This document shows, piece after piece, positions 1-59,828 of a stretch of 59,828 nt of DNA; position 1 is the first letter of the stretch, and each line of letters starts with the position of its first letter. Under the pieces are notes generated by a model. That model saw only the letters and a program-made list of their open reading frames with translations. It was not told where the DNA came from and ran no database searches. The DNA is taken from the NCBI GenBank assembly GCA_964458995.1, contig CAYWKW010000002.1, positions 1 through 59,828 on the forward strand, written 5' to 3'. The position numbers and the translations under genes are program-made. The stretch comes from an uncultured bacterium. GTDB taxonomy: Bacteria; Chlamydiota; Chlamydiia; Chlamydiales; SM23-39.

Positions 1-2
1 TT

Positions 3-719
3 TACGGCTGCTCCGATTATCCCAATTGCGACTATACGGCCCCGCTTGAGGCGCTCTCCTTTAACAAAGAAGATTACGACCCGAACTTTGATTGGGATCA
101 ACCTTGCCCCATTTGCGGCTCGCCCTTGACTTTGCGGCATGGACGTTATGGCGCTTTTCTGGGTTGTACGAGGTATCCTGATTGCAAAGGGATCGTCAAT
201 ATTCCGAAGAAAGGGGAAAAAGTTTACTCGTCAGATGAGTTGCCCGCCTGCCCAGCCATTGGCTGCGATGGAAAGTTGACGGCTCGCAAATCCCGTTTTG
301 GAAAAACGTTCTTCTCTTGCTCCAACTTCCCCGATTGCGATGTGATTGTCTCTACACTCGATCAGATAGAAGAAAAGTACGATGCCCACCACCCGAAAAC
401 GGCCTACGTAAAAAAGGGGAAAAGGGGCGCCAAAAAAGGGGGAAAAGGGGAGAAAGAGCCCCCTGCCAAGAAGAAGAGAAAAATCGAACAACCTGCCTAC
501 AAGTTATCCCCCGATTTGGCAAAGATTGTGGGTGCAGCGGAGATGTCGCGCCCTGAAGTGACCAAACAAATCTGGGTTTACATCAAGGAACACCGGTTGC
601 AAGATCCATCGAATAAGAGGCGGATCATTCCCGATGCAGCCCTATCTAAAATCATTGGCAAGGAACCCATCGACATGATGAAACTCTCCTCATTTTTGAA
701 TAAGCACTTGAAAAAATGA
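3..719 (+). CDS. topA: DNA topoisomerase I, C-terminal zinc-ribbon repeats fused to a SWIB/MDM2 domain (5' end outside window)
   Basis: The frame is open from the window edge. Three topo-I type Cys4 ribbons are present: 'YGCSDYPNCDY', 'CPICGS..GAFLGCTRYPDCK' and 'CPAIGCDG..FFSCSNFPDCD'. A Lys-rich linker follows, then 'YKLSPDLAKIVG..MSRPEVTKQIWVYIKEHRLQDPSNKR', a SWIB signature. The TopA-SWIB fusion is a known Chlamydiae hallmark. Confidence 0.9.
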   Translation, partial: YGCSDYPNCDYTAPLEALSFNKEDYDPNFDWDQPCPICGSPLTLRHGRYGAFLGCTRYPDCKGIVNIPKKGEKVYSSDELPACPAIGCDGKLTARKSRFGKTFFSCSNFPDCDVIVSTLDQIEEKYDAHHPKTAYVKKGKRGAKKGGKGEKEPPAKKKRKIEQPAYKLSPDLAKIVGAAEMSRPEVTKQIWVYIKEHRLQDPSNKRRIIPDAALSKIIGKEPIDMMKLSSFLNKHLKK

Positions 720-1954
720 TCCGGCCGGTCATTCGTCTGAATATAAAAAAATTCCTCCTTCTCTGCTACGTTGCGTTGGGGCCTTTGGGCAACATGTTGA
801 CGCCTCACTTTTTCCCTCAATCATTTCGAGCCTATTATTTTCTTCTTCCCTGTTTTCCTTTCTTTTTCACAAACGTGAGAGAGCGGATGGCGAAAATCGG
901 CATTTTCCTTCTCCCCTTTCTTCTTTATTCTTTTTTTTCAGCCTACATGGTTGAATATTTTGGGGAGGCCAATGAGCCCTTCACCCTCTTCCGTTTTTGC
1001 CTCATGACCTGCCAATTTTTTTTCCTAGTTGGAGCCGCATCCGCCCTGAAAGAAAAAGGGGATGTCATCCAAGCTTTGAGGATCTATCTGAAGTTCTTTT
1101 TTGTCTCTTTGGCCGTTGGCTATATCTTCTTTTTTGGATACTATGCCCATATCATTCCCATAGAACTCATCCAACGGTTTTGCGTTCTGGCCCAATTCGG
1201 GTTTAATCTGCTCCGTTTTTCACCTGGCTCCTATCCCAACGAATATGGGATCGTCTCCAGTTTTGCGCTCTGTCTCATTTCCCTCATTTACTTAGACAAA
1301 AAGGGACCCGAATTCAACCTTTCCAATAAAGGACTCCTATTTTTTTTCATCGCAACCCTGATCGCCTTCCTATTAACAACAACAAGAGCTGCCTATCTCT
1401 CCTATTTTGTTTGCACGATCTATCTCACCTGGAAATCGGGAAAATTTTTCAAAATGCTTTTCCGCTTATCCATTTTTTTCGTCGTCTTTTTCTTCATTCT
1501 TCTCTTTTTTAAGCTCGACATGTTTGACATCCTATCGGCAGGATTTAGCCAAAAAATTGACGAGGGATCATTAGGGGATCGTTATTTTATGTGGCTTGAA
1601 GCGGTAGAACGGGCAGAGGGGAACACGTTTTTGGGAGTGGGTTTTGGCTCTCTGACCAACATTCACAACGTTTATCTGCAACTCGCCTTTGAACTAGGCA
1701 TTGTAGGCAGCCTACTTCTCCTGGCCAGTCTTCTATTCATGGTTTTGGAGACCTATTGCAGGTATAAGAAATTCGGCGCGGGCTACGACCCCTTTTTAAA
1801 AAAGGTGCAGATGGTGGGGCTTATCAATGTCCTCTCTTTCGCAGCCAGCAATCACAATCTCAACCACCACTTAACATGGTTTGTCTTCTTTCTCTGCATG
1901 GCTGCCCTGCGGCTACCCTATCTAAGTAGTGAAAGAAGCGTGAAAAGAATCTAG
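716..1954 (+). CDS. O-antigen ligase / Wzy_C family polytopic membrane protein
   Basis: 412-aa ORF whose start overlaps the topA stop (ATGA). It has many Phe/Leu-rich TM helices. 'TTTRAAYLSYF' and 'GVGFGSLTNIHNVYLQLAFELGIVG' resemble the WaaL/Wzy_C loop region. Confidence 0.7.
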   Translation: MIRPVIRLNIKKFLLLCYVALGPLGNMLTPHFFPQSFRAYYFLLPCFPFFFTNVRERMAKIGIFLLPFLLYSFFSAYMVEYFGEANEPFTLFRFCLMTCQFFFLVGAASALKEKGDVIQALRIYLKFFFVSLAVGYIFFFGYYAHIIPIELIQRFCVLAQFGFNLLRFSPGSYPNEYGIVSSFALCLISLIYLDKKGPEFNLSNKGLLFFFIATLIAFLLTTTRAAYLSYFVCTIYLTWKSGKFFKMLFRLSIFFVVFFFILLFFKLDMFDILSAGFSQKIDEGSLGDRYFMWLEAVERAEGNTFLGVGFGSLTNIHNVYLQLAFELGIVGSLLLLASLLFMVLETYCRYKKFGAGYDPFLKKVQMVGLINVLSFAASNHNLNHHLTWFVFFLCMAALRLPYLSSERSVKRI

Positions 1955-3284
1955 TTGATTTCAAGTATCCTAGGGCGCGCTTCCAGACGGGGCCCCGTTT
2001 GATCTCTTCAAGCGCCTTCACGACTTGAGCCGCATCGAGCCGTTTTGCTCGATCGACGGTCAACATCCCTTTCAATAACTTGCGCACTTTTGGATCGGCA
2101 ATCCCAGAATGGTCAATGGTCGAATCAATTTGGTCCTGAGTCAATTCCCGTAGTGCCTTCTTAGCTGGAAAATCCCCCATATTTTGATAGGGAAGGAGAT
2201 CGTGTGTCGGATGGAATAGAAAGTACAAAGATCCTCCAAGAGCCCAAATATCCATTCTTCTATCCAGTCTTTTATCCAATTGCTTTTCTTTCACCATCGT
2301 AGGATCCCAAGAAAAATTCGAAGTTCCGTAACCAAATTCAGATTTTCCATCGGCGGAATCGCCAAAGTCGCAAATTTTTCCTCTCCCCTGTTCAGAGATC
2401 AGTAAATTGTGAGGTTTAATATCTCTATGGACGATATTCTTTTGATGCAGTTTTTGAACGCCCCTCGCATAGTCAAGAGCTAATGTTAGAGGTTCTTTCA
2501 CACCCCGAATTTTGTCCCATAAACTGCCGGCGCATTTTTCCATGATAATGTAATATTTATCAGCTGTTTCGGCCCAAGTGTCGATCTGAACAAATTCTTC
2601 GTCCCCTTGCAGTTTCTCTAAAATCTGAATCTCTTTGCGATATTCTGGAGCCAATCTCTTTTTGCCCGTTGCGACAATTCGTTCCTCTAAATTATTTCGG
2701 TTGATGGCTATTTTGACTCTTTTTCTAGTGCCCGTTTTGACGACAATATCACACTGACTCCCAGAACGAGTTAAACAAACAAAATAGTCGCCTTTTGGGC
2801 TGACAACTAGCGTACGGCCTCTGTTGCCGCTTTCTACCTTAACGCCCTGTGTCCCAGGTTGAATAGCATATTTTCTGAGGCGATCCAGTTCCTGAAGCGA
2901 GGGAGGATTGCGCGTAAATTCATTGATTTTTCTCCATAAGGCCCTTGTTTCGTCGCTGTGTTTCTCAGGAGATTGTTGTTCAAAAGGGGGATTTACAGTT
3001 TTAGGCCTATTGCAGTATTTATTATAGGCGGTAGCATCCCGTTTTTTAAAACTGGTTCGATCGACCCAAACCGTCTGTTTTCCTCGTGAGGTTCCAACTT
3101 CTAAGGGTTCGTAAAAACAGGAGAAGAGAGGTTTTTTGGTCTCTACCCCAATTCCATTGGATGTGTCGTCAGGTCTGTCCACAAAAAGCATTCGTTGACG
3201 TGTTTTGCCACCCGTTTTGAGGCCAAACCAAGAAGTATTTGGGGTCGCGTTAATAGATGAAATTGAAACTCTAGGTAATCCCAT
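1860..3284 (-). CDS. Eukaryotic-like (Hanks-type) Ser/Thr protein kinase with an unknown N-terminal region
   Basis: The catalytic loop 'HRDIKPHNLLI', 'ICDFGDS' (DFG), 'DIWALGGSLY' (subdomain IX) and an 'RVKIAI' Lys region are present. The N-terminal ~170 aa are unassignable. The gene is AT-richer than its neighbours and a very AT-rich 110-bp leader lies at 3285-3394. Confidence 0.85.
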   Translation of the reverse strand: MGLPRVSISSINATPNTSWFGLKTGGKTRQRMLFVDRPDDTSNGIGVETKKPLFSCFYEPLEVGTSRGKQTVWVDRTSFKKRDATAYNKYCNRPKTVNPPFEQQSPEKHSDETRALWRKINEFTRNPPSLQELDRLRKYAIQPGTQGVKVESGNRGRTLVVSPKGDYFVCLTRSGSQCDIVVKTGTRKRVKIAINRNNLEERIVATGKKRLAPEYRKEIQILEKLQGDEEFVQIDTWAETADKYYIIMEKCAGSLWDKIRGVKEPLTLALDYARGVQKLHQKNIVHRDIKPHNLLISEQGRGKICDFGDSADGKSEFGYGTSNFSWDPTMVKEKQLDKRLDRRMDIWALGGSLYFLFHPTHDLLPYQNMGDFPAKKALRELTQDQIDSTIDHSGIADPKVRKLLKGMLTVDRAKRLDAAQVVKALEEIKRGPVWKRALGYLKSTRFFSRFFHYLDRVAAGQPCRERRQTMLSGG

Positions 3285-3394
3285 AATTATTATCTTATTA
3301 TTACTATAATAAAATATTATAACAAAATTACCAGATAAGTTTAATTAAAAAAACCACTTTAATATAAAATTATTATTTGCTAAAATAAGATCTT

Positions 3395-3646
3395 ATGGCA
3401 ACAACACCCGAAGTTTCTACAGCCCTCGTGCCCTTTAATCCCGATATTCGGAAGGCCAACCCAATCCAGCCTCTCATTGAAACGCTTAAACATTTAGCTC
3501 TGGATCGATTCGCGTCGCTCCACCTCGTAGCCCCTCCTCCCGATATTACCCCTGAAAAAGCCCTCAGAGCAAGAACGCGCCGATTAGCGGACGTTTTGCC
3601 TCCGTTCCGTCAAACTTACTCAAACCTATCTATAGATAGATATTGA
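3395..3646 (+). CDS. Small hypothetical ORF abutting or overlapping the IS607-like element. It may be a gene remnant, or non-coding sequence belonging to the transposon right end.
   Basis: 83-aa ORF with no SD sequence. Its last 17 nt overlap the 3' end of tnpB on the other strand. No recognisable motif. Confidence 0.25.
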   Translation: MATTPEVSTALVPFNPDIRKANPIQPLIETLKHLALDRFASLHLVAPPPDITPEKALRARTRRLADVLPPFRQTYSNLSIDRY

Positions 3647-4823
3647 CGTTGACTTCCTGCTTCATCAGAGCAGTTTCACCGAATGGAATATCCATTCGAC
3701 CAGAGCTGCTTCCTCCACAGGCTTTTACCGTAGAACTTACGGCGTATTTTTCTAAATTCCTCGCTGCATTCACATCTCGATCGTGGAGACTTTTGCACTT
3801 AGGACATGTCCATTGTCGCACCGATAGCTCTAAAACAGGGAGCGTATAGTTGCAATTAGAGCAGATTTTACTGCTGGCAAAGAATCGGTCGGCTTTCACC
3901 AATACCTTTCCGCTCCTAGCCATTTTATACTCCAATTGTCGGCTGATCTCATGAAAGCCCATATCGGCAACCGATCGGGCAAGACGACGATTCTTCACCA
4001 TCTTGAGCACACTGAGATCCTCAATGCATACGACGCCAAATCGCTTCACAAGTGTTGTAGTAAACTTGTGGGTTGCATCAAGGCGAATGTTCGAGATGCG
4101 GGAATGAAGGCGGGCTAGCTTGGTTTTTGCTTTAGCCCGGTTTTTCGATCCCTTCACCTTTCGACTCAATGCTTTCGAAAACTGTTTTAGACGGCTAAGA
4201 AGTGATTTATGGGGTTTTGGTCCTGTGATTTTTTCTCCTGTGGAAAGCGTTGCCATAGCTGATAGACCTACATCAACTCCAACTATTTTTTGATTGGGGA
4301 CTGTTTTGGGTAAATCCGGCGCCTCGACAGCAATGCTGACAAACCAATGGTCTGCAATCCGGGATATGGTGGCTGAGAGGATCTTCCCCGAGAATCTCAG
4401 AGCTTCGCGCATCCGGACTTTTCCTAGATTTGGAATTTGGATGTGGCAGCCATCTACTTTAAACTGATCGTTGGTGAGTGTAAACCGATCGTGGATTCCT
4501 TTTTTTCGAAATTGGGGATATTTGGCCCTGCCAGCAAAAAAATTAACGAAGGCCCTACCTAGCTGCCTGATGGCCATTTGAGGAGCGTTTTTAGTCACTT
4601 CGAGCATCCAAGGAAATTGCTCTCGTTTAATCGAGTTTAGAAGTTTGCGTAGGGCTCCTTCTGTCGGGGCTGGCTTTTCTGGATCTTTCTTGCGCTCCTC
4701 ATATTGCTTTTGCCACTCGGAAAGAGCCCAATTATAAGCAAATCGAGCCACGCCGCAAGCTCTGCTTAGGTAGGTGGCTTGGAGATCGTTAGGATCAAGC
4801 GCAATCCGATGAGCTGTTAGCAT
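3630..4823 (-). CDS. tnpB: TnpB (OrfB_IS605 family) RuvC-type RNA-guided nuclease
   Basis: RuvC-I 'IVGVDVGLS', RuvC-II 'VVCIEDLSV', the Zn ribbon 'CSNCNY..CPKCKS' and RuvC-III 'HDRDVNAARN' are all present. The 397-aa length is typical. Confidence 0.9.
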   Translation of the reverse strand: MLTAHRIALDPNDLQATYLSRACGVARFAYNWALSEWQKQYEERKKDPEKPAPTEGALRKLLNSIKREQFPWMLEVTKNAPQMAIRQLGRAFVNFFAGRAKYPQFRKKGIHDRFTLTNDQFKVDGCHIQIPNLGKVRMREALRFSGKILSATISRIADHWFVSIAVEAPDLPKTVPNQKIVGVDVGLSAMATLSTGEKITGPKPHKSLLSRLKQFSKALSRKVKGSKNRAKAKTKLARLHSRISNIRLDATHKFTTTLVKRFGVVCIEDLSVLKMVKNRRLARSVADMGFHEISRQLEYKMARSGKVLVKADRFFASSKICSNCNYTLPVLELSVRQWTCPKCKSLHDRDVNAARNLEKYAVSSTVKACGGSSSGRMDIPFGETALMKQEVNVNIYL

Positions 4824-5452
4824 ACAGCAGCCTCTTCAACAGCTCGTTTCACTCCATCGAGCAATTTTTGATTCTTACGGCTTCGACTTCCATAAAGACG
4901 AGCCGAAAATACGGTGATGATTTCTAACACATCTTTGGCTAGATCTTCCTCAAAAGTCGTATCCTCACCCTGATTCAAGATGACAACCTCAACATTCTTA
5001 GCCCCGCAGATAGCGAACACCAGTTCAGCTCCAAATCTCAACAACCGATCCTTATGAGCAATCACAAGGCGCCCCATTTTACCAGCAAGAATCTCATTAA
5101 GTAAATACTTTAACCCCTTCTTATGATAGTTCATGCCGGAGCCAAGGTCGGAAACCACTTCGAAGGTCCATCCTTGTCTTGCGCAGTAAAGTTCCAAGAC
5201 CTGTTTTTGTCGTTCAAGATCCGTTTTTTGATCGTGGCTAGACACTCGTGCATACGCAATTGTCTTCCTATTTTCACTAGACGAATACACAAAGTTGGGG
5301 TTGATTTGGGAGAGATCATAGCGTCTATGTCCGGAATGAGTGCGCTGCGGGACTAATTTACCCTCCTTTTCCCATCGGCGAAGAGTAGTAGCAGAAACCC
5401 CGGCAACGCTAGCCGCTTTGGAAATTGAGATTAACTTATCCATAAAGGACAT
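4817..5452 (-). CDS. tnpA: IS607-type transposase TnpA (serine recombinase with an N-terminal MerR-like HTH)
   Basis: HTH 'ISISKAASVAGVSATTLRRWEKEGKL'. Resolvase catalytic motif 'AYARVSSHDQ' and 'GRLVIAHKDRLLRFG'. Confidence 0.9.
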   Translation of the reverse strand: MSFMDKLISISKAASVAGVSATTLRRWEKEGKLVPQRTHSGHRRYDLSQINPNFVYSSSENRKTIAYARVSSHDQKTDLERQKQVLELYCARQGWTFEVVSDLGSGMNYHKKGLKYLLNEILAGKMGRLVIAHKDRLLRFGAELVFAICGAKNVEVVILNQGEDTTFEEDLAKDVLEIITVFSARLYGSRSRKNQKLLDGVKRAVEEAAVC

Positions 5453-5468
5453 TATTGGACAAGTTTAG

Positions 5469-5978
5469 ATAATTTTCAAGAAAACTGTTCGAGCCCTTCC
5501 AGCGCAACGGGCAGAAGAGACGGCATCCTATTTCCTGTCAGATAGAGTTAGTTTAGGCCCCTCTTATGAAGGATTACTCGAAGTGGGAATGGGAGATTGG
5601 GAAGGAAAACCGAAAGACCAGGCTTACAAGGCAGAATACGAGAAATGGAAAAGCCTGTCAGCTGTGGATAAATATGTGACCCCAAAAGTCTCATCAGGGG
5701 AAAGCTATTTTGATGCTGCCAATCGGGCGATAGTTGATTTAGAGGCCATTCTGCAGTCCAACTCAGAAAACACGATTTTTGTCGTCACTGGCGAAAATCT
5801 GCTCAATGCTCTCGCAATTCGATGGATGCATCCGGCTCTCTCAGAAGAATCGGGATCCGATCTTCCCAGTCTCACCTCGGAAAAGGGCGACCTCTTTCTA
5901 GTAGAAATACCACGAGGTCAGTCTATTGAAGAGGCACAAATCAAAACGTTCTTCCACATTTGGGGAATCCCGCAGTAA
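5469..5978 (+). pseudogene. Histidine-phosphatase (phosphoglycerate-mutase-like) family fragment lacking the N-terminal RHG region
   Basis: The frame is open from 5469, directly at the IS edge. It reads '..RAEETASYF..LLEVGMGDWEGK..' (the family's RAxxTA and GxWEG motifs), then 'IFVVTGENLLNAL' where the second catalytic His normally sits. No RHG motif lies upstream. The ORF track only offers a GTG start at 5583. Confidence 0.5.
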
Positions 5979-5979
5979 G

Positions 5980-6001
5980 CCAATGATTTTGACATCATTG
6001 G
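5980..6001. terminator. Hairpin between convergent genes (candidate bidirectional terminator)
   Basis: 'ccaatgat-tttgac-atcattgg' forms a perfect 8-bp stem with a 6-nt loop. It lies between the stop at 5978 (+) and the stop at 6009 (-). Confidence 0.4.
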
Positions 6002-6008
6002 TGCCGCA

Positions 6009-7238
6009 TTAGGCTGCTGATTTCTCGCTCCGTTTTTCTTGAACAAATAGAGCGGCAAAGCCGCCGGAGCCCAAAATGAGGGCGATGGGGATGACAGCGA
6101 CTCCATAAACGAGGGCTTGAGAGGCGGTGGGGCCTCCCATCGCTTGCACGGTGGCGCCGATGATGGAGTGGAATACATACCCGAAGACCATAATGATCAT
6201 GTTGGCAATGGCAGTGGTAAGGCCCGCCACTTCTTCGCGGACATAGGTTGAAACTTTGTAAATGGCCAAAATCTGATAGGCGCAGCAAATCCCCACAATG
6301 ACAAAGTTGATGCTGACTAAAGCGGGGCTTAGGCGAGTCAAAAGCAGAGCGAATGCAAGGGCCATGACCGCTCCAGCGCCAACGATAGTTAAAAGGTAGT
6401 TTTGGGCTCTCTCCGCCACGAAACTGAGAAGAGGGGACCCAAAACACATTCCAATAAAAATAAGAGAGGGAAGGCTCGCCGCTAGGGTCTCATTGAAGTC
6501 CAAATAGTGTTTCAGAAAAGCTTTTCCCCAAACGTCGGCAAAGCCCTCTAGCGGGCCCACCATAAAACCGGCAAAAATGCAGGTCCAAATGACTTTCGGA
6601 TTGCCCAGCACTTCTTTGATATTGGAGAGGACAGACTCTTGCGATTCGCTTTTGCTATTGGGAATGATCCAATAGGTAGCGGCCGCCAAAATAACGCCTA
6701 TGGCTCCAAAGAGCACCACTACTGCTTGATATCCCAAAGTGGCGCACAAATAGTTGACGGGGCCGCCGCCATAAATGGCGCCAATCAGTCCGATCATAAC
6801 CGAAAAGCTGAGCATGCGTGTGAAATGTTTCTCTTCAAATGTCATCCGAATGATTTTAAAGACGCCCAGGATCGCTGCCGAAGAGCCGAGACCGATGAGG
6901 AATCTTCCCACGATAGGATAGATCCAGCGATCGGCAAAAATCAGGGGAGAGAGGCCGACAACGGTTAGAAGGATGCAAAGCGCCATGATTTTGCGCGGGC
7001 CAAAACGGTCGAGCAAAATGCCCAGAGGCAAATGCATCAGTGAATAACCAATATAGTAGACGCCGGAAAACTGGCCAAATGCCGCCGCATCGATGGCAAA
7101 GTGGTTCATAATGTCATTCAGCATGATGTTCGGCATCACTCTCAAAACATACTGGTAAGCGTAAAAAACCGACGCAATGATCCACACCATCCAGGCAATC
7201 GTACGCGAGCGAGTCATAGAGAAATCCTTTCTTGACAA
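6009..7238 (-). CDS. MFS transporter
   Basis: 409 aa with about 12 hydrophobic segments. 'GILLDRFGPRKIM' matches MFS motif A between TM2 and TM3. Confidence 0.85.
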   Translation of the reverse strand: MSRKDFSMTRSRTIAWMVWIIASVFYAYQYVLRVMPNIMLNDIMNHFAIDAAAFGQFSGVYYIGYSLMHLPLGILLDRFGPRKIMALCILLTVVGLSPLIFADRWIYPIVGRFLIGLGSSAAILGVFKIIRMTFEEKHFTRMLSFSVMIGLIGAIYGGGPVNYLCATLGYQAVVVLFGAIGVILAAATYWIIPNSKSESQESVLSNIKEVLGNPKVIWTCIFAGFMVGPLEGFADVWGKAFLKHYLDFNETLAASLPSLIFIGMCFGSPLLSFVAERAQNYLLTIVGAGAVMALAFALLLTRLSPALVSINFVIVGICCAYQILAIYKVSTYVREEVAGLTTAIANMIIMVFGYVFHSIIGATVQAMGGPTASQALVYGVAVIPIALILGSGGFAALFVQEKRSEKSAA

Positions 7239-7885
7239 ATTTGGGAGGCAACCTCGAGGTCAAATTCGGTTGTGATCTTCATGTTTTTTTCATTTCCGGG
7301 CACCACATGAATGGGCAGGCCTAAGCGCAAAACAAGGCGGCAATCATCACTTGCATTGCCGATGCCGTCGGCCAGCGCTTTTTCATGCGCCTTTAAAATC
7401 CAATCATAACGAAATGTTTGCGGGGTTTGTCCCCGCAGGTACTCTTCTCTCTTAGGAATATCTTGAATCGTTTGTCCTGGCGCATGCACTAAAGTGTCGG
7501 TGGAGGGGATGCAGGTGTTGGCGGCGCCAAATTCCATTGCAGTGGTAATGTTCTTGAGCAAGATCGCCTCCGTGACGAAGGGCCGCACAGCATCGTGAAT
7601 GAGGACGACTTCTGGATTGTGCAGAAAGGCCTTAAGGCCTCTGTAGGAAGATTCTTGCCTTGTTTTGCCGCCAGGAACTGCTTTTCCCGTGACAGAATCG
7701 ACCCAATCGGGATGGCAGACCAGGATGATCTCATCGAAAAGGGCCGAAGCAACCAGGGTATCGAAGGCGTGCCGGTACACCTCCTTGCCTGCAAGAGGCA
7801 GGAATTGCTTAGGCGTTTCGTTCCCAAACCGGAGCCCTTCTCCCCCCATCAACAACAGCGCGCCAATCCGTTTTCCCAAAAGCAT
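7214..7885 (-). CDS. ispD: 2-C-methyl-D-erythritol 4-phosphate cytidylyltransferase
   Basis: 'ALLLMGGEGLRFG..PKQFLPLAGK' and 'VLIHDAVRPFV' are IspD signatures. The start was moved to the internal Met (MLLGKR..) because the longer ORF (to 7954) would overlap kdpF and adds no homologous sequence. Confidence 0.85.
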   Translation of the reverse strand: MLLGKRIGALLLMGGEGLRFGNETPKQFLPLAGKEVYRHAFDTLVASALFDEIILVCHPDWVDSVTGKAVPGGKTRQESSYRGLKAFLHNPEVVLIHDAVRPFVTEAILLKNITTAMEFGAANTCIPSTDTLVHAPGQTIQDIPKREEYLRGQTPQTFRYDWILKAHEKALADGIGNASDDCRLVLRLGLPIHVVPGNEKNMKITTEFDLEVASQICQERISL

Positions 7886-7939
7886 ATGGCGATTATACAC
7901 ATTGTGGAAAAAAAAAGATCCTGCTAAAAAGAAAAGTTT

Positions 7940-8029
7940 ATGATCTTGTTCCAAATTCTGCTCCTGATCTTAGCTATCTGCTTGCTTGGATATCTTCTCG
8001 CTACCATTGTTTGGCCGGAGAAATTTTAA
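7940..8029 (+). CDS. kdpF: KdpF, small hydrophobic subunit of the Kdp K+ pump (not in the ORF track)
   Basis: 29-codon ORF 'MILFQILLLILAICLLGYLLATIVWPEKF' that ends 1 nt before the kdpA ATG. The single TM helix and the '..YL..A...PE.F' ending are typical of KdpF. Confidence 0.7.
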   Translation: MILFQILLLILAICLLGYLLATIVWPEKF

Positions 8030-9730
8030 ATGGATTGGTTGCAGTTAGGAATCTTCCTTGCCGTTGTGATCCTTCTAACGAAGCCTTTGGGAATTTTCAT
8101 TGGCCAAGTCCTCGATCCTAAAGAAAAAACTTTCCTCGATCCCATCTTAAAACCGGTTGAAAATCGCTTCTATCGATGGTGCGGCATCGACCCTTTTGTG
8201 GAACAAAATTGGAAAGACTACTTGATCTCTTTGTTAGGATTTAGTTTTATTTCAGTGGTTTTTGTTATAATTCTTTTGTCGTTTCAGTATTATCTGCCCC
8301 TCAATCCTCAAAAATTTGCAGCCCCCGCATGGCATTTGAATCTGAATACGGCAGTGAGCTTTATGACCAATACCAACTGGCAGAGCTATGGCGGTGAGTC
8401 GACCCTCTCCTATTTTTCTCAAATGGCCGCTTTGGCTGTACAGAATTTTGTTTCGGCCGCTGTTGGGCTTGCTGCCGCTGCCACATTGGTTAGGGGACTT
8501 TCCCGCAGCAAGGGATCGACTGTGGGCCATTTTTGGGCCGATTTAGTGAGGATTTGCCTCTATCTGCTCTTGCCGATTTGCATTGTGAGCGCTACCTTTT
8601 TTATGGCTTCCGGCGTGCCTCAAAATTTTAAGGACTATGTGCAGGCGCAGACGTTAGAAGGGGGCGCACAAACGATTGCTCAAGGCCCCATCGCCTCTCA
8701 GCAAGCGATTAAGTTGTTGGGAACCAATGGGGGCGGTTTTACCAATGTCAATTCGGCCCACCCTTATGAAAATCCAACCCCGCTTTCGAATTTCCTGCAG
8801 ATTCTTTTGATCTTTATCATTCCCGCAGCCCAAATTTACTACTTTGGAAGAGCGGTCAAAGATGCGAAGCACGGCTGGTGCATCATCGCCAGCTTGCTTG
8901 TTGTTTTTGTGGTTGGCGTATGGGTTTGCGCGCTTTGTGAAACGGTAGGCAATCATGCATATAAAGAAATGGAGCTAACGGGCGGCAATTGGGAAGGAAA
9001 GGAGCAGCGCTTTGGCATTTTTGGATCGGCTCTTTACGCGGCTGTGACGACCTCGACTTCGTGCGGCGCCGTCAATTGCATGCACGATTCATTTACCCCC
9101 ATTGGGGGCCTCGTTCCCATGCTCAATATACAGCTCAGCGAAGTGATTTTTGGAGGCGTAGGAGCCGGGCTCTTTAGCGTATTGCTCTTTGTTTTCCTGG
9201 CTATCTTTATTTCTGGATTGATCATTGGCCGCACGCCCGAGTATTTGGGGAAAAAGATCGAATCGTACGACATGAAAATGGTGATGTTAGCCGTCCTTCC
9301 GTTTGTGCTTGTGGTTCATGCATTCACCTCATTGGGTTGTTTTACCGAATGGGGATTGAAGGGGCTTGGCAATTCGGGAGCTCACGGCTTCAGTGAAATT
9401 CTCTACGCCTACAGTTCTTGTACAGCCAACAATGGGAGCGCATTTGCAGGCCTTACGGCCAGTACTGTTGGATACGATTTGACCTTAGCCGCTGCGATGT
9501 TATGCGGAAGATTTTTAGTATTGGCTCCCGTGGTGGCTTTAGCGGGATCTTTAGTGGAGAAAAAAATCAATCCCAAGAGCGCCGGTTCCTTTCCCGTATC
9601 GAGTTTGGTTTTTATTTCCCTGCTTGTGGGAGTCATCCTTCTTCTCGGAGCGCTCACATTTTTGCCCGCCCTAACTATGGGACCCATCATCGAGCAATTT
9701 GATATGCTCAAAGGAATCTTCTCCTCATGA
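8030..9730 (+). CDS. kdpA: Potassium-transporting ATPase subunit A
   Basis: 566-aa polytopic protein. The 'NTNWQSYGGE' and 'LGTNGGGF' selectivity-filter-like motifs and the position before kdpB support the call. Confidence 0.95.
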   Translation: MDWLQLGIFLAVVILLTKPLGIFIGQVLDPKEKTFLDPILKPVENRFYRWCGIDPFVEQNWKDYLISLLGFSFISVVFVIILLSFQYYLPLNPQKFAAPAWHLNLNTAVSFMTNTNWQSYGGESTLSYFSQMAALAVQNFVSAAVGLAAAATLVRGLSRSKGSTVGHFWADLVRICLYLLLPICIVSATFFMASGVPQNFKDYVQAQTLEGGAQTIAQGPIASQQAIKLLGTNGGGFTNVNSAHPYENPTPLSNFLQILLIFIIPAAQIYYFGRAVKDAKHGWCIIASLLVVFVVGVWVCALCETVGNHAYKEMELTGGNWEGKEQRFGIFGSALYAAVTTSTSCGAVNCMHDSFTPIGGLVPMLNIQLSEVIFGGVGAGLFSVLLFVFLAIFISGLIIGRTPEYLGKKIESYDMKMVMLAVLPFVLVVHAFTSLGCFTEWGLKGLGNSGAHGFSEILYAYSSCTANNGSAFAGLTASTVGYDLTLAAAMLCGRFLVLAPVVALAGSLVEKKINPKSAGSFPVSSLVFISLLVGVILLLGALTFLPALTMGPIIEQFDMLKGIFSS

Positions 9731-11700
9731 ACGCCCTCCTCGAATCTCTGAAAAAATTGAATCCCCTCTCCCTGATCGGAAATCCCGTCATGTTCATTAC
9801 CGAAATCGGAGCCATTATCACGACGATCGAATGGATCTTTTTATCAAAAGAGAATCCCGCTTTTTATGCCCAGGTCTCCATTTGGCTATGGTTGACCGTC
9901 CTTTTTGCCAATTTTGCCGAAGCCGTTGCCGAGACCAAAAACCGGCGCCAGGCGGAATCGCTTCGCAGGGGACGGGTCGATACAATGGCCTATGTCAAAA
10001 AGGGCGACGGCCATTTTCATACAGTGAGCTGGAAAGAATTGAAAAAAGGGGATATTGTGCGCGTTTCTGCCGGGGAAATCGTTCCAGGCGATGGAGAAGT
10101 GATTGAAGGGATGGCCTCCGTCGATGAATCGGCAGTGACCGGTGAATCGGCTCCTGTCATTCGCGCGGCAGGCACCGATCATAGTTCTGTAACGGGCGGC
10201 ACCAAGCTCGTCTCTGATCAAATCTTAATCAAAATCTCTGCTGAGCCGGGCCACAGCTTTCTCGATCGGATGATCACCCTCATCGAAAGCGCCAAGCGAA
10301 AAAAATCGGCCAATGAAATTGCCTTGACGATTCTCCTCTCAGGACTCACTTTTATCTTCTTAGCAGTTGTTGTCGCGATGGAGATCTTTGGCAAATATTT
10401 TAAAGTCGATTTTTCCGTCACCATGCTGGTCGCTCTTCTGATTTGTCTCATTCCAACAACCATAGCGGGCCTTTTAAGCGCGATCGGCATTGCAGGCATC
10501 AATCGCCTCATGAAAAAACACGTCCTCGCCATGAGCGGACAAGCCGTTGAATCTGCTGGCGATATCGACGTGCTCCTCATCGACAAAACGGGAACTATTA
10601 CCATCGGCCACCGTAGAGCCGCCGAAATGACTCTCGCCCCAAAAGCCTCCATCCACGATCTTGTAAAAGCGGCCCTCATCACTTCCCTCGAAGACAAAAC
10701 CGACGAAGGGCGCAGCATCGTTGAATTTTTAAGAGAGCGCCACAAAGAACACTTGCCAGCCCATGTGCACGATTTTAAATTCATCCCATTTTCAGCGGAA
10801 ACCCGCATGAGCGGCGCCGACATAGGCCCTGAAAAGTATCGCAAAGGCTCCATCGATGCCGTAGTCAAATTTACCGGTCAGCCGCTCCCTTATGAAATCG
10901 CCAACGCCGCCAAAGCCTACTCGGAGCGCGGCGGGACGCCCCTCATCGTCTGCGACCACAAGCAAGTTTTGGGGGTAATTCTGCTCAAAGACGTTGTGAA
11001 AAAAGGGCTTTCCGAGCTCTTCGCCCGTTTTCGAAAAATGGGGATCCGCTCCGTTATGGTCACTGGGGACAATCCCATCACTGCCGGTACTATTGCTAAA
11101 GAAGCTGGCGTAGATGAATTTCTCGCTGAAGTGACACCTGAACACAAGTTGCAAACGGTCCAAAAATTTCAAAGGGAAGGATACATGGTCGCCATGACGG
11201 GAGACGGCGTCAATGACGCTCCGGCCCTGGCCCACGCCAATGTAGGCGTTGCCATGAATTCGGGCACTCAAGCCGCCAAAGAGGCAGGCAATATGATCGA
11301 CCTCGACTCCCATCCTGAGAAGCTCTTTCAAATCATTGAGATCGGCAAACAAATGCTCATGACCCGCGGCGCCCTCACCACTTTTTCCATTGCCAACGAC
11401 GTAGCCAAATACTTTGCCATCATCCCCGCCATTCTCATCCCCTTTTTCCCAGCCATCAAAGCCCTCAACCTCATGTCCCTCGACAGCCCGCAGAGCGCCG
11501 TTTTAAGCGCCGTTATTTTCAACGCTCTCATCATTCCCGCCCTCATTCCCCTCGCATTTCGCGGCGTGAAGATGATCACCGATCGCGCTCAAATCATCTT
11601 GCGCCGCAACCTACTCATCTATGGAGTTGGCGGCATAATCCTGCCCTTTGTTGGCATCAAGCTCATCGACCTAGCCATCACGAATTTTGGACTCATATGA
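9727..11700 (+). CDS. kdpB: Potassium-transporting P-type ATPase subunit B
   Basis: 'DKTGTIT' phosphorylation site, 'TGDN', 'GDGVNDAPALA' hinge. The start overlaps the kdpA stop. Confidence 0.95.
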   Translation: MNALLESLKKLNPLSLIGNPVMFITEIGAIITTIEWIFLSKENPAFYAQVSIWLWLTVLFANFAEAVAETKNRRQAESLRRGRVDTMAYVKKGDGHFHTVSWKELKKGDIVRVSAGEIVPGDGEVIEGMASVDESAVTGESAPVIRAAGTDHSSVTGGTKLVSDQILIKISAEPGHSFLDRMITLIESAKRKKSANEIALTILLSGLTFIFLAVVVAMEIFGKYFKVDFSVTMLVALLICLIPTTIAGLLSAIGIAGINRLMKKHVLAMSGQAVESAGDIDVLLIDKTGTITIGHRRAAEMTLAPKASIHDLVKAALITSLEDKTDEGRSIVEFLRERHKEHLPAHVHDFKFIPFSAETRMSGADIGPEKYRKGSIDAVVKFTGQPLPYEIANAAKAYSERGGTPLIVCDHKQVLGVILLKDVVKKGLSELFARFRKMGIRSVMVTGDNPITAGTIAKEAGVDEFLAEVTPEHKLQTVQKFQREGYMVAMTGDGVNDAPALAHANVGVAMNSGTQAAKEAGNMIDLDSHPEKLFQIIEIGKQMLMTRGALTTFSIANDVAKYFAIIPAILIPFFPAIKALNLMSLDSPQSAVLSAVIFNALIIPALIPLAFRGVKMITDRAQIILRRNLLIYGVGGIILPFVGIKLIDLAITNFGLI

Positions 11701-12284
11701 AAACACTGAAAACATCAGCCATCCTCCTTACCCTTCTGACGATCCTACTCGGCATTATCTATCCCTACTTCATGTGGGGCATTGGGCAAGTATTCTTCCA
11801 CAAACACGCCAACGGGACCCTCTTTTTTTACAAAGACAAAAAAGTTCTCGGATCGGAGTGGATTGCGCAAAACTTCACCCAGGACGAATACTTTCACCCC
11901 CGTCCCTCTTCTGCCGGCGATAAAGGCTATGACGCCTCCAATTCTTCGGGGAGCAACCTCGGCCCCACCTCCCAAAAGCTCATTGACACTCTGAAAAGCC
12001 GTTCCTCCGACTATCGCGCCGCCAACCAACTCTCTCCCACCGCCCCCATTCCTGCCGATGCCATTACGACCTCTGGCAGCGGCCTTGACCCCCACATCAG
12101 CCCCGAAAACGCCCTTCTTCAAGCGCCCCGCATCTCCGCCGCCCGCAATCTCCCTCTCGACCAACTCAGTCAGCTCATCGACGCCTTTACCGAAGGGCGC
12201 ACGCTTGCCATTTTTGGAGAGAAGCGGATCAATGTACTCCGCATCAATCTCGAACTTGACAAACTCGCGGCCCAGGAAAAATGA
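11697..12284 (+). CDS. kdpC: Potassium-transporting ATPase subunit C
   Basis: N-terminal TM anchor, 'SGSNLGPTS' and 'SGSGLDPHISP' motifs. It overlaps the kdpB stop. Confidence 0.92.
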   Translation: MKTLKTSAILLTLLTILLGIIYPYFMWGIGQVFFHKHANGTLFFYKDKKVLGSEWIAQNFTQDEYFHPRPSSAGDKGYDASNSSGSNLGPTSQKLIDTLKSRSSDYRAANQLSPTAPIPADAITTSGSGLDPHISPENALLQAPRISAARNLPLDQLSQLIDAFTEGRTLAIFGEKRINVLRINLELDKLAAQEK

Positions 12285-13324
12285 TGAAGAAACTTTTTTG
12301 CGCGCTTCTTCTGTCGATTTCTTGCTTAGCTCAAGAAGAGGAGATTGAGAAAGATGCAAAGAAAACGCAGCCCTACATGCCTCCCGAACCGCCACCCCTG
12401 CAGCCAGTCGCTGCGCCTACACCTTCTGGACCGCCAGCACCCTGGCTTACCGGAACGCTTATTGCTCCAACGGGAACTGTTGTTGGCTATGGATCTTTCA
12501 ACATTGAAACCTACATCTATTTCACAACAAATGTTGGCGCCTACAATAAAGATTGGGAAACCGTATCTGCGGAAGAGAACTTTTACAGTCTCAATCCTCA
12601 AATCATCGCCTATTTTGGTCTCACTCCCTGGTGTGATATTAACCTCATACCGCAATGTTTTTACAACACCAAATCAAACCAGCACTCATTTCACTTTGGC
12701 GATTTTACTGTAGGATTGGACTTTCAGCTACTTGATGCGGGGTACACGCCTTACTTTCCCGGCATTAAATTTGCCATTCGTGAAATCTTCCCCACTGGCC
12801 ATTTTGAGCGTCTCAATCCGACAAAGCTTCTCACCGATCAAACGGGAGCTGGCGCCTTTGCCACCCAATTTGATCTTCAAATCTACAAAGAGTACCACAT
12901 CTATTGTGACCATTGGCTCAGCCTAAATATGGGAGCTCAATACACCGTCAACACCCCGGTCCACGTCCATGGTTTTAACTCCTATGGCGGAGGATTTGGA
13001 GCCGATGGGCGCGCCCTGCCTGGCAATATTCTCCAACTCTTTGCCAGTTTTGAATATTCCCTCACTAAAAACTGGGCGCTTGCCATTGATAACGTTTATC
13101 TTCACACGGAAGCCACCCAATTTTGCGGTTTTCCTGGCTTTTCCTCTCCTGGCGTTCTCGCCACCGTTGGCGAGCCCTCATCCGAGCAGCTCAGCTTTGC
13201 TCCTGCCATCGAATACAATTTTAGCAGTGACTTTGGGATTATTGCCGGCTGTTGGTTTACGGCCCTTGGGCGCAATAGCACTGAATTCCGCAGTGCGGTC
13301 ATTGAATTTGATTATACGTATTGA
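12281..13324 (+). CDS. Putative beta-barrel outer-membrane protein or porin, translationally coupled to kdpC
   Basis: Signal peptide 'MMKKLFCALLLSISCLAQ', a Pro-rich linker, then alternating aromatic/polar beta-strand pattern. The C-terminus '..VIEFDYTY' ends with an aromatic residue, like OMP sorting signals. Confidence 0.6.
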   Translation: MMKKLFCALLLSISCLAQEEEIEKDAKKTQPYMPPEPPPLQPVAAPTPSGPPAPWLTGTLIAPTGTVVGYGSFNIETYIYFTTNVGAYNKDWETVSAEENFYSLNPQIIAYFGLTPWCDINLIPQCFYNTKSNQHSFHFGDFTVGLDFQLLDAGYTPYFPGIKFAIREIFPTGHFERLNPTKLLTDQTGAGAFATQFDLQIYKEYHIYCDHWLSLNMGAQYTVNTPVHVHGFNSYGGGFGADGRALPGNILQLFASFEYSLTKNWALAIDNVYLHTEATQFCGFPGFSSPGVLATVGEPSSEQLSFAPAIEYNFSSDFGIIAGCWFTALGRNSTEFRSAVIEFDYTY

Positions 13325-13359
13325 GTAAAAAATAGCACCTGGCTTAATCTATCCCATCC

Positions 13360-13432
13360 GCCTAAATAGCTCAGCTGGTAGAGCAGCGCATTCGTAATGC
13401 GAAGGTCGTCGGTTCAAGTCCGGCTTTGGGCA
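13360..13432 (+). tRNA. tRNA-Thr (anticodon CGU)
   Basis: It was folded by eye. The acceptor 'gcctaaa'/'tttgggc' pairs (one G-U). The D arm is 'gctc..gagc'. The anticodon arm has the loop 'ttCGTaa'. The T arm is 'gtcgg-ttcaagt-ccggc' and the discriminator is A. No CCA is encoded. Confidence 0.9.
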
Positions 13433-13480
13433 AATGCATTATTTGACCCTGGGCTTGAATTGAGGGCGATGTTTTTTCGT

Positions 13481-13508
13481 TTGATAATAATGGGTTTAAG
13501 ATTAAAGG
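13481..13508. repeat. Copy 1 of a 28-bp direct repeat 'ttgatRataatgggtttaagattaaagg'
   Basis: It is identical to 14560-14587 except for one position (A/G). It lies 13 nt beyond the stop of the minus-strand gene 13521-14534. Confidence 0.9.
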
Positions 13509-13520
13509 AGCGTGCACTAC

Positions 13521-14534
13521 TCACGGTGATAGGGGCCTTTTCCCATACCTTCTCCCTCTTTCTTGTCCTGCCGGGGCCGGAGCTGGTTGCGGAGGTGATT
13601 CCGGTGAACGCTGCAGATTTTCGAGAAGAGATTGTTCTTTTGCGGCCTCTAGCGCTTCCTTATAACTCTTATAAGTCTGCCCATTATCCAGAATCGTCCG
13701 TGGTGGTCTACCAAACGGATCTGCCATTGCCCCCTCACTCGATTCCGTTCCATTACCTACTCCCGCCGCCGCTGAGGGTAGCCTCTGAGAAGGTTCCGTC
13801 CAATGGCTACCAGCTGCAGTGAGAGAGTTGAGTAGTGCTTGCTTCAGCTGCTTCTCTTCTTGTAATCTAGAAGATAAAGACGATCCTCCCTCTCGACTCG
13901 GTCCTGCTTTACCACCTGAATCATCTCCCGTAGGAATAGGATCGAAATCTTCTTCATCATCGTCACTCCGCAGCAAATCGCCAACTACGTCCTCCTCCTC
14001 CTCCTCCTCCTCCCCCCCAGGTCTCTGAAAATTCGGAGTTAAAGGAGGGATAGTAGTATATTGCAAAGCTGCCAAAGCTTCTTTAGGATGGTACTTCGCT
14101 TCTCTTGCTACAAATAGAAGATAAACAGCTAGGAAAGAGGCACCAAGATCTTGTACACGATGTGCCAATTCCTGGATCGACGACCGCCCCTCAACTAGTT
14201 GACTATGCAAGTGGTTATAAGCCGCCTGTATAGGGCTCCATTGCTTTTGCATCTCCTCCTGGAGTAGATCGGGTATAGTAAGTCCCTTCAGCTCTGTAGA
14301 AACAGTTGCGAAATGCTTTGAACAGTCCATGAAAATCATGGTTGCTTTGCCCCCATATGTTAATCCGTCCTTTCGTAACCTATTCCAAGAGACAGATCCT
14401 GGGCGATCCCCCCAAGGGACATTCTGATAGATGTCTCCCATCAATCCTTGCGCGGGTCGGGGATCAAGTGCGACAAGAATACTCGTTATGGCGCTTTTTA
14501 ATGTTTCAGTAATAACTGAAGGTACGGTCGCCAT
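13521..14534 (-). CDS. Orphan protein with an acidic low-complexity centre (E7 run, D/E-rich) and a Pro-rich C-terminus; effector-like
   Basis: 337-aa ORF with no recognisable enzymatic motif. It contains 'GGEEEEEEEDVVGDLLRSDDDEEDFDP' and ends in 'PESPPQPAPAPAGQ'. Confidence 0.55.
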   Translation of the reverse strand: MATVPSVITETLKSAITSILVALDPRPAQGLMGDIYQNVPWGDRPGSVSWNRLRKDGLTYGGKATMIFMDCSKHFATVSTELKGLTIPDLLQEEMQKQWSPIQAAYNHLHSQLVEGRSSIQELAHRVQDLGASFLAVYLLFVAREAKYHPKEALAALQYTTIPPLTPNFQRPGGEEEEEEEDVVGDLLRSDDDEEDFDPIPTGDDSGGKAGPSREGGSSLSSRLQEEKQLKQALLNSLTAAGSHWTEPSQRLPSAAAGVGNGTESSEGAMADPFGRPPRTILDNGQTYKSYKEALEAAKEQSLLENLQRSPESPPQPAPAPAGQERGRRYGKRPLSP

Positions 14535-14559
14535 AGATTACCTATTTTTAATATGTGTG

Positions 14560-14587
14560 TTGATGATAATGGGTTTAAGATTAAAGG
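14560..14587. repeat. Copy 2 of the 28-bp direct repeat
   Basis: 'ttgatgataatgggtttaagattaaagg' lies 34 nt beyond the stop of the minus-strand gene 14621-16153. Confidence 0.9.
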
Positions 14588-14620
14588 TCACTTTATACCG
14601 ATTCTTCAAGTATTTTCGGT

Positions 14621-16153
14621 CTAAAGAGTTGCGACCATTCGATTCAATGCCTGGACTTCCCGATCTTGCTGATATCCTTTGGGAAGGAGTAATTTTCTGC
14701 AAGTTCTGAAAAACGAGAGGGCATTCACTCCAACAGATGCGGCCACTTCAGGCATTGCAAAAGAGGAAGGTGCGAAACGAACCAGAGAGGAGACTCCCAA
14801 AGTCGTGCCTATGCTTGCGGCTGCGCTGATCCCTTTTGCAAGGAGACTATAGCACTTTTTGGCCCCGGTCACGACCAACATTTTCCCAATGCCGATTTGT
14901 GAAGTGGTTGTTCCCGCTTCCAAAGTAGGCGTTTTAGCGCTGCCAAAGATCTTTTCAGATACAAGCTCGCCTAATTTGACAGCCCCAGCTCCAAGCCCGA
15001 AAAAGATACCGCTAATGGCCGCTGATTTGATGACATCCATTGGTTTTGTTTTCTTCGGTTTTTGCAAGCTCCTCAGCTCTTCAATGGCTTTGTCAACTTT
15101 CTCATTGTCGCCCAGGTGCTTTTTTGCCTTTTCGAGTTCAACAATCGCCTCTTTAAATTGACCATTCAGTCGGAGGAAAACTGCAGCAGCAAGGGGAAGT
15201 TTTGCTGGATGACCTGGTTGTAATGGCGTGTGGACCTTTTCAATAGCTATACGAATAGAATCGCCCTTGTTGTTCTCTTTTTTCAATTTCCATGCCGTGA
15301 TTAAGTTCGTTAGGCAGCTAATTCCTGTGAGCGCTGTAACATAACGGTTTTGGCTTTCTGCGACAGGAGTGATTCCTGCGGCCAGAGGAATAAGGTCGAT
15401 CCCTGCAGCAAGCGCAGTGAGGCCCCCCATAAGCGCAAGAGAACGTTTGAAAGTTAACCCCCGGCCCATCGATTTACCGACTTTGCTCAGCATGTTGGAA
15501 ACGCCCGAAGTGGCGACCAATTTCAAAACCGAATCGCTCGATAATCTGCCCATAAATGCGGCAGCCATGCATATTCCTGTATACAGAGCTCCTAAGGCAA
15601 CTCTTCCGGCTTTAGAGTATTTTTCTGCTGCGAAAGAAGTCTCTTTTACGCCTAGGCCTAGCAAATTCATCGCTGCGAAACCCGTTGCTTTCCCTACAGT
15701 TTGAGGTTCCCCTTTAATGAAAAAAGCAGCGGCATCGGCAAGAGCTGCGGTTCCTACGCTAAGAGCTGCCCATGCCAGACCTTTTAAGGGAACCCGGTTT
15801 AATTGACCATCTTGTCTGTCTTGTTGATAGAGCCCTTTCACGCCTTCAGAAGTTAGGAAATTTAAACAAAGTGTTTGCGCGAGTTCGCCGTACCCCTCGT
15901 CACCGACCTTATTTCCCAATTTATTGCTTGTCGATAAAGCTAGGCACAACTGAGCCATGACAGTGGCGGCAAAAACAGCCCCTTTGCTCATGCGGGAAGC
16001 CCCTAAAGTTTTTTGTTTTATTACAGTTGAGGCGTCGGCCAAATTCCTCCCCAACCACTCAGCATCCCTCATTTCAGATACAGGCGATCCACTCTGTGCG
16101 GGGCTCATTTCTAATTCTAGCTGACTTAATTCACCTGATATAACAATTGCCAT
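14621..16153 (-). CDS. Orphan Gly/Ala-rich multi-pass membrane protein; Inc- or effector-like
   Basis: 510 aa with several long hydrophobic G/A/L stretches ('GLAWAALSVGTAALADAAAFF', 'LMGGLTALAAGIDLIPLAAGI', 'SAAISGIFFGLGAGAV'). A central helical segment reads 'FLRLNGQFKEAIVELEKAKKHLG'. The upstream leader is AT-rich. Confidence 0.6.
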   Translation of the reverse strand: MAIVISGELSQLELEMSPAQSGSPVSEMRDAEWLGRNLADASTVIKQKTLGASRMSKGAVFAATVMAQLCLALSTSNKLGNKVGDEGYGELAQTLCLNFLTSEGVKGLYQQDRQDGQLNRVPLKGLAWAALSVGTAALADAAAFFIKGEPQTVGKATGFAAMNLLGLGVKETSFAAEKYSKAGRVALGALYTGICMAAAFMGRLSSDSVLKLVATSGVSNMLSKVGKSMGRGLTFKRSLALMGGLTALAAGIDLIPLAAGITPVAESQNRYVTALTGISCLTNLITAWKLKKENNKGDSIRIAIEKVHTPLQPGHPAKLPLAAAVFLRLNGQFKEAIVELEKAKKHLGDNEKVDKAIEELRSLQKPKKTKPMDVIKSAAISGIFFGLGAGAVKLGELVSEKIFGSAKTPTLEAGTTTSQIGIGKMLVVTGAKKCYSLLAKGISAAASIGTTLGVSSLVRFAPSSFAMPEVAASVGVNALSFFRTCRKLLLPKGYQQDREVQALNRMVATL

Positions 16154-16293
16154 TATTTAATCCATTTTGTAGTCAATATTAAGCGTTAATTATATCGTTG
16201 TTAGTGATAATAATAAATATTAAAATAAATAGTGGTTGTGTTTAAAATTTTTTACTTGGATAGGTTCAACGGCACGGATGTCCCGAGCCCCCA

Positions 16294-16323
16294 TTGACAC
16301 CTAAGCAAATTTTTTGGTAGGAT
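16294..16323 (+). promoter_or_regulatory. Candidate sigma-70/66-type promoter for the 16348 gene
   Basis: 'ttgaca' (16294-16299), an 18-nt spacer, then 'taggat' (16318-16323). This lies 25 nt upstream of the ATG. Confidence 0.35.
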
Positions 16324-16347
16324 CTGTCCCTTTTTTGGGGGGACCTT

Positions 16348-17271
16348 ATGAATGAAGTATCACCTGCTTGCACATTTTGCATCGATGGCGGCGGATCAAA
16401 AACAGAACTCCAAATCCTTGATGCGGAGGGAAAGGTTGTCAAGAGAGTGGAAGCAGGCCCCTCGAATTTTAGTGTCGTTAAAGTCGAGGGCGTGAGAAGG
16501 GTTTTGTTCTCCCTCTTGGGTGAATATCAAAAGATTTTGCCCAACTGTCGCATTGTAGCCGGGATGGCCGGCGTAGGCCTTCCAGGAAATTTGACAGCAG
16601 TCGCCGCCATCTTTGAAGAATTGGGCGCAAGAAGAGACAATCTCGAGCTCTTAACCGACGGGGGAATGGCTCTGCGTCTTATGAATGGCAATGGAATCGT
16701 TTTAATTTCAGGAACTGGCTCGATCTGTCTTGCAGCAAATGAGGGCGATCGATATCGAGTAGGCGGCCTGGGCCCGATTTTGGGCGATGACGGAAGCGGC
16801 CATCAGATTGCCCTTCGTGCCATAAAAGCAGCAATAGCGCAAGAGTTTGCATATGGCCCTAAAACGAGTTTAACCCCTGCCCTATGCACTTTCTTCGGAG
16901 TTACTGAATTGAAAAACCTTCTTCCTCAAATCAATTCGTCAGAAATAACCGCAGCGAAGATAGCCAGTGCCGCCCCCATCGTCTTTGAAAAAGCGAATGA
17001 AGGGGATCCTGTGGCCAAAGAGATCATTACCCAGGCTGCCGTAGAATTGCGTAAGCTTGTTGCCACTGCTTTAAGGCTTTCCGGTTTGGCCAATTGCCAA
17101 TTGCATCTATGGGGAGGTATATTTAAAGGACGCTATGCTGATGAAATTATCAAAGTAATAAAAAATATAACGGAGTCAAGAAACATCCAGATTGTCAATC
17201 AATCCTCAGAAAATGTAGCCGCGCTCTTTGCTCAAACCTTTAAGAAACAGGATCCTCCATGCAAAAAATAG
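16348..17271 (+). CDS. BadF/BadG/BcrA/BcrD-type ATPase; N-acetylglucosamine kinase-like
   Basis: 'FCIDGGGSKT' phosphate-1 motif, 'LISGTGSIC' and 'GGLGPILGDDGSGHQIALRAI' are typical of this ASKHA sugar-kinase family. Confidence 0.8.
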   Translation: MNEVSPACTFCIDGGGSKTELQILDAEGKVVKRVEAGPSNFSVVKVEGVRRVLFSLLGEYQKILPNCRIVAGMAGVGLPGNLTAVAAIFEELGARRDNLELLTDGGMALRLMNGNGIVLISGTGSICLAANEGDRYRVGGLGPILGDDGSGHQIALRAIKAAIAQEFAYGPKTSLTPALCTFFGVTELKNLLPQINSSEITAAKIASAAPIVFEKANEGDPVAKEIITQAAVELRKLVATALRLSGLANCQLHLWGGIFKGRYADEIIKVIKNITESRNIQIVNQSSENVAALFAQTFKKQDPPCKK

Positions 17272-17642
17272 AAACAGACAAAGCGCCAAAAGCCATTGGC
17301 CCCTATTCGCAAGCCATTATGGCGCCCCCCTTTCTTTTCCTATCGGGAATGCTCCCCATCGATCCTAAAATGGGTAAAATTGTTGAAACAACCATCGAAG
17401 GGCAAACGAAACAGGCGCTTCACAACATTGAAGAGGTGCTCAAGGCCGCCTCGCTGACTTTTAAAGACGTCGTTCGGGTGGAAGTATTTCTAAAGGACTT
17501 GGCCGATTTCCAGGCGATGAATGGGATCTATGCCCAAAGATTTGCGCACGAGCCCAAACCGGCCCGCCACGCCTTTCAAGTCGCCCGCCTTCCGCTCGAT
17601 GCTCTGATCGAAATCACCTGCACGGCGCTCATTCGACCTTAG
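17259..17642 (+). CDS. ridA: RidA/YjgF family reactive-intermediate deaminase
   Basis: 127 aa. 'APKAIGPYSQAI' and the C-terminal '..ARHAFQVARLPLDALIEI' are family signatures. Confidence 0.9.
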   Translation: MQKIETDKAPKAIGPYSQAIMAPPFLFLSGMLPIDPKMGKIVETTIEGQTKQALHNIEEVLKAASLTFKDVVRVEVFLKDLADFQAMNGIYAQRFAHEPKPARHAFQVARLPLDALIEITCTALIRP

Positions 17643-18684
17643 GGACGACGATGGGGGTATTTCTCTTAAAGGGCCAGAAGGCATCCATATAGAAGGGAAC
17701 CGCGTTGGCTGCTGTCATGGAGAAAGCGATGGTCCCATGCACTGCGGGCCTGTTCAGTTGTGGCATGAGCGCAGCCATACTGATACCAAAAGAGGCCGTA
17801 TAGAGAGCCTGTTGGAACAAGCGGACGTATTGCGCTCGATTCCACTCGGCAATTCTCTTCCGCGTGAGGGCCAATTGCTCTTCAATCTCTTCTCTTTTCA
17901 GCAGTTTTTGCATCAATTTGAAGGTTTCTAAAGCGGCAACCGCTCCCATGTCAGCCTGGAACTGCTCCAATTTTTCACTCAATGCTTCGAGCGCGCTTTT
18001 CTCATCCATGCGAAGCAAAGGCTCCAAATGGAACGGATTTTTCACTTCGCGACCGCGGATTAGCTGCTGCATATTGTGTGTTTGTAATTGCGAGGCCAAG
18101 TCTTGGCCCGTTTGGATGTTTTTAATGCGGTAAATCACTTCCACCATCACCGGCGCCGCAAGGATGAAAAAGAGAACGGGAAGAAGCCAGGGATTGGCAG
18201 CAAAAAAGGCGCCGATTCCACCCAAAATAGCCACGTCCGTTGCCAATGATGCGAGAATCATAATCGTCCCAATCAAAGTCAGATCGATAAAGTCAATCAT
18301 CAATCGAATGCCGAGTTTGGTATCGCCGTTTTTAAAGGCTTGGATCGCCTCTTTTATACAGACCAGCCCCACGCCCAAGTTGATCACGCCCGCCACTATC
18401 CCGCAGGTAAGCGTCCCAATGGCAATCGCCGAAATACTCGACAAAGAGGGCTTAACAATTTGGACCCCCTGAAAGGCCAAATAGCCCATGGTGAAGAGAT
18501 CCCCGCCAACGAGAACGGCCTCGGAAAGATTGACCCTCCCATTCAGAGCAGCCTGGATATTCTCACTCTTTTTTTCAATGACGCTTCCCATGAGAAGGGC
18601 AAGTCTCTCATCTGTCAAATATTTATTACTAGGTTCTTGGGGGAACCTGGGTTCTGCAGAAGTAGGGAAATGAATAGCACTCAT
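17629..18684 (-). CDS. Orphan membrane protein with paired long hydrophobic lobes and a coiled C-terminal half; Inc-like
   Basis: 'ISAIAIGTLTCGIVAGVINLGVGLVCI' and 'LTLIGTIMILASLATDVAILGGIGAFFAANPWLLPVLFFILAAPVMV' are followed by a helical, charged segment. No enzymatic motif. Confidence 0.55.
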   Translation of the reverse strand: MSAIHFPTSAEPRFPQEPSNKYLTDERLALLMGSVIEKKSENIQAALNGRVNLSEAVLVGGDLFTMGYLAFQGVQIVKPSLSSISAIAIGTLTCGIVAGVINLGVGLVCIKEAIQAFKNGDTKLGIRLMIDFIDLTLIGTIMILASLATDVAILGGIGAFFAANPWLLPVLFFILAAPVMVEVIYRIKNIQTGQDLASQLQTHNMQQLIRGREVKNPFHLEPLLRMDEKSALEALSEKLEQFQADMGAVAALETFKLMQKLLKREEIEEQLALTRKRIAEWNRAQYVRLFQQALYTASFGISMAALMPQLNRPAVHGTIAFSMTAANAVPFYMDAFWPFKRNTPIVVPKVE

Positions 18685-18857
18685 AATTAAACTTTTTTTT
18701 TAGGGTTTTAAAAACTAAATGAAACGTGTGGCTATACTACGGCGTGATGCCGCTTATAAAAACGATAAGAGATGTAATGAATGAAACTATTCATGCGAAA
18801 GATTATACAATAAAGATGGTTTTATTACTAGTTGATTGTGATTGATAATTAAAGTTT

Positions 18858-19703
18858 TTAATAACGGGATGCCGCAATCTTTTTGTTGAGGTAGCGGAGC
18901 ATTTCAGTGTCTTTTTTGGCGAGCCATTCTTGAACGGGGTCCATTGAATCGAGAAGCGATTTCTCATAGGCTGCTTTTGGGTCCATGTCCTCTTTGCGAA
19001 AAAAGCTGCCCACATCGATTTGGTACGCTCTCTCTCCATTAAAGCCGTAATTGCGCAAAAAAGAGCGGTCCCGGTTTAAAATTCCCCTCTGCGCCCGATC
19101 CACCACTACATCGACTAACGAATCGAGAATCCGTTCCGCTTCCCTCCGGTTTCCCTTTTTTAACGCGTCGAGGAAAACCTGGATCAAAATGGGATGCTTA
19201 TATTGCAAAACAAAGGAAGTTTTCCCCAACGGGAGGCGGTGCTTGCAGCCCAAGGCATCGACGACAGTCAGTTTTTCCCTCGAAGGACTTTGGCCTAAAT
19301 GGATGGCCAGAAGACCCGTTTGCTCCTTCAGTTCTTGGATGCAAATCTGAAAGCTGCCCATGATAAATTTTTCCCGTTCAGCATGGTTTTTTTCCAAACG
19401 TTCCTGATAGGCCTTCATTGGCAACGCTCGCATCCAAAGGGGTGTTTTATAGATATCGGTGCGGGGGAATTTCAGAACGTATTTGTCATCGGCGCTGGCG
19501 AAGGCAAAACATTGTCTGCCTCTACCGATGTAATGGAACGTTTGTAAAAGGGCCGCCTTAACCTCCTCATCAAAATTTTCCGTTGCCATCATGCCCAAAC
19601 TAGGGATGCGGCGGCCCGAAAAGCCATCCTTCAAACAATAGAGACCCTTCCCCACAGCAGCAGAAAAGAGAACGATGAGAAAGAGAAAAATAGCTTTTTT
19701 CAT
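18858..19703 (-). CDS. Secreted protein with a possible atypical kinase-like fold
   Basis: Signal peptide 'MKKAIFLFLIVLFSAAVG'. 'IGRGRQCFAFASADDKYVLKF' resembles a Gly-loop plus VAIK Lys. 'ILNRDRSFLRNYG' resembles a catalytic D..N. 'YQIDVGSF' is DFG-like. The order and spacing resemble small LPS/YrbL-type kinases. Confidence 0.35.
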   Translation of the reverse strand: MKKAIFLFLIVLFSAAVGKGLYCLKDGFSGRRIPSLGMMATENFDEEVKAALLQTFHYIGRGRQCFAFASADDKYVLKFPRTDIYKTPLWMRALPMKAYQERLEKNHAEREKFIMGSFQICIQELKEQTGLLAIHLGQSPSREKLTVVDALGCKHRLPLGKTSFVLQYKHPILIQVFLDALKKGNRREAERILDSLVDVVVDRAQRGILNRDRSFLRNYGFNGERAYQIDVGSFFRKEDMDPKAAYEKSLLDSMDPVQEWLAKKDTEMLRYLNKKIAASRY

Positions 19704-19754
19704 GCTGTTTCAGTATAACCTTCTCCTCTCAAATGGTCAATCCAAGGAGAATTT

Positions 19755-20327
19755 ATGGCTGTTGCTGCACTCTCTCATCAAGAAAGGATTCTACAAGTTG
19801 TTCGAGAAATACCCGTCGATCATTCTAAAATTGCTGATTCTGATAATGATTCCATGGACAGGGTGGTTGCCGGACTGCCACTTTCCGATGGTGAATTCAA
19901 ACGTCATCAAGGGCAGTTTGAATCTAACCGGGACTACTTCGACACCTTTATGACAAAAATGTCTCGTGTGATAGTGTTGTCGGATGGAACTTCAAGAATT
20001 TTTAACTTGACACCGAGAACCGTCGGTTACACTTGCTTTCAACAAGGAGATCGCCTAATCATTGATAAAACACCCGTAAATTCTCGAATTGGGCCGCTCT
20101 TTTGGTCGAGACGGAAGACCAATGATTTTGCAGTCATTCGCGATAGAAAGGATGGGAGTGTAGAGATTGATGTAGAGGAAGCGGGCCAAAAACCATCGCA
20201 AAGCGTTTTTATCGTGAATTTAAGTCGAAAAGTGCGTTCTAGATACACCCATGTTTGCCACGCGCCAGGCTGTAAATATAGATGCGTGATTACTGAAAGA
20301 GTTTATGTGGCTTCTCGAGCAGGATAG
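19755..20327 (+). CDS. Hypothetical protein
   Basis: 190-aa ORF with no recognisable motif apart from a C-terminal 'HVCHAPGCKYRC' Cys/His cluster. Confidence 0.45.
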   Translation: MAVAALSHQERILQVVREIPVDHSKIADSDNDSMDRVVAGLPLSDGEFKRHQGQFESNRDYFDTFMTKMSRVIVLSDGTSRIFNLTPRTVGYTCFQQGDRLIIDKTPVNSRIGPLFWSRRKTNDFAVIRDRKDGSVEIDVEEAGQKPSQSVFIVNLSRKVRSRYTHVCHAPGCKYRCVITERVYVASRAG

Positions 20328-20364
20328 TGGCGCAGTAAGCTTTAGAATGGCATACTAGCTCTCT

Positions 20365-22131
20365 ATGTGTGGTTTTACAGGATGGTTTGATCCCCAGCCC
20401 CAAGCAAGAGAAGTCTTGGAAAAGATGTCCTCGGCCCTTGTGCACCGAGGTCCCGATGCGTCGGGCATCTATCTGAATGGACCCGTTGGCTTGGGCCACC
20501 GCCGCCTCTCCATTATCGATTTGGCCGCAAGCCAGCAGCCCATGGCCTGTGGCCGTTGTGTTTTGGCCTACAATGGCGAATTGTATAACTTTCGGAGCTT
20601 ACGCCGGGAGCTGGAGGCGCTGGGCCACCGGTTTCTTACGGAAGGCGATACCGAAGTTTTGCTCCATGCGCTGATGGAATGGAAAGAGGCGGTTTTGCCT
20701 CGGTTGCAGGGGATGTTTGCCTTCGCCTTTTGGGATGGAAAAAGCCTCCTCTTGGCGCGCGACCATTTTGGTGTAAAGCCGCTTTACATTTGCCAAAATG
20801 GGGAGCGGATTCTCTTTGCCTCCGAGATCAAATCGCTGCTCGAACACCCCGCAGTTTCGCGCGAAATCGATCCCGATGCGATCGGCCTCTATCTCGAGTG
20901 CCAATACATCCCAGCTCCCCACTCGATCTTTCGCCAGGTGCGCAAACTGCCCCCCGCCCACTATTTGCGCTTTCCAGGAGGAGAACCGCAGCGCTATTGG
21001 TCGCCCCACTATTTGCCCAAATTCGAGGGCGATGAAGAATCTGCTGTGGATCAGTTGGAAAAGGAGCTGCGCCGCTCGGTTCAATCGATGCTGGTGGCCG
21101 ATGTCCCGTTGGGCGCCTTCGTCAGCGGCGGCATCGACTCCTCCCTCATCGCCTCTCTCATGCAGCAAGTCAGTGGAAAAAGGGCCAAAATCTTTTCCAT
21201 TGCTTTAGGAGAGCAAGAGCACGCAAGCCGTGTGGCTGCCTATCTCGATGCAGAATATTACCCTCTGCCTGTGAATGCAAACGATATGATTGGAGCGCTC
21301 GATCAGATGTTTGATGAGCCCTTTGGCGATCAAGCGGCTTTGCCCACACTACTCCTCTCTCAATTGACAAGGCAGCATGTAAAAGTGGTTCTGACAGGCG
21401 AGGGGGCCGACGAGGTCTTTGCCGGTTACAGCAATTACACAAAACGGCTCAAAGAGGCGCACCATTGCGAAAAATATCGACTGCTTCGCTACCTCTATCC
21501 TTTCAGCCCGCTGAAACTGCGTAAGAATCGCCTCTTTAAAGCCCTCTCTCGTCCCCCGTCTCGCCGCTACACAACGATCCCGAGCCTCTTCGATCGCGAG
21601 ATGCACTCCTCCATCCTCCAGCTACAAACCACAACCGCCCTCGAAGATTTGGCCGAGCCCCACTATTTTGCCTGTGATTCGACCGAATATCTCGACCGGA
21701 TGCTCCACATCGATCAAAATCTTTGGCTCCCAGACGATCTGCTCACGAAAGTCGACCGCGCCACGATGACCCACTCACTCGAGGCCCGAGTTCCCTATCT
21801 CGACCACCATCTGGTCGAATTTGCGGCCCGCCTCCCCTCCCACTTTAAGCTCGGAAAATCAATTTTAAAAAAGGTGGCCAGCCGGGGCTATCTCCCCCCA
21901 GAAATCACCCATCGTCAAAAATGGGGATTTGTCATTCCGCTGCATGAGTGGATGGAAGGGGAGTTGAAGCCGCTCATGACCGACGTTTTGGCCACCTTGC
22001 AAACGCGCAAAATCTTTGCCCCCCGATTTTTGAAAAAGAGACATCATGCGACCCGCCTTTTTTCCCTTCTCTCGTTGGAACTCTGGTTTCGTCGCTACGC
22101 CCCAAACTATCGGGGGAATGGAACTTCCTGA
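20365..22131 (+). CDS. asnB: Asparagine synthase (glutamine-hydrolysing)
   Basis: N-terminal nucleophile 'MCGFTG', 'GVKPLY' and the PP-loop 'GAFVSGGIDSSLIA'. Confidence 0.9.
   Translation: MCGFTGWFDPQPQAREVLEKMSSALVHRGPDASGIYLNGPVGLGHRRLSIIDLAASQQPMACGRCVLAYNGELYNFRSLRRELEALGHRFLTEGDTEVLLHALMEWKEAVLPRLQGMFAFAFWDGKSLLLARDHFGVKPLYICQNGERILFASEIKSLLEHPAVSREIDPDAIGLYLECQYIPAPHSIFRQVRKLPPAHYLRFPGGEPQRYWSPHYLPKFEGDEESAVDQLEKELRRSVQSMLVADVPLGAFVSGGIDSSLIASLMQQVSGKRAKIFSIALGEQEHASRVAAYLDAEYYPLPVNANDMIGALDQMFDEPFGDQAALPTLLLSQLTRQHVKVVLTGEGADEVFAGYSNYTKRLKEAHHCEKYRLLRYLYPFSPLKLRKNRLFKALSRPPSRRYTTIPSLFDREMHSSILQLQTTTALEDLAEPHYFACDSTEYLDRMLHIDQNLWLPDDLLTKVDRATMTHSLEARVPYLDHHLVEFAARLPSHFKLGKSILKKVASRGYLPPEITHRQKWGFVIPLHEWMEGELKPLMTDVLATLQTRKIFAPRFLKKRHHATRLFSLLSLELWFRRYAPNYRGNGTS
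20763..20801. repeat. Intragenic palindrome, copy in asnB
   Basis: The sequence is 'ccattttgg-tgtaaagcCgctttaca-tttgccaaaatgg'. The core 'tgtaaagccgctttacatttg' (20772-20792) is identical to the pyrC copy. Confidence 0.85.
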
Positions 22132-22532
22132 ACATCCTCGCCGCGCAAGAAGAGGCGTGCATTGACGACTCCTGGCTGCAAGTAAGCGCGCATCAATTCA
22201 TCGAATTTTTCTGCTGAACAAGAGTCGCCGCAGGTGAACAGATCGACAAAGCACTTTCCATATTCTGGATAGGTGTGGAGACTTGCGTGGCTTTCAGAAA
22301 GGAGGTAGACGATGGTCAACCCATTGGGTGGGAAAATGTAGGGCGTTTTATCGAGGATGGTGGCGCCAGACGCGCGGACCGCATCATCCATTGCGTGGAT
22401 GAGACCATCGAGATCGCTGATCGCTCTTAGATCGCAATCCAAATAACTTGCCAGAAAATGTTTCCCTCTAAACGTGTGTTCTTCGCCAAACAGAGAAAAA
22501 ACAGCGATGACAAATAAGATTACCCTACCCAT
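22107..22532 (-). CDS. speD: S-adenosylmethionine decarboxylase proenzyme (small bacterial class)
   Basis: 'LLSESHASLHTYPE' is the self-cleavage Glu-Ser site motif, and 'VDLFTCGD' is present. The start was set at the internal Met (MGRVIL..) because the ORF-track N-terminus (to 22679) abuts the divergent gene at 22680. Confidence 0.75.
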   Translation of the reverse strand: MGRVILFVIAVFSLFGEEHTFRGKHFLASYLDCDLRAISDLDGLIHAMDDAVRASGATILDKTPYIFPPNGLTIVYLLSESHASLHTYPEYGKCFVDLFTCGDSCSAEKFDELMRAYLQPGVVNARLFLRGEDVQEVPFPR

Positions 22533-22679
22533 TGCTCCATCAAACAGTTGTATCGCAACCACTCTAATCCATCCCCCGTTAAAATCATAGTGAAAAATCG
22601 CAGTTCTCGGAATTTTATTGAAATTGATTTCGAACTTGAGTACGTTGCGGAATAGGTAGAAAAATTTGGAGAATTCCAT

Positions 22680-22961
22680 ATGAAGAAAGTAGTTAAATTA
22701 GCTGTAGTCGGAATTGCCGCTGGACTCTGTCTTTCAGGCCAAAAAGCTCTTCCAGAAAAAGACGAGACGGCCATGTCCAATAGTACGACAAGCGATGCAG
22801 TAAAAGCTGGAGCTTCAAACGCGGAATCCCCAAAAAATACGAGTCAACTGGAGCCAGCAGTTGGCCCTAAAAGTGCGGCGCAGCGAGTGGTTGATGGCAC
22901 ATCGAACAATTCGATGAATGGGAAGCGCAAGAGCGCCGCTCAACTAGCCACTGAAAAATAA
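22680..22961 (+). CDS. Small secreted Ser/Ala/Asn-rich protein
   Basis: The N-terminus 'MKKVVKLAVVGIAAGLCLSG' is signal- or lipoprotein-like. The remainder is low-complexity. Confidence 0.4.
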   Translation: MKKVVKLAVVGIAAGLCLSGQKALPEKDETAMSNSTTSDAVKAGASNAESPKNTSQLEPAVGPKSAAQRVVDGTSNNSMNGKRKSAAQLATEK

Positions 22962-22974
22962 GTAGGTTCAAGAA

Positions 22975-22998
22975 GCCTGCAATCAGATCGGTGCAGGC
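22975..22998. terminator. Hairpin between convergent genes
   Basis: 'gcctgca-atcagatcgg-tgcaggc' forms a 7-bp GC-rich stem. Confidence 0.35.
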
Positions 22999-23016
22999 CC
23001 AGAAAAAGGTTGTTTA

Positions 23017-23454
23017 TTACACAAGGTAAGCTTCTCTAACGAGATGTGCTGCTATACCAACAGCAGCACCTATAACAACTTGCATCCGATATCCATTTAA
23101 CCATTGAGTTCCATTGTGAAAAACTTGTCTCATGCGAGCCATGCAGTAGGGTTTTGCATTAGCAACGAGTGCTCGTTTAAGCGTTGGTATCGCTTCAGCA
23201 CATCTAGCGGTGGTTTGTCCATTCATTTCTACTAGAGCTGCAATTTGTGCTTGAAAGCGATTTAGTTCTGCCATCTGTTCTCTACTACGATTTAAAACAG
23301 CTGCAAGTCTACCTAATAAAATTGTCAATTGTCTGTGTTTATCTATAGGATCTGCGGGCAATTCAATAGGTCCTAGAAGGTTTATTGCCTCAGCGGAATT
23401 TTGTTGAACTCGTTCTGCAAAATTTACACCTAATCTTTCTACTGGTGCTGCCAT
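23017..23454 (-). CDS. Orphan helical protein with a C-terminal hydrophobic anchor
   Basis: 145 aa, AT-rich gene and leader. The C-terminus 'MQVVIGAAVGIAAHLV' is a single TM-like segment. The centre has heptad-like 'MAELNRFQAQIAALVEM'. Confidence 0.5.
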   Translation of the reverse strand: MAAPVERLGVNFAERVQQNSAEAINLLGPIELPADPIDKHRQLTILLGRLAAVLNRSREQMAELNRFQAQIAALVEMNGQTTARCAEAIPTLKRALVANAKPYCMARMRQVFHNGTQWLNGYRMQVVIGAAVGIAAHLVREAYLV

Positions 23455-23542
23455 ATTATATACTCCTAATTTTATATGTTCTGAATAGGAGTATTATACA
23501 CTAAATTAAAATTAAAATGTAAATAAATAGTGAATAAAGGGA

Positions 23543-24466
23543 TTACAGTGGGGGTTTTTCTTTGGGGTTGGGGACTTCGAAGGTTTTGGAGATCGTTTCG
23601 GGCTTTTTCTTAAGGATGTAGGTGAGGGTCCCGCCGAGGATAATGAGGATGGTTCCGAGGATGGAGCGGAAGTGAGGGGGGATGTCGAAGATGAGCCAGC
23701 TGCTGATGCCTGCATAGATGACGGTTGAGTAGCCGAGTGGCGAGAGGTAGGAGGCCGTGCCGTAGCGGTAGGCGATGGTGAGGAGCATTTGAGCGATCAC
23801 TGTCGAGAGGCCTATCCCGATAACCTGGAACCATTCGTGGCCTGTGGGGTTGACCCAATAAATGGCCGCAAACGGCGCGCTTAGGAGAGAGCCAAAAAGG
23901 AAATAGTAGAACAGTGTGCGGCTCATGGGCTCTTTTTTCAGGTTCAGAACCCGAAGAGCGGCGAAGGCAACCGCCGATGCGACCCCCGCGAAGAGGCCGA
24001 ACACAAACCCCTCCTGGAAAATCTGCTTGGTCGGATTTAAGATCACCGCGGTGCCAATAAATCCAACAATGATCGACCACCAAACATGGAGATCGATTTT
24101 TTCTCTCATCCAAATCCACCAAATGAACGGAACAAAAAACGGAGCCGTGTAATTCAACGTTGTTGCATCCGTGAGATCGAGGTAACGGATGGCGAGAAAA
24201 TAGAGATAGTAGCTGAGAACCCCAAAGCTATCCCTGATGAGGTGGGTGGAGAGATGGGTGGTTTTCAAACGGCCAAACCCTTTTCGCAAAGAGAGGGGAA
24301 GAATGCAGATCAAACTGACGATGTTTAGAATAAAAATGATCTGGATCGTGGGGAATTTCCCTTCAAAACTAAAAACAAGCGAGCTGGCTGTTACGAAAAA
24401 AATATAGGCAAAGAGACATATTGTGATTCCAAGAGCGAGGCGAGGCGAGGCTTGTTCGTATCCCAT
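23543..24466 (-). CDS. EamA/DMT-family transporter
   Basis: 307 aa with about 10 TM helices in two similar halves, the typical EamA repeat architecture. Confidence 0.8.
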   Translation of the reverse strand: MGYEQASPRLALGITICLFAYIFFVTASSLVFSFEGKFPTIQIIFILNIVSLICILPLSLRKGFGRLKTTHLSTHLIRDSFGVLSYYLYFLAIRYLDLTDATTLNYTAPFFVPFIWWIWMREKIDLHVWWSIIVGFIGTAVILNPTKQIFQEGFVFGLFAGVASAVAFAALRVLNLKKEPMSRTLFYYFLFGSLLSAPFAAIYWVNPTGHEWFQVIGIGLSTVIAQMLLTIAYRYGTASYLSPLGYSTVIYAGISSWLIFDIPPHFRSILGTILIILGGTLTYILKKKPETISKTFEVPNPKEKPPL

Positions 24467-24524
24467 CGATTTTTTTATATTATCTGAATTCCGAATTTGA
24501 TAGATAGAGTAAGAGAGGTATTAT

Positions 24525-25280
24525 ATGGGCGAACATGACAAGGCGAAAATGCAATGGATTGAGTTTGATTTGTTAGAGTCTTATCCTCATGTTGTTCATG
24601 GAGTTTTTTTACGTCATGGCGGAGTGAGCAAAGGACCTTGTTCGACTCTCAACGTGGGCAACGGGACCAGCGACCACGCCGAAAACATAAAGACCAACCG
24701 CGAACTGATCCGCAAAGCGATCAATATGCCTAGGCTCGTTTTTCCCACAGAAACTCACGGGACGAACGTGCAGCGCATCACGCCCAAAAACCTCGATAAA
24801 ATTCCTCAAGCCGATGCGCTCTTCACCACGGAGAAAAATCTGGCCCTGGGCGTCACTCATGCCGATTGCCAGGCCGCCATCTTCTATGATCCTGTCCATG
24901 AAGCGATAGCCATCGTTCATGCAGGGTGGAGAGGCATGGCTCAGAATATCTATGCCCGCGCTCTTGAAGCGATGCATCGCGACATTGGAACACAGCCCCA
25001 AAATCTCATTGTCTGCATCTCCCCCTCTCTCGGTCCCGACCATGCGGAATATAAAAACTACAAACAGGAACTCCCGCAAGATTGGTGGACATTCCAAGTT
25101 AAACCCAACTACTTTGACTTTTGGGCTATCAGCCGCAAGCAACTCTCCGCGCTGGGCATTCTCGACAAGAATATAGAGATTGCCGAAACGTGCACGCACT
25201 GCAATGAGAAAGATTATTTTTCCCACCGCCGCGAAAAAGATACCGGGCGCCATGGCACTATAGTTGCTTTAAAAGGATAG
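24525..25280 (+). CDS. pgeF: Peptidoglycan editing factor PgeF / YfiH (laccase-domain protein)
   Basis: 'TETHGTNV', 'VTHADCQA' and 'VHAGWRG' give the conserved His-Cys-His arrangement of the family. Confidence 0.85.
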   Translation: MGEHDKAKMQWIEFDLLESYPHVVHGVFLRHGGVSKGPCSTLNVGNGTSDHAENIKTNRELIRKAINMPRLVFPTETHGTNVQRITPKNLDKIPQADALFTTEKNLALGVTHADCQAAIFYDPVHEAIAIVHAGWRGMAQNIYARALEAMHRDIGTQPQNLIVCISPSLGPDHAEYKNYKQELPQDWWTFQVKPNYFDFWAISRKQLSALGILDKNIEIAETCTHCNEKDYFSHRREKDTGRHGTIVALKG

Positions 25281-25299
25281 TTTCCCTCACAATATACCC

Positions 25300-25848
25300 A
25301 TGCAAATCACCGATTTGAAGTTGCCGGGTTTGAAACTCATTTCCCCTCGTGTGTTTAATGATGAGCGGGGCTTTTTTTTTGAAAGCTACCGGCAATCGAC
25401 CTACACTTCCCATGGACTGCCTCTATTTGTGCAGGATAATGTCTCTTTTTCTCAAAAAGGGACTGTTCGTGCGCTCCATTTTCAATCTGGAGCAGGCCAA
25501 GATAAATTGATCTCTTGTTCGCAGGGGACCATTTGGGATGTAGCGGTTGACATTCGCCCCGGCTCGCCCTCTTTCATGCAATGGGAAGCCGTGGAACTCG
25601 ATGACAAGGCCCACCAGCAGTTCTTCATTCCCAAAGGCTTTGCCCACGGCTTTTGCGTCCTCAGCGATAGGGCCCGCGTTCACTACAAAGTGAGTACTTT
25701 TTACGACCCCGCGACCGAAATTACCATCCGGTGGAATGATCCTGAGCTGAAAGTAGCTTGGCCCATAGAAAACCCGATCCTGTCGCCGCGCGACCAAACA
25801 AGCCCCTTTTTCAAAGAGATACGACATGTTGTGGATCACCGGCGCTAA
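25300..25848 (+). CDS. rfbC: dTDP-4-dehydrorhamnose 3,5-epimerase
   Basis: 'DERGFFFESY', 'RALHFQ' and 'FIPKGFAHGF' are cupin motifs of RmlC. Confidence 0.92.
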   Translation: MQITDLKLPGLKLISPRVFNDERGFFFESYRQSTYTSHGLPLFVQDNVSFSQKGTVRALHFQSGAGQDKLISCSQGTIWDVAVDIRPGSPSFMQWEAVELDDKAHQQFFIPKGFAHGFCVLSDRARVHYKVSTFYDPATEITIRWNDPELKVAWPIENPILSPRDQTSPFFKEIRHVVDHRR

Positions 25849-34532: not shown

Positions 34533-35942
34533 ATGACCACAGAATATAAATACGGATTTGTCACTCCCATAGAGTCTGAAGTTTTTCCTAAGGGGTTAAG
34601 CGAAGAGACTGTAAGAGCTATCTCGGAGAAGAAGGGGGAGCCCGACTTCTTGTTAAAGTTTAGATTGAAGGCCTTTAGGAAATGGCAGGAGATGGACGAC
34701 CCCCAGTGGGCCAATGTGAAGTACCCCCCCATCAACTACCAAGAAATTTCTTACTATGCTGAGCCTAAGAGCAAGCCGCGGCTTGAGAGCTTGGATGAGG
34801 TCGACCCAGAGATTCTGAAGACTTTTGAAAAGCTGGGGATCCCGCTGGATGAGCAAAAACGGCTGGCTAATGTGGCTGTCGATGTCGTTTTTGACTCGGT
34901 ATCGCTGGGGACGACGTTCCAGAAGAAGCTGGTTGAGGCGGGGGTGGTCCTCTGCTCGATTTCAGAGGCGGTGAAGAGGTATCCAGAGATTGTAGAAGAG
35001 TATTTGGGCAGCGTCGTGCCGATTGGCGATAATTTCTTCGCGGCACTGAATTCGGCGGTCTTTTCAGATGGCTCTTTCGTCTATGTCCCAAAAGGGGTGA
35101 GATCCCCGATCGAATTGTCGACCTACTTTCGAATCAATGAGAAAGAGACTGGCCAGTTTGAGAGGACGCTGATTGTTGCGGAAGAGGGCTCTTATGTGAG
35201 CTATTTGGAAGGGTGCACCGCCCCCGCTTTCGACACCAATCAATTGCATGCCGCTGTGGTAGAGCTGATTGCCAAAGACCGGGCCGAAATCAAATATTCG
35301 ACTGTGCAAAATTGGTATGCGGGTGATGCAAAGGGAAAGGGCGGCATCTACAATTTTGTGACCAAGAGAGGGCTTGCTCTGGAAGAGGCCAAGATTTCGT
35401 GGACGCAGGTGGAAGTGGGCGCAGCCATTACGTGGAAATATCCGAGTTGCATTTTAAGAGGCAACAGATCGGTGGGAGAATTCTATTCGGTTGCATTGAC
35501 CAATGGGAAAATGCAAGCCGATACTGGCACAAAGATGATCCACATCGGAGAAAACACCAAATCGACGATTATTTCGAAGGGGATTTCGGCCGATGAATCG
35601 CACAATAGCTACCGCGGTTTGGTGAAGATGATTCCCAAAGCAAAGGGAGCTCGCAACTATACGCAATGCGATTCGATGTTGGTGGGCAACCGGTGCTCAG
35701 CCAATACTTTTCCCTACATTGAAGTGGGCAATAGCACAGCTCAGGTGGAACATGAAGCCTCAACCTCGAAGATGAATGAAGAGCAGATCTTCTATTTGCA
35801 AAGCAGAGGCATTTCAAGAGAGGATGCCATCAATTTGATCGTCAATGGATTTTGCAAGGACGTCATCAAGGAACTTCCCTTGGAATTTGCTCAGGAAGCG
35901 CAAAAGTTATTGGCCCTAAAATTAGAAAACTCAGTTGGATAA
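34533..35942 (+). CDS. sufB: Fe-S cluster assembly protein SufB
   Basis: 469 aa with a conserved SufB beta-helix core ('[23 protein letters not shown]', '[15 protein letters not shown]'). First gene of the suf order B-C-D-S. Confidence 0.95.
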
Positions 35943-35943
35943 A

Positions 35944-36636
35944 ATGATAGAGATTAAAGACCTTTTTGTAGAAGTAGATGGCAAGCCGATTTTGAAAGGG
36001 CTCAACCTAGTTGTTGAGAGGGGAGAGATCCACGCCATCATGGGCCCGAATGGCGCCGGCAAATCTACATTGGCAAAAATACTGGCTGGCCATCCCGCTT
36101 ATGAAGTAGTGAGCGGCGAAGTGTGGTTTAAGGGGCAAGATTTGCTTGAAATGGATCCCGAAGAGAGAGCCAGAGCGGGTCTTTTTATGAGTTTCCAATA
36201 TCCGCTCGAAATTGGAGGCGTCACAAACCGGCAATTTTTTGAAGCGGCGCTGAAAGCGTTGGGCAAAGAGGGGAACATCGAAGAGAAAATGGCTGAACTG
36301 GAGATCAGGGCCGAGTTTCTCGATCGCAATATCAACGAAGGCTTTTCCGGCGGAGAAAAGAAGCGCAATGAAATTTTGCAAATGGCCCTTTTCAATCCCG
36401 ACCTGGCCATTTTAGATGAGACCGATTCGGGCCTTGATATCGACGCCATGCGAATTGTGGCAAAAGGGGTCAATGCAATGCGGCGAAAAGACAACGCGCT
36501 CATCATCATCACCCACTATCAGCGTCTGCTCGACTACATCAAACCCGATTTTGTACACGTTTTGGCCGATGGCAAAATCGTCCGCACGGCCGGCCCCGAA
36601 CTGGCTCTAGAATTAGAAGAGAAGGGCTATGCTTAA
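35944..36636 (+). CDS. sufC: Fe-S cluster assembly ATPase SufC
   Basis: Walker A 'GPNGAGKST', ABC signature 'FSGGEKKR', Walker B 'LAILDETDSGLD'. The ATG at 35944 is preferred over the TTG at 35935. Confidence 0.95.
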   Translation: MIEIKDLFVEVDGKPILKGLNLVVERGEIHAIMGPNGAGKSTLAKILAGHPAYEVVSGEVWFKGQDLLEMDPEERARAGLFMSFQYPLEIGGVTNRQFFEAALKALGKEGNIEEKMAELEIRAEFLDRNINEGFSGGEKKRNEILQMALFNPDLAILDETDSGLDIDAMRIVAKGVNAMRRKDNALIIITHYQRLLDYIKPDFVHVLADGKIVRTAGPELALELEEKGYA

Positions 36637-37768
36637 GACCTATTGGGCCGATCTTTTAGATCCCAAAGATCCACTCTTGAACTTCCGCAAAAAGGGGTGG
36701 GATCTCTTTGAAGAAATCGGACTGCCGCAGCCCAAGCAAGAGGCATTCCAATATTTAACAAAAAAAACGTTTTCTTTCCCCCCGCTCGCAGAGCGAAAAG
36801 AGAAAATAGGCGCGACGGGAGAAGGCCTAGTTTTTGTCGATGGCTTTTTGCAAGAGCAACATGTCCCTGCGCCTCTTGTTTGTTTATCGCTTGAGGCGGC
36901 GATGCGCTCCTACGGACTCTTTTTGCAAAACCGCCTGGCAAAGCTCCTCAAAGAAGAGACCGATCCATTCGCCGCGCTCAATGGAGCCTTTCAAGGCGGC
37001 GGGGCGTTTCTCTACGTCCCCCCCAAATGTAAAGCTGCTTTACATTTGCTTTTCTTGAACACATCTGACGAGATGGTCAACCCGCGGCTGCACCTCTATT
37101 TAGGAAGGGGCTCGCAGCTGCAAATCACGCAAACGTCTCAGGGGAAAGCTGGTTTTTGCAACACGGTTCTCGATTTTGTTTTGGATGAGGGAGCCGAGCT
37201 GACTTTTTGCGATCGGGCGCAGGGCGATTTTCAAGCCATCAGAACTTTGCAAAAGCGGGACAGCAAGTGGAAAGCTCTTTTTCTTGGAAAAACTCTGCGC
37301 ACCTCCGTCAAAGTGCAGTTGGCTGAAGAGAATAGCGAAGCGCAACTCTATGGCCTGGCCCGATTGGAAGGCGCTGAAGAGGCGCACATCCACGTCGCGG
37401 TCGAACACATGGCGCCCCACACCCGCTCCCGCCAGCACTTCAAGTCTGTATTAAAAGAGCAATCGCGCTTCTCTTTCGAAGGGAAGATACTTGTCCGTCC
37501 CGCGGCGCAAAAAACAGAAGCCTATCAGCTGAACAACAATCTCCTTCTGAGTGACCGGGCATCGGCCAATGCAAAGCCCAACCTGGAAATCTTTGCCGAC
37601 GATGTCAAAGCGTCCCATGGAGCCACTGTGGGACAACTCGATGAGGAGCAACTCTTCTACCTCCGCTCCCGCGGCCTCGGCCTAGAGCAAGCAAGAGAGT
37701 GGCTCATAGAGGGCTTTTGCAAGGAGATCCTCGATCAGGCCCCGGGAGAGCTTACCCATGCGCGATGA
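36629..37768 (+). CDS. sufD: Fe-S cluster assembly protein SufD
   Basis: SufB/SufD beta-helix C-terminus ('ANAKPNLEIFADDVKASHGATVGQLDEEQLFYLRSRG'). Confidence 0.9.
   Translation: MLKTYWADLLDPKDPLLNFRKKGWDLFEEIGLPQPKQEAFQYLTKKTFSFPPLAERKEKIGATGEGLVFVDGFLQEQHVPAPLVCLSLEAAMRSYGLFLQNRLAKLLKEETDPFAALNGAFQGGGAFLYVPPKCKAALHLLFLNTSDEMVNPRLHLYLGRGSQLQITQTSQGKAGFCNTVLDFVLDEGAELTFCDRAQGDFQAIRTLQKRDSKWKALFLGKTLRTSVKVQLAEENSEAQLYGLARLEGAEEAHIHVAVEHMAPHTRSRQHFKSVLKEQSRFSFEGKILVRPAAQKTEAYQLNNNLLLSDRASANAKPNLEIFADDVKASHGATVGQLDEEQLFYLRSRGLGLEQAREWLIEGFCKEILDQAPGELTHAR
37024..37048. repeat. Intragenic palindrome, copy in sufD
   Basis: 'caaatgtaaagc-t-gctttacatttg' has perfect 12-nt arms. It encodes 'KCKAALHL'. 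Confidence 0.9.
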
Positions 37769-38924
37769 ATTTCCCATTTTCAAGAACCGTCCCGACTGGA
37801 TCTACCTCGACAGCGCAGCTACGGCTCACAAACCGCAATGCGTCATCGATGCGCTCACCCAATTTTATTCTGAGGAGTATGCAACGGTTCACCGCGCCAT
37901 TTACCGCCCCTCGCTCCTGGCCACTGAAAAATACAACGAAACGAGAGAAACGGCAGCCCGCTTTCTCAACGCCACCTTTGAAGAGATTGTTTTCACACGA
38001 GGGACCACTGACGCCATCAATTTGGTAGCGCAAAGTTACGGAAGAACATTCCTGAAGCCGGGCGATGAAGTCCTCATTTCAGAAATGGAGCACCATTCCA
38101 ACATTGTCCCATGGCAAATGGTTGCGCAGCAAACCGGAGCCACCCTTCGTTTCATCCCGATTGACGAGCGCGGCGTCCTCCAGTGGAAAGGGCACATTAC
38201 GCCTAAGACGAAAATCGTCGCTCTTGCCCACATGTCGAACGTGACCGGCACGATCAATCCCATTGCCGAAATTGGGAAAGCGGCCCATAAAGTAGGCGCA
38301 ATACTCGTTGTCGATGGAGCGCAAGCGGCTCCCCATTTAAAAATCGATGTAAAAACACTTCATTGTGATTTCTACGCTTTTTCGGGCCACAAATGTTATG
38401 GCCCCACTGGCATAGGCATCCTTTTTGGGCGAAAAGAACTTTTGGAAGTGATGCCGCCGGTTCAAGGTGGTGGGGACATGATCGAGCAGGTCTACTTGGA
38501 CAAAACCACCTATCAGATGCCTCCTCTCCGTTTTGAAGCGGGGACACCCATCATTGGTTCAGCGATTGCCCTAAAATCGGCCCTTGAGTTTGTGGAGCGC
38601 AACCGCAAGGCCGACACGCTCCTTCCCTACGCAACGGAAAAACTATTGAGTCTGCCTGGCCTAAAGATCATTGGGACCGCGCCTGAGAAAGGGCCCATCA
38701 TCACCTTCCACATTGAAGGGATGCATCCTCTGGACATTGCAACGATGTTAGATTTGAAGAACATTTCGATCCGGTCGGGCCATCTTTGCGCTCAGCCTCT
38801 TCTGCGCAAATTCGGGCTCACAGCCGCAGCGCGAGCCTCTTTCGCCCTATACAACACTGCAAAAGAAATTGATCAGTTTGTAGAATCACTGTCAGAGCTC
38901 GCCGCCGCAGGACTGGCTCTATAA
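37758..38924 (+). CDS. sufS: Cysteine desulfurase SufS
   Basis: 'HHSNIVPW', PLP-Lys motif 'FSGHKCYGPTG', active-site 'RSGHLCAQP'. Confidence 0.93.
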   Translation: MRDEFPIFKNRPDWIYLDSAATAHKPQCVIDALTQFYSEEYATVHRAIYRPSLLATEKYNETRETAARFLNATFEEIVFTRGTTDAINLVAQSYGRTFLKPGDEVLISEMEHHSNIVPWQMVAQQTGATLRFIPIDERGVLQWKGHITPKTKIVALAHMSNVTGTINPIAEIGKAAHKVGAILVVDGAQAAPHLKIDVKTLHCDFYAFSGHKCYGPTGIGILFGRKELLEVMPPVQGGGDMIEQVYLDKTTYQMPPLRFEAGTPIIGSAIALKSALEFVERNRKADTLLPYATEKLLSLPGLKIIGTAPEKGPIITFHIEGMHPLDIATMLDLKNISIRSGHLCAQPLLRKFGLTAAARASFALYNTAKEIDQFVESLSELAAAGLAL

Positions 38925-39205
38925 GTTTTTAAAAGGAACTCGATCATCAAATCGACCGCTTGATAAGGTTTTGTCTCACAGCTTAACGAACAAAAAACGA
39001 TATTTACACGATGTTCTTTTTCCCATATAGTGCAACAAGCTTCCCATTGTCTCGCTTGCCTAAAATCAAAGGTTGAAAAAGCTCCTTGTGTTTGAAAAAC
39101 AATATTCACAGTCCCATGTTCAGTTTGCCTGTGAGAGAAGCCTTTTGTGTATTCGATTGTTACTTGATCGCGATGGATTGGGGAATCGGGTACGCTTAAG
39201 CTCAT
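38873..39205 (-). CDS. Small hypothetical protein (uncertain)
   Basis: 110-aa ORF whose 3' end overlaps sufS by 52 nt. No motif. Confidence 0.3.
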   Translation of the reverse strand: MSLSVPDSPIHRDQVTIEYTKGFSHRQTEHGTVNIVFQTQGAFSTFDFRQARQWEACCTIWEKEHRVNIVFCSLSCETKPYQAVDLMIEFLLKTYRASPAAASSDSDSTN

Positions 39206-39251
39206 AAAAAACCTCCAAAAACTGCAGAGGATATCCTTTTGGGGATTTTGT

Positions 39252-40349
39252 TTAAAGTTTGGAGCAGCGGTTGAGGAGGAGGGCGTCAGCGAGGACGAGG
39301 GCCGTCATCGCTTCAATGATGGGGACTGCACGGATGGCCACGCAGGGATCGTGTCGGGAACCTTCAGGCAATTTGAAGGGTTTCTTTTCCCCTTTGAGGT
39401 TCACCGTTTTTTGAGCCTTTTTAATGCTCGAGGTGGGCTTGAACGCAACACGGAAGGTCAGGGGAAGACCTGTAGATATCCCTCCCAGTGTGCCGCCAGC
39501 AAAGTTGGTCGTTGTTGTAATGTTTCCTTTTTCATCAACATCGAATGCATCATTGTGCTCCGATCCCTTCATCCGGGCGGCCGCAAATCCCGATCCAATT
39601 TCAAAGCCTTTCGTCGCCGGAAGAGAGAGCATGGCAGAGGCTAAATTGGCCTCCAATTTCCCATAAACGGGGTCTCCCAGTCCTGCAGGTAAATTTGTCG
39701 CCGCCGCCTGTAAAATTCCTCCGAGAGAATCCCCCTCTTCTTTTGCCTTTTCAATGACTTTCATCATCTTCTCCGATGCTTTGGTATCGGGACAAAAAAG
39801 AGCGCTAGAGAGAACTTTTTTTCTCAGCTTGCTTAATGATTCCAAATTGGGTTCGGCAATGGCAATGCCCCCGATTTCTGCCACGAAGGCGCAAATCTGA
39901 ATGTCAAAGTGGGTAAGCAGTTTTTTAGCCACCGCACCTGCCGCTACCCGGGCTGCTGTTTCGCGGGCCGATGAGCGCCCGCCGCCGCGATAGTCAAAGA
40001 TCCCATACTTTTGCAAATAGGTATAGTTGGCGTGGCCGGGACGGAGGAGATTCTTGATCGGCTCATATTTCGTCGAGTCGGCGTCCCTATTCCAAATAAC
40101 GAGGGCAATGGGGGCGCCCGTCGTTTTTCCTTGGAAAAGGCCCGATAGGATCTGCACCTCATCTTTTTCCGCTCGAGGCGATGTGTAGGGGCTGGCTCCA
40201 GGCTGGCGCATAGCGAGCTCCGTGTCGATCTCCTCTTTGGTGATACTGATGCCGGCGGGGCAGCCGTCGATCACGACGCCAATGGCGCTCCCGTGCGATT
40301 CGCCAAAAGTAGTGATCCGGAAAACTTGTCCGAAAAAATTAGAAGCCAT
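39252..40349 (-). CDS. aroC: Chorismate synthase
   Basis: 'TTFGESHG', 'RPGHANYTY', 'GGGRSSARETA'. Confidence 0.95.
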   Translation of the reverse strand: MASNFFGQVFRITTFGESHGSAIGVVIDGCPAGISITKEEIDTELAMRQPGASPYTSPRAEKDEVQILSGLFQGKTTGAPIALVIWNRDADSTKYEPIKNLLRPGHANYTYLQKYGIFDYRGGGRSSARETAARVAAGAVAKKLLTHFDIQICAFVAEIGGIAIAEPNLESLSKLRKKVLSSALFCPDTKASEKMMKVIEKAKEEGDSLGGILQAAATNLPAGLGDPVYGKLEANLASAMLSLPATKGFEIGSGFAAARMKGSEHNDAFDVDEKGNITTTTNFAGGTLGGISTGLPLTFRVAFKPTSSIKKAQKTVNLKGEKKPFKLPEGSRHDPCVAIRAVPIIEAMTALVLADALLLNRCSKL

Positions 40350-40881
40350 CGGGCGGTTCCTCCAACAGCAGTATAGAACTAAGCGCAGCTAAAACGCCAG
40401 CCTCATCCAGCGCATCGGTATCGACCGTTCGAGCCGGAATCGAGCGGTAAATCGGTTCCCGCTCTTGAATCATGCTCCAAAAAGAACCCTCGGGATCCTT
40501 TTTATCAAAAAAAGAGGGGAGCTCGTCTTTGAAAATCCTTTTTTTTAATTTTTCGGCGTCGGCTTTTAGAAAAACGAGCGCTCCCACTTTTTGCAGGAAT
40601 TCGACATTTTCGGGGTCCAAAACAGCCCCTCCCCCGAGCGCAATGATCGAGTCTTGCACATTTTTTAAAAGATGGAGCGCCCTCTTTTCCAACGCTCGAA
40701 AGCCCTCTTCATCCAATTCTTCATGGATCTGTTTTACTTTACGCGATTTTCCCATCTCTTTCTTGTAAAGCTCCAGGAGCAGATCGTCAGTGTCAATGAA
40801 GGGGCGGTGCATTTTGCGGGCTAGCAATTGGCCAAAGTGCGTTTTCCCCGAAGCTTTAAAACCAAATAGGATGAGGTTCAT
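40339..40881 (-). CDS. aroK: Shikimate kinase
   Basis: Walker A 'GFKASGKTHFG', 'FIDTDDL', 'ALGGGAV'. Confidence 0.9.
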   Translation of the reverse strand: MNLILFGFKASGKTHFGQLLARKMHRPFIDTDDLLLELYKKEMGKSRKVKQIHEELDEEGFRALEKRALHLLKNVQDSIIALGGGAVLDPENVEFLQKVGALVFLKADAEKLKKRIFKDELPSFFDKKDPEGSFWSMIQEREPIYRSIPARTVDTDALDEAGVLAALSSILLLEEPPDGF

Positions 40882-42152
40882 TCGACGACCATTTGCGCGC
40901 CCATTTTTCGAAAATCATCGAAGAAAGTGGGGTAGCTCTTTGCTGTGCATTCAATGCCGTGGATCGTACTTTCCCCTTTTGCCGCAAGCGCCGCTACGGA
41001 AAGGGCCATCGCCAGGCGGTGGTCGTGATGCGATTGCAAATCTTTAGAGCCGTGCAGCTGCGATGACCTGATAATGAGTCCATCGGGCTTCTCTTCAATA
41101 TCAGCGCCCATTTTTTTAAGCTCGTTGGCAATACAGCGAATCCGATCCGATTCTTTAGTCCTTGCAATGGCCGCATTGACAATCTCTGTCTTTCCACTCG
41201 CAAAACACCCAACCACAGCTAAAATGGGCAGCGCATCGACAAAATCATTGATATCGATTTTTATTCCTTTTAGCCCCGTAGTTTTTTTAATGCTGCATTT
41301 TGTTCCATGCGTCTCAAATCGCGCTCCCATCGATTCAAGTGCAGCAATGAGAGCCTTATCGCCCTGCACATCGCTCATGTCGATGTTGTCCAACACGATT
41401 TCAGATTGCGTGATTACTCCGGCAACGAGTGGAAATGCAGCCGAGCTAAAATCGCCGGGAACGGTGTACTCAAAGCCTTTGATACGAGCGCCTCCCTTCA
41501 TCTTGTAGTGCTCAAAATGGCGATTTTCATAGAAAATGCCAAAGCGATCCAACCAACTCAAAGTGAGCTCGATCCAAGGTTTTTCACCCGGGTGGGTCAC
41601 ATGCAGCTCCAACGGGCTAAACGCCCCCAACACCAAAAGCCCCGAAACAGGTTGCGAATCTTCGCCCGAAAGAGTTGCTTTTCCTCCTTTCAACGGGCCT
41701 CGCACAATGATGGGAGCGTAGCCATCCAAACGGGCCGAAGCGGCAAAAGCCCCCAATTGCACCAACGCATCGAGCATCGGCTTCACAGGCCGGTTGTGGC
41801 GAATGGAAAGATCGCCGGTGAGAACCGTGTAGCTGTTGGACAAAGCGGCCAAAGCGCCAATGAATCGCAAAACTTGCCCCGAGTTGCCGCACTGAATCAC
41901 ATCCTCGGCAGTTCGCGGCTGGCCATCCACCCCATCGATGATCAGAGAATCGCGGTCGCTATCGAGCCTGGCCCCCAAATGGCGGATCGCATCGAGCATG
42001 GCAAACGTGTCGGGAGAGGCAAGCGGGCGGTGGATGCGGCTTTTTCCCTTGGCCATCAAGGCGAAAAGCAGAGAGCGGATCGTGTGTGATTTTGAGGTGG
42101 GGATGTCAATGGCGCCCTCCAATTTCCCCGGTTTGATTCTACACGTTGCCAT
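40878..42152 (-). CDS. aroA: 3-phosphoshikimate 1-carboxyvinyltransferase (EPSP synthase)
   Basis: 'PTSKSHTIRSL', 'CGNSGQVLRF' and 'HHDHRLAMA' are signatures. Confidence 0.95.
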   Translation of the reverse strand: MATCRIKPGKLEGAIDIPTSKSHTIRSLLFALMAKGKSRIHRPLASPDTFAMLDAIRHLGARLDSDRDSLIIDGVDGQPRTAEDVIQCGNSGQVLRFIGALAALSNSYTVLTGDLSIRHNRPVKPMLDALVQLGAFAASARLDGYAPIIVRGPLKGGKATLSGEDSQPVSGLLVLGAFSPLELHVTHPGEKPWIELTLSWLDRFGIFYENRHFEHYKMKGGARIKGFEYTVPGDFSSAAFPLVAGVITQSEIVLDNIDMSDVQGDKALIAALESMGARFETHGTKCSIKKTTGLKGIKIDINDFVDALPILAVVGCFASGKTEIVNAAIARTKESDRIRCIANELKKMGADIEEKPDGLIIRSSQLHGSKDLQSHHDHRLAMALSVAALAAKGESTIHGIECTAKSYPTFFDDFRKMGAQMVVE

Positions 42153-43263
42153 TCATCCACTCAATCATCCGCTCGAGATGTTTTACCTTGGAGCAATATT
42201 CGCCATTGAAGGGAACGGAGCGTCCGATTTGATCGATCAGCACAAAACGGGGCTCGCCGCCAATTGCTTTTTTATCCATTCGGATCGCGTCGAGAAAGTC
42301 CCTCTTCGCCACTGGCTTAAAAGCATAGCCCAACTTTCGATAGACACCCAAAATCGACTCGAGCGCCTCTTTTTGGAGATATCCTTCCAGATAACTCAAG
42401 TAGCTTTCTGCCATGCAGCCGAGGGCCACTGCCTCTCCATGCGCCATTTGAAAATCGGAAAGCAACTCCAAAGCATGCCCTACCGTGTGGCCAAAATTGA
42501 GAATGCGCCTCAACCCCGATTTTTCTTCAAAATCGGCCTCAACCACCCTCAATTTGCATTCGATCGAGGCGTGAATCAGAAACTCGATCTCATTTTCCCA
42601 ATGAAGACACCTTTCCCAAATGGCCCGGTTGGCGATCAACCCATATTTCAACACTTCGCTGAGCCCATTTTTCATCTGTTTTGGCGGCAAAGACTTGAGA
42701 AATTTAGACTCCACAAAAACGGCTTTTGGCAGATAGAACGTCCCGACTAAATTTTTCCCATAAGGCGTATCGACGCCGGTTTTCCCCCCGATAGCGGCAT
42801 CGACCATGGCCAACAGCGTCGTAGGGATGAGAACCAAAGGCACGCCGCGCATATAAGTAGACGCTAAAAAAGCTACCAAATCGGTGGTGACCCCGCCGCC
42901 CAAAGCGATGATCCACGTTTCTCTTCCTAACTTTCGGATCAGCAGTTCATTTTCGAGAGTCTCTTTAGTTTCTCTCGACTTGTATTCCTCTCCGCTTGGA
43001 ACCGGAATGAGATCAAAACCCACCCTTCCTTGCACGACAGCTCCATGCGTACTTGCGATAGACTCATCAGCAAAGATCACACCCCGTTTGCCCTGGCAAA
43101 ACTCTTCCAAAGGCTCCAAACCAAAAAAGAATTCCGACTTAACAGGCGTGATCGCGGGCTTCAAAACCAAATCTCCCATACTTCCCCAGTATAAGGGAAA
43201 AGGGTCTCTCCCGCAATGCTGAATCTTGACTAATTTGTTGATCACTATTATCCTTTCTCCCAA
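42139..43263 (-). CDS. aroB: 3-dehydroquinate synthase
   Basis: 'ALGGGVTTDLVAF', 'DAAIGGKTGV', 'LNFGHTVGHALE'. Confidence 0.92.
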   Translation of the reverse strand: MGERIIVINKLVKIQHCGRDPFPLYWGSMGDLVLKPAITPVKSEFFFGLEPLEEFCQGKRGVIFADESIASTHGAVVQGRVGFDLIPVPSGEEYKSRETKETLENELLIRKLGRETWIIALGGGVTTDLVAFLASTYMRGVPLVLIPTTLLAMVDAAIGGKTGVDTPYGKNLVGTFYLPKAVFVESKFLKSLPPKQMKNGLSEVLKYGLIANRAIWERCLHWENEIEFLIHASIECKLRVVEADFEEKSGLRRILNFGHTVGHALELLSDFQMAHGEAVALGCMAESYLSYLEGYLQKEALESILGVYRKLGYAFKPVAKRDFLDAIRMDKKAIGGEPRFVLIDQIGRSVPFNGEYCSKVKHLERMIEWMNGNV

Positions 43264-43280
43264 TTAAATGGAGGCTTATA

Positions 43281-43886
43281 TTGAGCACAGGCGCTGTATC
43301 TCCCGCAGATTTTAGCTTACCTTCACCTCCGCTAGGTTTCCCTCCTCCACACGGCGACGATTCTTGGCTTACTTCGCATAGAATCGCCCAGGCCGCTCTT
43401 GCGCATGCGAAGCGGATGTTTAATCAATTGGCTCAACAACCTGGACCCCAAGTTTCTCAACCTGACCTATCGTTGCTCGACGAGGAACGTTTTCCGATAC
43501 CAGCAGGGCAGAGAGCTTCACCAGGTCCACCTCTGCCCCCTTTACCAATTCCAGATGCTCCCTCAAGTGAGCACGCAGCTCCAAAGAAAAAAAGGACCCG
43601 ATTACAAACAGATTCGAATTCAGATGGATCGCCTGGTCCCGCAACACTGGAAAAAAAGAAACTAAGGTCTCGTTGCTCAGCTAGAGAATACCGGATACGA
43701 AAAGCTGCCGATAGGCATGTGTTAGAAATCGACAATGCGCTATTAGAAGACCAAGTGACAAACTTAAATGAACAGCTCGCAAGGTATGCAATGATTCTTA
43801 CTGGAAAGGATGCTAAAATTGCAGTGCTGCAACGGCAAATAAGATACCTCTCTGTTTTAAATGCAACCCTGTTCCCTCCCCCCTGA
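43281..43886 (+). CDS. Pro-rich protein with an SV40-like basic motif and a C-terminal bZIP-like basic region plus short leucine zipper
   Basis: TTG start 8 nt after 'ggagg'. 'APKKKRTRL' is present. 'KKKLRSRCSAREYRIRKAADRHV' is followed by L-x6-L-x6-L-x6-Y ('LEIDNAL LEDQVTN LNEQLAR Y'). Confidence 0.6.
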   Translation: MSTGAVSPADFSLPSPPLGFPPPHGDDSWLTSHRIAQAALAHAKRMFNQLAQQPGPQVSQPDLSLLDEERFPIPAGQRASPGPPLPPLPIPDAPSSEHAAPKKKRTRLQTDSNSDGSPGPATLEKKKLRSRCSAREYRIRKAADRHVLEIDNALLEDQVTNLNEQLARYAMILTGKDAKIAVLQRQIRYLSVLNATLFPPP

Positions 43887-43941
43887 GCCTGCAATAGCGG
43901 CGATTTTCGGGATAAATGTTCTATTATGCCATTTTTTTATA

Positions 43942-43970
43942 TTGAATGATTTTATTTCCGGTGTTATAAT
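43942..43970 (+). promoter_or_regulatory. Candidate sigma-70/66-type promoter for the 44004 gene
   Basis: 'ttgaat', a 17-nt spacer, then 'tataat'. This lies 33 nt upstream of the ATG in a very AT-rich spacer. Confidence 0.45.
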
Positions 43971-44003
43971 ACTTTATTTAATAAAATATTACATAGGGTA
44001 ATT

Positions 44004-44801
44004 ATGAGCGGAATTACAGACACCTGGAGCGCAATTACAGACACCTGCAATTCACCACCACCAGCTTTGCCAGTCGAATATCAACCAAGCTATGCGCGGG
44101 AACCCTTCTTTGCGGAGCTGCAGCGCCGAGCTGAGCAGGAGCGGCGGGTAGGGAATGTCTTTGCTCTGGCGGCGCCAACAATGACTCAAGCTCCTCAAGC
44201 CTCAGTTTTGCCACCACCAGCAGGGGCTCCACCTAGCCCTCGAATGCTTTCGCCAATACCCCTACCACCCAATCCGCCAGGATTCCTTCTACCGAATATG
44301 CTTGGCGATGGCTCTGAGGAAGACCGTGCGCCTCAGAATCATGGGCTGCAACAACAACAGGCTGAGGATCCTCAAGCCGCAGCCGTTCCCCCTGCCCCCC
44401 CTAGAAGAGGTCAAAAAAGGTGCCCGGCAGTGAGGACGCCGGAAGAGAGGGAAGCGTACAGGAAAGCATATGTAGCAAGACGTAATCGCGAAACCTACGA
44501 AGAAACTAAACAAATAAAGGCCAAGGCTGCACGATTAGAAGTAGAGAATGCGCAATCAAACGAAAAGGTAGAGTTCCTTGAAGGAAGGGTTCATGCATTG
44601 CAAACGGAGAGGCTTTTAATATTAGGAGAGAATGCGCAATTAAAGGGAAAAATAGAGTCCCTTAAAAGAGAGATTCAAGAATTGCAAAGGGAGAGGGTTT
44701 CAACCACTCAGCAACTTATGGGGATTCCAGGAGTTCTAGTTGAGATGAGTCAAACTGTTATGCGCGCTGCTATGAGTCTGAACCCGCAGGGCAGACCCTA
44801 G
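44004..44801 (+). CDS. Pro-rich protein with a C-terminal bZIP-like basic region plus six-heptad leucine zipper; paralog-like to 43281-43886
   Basis: 'YRKAYVARRNRETYEETKQIKAKAARLE' has Asn, Thr/Lys and Lys at the bZIP N-x7-R/K-type spacing. It is followed by 'LEGRVHA LQTERLL ILGENAQ LKGKIES LKREIQE L'. Confidence 0.65.
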   Translation: MSGITDTWSAITDTCNSPPPALPVEYQPSYAREPFFAELQRRAEQERRVGNVFALAAPTMTQAPQASVLPPPAGAPPSPRMLSPIPLPPNPPGFLLPNMLGDGSEEDRAPQNHGLQQQQAEDPQAAAVPPAPPRRGQKRCPAVRTPEEREAYRKAYVARRNRETYEETKQIKAKAARLEVENAQSNEKVEFLEGRVHALQTERLLILGENAQLKGKIESLKREIQELQRERVSTTQQLMGIPGVLVEMSQTVMRAAMSLNPQGRP

Positions 44802-45670
44802 TTCATTGGTTTTGACATGTAAAAATGGCCGATTTGCTGGATCATTTGGTTAACCGATTTGACCCAGCTGATCGCCTCTTTCCCCATCACCTTAATAATG
44901 AGACCCCACGCAGCCGCTAGTAGAGCAATACCCACCCAAGATTTGAGCGAAATTCCCAAAAAGACGATTTGAACTTGCGGCGCTAACCGGTTGGCAATTC
45001 CAAGAAACATATCTGTAAGAAGAATTCCAATAAGAGCTGGAGCGGAAAGTTGGATCGAAAGGGTCATCATCATATTAAGTAGAGAGATCATCTGCTTCCA
45101 AAAGGGTGTTTGGAGGGTAAAGAGAGTCGGACTGATAAGGCCGTCAACTGGGATCAACTGATAGGAGGTGGCCACGCCATCGAGAAAAATAAAGGGGCCG
45201 TTGAGGAGAAAAAAAGTGGCTATCAGAACATAGTTGTAGAGCATCCCGATGGGGCCCGTTTGCGATTGAGTTGTCGGGTCGGTGACTTGCAGCGCCGAGG
45301 AGCCCCGTTGATGGTCGATCAGACTCCCCGCCATGAGGGCAATATAAAAGGGGACGGCCGCAAAAAAACCCAGAATCATCCCAATGAGCAGCTCTTTTGC
45401 CATAAGGCCGATAAAGGCGCCATTGAATGGGAGTTCGCCCTTAGCAACCATCAAATTTTGCGGCAGAAAAATGGCGACCAGAGCGATGGCAAACATCATG
45501 CGCAGCGCCATCGGCAGGTTGCGGGGGGCGCCGAAGAAGGGGGCCAAGGCCATGATCGGAAGCATGCGGGCTAAGGTGAGAAAAAAGAGAGAGAGAACGG
45601 TCGCGGGCTGGAGGTGGGGCAGTGAGAGAAGCAGCGATACATAGCTATCGGTCGCTGTGAGAGTATCCAT
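44798..45670 (-). CDS. sctT: Type III secretion export apparatus protein SctT (CdsT/YscT)
   Basis: 290-aa FliR/SctT-type polytopic protein, positioned after sctS. Confidence 0.88.
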   Translation of the reverse strand: MDTLTATDSYVSLLLSLPHLQPATVLSLFFLTLARMLPIMALAPFFGAPRNLPMALRMMFAIALVAIFLPQNLMVAKGELPFNGAFIGLMAKELLIGMILGFFAAVPFYIALMAGSLIDHQRGSSALQVTDPTTQSQTGPIGMLYNYVLIATFFLLNGPFIFLDGVATSYQLIPVDGLISPTLFTLQTPFWKQMISLLNMMMTLSIQLSAPALIGILLTDMFLGIANRLAPQVQIVFLGISLKSWVGIALLAAAWGLIIKVMGKEAISWVKSVNQMIQQIGHFYMSKPMN

Positions 45671-45673
45671 CGA

Positions 45674-45946
45674 TTATCCAGCGCCTGCGCGAGAGATGGC
45701 AGTAAAAATCGTGGTTGTATATTGCATGATGCTAGCCCCAAGCCAGCCGCCTAAAAACAGGATCGTGAAAATGACGGCAAAGAGTTTGACTGTGAAGGAG
45801 AGGGTCTGCTCCTGAATCTGTGTGGCCGCTTGGAAAATGGCCACAATAAGACCCAAAATGGTGCTGATAATGATCGGCGGGCCAGAAAGGAGCAGGATTA
45901 GGAACAGCGCCTGGTAGGAGAGGGAGTAGATTTCATTGGCAAACAT
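45674..45946 (-). CDS. sctS: Type III secretion export apparatus protein SctS (CdsS/YscS)
   Basis: 90-aa two-helix hairpin protein. 'PPIIISTILGLIVAIFQAATQIQEQTLSF' is the FliQ/SctS signature. Confidence 0.9.
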   Translation of the reverse strand: MFANEIYSLSYQALFLILLLSGPPIIISTILGLIVAIFQAATQIQEQTLSFTVKLFAVIFTILFLGGWLGASIMQYTTTIFTAISRAGAG

Positions 45947-45953
45947 TCTGTAC

Positions 45954-46733
45954 CTATTTAAACGACATCGCTAAACCTTGGACTAGGATCGTCCACCCAT
46001 CAATCATCACCAAAAGAAGCAGCTTGATCGGCAAGGCAATCGTGAGCGGGGAGAGCATCATCATACCCATGGCGAGCAAAATGTTGGATACGACTAGATC
46101 GATCACAAAAAACGGCAGATAGATCAAAACCCCAATCTCAAAGGCCGTCTTCAGCTGACTCGTGATGAAGGCAGGAATGAGGATGATAAAATCAGTCTGC
46201 TTGAGTTGCGTTTTGTAGGGCTCAGGAAAGACCCTCGTTCCCAGCACATAAAAACTTTGGATGTGCTTTGCCGAGGCGTTGCGCTGCAAAAAGTCTCTCA
46301 ACGGTTCTTTGGCTTTATCAACTACGTTGACTATGAAGATGGCCGATTGGTTCGAAAGGATATCGGTTGGAGGGTTGGTTTTAATGACCCCTTCCGCCGC
46401 CTGGTACATGGCCAAACCGGTAGGGAACATGACATAGAGCGTGATGAGGAGGGCTATTCCGTTTAAAACCTGGTTCGGCGGCGTCTGCTGCACGCCCAAG
46501 GCGTTGCGAAGGAGGGAGAGGACGACGACGATCTTCATAAATGAGGTGAGGAGCATGATGGCGAAAGGGAGCAGCGAGAGGCCCGCCAAAACGGCCAGCT
46601 TGGTGACCATGGATGGGTTATTGCTCGGGGGCAGGGTCTGTTCCGTTTTTGCCGAAGCGGGCGGAGCAGGAGCGTTCTGCGCCATCAGAGGCGGTGCCAT
46701 GAGGAGCAGAAGGCAGATCAACCATTTTGTCAT
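45954..46733 (-). CDS. sctR: Type III secretion export apparatus protein SctR (CdsR/YscR)
   Basis: FliP/SctR motifs 'TSFMKIVVVLSLLRNALG', 'FIILIPAFITSQLKTAFEIG', 'DLVVSNILLAMGMMMLSP'. Confidence 0.92.
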   Translation of the reverse strand: MTKWLICLLLLMAPPLMAQNAPAPPASAKTEQTLPPSNNPSMVTKLAVLAGLSLLPFAIMLLTSFMKIVVVLSLLRNALGVQQTPPNQVLNGIALLITLYVMFPTGLAMYQAAEGVIKTNPPTDILSNQSAIFIVNVVDKAKEPLRDFLQRNASAKHIQSFYVLGTRVFPEPYKTQLKQTDFIILIPAFITSQLKTAFEIGVLIYLPFFVIDLVVSNILLAMGMMMLSPLTIALPIKLLLLVMIDGWTILVQGLAMSFK

Positions 46734-46736
46734 AGA

Positions 46737-47360
46737 TTACTTTTTCATGAAGGATTCGAACGCGGACTCAAGAGCGCGCCACTGGTTCTCTAGTTGTGCA
46801 TTGATAATACCTGCTTCGGTTTCTATCATGCAACCCCCCGGTTCAATATCGCCTCTTTCTTGGATCGAAAAGCTTTCGAGGTGTTCGAAGATTTTTTTGA
46901 TTTTGCCCCTGTTTTCTTCAATGGTAGGCAAGTCGGCTTTGTTTACATAAATCGTGATTTTTCGATGCTGCGTTACAGGCTTCAAAGAGGTCAGAACAAT
47001 ATCGACAATCCGGTCGGGATGAAGCCTCAACTCTTCGCCGATGATTTTTCTAGCTGCTTTCAAAGAGAGGGGCAAGAGCTTCTTTTGGATATCCTCCCTC
47101 AATGTTTTTAGCTCTTTATCTAAAGCGATAATATGTTTGTTGAGCGAGGTGAGCCCTTCTTGAAAACCCTCTTTAAAGGCTTGTTCTTTGATCGCTTCCG
47201 CCTCTTTGACCGCTTCTTGCTTAAAAACAACCGCCTCGGCCTTGACTGTTTTTAAGATTTCATGGGCATCTTCTAAAGTGCTGAATTCTTTGCCGGGAAT
47301 GACCTTTTTGCCTGGGGCCACTCGCACTTCTTTACCGAAAAAGAGGGAAAAAAATTTCAT
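46737..47360 (-). CDS. sctL: Type III secretion stator protein SctL (CdsL; FliH-like)
   Basis: 207 aa. The N-terminal half is a charged coiled coil and the C-terminal domain is FliH/SctL-like. The position matches CT561. Confidence 0.75.
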   Translation of the reverse strand: MKFFSLFFGKEVRVAPGKKVIPGKEFSTLEDAHEILKTVKAEAVVFKQEAVKEAEAIKEQAFKEGFQEGLTSLNKHIIALDKELKTLREDIQKKLLPLSLKAARKIIGEELRLHPDRIVDIVLTSLKPVTQHRKITIYVNKADLPTIEENRGKIKKIFEHLESFSIQERGDIEPGGCMIETEAGIINAQLENQWRALESAFESFMKK

Positions 47361-48199
47361 AAGAGCTCTTCAATTTGTCTTACGATCGCCTCGGATACAC
47401 CGTGGATCGGTTCTTTTGTGCAAAGCTTAAAGAGAGCGTTTCCTCGGCCGATATCTAGCTGATGGCAGACGTACCAGACGAGATCGGGGTCTTGTCCAGA
47501 AAGAGCCGCTCCCATTCGAACCAGGCCCCTTCGATGCAGAAGCGTCCGCAGCGATTCTTCAGATCCATCCCACCGATCGAGTCCCATCCGTCCCAAAACA
47601 AAATGTTCTTTATGAGTCGAAGCGACCTTTAGGAATTTCTTCTCTTCCTCTGATAAGAAACTGTAGATTTTTTTCAGGATTTTTGTCTCTACAATTTGGC
47701 GAAGTTCCGCAGCGAGATCGTACAAAGAGAGGATATCGATAATTCGGGTCAGCTCTTTTTTGTTTAAGTTCAGCAGTGGTTTTAGCGGTGTCGGAGGCAG
47801 ATAGTCAACCGGCAAGAGGCGATCATTTGGCCCCACCAAACTGTGCAATAGAATCTGACGCAAATAGGCTCTAGACACGTCGGTGATTTCTTGCGAGGGG
47901 ATCGTCGTCTCCAATACTTTAGCCAAATTTTTTGCCGAGCTATTGCCCAAAGCGGATAGAAATAATTTTTGTTCCTCTTCGGTATAGGACTTTAATGTAG
48001 GCAAAAACCAAGACCAGTGGACTTTATCTAAAACGGCCCCGTTGGAAAAGCTTTCTGGAGTAACTGTTTCGGCAAAAGAGGGGAGTTTTTCTAAACGTTC
48101 CCGTTCCTGATCTGGCAAAAATCGTTCCAGCGCCCTTTTTTTTTCAGGCTCGCAGCGGCTTAAAAAAGCCTTGAGAACCATCTCGCTGGGATTTCTCAA
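47357..48199 (-). CDS. T3SS-cluster protein at the position of C. trachomatis CT560 (possible SctK equivalent)
   Basis: It is translationally coupled on both sides (sctJ stop and sctL start overlaps). No motif was recognisable by eye, so the call rests on conserved gene order. Confidence 0.55.
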   Translation of the reverse strand: MRNPSEMVLKAFLSRCEPEKKRALERFLPDQERERLEKLPSFAETVTPESFSNGAVLDKVHWSWFLPTLKSYTEEEQKLFLSALGNSSAKNLAKVLETTIPSQEITDVSRAYLRQILLHSLVGPNDRLLPVDYLPPTPLKPLLNLNKKELTRIIDILSLYDLAAELRQIVETKILKKIYSFLSEEEKKFLKVASTHKEHFVLGRMGLDRWDGSEESLRTLLHRRGLVRMGAALSGQDPDLVWYVCHQLDIGRGNALFKLCTKEPIHGVSEAIVRQIEELL

Positions 48200-49065
48200 A
48201 CGGGGGGTCCTGGTGGCAAGTTTTCAGGTGGAACTGCACTTTCTTGCTTTTTCATGAGCGGGTAAAACTTATAAACCAGCCAGCCTACGCCTGCTGCAAA
48301 GAGGAGCAAGAGAACGATGAACGTAAAGAAAATGAGCCGGAACCTTGCCAATGAGCTTTTGGTCAAGACCACGCCCCAAATGCTCACATACGTTTGCTGC
48401 AGCGATTTGGGTCCGATCATTTCTGCATTGGGCTGTAAAGTAATGTCTGCAAGCCGTGATCGATCTGAAATGACCGATACATCGTCGTAATTCAATCCGT
48501 TGACGCTAGCCGCCATGAACCTTTTAATCTTCACTTCCATGTGGCTATTGGGATCTTCCATGACTCCCGCGTGCTTCACGTAGACAGCTGCCGTCGTTCT
48601 CTGTGGAGGGGCTCCAGGAACCGGATTTGTCTCCGTAGGCGGAAAAGAGATCTCCACATCGGCGTCGATCACCCCATCGATTTTCCGGATGGTATTCTTC
48701 AACTCTTCAGCCAATCCCGCCTGATACCTGATCGTCTCTTCCCTATCTGACTGCATCAGCCCCGATTTAGCAAACAGCGTCAGCAAATTCGTTCCCTGTC
48801 TTCGAGGCAGTCCCACATGATTCAGCAGGGCCATCGCGTCAGTTGTCTGAGCTGCATCCACATTGATGTTGTACATATCGGACGGAGCTCCGCCCGCGGC
48901 GGCGCTTACAGGCGCAGCGACTTTTTGCGCTGCGATTCCTTTAGAGGCCAAGTAGACGACAATTTCGTTGGCATCTCTTTCGGAGATATTGTTGACGATT
49001 GATTGGTTACCGGCGCAACCGGCGAGAAGAAGGAGAAAGAGACATTTCAGAATCGTTTTTTGCAT
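48196..49065 (-). CDS. sctJ: Type III secretion inner-membrane ring lipoprotein SctJ (CdsJ/YscJ)
   Basis: Lipobox 'LLLLAGCAGN', YscJ/FliF-type domains ('ERDANEIVVYLASKGIAAQK') and a C-terminal TM segment. Confidence 0.9.
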   Translation of the reverse strand: MQKTILKCLFLLLLAGCAGNQSIVNNISERDANEIVVYLASKGIAAQKVAAPVSAAAGGAPSDMYNINVDAAQTTDAMALLNHVGLPRRQGTNLLTLFAKSGLMQSDREETIRYQAGLAEELKNTIRKIDGVIDADVEISFPPTETNPVPGAPPQRTTAAVYVKHAGVMEDPNSHMEVKIKRFMAASVNGLNYDDVSVISDRSRLADITLQPNAEMIGPKSLQQTYVSIWGVVLTKSSLARFRLIFFTFIVLLLLFAAGVGWLVYKFYPLMKKQESAVPPENLPPGPPV

Positions 49066-49172
49066 AAGATTTCAGCACCCTAATTCAGTTATAACAAAAA
49101 AGACAAGGGTTGGACAAGAAGATTCAGCGAGAGCAAGACTCTAATATTTCGTGACACGGACTCGGACTCGGA

Positions 49173-50111
49173 TTATTTTAACCAATTGGGACAGTTGCCA
49201 AATTTGCCACGGAAATAATCAACCACTCCCGCAATGCCCGCACGGTAGCGACGCACTTTTTGCCGATCGGAACCAAAAACAGACTTAATTAAATAATGTC
49301 TCACCAATTTCCAAACATCAGGCCAAATCACCTTCCGGTAAAGCTTTCCCTTCTCCTCCTCGGAACAATTGCGCTCAATCCATAACAGCCTGCCGCGCCA
49401 CCAAAAGTAGTGCATCTGCGGCTTGCCTCCCGTAAAAGAGGAGGACCCCTTATGCCAGATTTTCGCCTCTGGCGCCGTCCACACCTCAAAACCGGCCCTG
49501 CGCGCCCGATAACAAAAATCGGTCTCCTCCCAAAAAAGAAAATACTTCGGCTCCAGTAAACCGATCTTTTCTGGAACACTCCGGTGCATCAAAAGCGCTG
49601 CGCCGCAAACATAATCGGCCTGTTTCATGTTGTGATACATGTGATCCTCTTGCTCTGCTTCAAGAGATTCAAAATCGCCCTTTTGTCCATTCCAAAAGCC
49701 CCCCAGGTGGTCGATGATGTTTCTCCGCGAATACGAGAGGATTTTCGCGCCTAAGATTTTGGCTTTCGGCTGCTCTTGGGCGGCCTTGAGAAAGGCAGTG
49801 AGAAAATCGGGGGCCGCAATGGTATCATTGTTGAGAAGGAGGATCCACTCCGCATGGTGGCGCAGGGCCCACTCGATTCCCCGGTTATTGCCTCCGGCAA
49901 AGCCTAGGTTTTCCCCCGTTTCCAAAATCGGAATGTCGGGATAGGCCGAACGGAAAACAGCCACCGAGTCGTTGGTCGATCCATTATCGACGATGATGGT
50001 TTGAAAATGGGGGTATTGCACTTTTTGCAAAGAGGCCAAACACTCCAAGGTGTCTTTTTTCCCATTCCAATTGAGGAGAATGATGCTGATTTTAGGAGAT
50101 GTTTTTGACAT
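49173..50111 (-). CDS. Family 2 glycosyltransferase (rhamnosyltransferase-like)
   Basis: 'ISIILLNWNGKKDTLECL..IIVDNGSTNDS' and 'LLLNNDT' (DxD-type). The start was set at 'MSKTSPK' because the longer ORF would overlap pyrF. Confidence 0.85.
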   Translation of the reverse strand: MSKTSPKISIILLNWNGKKDTLECLASLQKVQYPHFQTIIVDNGSTNDSVAVFRSAYPDIPILETGENLGFAGGNNRGIEWALRHHAEWILLLNNDTIAAPDFLTAFLKAAQEQPKAKILGAKILSYSRRNIIDHLGGFWNGQKGDFESLEAEQEDHMYHNMKQADYVCGAALLMHRSVPEKIGLLEPKYFLFWEETDFCYRARRAGFEVWTAPEAKIWHKGSSSFTGGKPQMHYFWWRGRLLWIERNCSEEEKGKLYRKVIWPDVWKLVRHYLIKSVFGSDRQKVRRYRAGIAGVVDYFRGKFGNCPNWLK

Positions 50112-50226
50112 GATACTACTCCCACTCAAAAAGTATGAATCTGCCGGCGTCGGGCAGCCACAGATTTTGAGATCCGCCTGCGCCGTCTTCGCCTGACTCA
50201 AAATCTGGGCGCCTCCTTGGCATTTT

Positions 50227-50991
50227 TCATCCTTTTTGAATAGTCGTAGTATAGGCATTCCAAGCCTTTTCGCGATAAAGATGGGCCTGTTCATTGGGGT
50301 TGGCTGCGTGGGTAATGTCGCGCCCCACAATGATGATATCGCTCTTGTTTTTGCAGATGATCTCATCGACCGTTCTGTATCTCTGGCCAAGTGCATCTTG
50401 ACCTGGTTGCATTTTGACGCCCGGCGTAAAGTGGATCATCCCGGGATGCTGACTCAATTTCCTTAAGGCAATAAACCCAATCACTGTTTCTGCATGAGCC
50501 TCCGCCATTTCGACGGCTTTGCGAGTATAGGCTCCTTTGGCCATCGTGCCATCTGAACTCATCTCGGCCAAAAGCAACAGATTGGACCCCTTCAACCCTT
50601 CAATGATTCCCGGGCCGGGGACAATGTGCGCATTGATCAGATCGGCCCACTCGGCAATCCGGTAGATCCCTTTCCGGTATTGGAGTGACACCGTTTGCCC
50701 AATGTCGGCAAATTTCCGGTCTTCAAAAATAAGAAAGCGATGTTTTTCAGCCAATTTGCGCAGTTCTTTGCCAAAATCGGGAGTGTAATCTTCCAAAATA
50801 TCAACGTGCGTTTTCAAAACACACAGCTCTGGACCCAAAAGGTCGGCCATTTTTAACAATTGACTTTGCGAGGTGACATCTAACGCAACGGATAGATTCG
50901 TCTTTTTATCTTCCATGAGTTTGAGCAGCTTTTGCGCCATCGGCTGGCGCGTCAAATTCGCTCTTTTGAGAAAGGAGAGTGGTTTAGGCAT
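50227..50991 (-). CDS. pyrF: Orotidine 5'-phosphate decarboxylase
   Basis: 'LSVALDV' and 'FEDRKFADIGQTV' are present. The latter nearly matches the eukaryotic URA3/UMPS motif FEDRKFADIGNTV. Confidence 0.92.
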   Translation of the reverse strand: MPKPLSFLKRANLTRQPMAQKLLKLMEDKKTNLSVALDVTSQSQLLKMADLLGPELCVLKTHVDILEDYTPDFGKELRKLAEKHRFLIFEDRKFADIGQTVSLQYRKGIYRIAEWADLINAHIVPGPGIIEGLKGSNLLLLAEMSSDGTMAKGAYTRKAVEMAEAHAETVIGFIALRKLSQHPGMIHFTPGVKMQPGQDALGQRYRTVDEIICKNKSDIIIVGRDITHAANPNEQAHLYREKAWNAYTTTIQKG

Positions 50992-51589
50992 ACGTTTGAT
51001 TCTTTCGGATGAAGTCTTTAACCGATTCGTAAGTGGAACCGTTGATTTTTCCCTCTTTTAGGAGCTCATCGATGATCGAAGTGATGGTGCAAATGGAATG
51101 AACGTGGAAACCTTTACTTTCAATATGTTTTCTTCCGCCCTGCTCCCGGTCGACCAAAACGACGATGTCTTTTACCTCGAGGCCCTCTTGCTCCAGAGGA
51201 ACGATCGTTTCAAAAATGCTTTGCCCCGATGTGATCACATCCTCCACCACAAGGCACCGTTGCCCCGCTTGATAAATCCCCTCCACCATTTTGCCCGTCC
51301 CATACTCTTTTTTTTCTTTGCGGCGCAAAATCATCGGGATGGAGTGTTGAATGGAGATCGCTGTTGCAAAAGGGAGGGCCGTGTAGGGGACGCCGCACAC
51401 CAGATCGATTTTACAATCGCGCACCGCCTCGTGCATCGCTTCCGCAATGGCCACGAGCAATTTGGGATTCGACACAGTCAGCCTCAAGTCGATGTAAATG
51501 GGCGACTCAATGCCGCTCTTCAGCTTAAAGCTGCCGAACTTGACAGCGCCCATTTCGAAAAGTTTATGAATGAGTGAACGAACGTGCAT
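50984..51589 (-). CDS. pyrE: Orotate phosphoribosyltransferase
   Basis: PRPP-binding motif 'CLVVEDVITSGQS'. It overlaps pyrF. Confidence 0.92.
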   Translation of the reverse strand: MHVRSLIHKLFEMGAVKFGSFKLKSGIESPIYIDLRLTVSNPKLLVAIAEAMHEAVRDCKIDLVCGVPYTALPFATAISIQHSIPMILRRKEKKEYGTGKMVEGIYQAGQRCLVVEDVITSGQSIFETIVPLEQEGLEVKDIVVLVDREQGGRKHIESKGFHVHSICTITSIIDELLKEGKINGSTYESVKDFIRKNQTYA

Positions 51590-52610
51590 GATATCTCATT
51601 GCTAAGTATGGATCCCACATGAGTCCCGTTGCGCTCATGGCAACATCGGCTCCCGCATCAAAAAAGGCATCAAAGTGCTCCGGCAGCATAATGCCGCCGC
51701 ATCCCATCAAGACCAATCCCAGGCGATTTTTCCGGATCACATCGGCCGCATCCCGAATGAACTCCAAAGCGGTCCCCCGAATGGCCCCGCCGCAAACTCC
51801 GCTCGTTTTTCGATGTTCGTCCAATGGCGGCTCCACTTTCATACTCACCGTGTTGATCCCGCAAATGGCTCTCACCCCCGCTCTTGCCGCCGCCAAAAAG
51901 ACACTCTTCATCAAGTGGCGGCTGGGGAAAACCCCAATCTTCAGAATCAGCGGCGCTGGGTGGATCGCTTTCACAATTAGTCGGGCATATTCATGAACGG
52001 TCTCGGGGCTGTTATATAAAATTCCATCCGCTTTCTCTACATTGGGACACGAAAAGTTAGCCTCCACGATTTTAGCGCCAGCCTCTCGAGCCAGCACCGC
52101 CGTCCTAACGAAATCTTCTGCAAAGCTCATACCCCTGTTGGGCGTCCCCACCACCGACACAACCATCACCTGCCCTTTGCCAAGCGAACGATTGCCTTTT
52201 TCAATGTCTTCCAATAAAAAGTCGGGCGATCTCGACGGCATTCCGAAGGAATTGGTAATCGTCAACTCCTCCAAATCACCTGGCTGCGCCACCTGCCTGC
52301 CCGTCCCATCGACAAAAGCGATATTGGGCAGCCTATGCCCTGGATGAGCTTCGCTCCGGATCGTCTTGTAAACGGGAATATCGAAACCGAGCCTCCCCGC
52401 CAAATCGATCCATCTTGAGTTTAACAACGGACCCGCGGGCACTCCGAGCATCGAGTTTACCTCAAAGCCCAAAAAGTCGCTCATCTTCTCTGGCTTTGGC
52501 CTCTTTGGAATCTTCCCCTCAAAAAAGGGGCCTTCCGCGGCATTTTCAGCATACGTTTTTTTAATATTATAAATGGGCGGATTCTCAGGATACCAGTCAG
52601 GAGGCATCAT
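51564..52610 (-). CDS. pyrD: Dihydroorotate dehydrogenase (class 1-like, Cys active site)
   Basis: 'VEANFSCPNV' and the TIM-barrel FMN motifs 'GGIMLPEH..AGADVAMSATG'. It lies in the pyr operon. Confidence 0.8.
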   Translation of the reverse strand: MMPPDWYPENPPIYNIKKTYAENAAEGPFFEGKIPKRPKPEKMSDFLGFEVNSMLGVPAGPLLNSRWIDLAGRLGFDIPVYKTIRSEAHPGHRLPNIAFVDGTGRQVAQPGDLEELTITNSFGMPSRSPDFLLEDIEKGNRSLGKGQVMVVSVVGTPNRGMSFAEDFVRTAVLAREAGAKIVEANFSCPNVEKADGILYNSPETVHEYARLIVKAIHPAPLILKIGVFPSRHLMKSVFLAAARAGVRAICGINTVSMKVEPPLDEHRKTSGVCGGAIRGTALEFIRDAADVIRKNRLGLVLMGCGGIMLPEHFDAFFDAGADVAMSATGLMWDPYLAMRYHARSFTHS

Positions 52611-53820
52611 AAACTTTCCCCTTTAAAATCGTATACTTAGGCCAGCCTTTCAATTGCATCCCTTCATACGGAGACCATCCTGCTTTCGTTTTCAGATGGG
52701 CATTGTCGACCCTCTTCACCCGATTCAGATCGACCAGGACCACATCGTCATTGGCGGGCCACCGGAAAATCTCCTGAGGATGAGTATGAGTTAGAGAGAC
52801 GATTTGTTCCAGAGAGATTTTTTTTTCACTATAGGCATTCAACAGCAAAGCCAAATACAACTCAATCGACGGGAACCCCGATGGCGCCGACCCATAAGGC
52901 TTCTTCTTCTCCACTAACAAGTGGGGCGCATGATCGGTCCCAATAGTGTCCACCGTCCCATCCTTCACTCCCTCCCACAACGACCTATTTTCCTCTCTTA
53001 AAGGGGGATTGACCAAGGCGCAAGTCCCCAATTTCTCATAAGCCGCCGTTGTCAAAAACAGATGGTGGGGCGCCGCCTCCGCATAAACCTTCAGCCCGTT
53101 CTTCTTCGCCTTCCGGATCAAATCCAACTCTTCCTTCGTGCTCACATGGGCAATATAAAGGCGGGTCCCATACTTCTCGGCTAGCCGAATGGCGTGCTCA
53201 ACCGCCTTGGCCGCCACCTCAGCATTCCTCAACACAGAATGGTGCCCCGCTCCCAAATGTAAAGCCGCTTTACATTTGTCTTTTCTCCCCTCAATCGAAT
53301 CTTCATCTTCGGCGTGGACAGCGACGAGCACATCATTCTCGCCTGCAATGCGAAAGGCTTTATCCAGGGCGGCAGGGTCGTTCATTAAGAGGTCGCCTGT
53401 GGATGATCCCATGTAGATTTTCAGGCCGACGATCTCTTTTTTCACTTTGGGGATTTCATCTAGGTGATTTTGATCGGCCCCTAAATATAAACCGTAGCGC
53501 AAAGGGATCTTTAGCTGCCCATCTATGATCCGTTTTTTATCTCGCAGCCGTTCTGCGGTGATGCAGCTGGGCGTATTGTTGGGCATATCGAAAACGGTAG
53601 TGACCCCGCCGGCGATGGCGGCTCTGGAGGCGCTTTGCCAATCTTCTTTATGCTCGGCGCCTGGGATCCGGAAGTGGACATGAGGGTCAATCAAAGCTGG
53701 CAGCATCAACAGACCGGAGCCATCGATGACCCTAGCTTCTCCTTCCATGAAGTGGTCGACCTGCTTTCCGTCTACGGTTTGCACTTTCCGAATTTCGATC
53801 ATGAGAGTAGTGTAGAACAC
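52597..53820 (-). CDS. pyrC: Dihydroorotase
   Basis: 'DPHVHFR', 'VAVHAED', 'IGTDHAPH'. Confidence 0.92.
   Translation of the reverse strand: MFYTTLMIEIRKVQTVDGKQVDHFMEGEARVIDGSGLLMLPALIDPHVHFRIPGAEHKEDWQSASRAAIAGGVTTVFDMPNNTPSCITAERLRDKKRIIDGQLKIPLRYGLYLGADQNHLDEIPKVKKEIVGLKIYMGSSTGDLLMNDPAALDKAFRIAGENDVLVAVHAEDEDSIEGRKDKCKAALHLGAGHHSVLRNAEVAAKAVEHAIRLAEKYGTRLYIAHVSTKEELDLIRKAKKNGLKVYAEAAPHHLFLTTAAYEKLGTCALVNPPLREENRSLWEGVKDGTVDTIGTDHAPHLLVEKKKPYGSAPSGFPSIELYLALLLNAYSEKKISLEQIVSLTHTHPQEIFRWPANDDVVLVDLNRVKRVDNAHLKTKAGWSPYEGMQLKGWPKYTILKGKVYDAS
53254..53278. repeat. Intragenic palindrome, copy in pyrC
   Basis: 'caaatgtaaagc-c-gctttacatttg' has perfect 12-nt arms. It again encodes 'KCKAALHL', read on the minus strand. 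Confidence 0.9.
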
Positions 53821-53842
53821 TCCCCTTTTTTCCGCCCTAAAA

Positions 53843-55000
53843 TCAAAAACTTTGCGGAAGAGGCTGATGGGGATTGATTCCTAATAAATATTCTTCGGCT
53901 GGGATACACGAGATTCCTTTCTCTTTGATTCGGTGTTTGCCTCTATAGAGAAAAAGGGGGGTTGCTTCAGGATAGTCTTTACAAAAGGCTTCTAATCCAC
54001 GCAGATCGCCGGGATGAACGGTGGAGCTGTTTTTCACTTCAATGGCGAGAAAGCAATTCGGTCCGCTAACAATGAAATCGACTTCGACTTTTGAGCTGGT
54101 TCTCCAATAGTGGAGTTGATGCATTTCCTTTTGAGCATCCACCCATGCTTTGAGATGTTGGGCGACGAGTCCTTCCAGAGCAGGCCCCTCTTTTTCAGTT
54201 GCCACGTCGTAGAGATTAGAAGGTTTTAAAAAATAGTAGACTCCAGAATCAAAGTAATAAAATTTTGGATGCTGTACTAAAGCTCTTTTTGCCTTCCTAT
54301 GGAAAACTTGAAGCTGAAAAGAGAGCAATAAGTCCTGCAAAATGATTAGATAACTATCAACCGTTTTTCTGGAAATTTGGCATTCCCTCGATATATTTGA
54401 TGTGTTCAATACTTGGGCGTGAGAAAAACTCATTGTTTCTAAAAATCGGGCAAAATCGCCCAAATTTCTCACGATTCCTTCAGCTTGAACTTCCTCTTTT
54501 AGATAAATTCCCACATAAGCTTTTAGGATCTCTTCTGGCATGGATGAATCGAGCACCAGGGGCAACATTCCCAAACGGATGTTTCGGGATAACTGAAAAA
54601 TGGGTTCTATTTCCTCTGCAAAAAAGGGAGGCATATGCCTCAGTAAAGCTCTTCCTCCTAACAGGTTGACTCCCTCTTTTTTTAACTTTCGGGCGCTCGA
54701 ACCCGTTAAAACAAACTGAAACCCCTTTTTCTCCTCGATCATTGCATGGACTACATTGAGAAGTTCAGGGATTTTTTGCACCTCGTCAATGACCACTGTT
54801 TTTTGTTTAGGGTGCTCCTCAAGCGCGGGCTTTAATTTTTCTGGCGCAGCTAAGAAAAAGCGGAATGTTTCGGGGTCTAATAGATTGATCCAGAAGGCAT
54901 CTGGGTAGGCCTCTTTAAGCCAAGTCGATTTACCTGTCCCTCGAGGACCGAAGAGGAAAAAGCTCTGATGATCTGGCGAGGTAAAAAATCTCTTAAACAT
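53843..55000 (-). CDS. AAA-type ATPase with a C-terminal PD-(D/E)xK-like module (AAA_14/DUF4143 architecture)
   Basis: Walker A 'GPRGTGKST', Walker B 'VVIDEVQ' and a C-terminal 'EVDFIV..LAIEVK' nuclease-fold-like motif. It is inserted between pyrC and pyrI. Confidence 0.75.
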   Translation of the reverse strand: MFKRFFTSPDHQSFFLFGPRGTGKSTWLKEAYPDAFWINLLDPETFRFFLAAPEKLKPALEEHPKQKTVVIDEVQKIPELLNVVHAMIEEKKGFQFVLTGSSARKLKKEGVNLLGGRALLRHMPPFFAEEIEPIFQLSRNIRLGMLPLVLDSSMPEEILKAYVGIYLKEEVQAEGIVRNLGDFARFLETMSFSHAQVLNTSNISRECQISRKTVDSYLIILQDLLLSFQLQVFHRKAKRALVQHPKFYYFDSGVYYFLKPSNLYDVATEKEGPALEGLVAQHLKAWVDAQKEMHQLHYWRTSSKVEVDFIVSGPNCFLAIEVKNSSTVHPGDLRGLEAFCKDYPEATPLFLYRGKHRIKEKGISCIPAEEYLLGINPHQPLPQSF

Positions 55001-55017
55001 ATCTGTCCCTCAATATA

Positions 55018-55038
55018 CCAAATTTGGTCCAAATTTGG
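55018..55038. promoter_or_regulatory. Two tandem 10-bp palindromes 'ccaaatttgg-t-ccaaatttgg' upstream of the ATPase gene (candidate operator)
   Basis: Exact duplication of a self-complementary decamer, 18-38 nt upstream of the start at 55000. Confidence 0.35.
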
Positions 55039-55162
55039 CAACCTAAGTAGCAAAAATCACAACATTCTGAATGTAAGTTGCTTGCCGTTCTTGAGCCTGA
55101 AGATTTATCTTGTTGCCTTTCCTGGGCGCTCTCTTGGCCTTTTTCTTCCAACGGGAAAAAGC

Positions 55163-55630
55163 TTAAAGCGGTTTTTCGTGCATTTGGTCGCGGGTGAAGA
55201 GCTTTTCGCAATAGTTGCACCGAAGAATGACATGACTATTGTTCTCCTCCACCATGAATAAGGTGGAAACGCGTTCCGCATTGGTGATGCAGCGGGGGTT
55301 GGCACAGGCAAGGACGGCGGCGACAGCTTCGGGCATTTGCACCTTGAACTTCTTGGCCACGTCGTAATCTTGAATGACATTCACGGTGGCAGTGGGCGAA
55401 AAGATGGCGATTTGCGCCGCTTGCGCCTCGGTGAGGAAGACATTCTCAATCTTGATGATGTCCTTAAGGCCAAGCGATTCACTTTTGAGATTGAGCCCGA
55501 CTGTGACGCGGTTTTCATTGGCGTTGAGACGGAGAACGCGAATGATCTTTAGGGCCTGGCCCGCTTGAATGTGATCGATCACCGTCCCCTCTTTGATGGC
55601 GGAGACGGAAAGGGTCTTCTCCTTCATCAT
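55163..55630 (-). CDS. pyrI: Aspartate carbamoyltransferase regulatory chain
   Basis: C-terminal Zn domain 'CANPRC..(x)..CNYCEK' and N-terminal allosteric domain 'AIKEGTVIDHI'. Confidence 0.9.
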   Translation of the reverse strand: MMKEKTLSVSAIKEGTVIDHIQAGQALKIIRVLRLNANENRVTVGLNLKSESLGLKDIIKIENVFLTEAQAAQIAIFSPTATVNVIQDYDVAKKFKVQMPEAVAAVLACANPRCITNAERVSTLFMVEENNSHVILRCNYCEKLFTRDQMHEKPL

Positions 55631-56556
55631 AGTTTACCTAAAAGGAGGGCTAGTAGGGCCATGCGTACGGGGACGCCGTTGGCCGCCTGCTCAAAATAGT
55701 AGGCAAACGGGGTTGCGTCGATGCTCTCTTCAATCTCGTCGACGCGGGGCAGGGCGTGAAGAATGCGCAGATTGCTCTTCGCCTTGCTCAAGTGTTTTTT
55801 CTTTAACAGACACGTATTGGCGAAGTCGATGTTCGCATCGGGAAAACGCTCTTTCTGAATCCGCGACATATACAAAATATCGACCTTAGAAACCACCTCT
55901 TCAATCTTTGAATGGAAAGAAAACTTGACCCCTTTCTTTTTCAATTCGTGAGTGATGGCTTCGGGAAGGGGGAGATTTTCGGGAGCGACGAAGTACAAAC
56001 GGACTGGATAGTGCGCCAATGCCAAGCTCAGTGAATGGACTGTGCGCCCATATTTTAAATCGCCCACTAAAGCGATGTGCAGATCTTCGATTTTCCCCTG
56101 GCATTCTCGAATGGTGAAGAGGTCGAGCAGCGTCTGTGTCGGGTGTTGGTTGGCGCCATCGCCTGCATTGATGACGGGAATATCGGTTGCATCGGCGGCG
56201 ACTCTGGCAGAGCCCTCCTGTGGATGCCTGATCACCAATATATCGGCATAGCTGCCAATCACCTTCATCGCATCGGACAGACTTTCTCCCTTCTTTGCCG
56301 ACGTAATGCCGCCTTCAGCAAAGCCGATGACCGCGCCGCCCAACCGATGCATGGCCGCTTCAAAGGACAATCTTGTGCGGGTCGATGGCTCAAAAAAGCA
56401 GCTAGCCAAAATGCATCCGTGCAGGATTTCTGATTCCGGACTGTCGATCAATCTTTGTGCAGTGGCGAGGATCAATTCAATTTCCTGTTTCGAAAGGTCG
56501 GAGATGGAGACGAGATCTTGGCCGGCGAGAGGTTTTTTCATGATCACTGATGGCAT
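55627..56556 (-). CDS. pyrB: Aspartate carbamoyltransferase catalytic chain
   Basis: 'FFEPSTRTRLSFE', 'HPTQTLLD', 'HALPR'. Confidence 0.95.
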   Translation of the reverse strand: MPSVIMKKPLAGQDLVSISDLSKQEIELILATAQRLIDSPESEILHGCILASCFFEPSTRTRLSFEAAMHRLGGAVIGFAEGGITSAKKGESLSDAMKVIGSYADILVIRHPQEGSARVAADATDIPVINAGDGANQHPTQTLLDLFTIRECQGKIEDLHIALVGDLKYGRTVHSLSLALAHYPVRLYFVAPENLPLPEAITHELKKKGVKFSFHSKIEEVVSKVDILYMSRIQKERFPDANIDFANTCLLKKKHLSKAKSNLRILHALPRVDEIEESIDATPFAYYFEQAANGVPVRMALLALLLGKL

Positions 56557-56742
56557 AAAAACGCATCATATCTCATTGTCCCATTTTCCGGCTCCACATA
56601 TCGGATGCTACAACGCGAATCCATTTAAAGCGTCATCCCGATAATATTATTGGGATGAAATAATGGCAATATTTTACTGCCAACAAAGTAATTATTAATG
56701 TATAATATATGAAAATTATTAATATAATATAGGATAAGCAAT

Positions 56743-58140
56743 ATGGCATCAACTAGACCACCATCTGCCGCAGGAGTGGCCCCCGCAGCCTCTGTAGTTG
56801 CGACGGTTAACGGAAAATCAGCTCCTGAATATTTACAAGAAATATGTTCATGCATTGAAATTCTTGTCCAACTTTCTAAGAAACAAGAAGGTGAATATCG
56901 ATTCGCTGTTTGGGATCGGACTGTTTGCCGTTTGGATGCAGTTAGAAAAGTGATTCCTGAATTTGTTGATCAAGCAACTGCAGCTCGACGCACAAAACAA
57001 GAGGCGGAAGAATATTTTGATGCTTGCTTGAATCCAGCAGAGGTAAAGGTTAAAAGTCAAAGACCAGTAAATGGACAATATTGGGCCAGGCTGGATCAAT
57101 ATAATTTTGATCTTGGAAATATAATATCTAATAAGATGTCCGCCGAAAAATCTAAACAATATCGTACTGATCTTTCTAAAAGGTTAGCAGATATCAAACA
57201 TGTTCTTGCTAAAAGGCAAGCTGATGGTGAATTAGATGAATTGGAAATCCAACTCCGTGATAAAAAGTATGAATCGATCGGACGAAAACTTCAGATTCTT
57301 TCTGTGGATGATTTTTATGATGAGCTTTGTAGTCTGAGTGGCCAGTTGGCTGAAATAGAACTGGACGCGCAGAATGTTGATGGTGTGGATCAAAATATCA
57401 CGATCATTATGACTAGAGTTCAACAGATTGAAGAGACAGTCAGAAAGCTCCCAAAGAAACCAGAAAGTGATGCAGATTTTAATGGAATGACTACTGAGAA
57501 AGCTGAAAAATTAATAACTACTATTGCGGAAATTCGAAAAGAGGCTGCAGAGCTAGAACGCCAACTTGAAGAAATGCCTGCATACAGAGGAACTTCTGCC
57601 TTTACAATAAGATCAGTTACAAAACAAATACAAAACGTAATCGTCATTCTGGAAAACTTAAATTTAGTTTTAGCAAATCGCTATTTAAAAGCCAATAATC
57701 CACAACGATTCGCCGAGCTCCAAGATAATTTCGTGCAATGTAAACGTCGATTGGAACAGATCAACTGCAATATCACTGGTGTACTTCAGGATGATTTCGA
57801 CAGGCTGGAAGCTTTGAATAGTTCTGCGCAACTGAAAGCCAAAATCCAAAAGAAGATTGACCAACAGGCTACATGGATCCGAGCATGTGGACACGATGTT
57901 GCAGAATTAGCGACACAAATGCAAAAACATGGAGTCACGGCAGCAGCAAAGCTTCGAACTTGTGGACACAATGCAAAAGAATTATGGATGCAAGTGAGAG
58001 CAGATGGAGTCACGGCAACTGCTAGGAGAGCTTATACTGCTGCCCAAACTAAATTAGCGCCGTTAGCTCCCTATGCTGGCTATGCAAAAGGAACGGCCTT
58101 GGTTGGCGCTGGAATAGTACTAGCCAGAATGTTCCCTTAA
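56743..58140 (+). CDS. Orphan coiled-coil protein with a C-terminal tandem repeat and hydrophobic tail; effector- or Inc-like
   Basis: 465 aa, with an AT-rich gene and leader. The protein is long, charged and helical. The repeat reads 'ACGHDVAELATQMQKHGVTAAAKLR / TCGHNAKELWMQVRADGVTATARRA'. The tail is 'GTALVGAGIVLARMF'. Confidence 0.6.
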   Translation: MASTRPPSAAGVAPAASVVATVNGKSAPEYLQEICSCIEILVQLSKKQEGEYRFAVWDRTVCRLDAVRKVIPEFVDQATAARRTKQEAEEYFDACLNPAEVKVKSQRPVNGQYWARLDQYNFDLGNIISNKMSAEKSKQYRTDLSKRLADIKHVLAKRQADGELDELEIQLRDKKYESIGRKLQILSVDDFYDELCSLSGQLAEIELDAQNVDGVDQNITIIMTRVQQIEETVRKLPKKPESDADFNGMTTEKAEKLITTIAEIRKEAAELERQLEEMPAYRGTSAFTIRSVTKQIQNVIVILENLNLVLANRYLKANNPQRFAELQDNFVQCKRRLEQINCNITGVLQDDFDRLEALNSSAQLKAKIQKKIDQQATWIRACGHDVAELATQMQKHGVTAAAKLRTCGHNAKELWMQVRADGVTATARRAYTAAQTKLAPLAPYAGYAKGTALVGAGIVLARMFP

Positions 58141-59148
58141 CTTCTGAACGGCTGCCGTCAATACTTCTTCTGGTCCAATTCGTTGGAAACAGAAGGGGAG
58201 GCGGCATTTCCTTTTTAAACACGGATCACATGAGGCCCGCCTGGAAATGGCAAGGGCCTCTTTCGCTTTATGGGGCCCGCAGAGGGCTGGATCGGTCGAG
58301 CTGTAAATAGCTATGACGGGCCGATTGAGGGCGCAGGCAAGATGAACCGGTCCCGTGTCATTCGAAATCAGTAAATCCATTTGATTGAGAAGAGCCGCAA
58401 ATTGACGGATGGGTCGATTGGGGTCGTCTAGGTGCGCGTTCGGGATTTGTGCGGCGATCTGCTGCATGAGAGGAAACTCTTCAGCAGTGCCCGTAATGAG
58501 GATTTCACAGGGAAGGGCAGCCTTGAGAAGCTTGCCGAGGGCCGCAAAGTAGGGCCACCGTTTGAAGGCGTCTTTGGAGCCGGGATGGAGGGCAATCCAG
58601 GGGCCCGGGGGGCGAGGAGGGAGGGTTTCGTCGAGGGCAAGGGAGAGGGTTTCGGTGGTGGTTTTGGCGCCGATGGTTTCAATGATCTTGCAGCGGCGGA
58701 CAATCTCGTGTTGGGCGTGGTTGGGAAGGGGATGCGTGAGGAGCGAGTCGAGCCCTTTGTTGATGCCGGCAGTGCCGATGATCTGTTTGGCGCCGAGAAG
58801 GGCGCAGAGGGGCAGAGTGAGGCGCTGCGAGGCGTGGAGGAGAAAGATGGTGTCAAAGGCTTCGTTATAGAGCGTTTTGCGAAGGCGAAAGAAGGAGCCG
58901 AGAAGGTGAATCTTGTTGACGTGAGGATTGTTTTTGAAGATTTGTAGGCCGATGGGGCGCGTGAGAAGGGCGATGTAGGCGTTGGGGAAAGAGCGGCGGA
59001 GGTTTTCAATGGCGGGAGTGGCCCAGAGGGTGTCGCCGAGCGCGGTGGTGGCGACGACGAGGAACCGGTTGCGGACGGGGTGGTTGCGGATGAAGGGGCG
59101 GACGAGTTTCAGAAGCGTTTTAAGGAGAAAATTCTTCATACATTTCAC
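58120..59148 (-). CDS. Family 9 glycosyltransferase (LPS heptosyltransferase-like)
   Basis: 'FLVVATTALGDTLWATPAIENLR' and 'LISNDTGPVHLACAL' are GT9 signatures. Confidence 0.85.
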   Translation of the reverse strand: MKCMKNFLLKTLLKLVRPFIRNHPVRNRFLVVATTALGDTLWATPAIENLRRSFPNAYIALLTRPIGLQIFKNNPHVNKIHLLGSFFRLRKTLYNEAFDTIFLLHASQRLTLPLCALLGAKQIIGTAGINKGLDSLLTHPLPNHAQHEIVRRCKIIETIGAKTTTETLSLALDETLPPRPPGPWIALHPGSKDAFKRWPYFAALGKLLKAALPCEILITGTAEEFPLMQQIAAQIPNAHLDDPNRPIRQFAALLNQMDLLISNDTGPVHLACALNRPVIAIYSSTDPALCGPHKAKEALAISRRASCDPCLKRKCRLPFCFQRIGPEEVLTAAVQKLREHSG

Positions 59149-59828
59149 ATAGAGAGCGGACGGGGATGTTGTTGATGTCGAGTTCGGAGAGGCAATGAAG
59201 GAAGATTTGCGCTAGCTGCAGGTTGGTGATGAGGGGAATGTGGTGGTCGATGGCGAGGCGGCGGATCTTAAAGCCGGCGCTGTTTTTTTCAGTGCCTCCA
59301 CGGGGAATGTTGATGATGAGATCGACTTTGCGCTGGGCGAGAATAGTGGAGATGTTGGGTTCGTACTTTTCACCGACTTTGTAGAGCGAAACAGAGCCTA
59401 CGCCATGTTTGGATAGGAAATCGTGGGTCCCTTCCGTTGCATAGAGATCCCATCCTTGGGTTTCCAGCTGCCGAAGCGATTCGAGGAGTTTGAACCGGTT
59501 GCCGGCAGGGGCGCTGATGAGGAGTTTTTTACCGCTCACTTTTTGCTCGGTGGAGAGCCACGAGGCAAAAAAGGCTTCGAGGTAGTTTTCGCCAATGTGG
59601 GCCACTTCGCCGGTGGAGGCCATTTCAACGTTGGCAACGGGGTCGGCGCCTTTGAGCCGCTTGTAGGAAAACTGGGGCGTTTTGACTCCGACATAGTCGA
59701 GTTCAAGGGTCTCATATTCGCGCGGTTTGTATTTGTTGAGGAGGATCTCTGCGGCAATTTCAATGAAGTTATGGCGGGTCACTTTGGAGACGAAGGGGAA
59801 GGAGCGGGAGGCGCGCACATTGCACTCA
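59120..59828 (-). CDS. carB: Carbamoyl-phosphate synthase large subunit, C-terminal part (5' end outside window)
   Basis: The frame is open to the window edge. 'VEMASTGEVA' and the MGS-like allosteric domain 'LYATEGTHDFL..DLIINIP' are present. Confidence 0.9.
   Translation of the reverse strand, partial: ECNVRASRSFPFVSKVTRHNFIEIAAEILLNKYKPREYETLELDYVGVKTPQFSYKRLKGADPVANVEMASTGEVAHIGENYLEAFFASWLSTEQKVSGKKLLISAPAGNRFKLLESLRQLETQGWDLYATEGTHDFLSKHGVGSVSLYKVGEKYEPNISTILAQRKVDLIINIPRGGTEKNSAGFKIRRLAIDHHIPLITNLQLAQIFLHCLSELDINNIPVRSLCEMYEEFSP

What the first reader, a model, noticed from the sequence alone, without database searches (positions are those of the whole stretch)
43281..44801. Two tandem bacterial genes encoding eukaryote-type bZIP-like proteins directly beside the T3SS apparatus genes
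Both proteins have a Pro/Ser-rich, low-complexity N-terminal half and end in a basic region followed by a heptad Leu repeat, the defining architecture of eukaryotic bZIP transcription factors. Gene 2 has 'ARRNRETYEETKQIKAKAARLE' with Asn, Thr-Lys and Lys at the bZIP basic-region spacing. It is followed by six uninterrupted heptads, 'LEGRVHA LQTERLL ILGENAQ LKGKIES LKREIQE L'. Gene 1 has 'KKKLRSRCSAREYRIRKAAD' followed by L-x6-L-x6-L-x6-Y, plus 'APKKKRTRL', which closely resembles the SV40 PKKKRKV nuclear-localisation signal. The genes are adjacent, same-strand and paralog-like, so they could form homo- or heterodimers. Gene 2 has its own AT-rich promoter-like spacer. The pair abuts sctT. bZIP domains are essentially eukaryotic, so a plausible hypothesis is a pair of secreted nucleomodulins that dimerise with, or compete against, host (amoebal) bZIP factors.
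Basis: partly seen in the sequence, partly recalled or inferred. Interest (0 to 1): 0.8.

Follow-up and report, generated by a model that had tools for sequence, protein, structure and literature searches.

The report
Chlamydial orphan gene with bZIP-like domain
An uncultured chlamydia-like bacterium carries, wedged between its type III secretion genes and its aromatic amino-acid genes, two orphan genes; one encodes a near-canonical but unusual copy of a eukaryote-only gene-regulator domain (bZIP) and may be injected into the host, while the other is only a generic coiled-coil protein.

Summary
Both ORFs are real: g1 at 43281-43886 and g2 at 44004-44801, on the + strand and convergent with sctT. 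An independent assembly reproduces them.

g1's C-terminus is a probable divergent bZIP domain.
- Pfam bZIP_1 scores 26.7 bits (E 6e-6) against a cut-off of 27.6. bZIP_2 and bZIP_Maf are the next hits.
- The alignment is ungapped and in canonical register: R138 at +8, then L148, L155, L162, Y169.
- The invariant Asn is Ser130. Changing that one residue back to Asn gives 33.4 bits, which passes the cut-off.
- Shuffling the basic region abolishes the hit.
- In an exhaustive search of 1.84 billion proteins, the only meaningful non-self match is a fungal bZIP protein.

g2 is not a bZIP by any test. It gives only coiled-coil noise. Its Asn/Lys motif sits one residue out of register with the zipper. 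Part of its zipper arose by an internal 84-nt duplication.

g1 and g2 are not detectable paralogs, and simple e/g charge rules disfavour a g1-g2 dimer.

The pair is a lineage-specific 1.6-kb insert. One relative has sctT and aroB 16 nt apart, and others hold unrelated genes there. Codon usage of both genes is atypical.

Secretion, nuclear import and DNA binding are inferred, not shown.

The parts
42139..43179 (-). aroB (3-dehydroquinate synthase), left border of the insert. The real start is probably ATG 43179, not the TTG at 43263.
   Evidence: Pfam DHQ_synthase plus DHQS_C. 'MGDLVLKPAITP...' aligns with the AroB N-termini of L009 and L007.
43180..43280 (+). Spacer upstream of g1, with a promoter-like site at 43226-43254 (TTGACT-17-TATCCT) and GGAGG at 43270-43274.
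   Evidence: The promoter is a consensus match only.
43281..43886 (+). g1, a 201-aa orphan protein: S/T/P-rich N-terminus, helix 28-51, Pro-rich disordered linker 52-133, C-terminal helix 134-197.
   Evidence: The annotated frame scores best of the six frames.
43578..43604 (+). APKKKRTRL (aa 100-108), a motif that looks like a monopartite nuclear localisation signal.
   Evidence: Read directly from the sequence. Function not tested.
43650..43721 (+). g1 basic region (aa 124-147). Ser130 (codon 43668-43670) stands where bZIPs have the invariant Asn; R138 is at +8. The 25 residues before the first zipper Leu hold 10 K/R and 3 D/E.
43722..43862 (+). g1 leucine zipper (aa 148-194). d positions: L148 L155 L162 Y169 K176 L183 L190. 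Asn152 is at an a position. The e/g residues of the first two heptads are acidic.
43887..44003 (+). AT-rich spacer with a promoter-like site, TTGAAT-17-TATAAT preceded by TG (43942-43970).
44004..44801 (+). g2, a 265-aa orphan protein: S/T-rich N-terminus, helix 33-54, Pro-rich disordered linker 55-145, helix 146-239 (mean pLDDT about 93-98 over residues 161-230), helix 242-258.
44006..44047 (+). 21-nt tandem duplication (95% identical) encoding SGITDTW/SAITDTC at the extreme N-terminus of g2.
   Evidence: family D3.
44540..44703 (+). Internal tandem duplication of 84 nt (28 aa, four heptads; 79% nt identity) that makes up much of g2's zipper.
   Evidence: family D1. The two protein copies share 11 of 28 residues.
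44798..45670 (-). sctT, the last gene of the sctJ-?-sctL-sctR-sctS-sctT cluster and the right border of the insert.
   Evidence: Pfam Bac_export_1 and NCBIfam SctT.

Best explanation
A 1.6-kb lineage-specific insert (43180-44797) lies between sctT and aroB of an environmental Chlamydiota genome. It carries two orphan genes whose products share one build: an S/T/P-rich N-terminus, a short helix, a Pro-rich disordered linker of about 80-90 residues, and a long C-terminal helix.

Shown:
- g1's C-terminal helix is a divergent eukaryote-type bZIP-like domain of 'S-R-L-L-L' type, with Ser130 in place of the invariant Asn and otherwise canonical register. A KKKR motif precedes it.
- g2's helix is a self-compatible leucine-zipper coiled coil, partly built by an internal four-heptad duplication. 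It is not a bZIP.

Inferred:
- Both proteins are type III secretion substrates.
- g1 enters the host nucleus and pairs through its zipper with host bZIP factor(s). Its first two heptads carry only acidic e/g residues, as in Fos, which disfavours homodimers.
- With Ser instead of Asn in the DNA-contact core, g1 would act as a dominant-negative partner or redirect binding to an altered site.
- g2's target is unknown.
For: bZIP-like domain in g1:
- bZIP_1, bZIP_2 and bZIP_Maf are the top three Pfam hits, with no competing coiled-coil family above 15 bits.
- HMM positions 7-52 align ungapped to residues 124-169.
- Controls: a shuffled basic region gives no hit in 3 of 3 trials; an intact basic region with a scrambled zipper gives about 12 bits; the zipper alone gives nothing; S130N gives 33.4 bits, above the cut-offs of bZIP_1 and bZIP_2.
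- PDB phmmer's best matches are MafA/MafB, in the same register.
- hhalign against 12 reference bZIPs gives P 1.3e-4 over 44 columns that include the basic region.
- The exhaustive phmmer search's only meaningful hit is a Dacryopinax bZIP protein, E 1.2e-5.
- Functional bZIPs with a substituted Asn are known in oomycetes (PMC4046829).

Insert and accessory status:
- L009 has sctT and aroB 16 nt apart. L004, L007, L008, L005 and L001 hold unrelated content at that site.
- Synonymous codon usage is atypical, z -2.7 and -2.8, with GC3 0.36 and 0.43 against 0.54.
- No homologues were found anywhere.

Bacterial expression signals: GGAGG before g1 and promoter-like sites before each gene.

Dimerisation by e/g pairs: g1 homodimer 0 attractive and 2 repulsive; g2 homodimer 3 attractive and 1 repulsive.
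Against: - g1 misses the Pfam gathering score (23.0 bits for the full protein, 26.7 for the domain, against 27.6) and lacks the family's most conserved residue.
- hhalign probability is only 54%.
- The library-wide E-value of the fungal hit is helped by that protein's two bZIP copies and by Pro-rich flanks. The bZIP part alone scores about 35 bits pairwise.
- There are no orthologues, so there is no evidence of purifying selection on the basic region.
- The genes occur in a single uncultured genome (two assemblies with identical g1/g2 proteins, possibly from the same sample).
- Codon scores are far below those of typical genes.
- Nothing here tests secretion, nuclear import, dimerisation or DNA binding.
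- Adjacency to sctT is weak evidence, because the same slot holds fumarase genes in L004.
Confidence: 0.45

Rival explanations
1. Chance or convergent resemblance. g1 and g2 are fast-evolving, lineage-specific coiled-coil proteins, whether effectors or not. A Lys/Arg-rich segment in front of a heptad repeat mimics a bZIP without common descent or bZIP-like function.
For: - g1 is below the Pfam cut-off and lacks the invariant Asn.
- g2 shows that basic-plus-zipper layouts arise here without bZIP register, partly by local duplication.
- hhalign probability is 54%.
- No homologues exist to show conservation.
Against: - The basic region alone contributes about 12 bits at exactly the right HMM positions, and the R-x9-L spacing is exact.
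- Shuffles never reproduce the hit.
- Only bZIP families score, whereas g2 draws more than 25 generic coiled-coil families.
- The best match in 1.84 billion proteins is a true bZIP in the same register.
Confidence: 0.3
2. One reading: both genes are paralogous bZIP proteins that form homo- or heterodimers with each other and act together as nucleomodulins.
For: - The two proteins share a domain architecture.
- The genes are adjacent and on the same strand.
- g2 has N161-x7-K169, a basic flank (9 K/R in 25 residues) and Asn at a positions.
Against: - g2's motif is one residue out of register with its zipper.
- Pfam and hhalign align only g2's zipper.
- There is no significant g1-g2 similarity.
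- The e/g rule gives 1 attractive and 4 repulsive pairs for a g1-g2 dimer.
Confidence: 0.1
3. The proteins stay in the bacterium, for example as regulators or chaperones linked to the T3SS, or as nucleoid- or division-associated coiled-coil proteins.
For: - They lie beside the export-apparatus genes.
- Coiled coils are common in T3SS accessory proteins.
- g2 gives weak hits to bacterial coiled-coil families such as DivIC, ZapB and SMC.
Against: - The genes are absent from every relative that has the same T3SS cluster, so they are not part of the machine.
- Long Pro-rich disordered linkers and a KKKR motif are unusual for such proteins.
- All those family hits are far below their cut-offs.
Confidence: 0.1
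4. The genes are not functional: spurious ORFs, decaying remnants of a transfer, or an assembly chimera.
For: - Codon-usage scores (-0.02 and 0.01) are far below those of typical genes (0.24 +/- 0.08).
- In the N-terminal halves the second-best frame scores almost as well.
- They are orphans, and g1 is on record only from the Logan gene call.
Against: - The annotated frame is the best of six for both genes, clearly so in the C-terminal halves.
- ORFs of 201 and 265 codons lie in roughly 49-52% GC DNA, with an RBS and promoter-like sites.
- A second assembly gives the same arrangement and identical g1 and g2 proteins.
- Both flanks are contiguous with bacterial genes.
Confidence: 0.05

Closest known systems
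Eukaryotic bZIP transcription factors (Pfam bZIP_1, bZIP_2, bZIP_Maf), especially the oomycete classes in which the invariant Asn is substituted
   Same: g1 has a basic region directly continuous with a heptad Leu zipper. R138 is at +8 and L148/L155/L162 are at +18/+25/+32. It has R at +1, A at +4, Y at +7 (as I recall for ATF4) and R-K at +10/+11, plus Asn at an a position of the zipper. A Pro-rich region and an NLS-like motif lie upstream. Oomycete bZIPs show that the Asn can be replaced in functional proteins (PMC4046829).
   Different: g1 is encoded by a bacterium. Ser replaces the invariant Asn, a substitution not among those the paper names (Cys, Arg, Val 'or other amino acids'). It scores 0.9 bits under Pfam's cut-off. 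No orthologues are known. g2 does not belong to this family.
Viral bZIP mimics (EBV Zta/BZLF1, KSHV K-bZIP, HTLV-1 HBZ, MDV Meq); from my own knowledge
   Same: A pathogen-encoded bZIP-type protein that would enter the host nucleus and pair with, or compete against, host bZIP factors.
   Different: Those are viral proteins made inside the host cell. Here the protein would have to be delivered by a bacterial injectisome. No sequence relationship was tested beyond including Zta in the local HMM.
Bacterial nucleomodulins and effectors that mimic transcription factors (Xanthomonas TAL effectors, Anaplasma AnkA, Chlamydia NUE and SinC, phytoplasma SAP54/phyllogens that mimic the MADS K-domain coiled coil)
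   Same: The concept of a secreted bacterial protein acting on host transcription. SAP54-type effectors work by mimicking a transcription factor's coiled-coil oligomerisation domain, which is what g1's zipper, and possibly g2, would do.
   Different: None of these uses a bZIP fold. A 2021 nucleomodulin review and a 2020 Legionella mimicry review mention neither bZIP nor leucine zipper, and literature searches found no bacterial bZIP effector.
Eukaryote-like domain proteins of environmental chlamydiae (F-box, BTB, ankyrin and similar; PMC4209131 appeared in the search lists)
   Same: Lineage-specific accessory genes with a eukaryote-type domain in an amoeba-associated or protist-associated phylum, often regarded as effectors.
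   Different: Those families are expanded and recognisable by Pfam. g1 is a single-copy orphan with a transcription-factor domain.

Membership tests
bZIP domain (g1) | Score at or above the Pfam gathering threshold for bZIP_1, bZIP_2 or bZIP_Maf | tested here: not met
   bZIP_1 gives 23.0 bits for the full protein and 26.7 bits for the domain alone, against 27.6. bZIP_2 gives 16.7 against 22.3, and bZIP_Maf 15.3 against 22. The single change S130N gives 33.4 and 23.3 bits, which pass both cut-offs.
bZIP domain (g1) | Invariant N-x7-R/K in the basic region | tested here: not met
   Ser130 occupies the Asn position. Arg138 at +8 is present. Asn substitutions occur in oomycete bZIPs (PMC4046829).
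bZIP domain (g1) | Fixed spacing from the basic region to the zipper (R-x9-L), then Leu every seven residues | tested here: met
   R138-x9-L148, then L155, L162, Y169, (K176), L183, L190. The match to HMM positions 7-52 is ungapped.
bZIP domain (g1) | One continuous helix spanning the basic region and the zipper | tested here: inconclusive
   The single-sequence AF2 model has a helix at 134-197 with block-mean pLDDT about 54-72. Residues 124-133 are not helical in the monomer. Basic regions normally fold only on DNA (my knowledge).
bZIP domain (g1) | Dimerisation and sequence-specific DNA binding | not testable with these tools
   Only the e/g charge rule was applied: 0 attractive and 2 repulsive pairs for a homodimer.
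bZIP domain (g2) | Pfam threshold, with the basic region aligned | tested here: not met
   bZIP_1 gives 12-14.5 bits over the zipper only (residues 196-229), ranked among more than 25 generic coiled-coil families. hhalign aligns 21 zipper columns only. The local HMM gives E 0.8.
bZIP domain (g2) | N-x7-R/K in register with the zipper (+18 to the first Leu) | tested here: not met
   N161-x7-K169 is present, but the first zipper Leu, L178, is at +17. The heptad d positions are 178/185/192/199/206/213/220/227.
Type III secretion effector | N-terminal secretion signal, or translocation shown | not testable with these tools
   Composition only: 13 of the first 30 residues are S, T or P in both proteins, and no hydrophobic signal-peptide-like stretch is visible in those residues (no predictor was run). 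No T3S predictor or assay was available.
Type III secretion effector | Accessory, lineage-specific gene in a genome with an injectisome | tested here: met
   An injectisome cluster lies next door. The genes are absent from six related loci. Codon usage is atypical. This is suggestive, not defining.
Nucleomodulin | Functional nuclear localisation signal and nuclear localisation | not testable with these tools
   The PKKKRT motif at 101-106 fits the K-K/R-x-K/R consensus (the consensus is from my knowledge). Such a short motif is common by chance.

The most novel reading that the evidence does not exclude
g1 is the first bacterial, injectisome-delivered bZIP-type protein. On this reading it is a domain captured from a eukaryote or rebuilt, carrying a Ser-for-Asn DNA-contact core. 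It would heterodimerise with host (protist) bZIP factors in the nucleus to rewire transcription, a bacterial counterpart of viral Zta, HBZ and Meq.
Probability: 0.3. Interest if true: 0.85.

Novelty: new variant of a known kind. Interest (0 to 1): 0.55.

Why it matters
bZIP factors are described as exclusive to eukaryotes (PMC4046829). Bacterial nucleomodulins known so far use SET, ankyrin, TAL-repeat and other folds, not bZIP.

A secreted bacterial bZIP mimic would be a new route for manipulating host transcription. It would also be a natural Asn-to-Ser basic-region variant, useful for studying bZIP specificity and dominant-negative design.

It would further show that the sctT-aroB junction in this chlamydial lineage is a slot where accessory genes, possibly effectors, come and go.

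The case rests on one orphan gene in one uncultured genome, so its weight is limited until expression and secretion are shown.

Tried and rejected
Searches that found no homologues:
- Word-indexed homology searches for g1 and g2 returned only the query itself.
- The exhaustive phmmer search for g1 returned, besides itself, an FN3-repeat protein matched only through g1's Pro-rich linker (rejected as low-complexity) and one fungal bZIP.
- Metagenome scans with g2 and g1, and a viral scan with g1, found nothing.
- tblastn of g2 against plasmids and phages found nothing.

Tests of g1-g2 paralogy:
- BLASTP and Smith-Waterman with shuffles were not significant.

Synteny:
- I looked for diverged homologues in relatives by synteny. 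The slot holds unrelated orphans, fumarase genes, an intimin-like gene or nothing.

Insert borders:
- I looked for terminal repeats. Only a 10-nt inverted match (43161-43170 / 44806-44815) turned up, which lies inside aroB and sctT and is probably chance.

Other steps:
- Fold search was not run. The models are single long helices, and g1's model has low confidence, so matches would be meaningless.
- NCBIfam gave nothing for g1 and only SMC/PcsB coiled-coil noise for g2.
- Literature searches for bacterial bZIP effectors returned nothing relevant.
Full report
**The observation**

- g1 runs 43281-43886 on the + strand. It has a TTG start with GGAGG six nucleotides upstream, and it encodes 201 aa.
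- g2 runs 44004-44801 on the + strand, with an ATG start and 265 aa. Its stop overlaps the stop of the convergent sctT gene by 4 nt.
- All quoted peptides are present.
- A Logan assembly of run SRR9179563 yields a 6-kb contig with the same order, aroK-aroA-aroB | g1 g2 | sctT-sctS. Its gene caller also chose the 201-aa TTG start, and the g1 and g2 proteins are identical.

**The setting**

- On the minus strand the order is sctJ, a 280-aa protein with no family, sctL, sctR, sctS, sctT, then the insert, then aroB-aroA-aroK-aroC.
- SctL passes the NCBIfam model PRK06328.
- The 280-aa protein has 353 relatives. Those that carry a name are labelled Chlamydiota, Parachlamydiales or 'Chlamydiae bacterium RIFCSP...' MAGs, and two are labelled Verrucomicrobia MAGs.
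- The window also encodes a topoisomerase Zn-ribbon plus SWIB ORF, a combination I know as typical of chlamydiae.
- The organism is therefore an uncultured environmental chlamydia of about 49% GC. Its host is unknown.

**g1 is a probable divergent bZIP domain**

Profile and pairwise searches:
- Against Pfam, the full protein gives bZIP_1 (23.0 bits, E 8.4e-5), bZIP_2 and bZIP_Maf as its only three hits.
- The last 86 residues alone give 26.7 bits (E 6e-6) against a gathering score of 27.6. The only other family is SlyX at 14.6 bits.
- The match is ungapped: HMM positions 7-52 align to residues 124-169.
- phmmer against PDB finds the MafA and MafB bZIP domains first, in the same register.
- hhalign against 12 reference bZIP sequences gives P 1.3e-4 and probability 54% over 44 columns that include the basic region.

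| Position | Residue | Note |
|---|---|---|
| 0 | Ser130 | the invariant Asn position |
| +1 | R | |
| +3 | S | as I recall for HY5 |
| +4 | A | |
| +7 | Y | as I recall for ATF4 |
| +8 | R138 | |
| +10/+11 | R-K | |
| +18, +25, +32, +39 | L148, L155, L162, Y169 | |

The heptad continues to L190, and Asn152 sits at an a position.

Controls:

| Variant of the 86-aa domain | bZIP result |
|---|---|
| Basic region shuffled, zipper intact | no hit (3 of 3) |
| Basic region intact, zipper scrambled within heptad positions | about 12 bits at HMM 7-~40 (3 of 3) |
| Whole-domain shuffles | none |
| Zipper alone | none |
| S130N | 33.4 bits (E 5e-8), passing bZIP_1 and bZIP_2 cut-offs |

- The score therefore needs both halves in the right juxtaposition. 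The one missing feature is the Asn.
- A local HMM built from the 13 references picks out g1 alone among 498 stop-to-stop segments of the window and a relative (E 2e-5). g2 scores E 0.8.

**The exhaustive search**

- phmmer of g1 against 1.84 billion representatives found three proteins at E <= 0.001.
- They were g1 itself, a 2846-aa FN3-repeat protein matched only through the Pro-rich linker (noise), and P0004.
- P0004 is a 'BZIP domain-containing protein' of the basidiomycete Dacryopinax primogenitus. It passes all three Pfam bZIP models.
- The alignment runs from a DSxxxGSP motif through the basic region into the zipper, with g1 S130 opposite the Asn of QNRLAAQRSRARK. It is 36% identical over 58 residues, with pairwise E 1e-6.
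- Caveat: the library-wide E of 1.2e-5 is helped by P0004's two bZIP copies and by Pro-rich flanks. It does not identify a donor.

**g2 is not a bZIP**

- Pfam returns more than 25 generic coiled-coil families at 10-18 bits. bZIP_1 appears among them at 12-14.5 bits, aligned only to the zipper at residues 196-229.
- PDB hits are designed coiled coils, tropomyosin and similar proteins.
But the heptad d positions are L178, S185, L192, L199, I206, L213, L220 and L227, so the first Leu is at +17, not +18. That puts the motif out of phase with the dimer axis.
- The contact positions read T, Y, T, K instead of A, A, S/C, R.
- Part of the zipper is an internal tandem duplication of 84 nt, or four heptads (44540-44619 and 44624-44703, 79% nt identity). 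The first 14 codons contain a 21-nt tandem duplication.

**Relation between the two genes**

- They share an architecture in single-sequence AF2 models:

| | N-terminal helix | Disordered linker | Long C-terminal helix |
|---|---|---|---|
| g1 | 28-51 | 52-133 | 134-197 |
| g2 | 33-54 | 55-145 | 146-239 |

- They share no detectable sequence similarity. BLASTP finds nothing. Smith-Waterman on the C-terminal domains gives p 0.14 against heptad-preserving shuffles, and on the N-terminal halves p 0.07.
- By the classical g-e' charge rule (my knowledge of leucine-zipper specificity, counted):

| Pairing | Attractive | Repulsive |
|---|---|---|
| g1 homodimer | 0 | 2 |
| g2 homodimer | 3 | 1 |
| g1-g2 | 1 | 4 |

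- This weakly argues that g1 needs a partner with basic e/g residues in its first heptads, and that g2 is not that partner.

**The pair is a lineage-specific insert**

Relatives were found through sctT or the 280-aa cluster protein:

| Locus | Identity | Content after sctT |
|---|---|---|
| L009 | 74% | sctT stop, 16 nt, aroB ATG; nothing between |
| L004 | 75% | two fumarase subunit genes on the opposite strand |
| L007 | 76% | an unrelated 161-aa orphan |
| L008 | 75% | an unrelated 187-aa orphan overlapping the sctT stop by 4 nt |
| L005 | 73% | an intimin-like gene |
| L001 | sctT 85% | DUF6065 and the suf operon |

- None of these resembles g1 or g2.
- Comparison of AroB N-termini places the real aroB start at ATG 43179. 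That leaves a spacer of about 100 nt holding a promoter-like site in front of g1.
- Both genes have atypical synonymous codon usage (z -2.7 and -2.8) and low GC3 (0.36 and 0.43, against 0.54 +/- 0.09). The annotated frame is still the best of six.
- No mobile-element signature flanks the insert.

**Most likely mechanism**

- Shown: a bacterial, lineage-specific gene encodes a bZIP-like basic-region-zipper helix behind a disordered Pro-rich linker and a KKKR motif.
- Inferred: g1, and possibly g2, is a type III substrate. The grounds are the S/T/P-rich N-termini, the absence of any visible hydrophobic signal-peptide-like stretch there (no predictor was run), accessory status, and a genome whose lifestyle depends on an injectisome.
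- Inferred: g1 enters the host nucleus and pairs with host bZIP factor(s). With Ser for Asn, it either poisons their DNA binding or shifts site preference.
- Oomycete bZIPs show that Asn-substituted bZIPs can be functional (PMC4046829).
- I put about 0.7 on g1 carrying a genuine bZIP-type domain, and about 0.4 on the effector/nuclear mechanism.

**Comparison with what is known**

- bZIPs are described as exclusive to eukaryotes (PMC4046829).
- Reviews of nucleomodulins and of Legionella mimicry mention neither bZIP nor leucine zipper. Six literature searches found no bacterial bZIP effector.
- The closest functional analogues are the viral bZIP proteins (Zta, K-bZIP, HBZ, Meq) and phytoplasma SAP54-type mimics of a transcription factor's coiled coil (my knowledge).
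- Formally g1 fails two membership tests, the Pfam cut-off and the invariant Asn. I therefore file it as bZIP-like, not as a member.

**Verdict**

The finding is real and moderately interesting for g1, and ordinary for g2. It rests on one orphan gene in one uncultured genome.

Noticed in passing
window 43180-44797; L001, L004, L005, L007, L008, L009: The junction after sctT is a variable slot in this chlamydial lineage. It holds nothing (L009, 16 nt), fumarase genes (L004), unrelated small orphans on the opposite strand (L007 161 aa, L008 187 aa), an IAT_beta/Beta_helix gene (L005), or DUF6065 plus suf (L001).
   Followed up: yes
window 44540-44703 and 44006-44047: g2 contains an 84-nt (four-heptad) internal tandem duplication at 79% identity, and a 21-nt tandem duplication at 95% identity in its first codons. 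This is recent local growth of a coiled coil and of the N-terminal segment.
   Followed up: partly
window 43177-43263 (- strand): The longest aroB ORF (TTG 43263, 374 aa) is probably over-extended. Relatives' AroB N-termini align from the ATG at 43179 ('MGDLVLKPAITP').
   Followed up: partly
window 47357-48199 (- strand): A 280-aa protein between sctJ and sctL has no Pfam or NCBIfam family, yet has 353 relatives at E <= 1e-5, almost all unnamed MAG proteins. One relative has a precomputed PF01706 hit. It is a conserved chlamydial T3SS-cluster gene without a family model.
   Followed up: partly
window 126-719 (+): An ORF with two topoisomerase-type C4 zinc ribbons followed by a SWIB/MDM2 domain. 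SWIB is a eukaryote-like chromatin domain that I know as a chlamydial hallmark.
   Followed up: no
window 32165-34048 (-): A 627-aa protein with a TPR repeat and a C-terminal Ntox50 (bacterial toxin 50) domain. It is a possible toxin or effector.
   Followed up: no
window 3630-4823 (-): An IS605 OrfB/TnpB-type gene (OrfB_IS605, Cas12f1-like TNB and HTH domains), a mobile element in the same contig.
   Followed up: no
window 13521-14534, 14621-16153, 17629-18684, 56743-58140: Four further ORFs of 337-510 aa have no Pfam family. ORF 13521-14534 has the most atypical synonymous codon usage of the 35 reference genes, similar to g1 and g2. They may be more lineage-specific accessory genes.
   Followed up: no
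window 1860-3284 (-): A 474-aa protein with a eukaryote-type Ser/Thr protein kinase domain (Pkinase, 98 bits).
   Followed up: no
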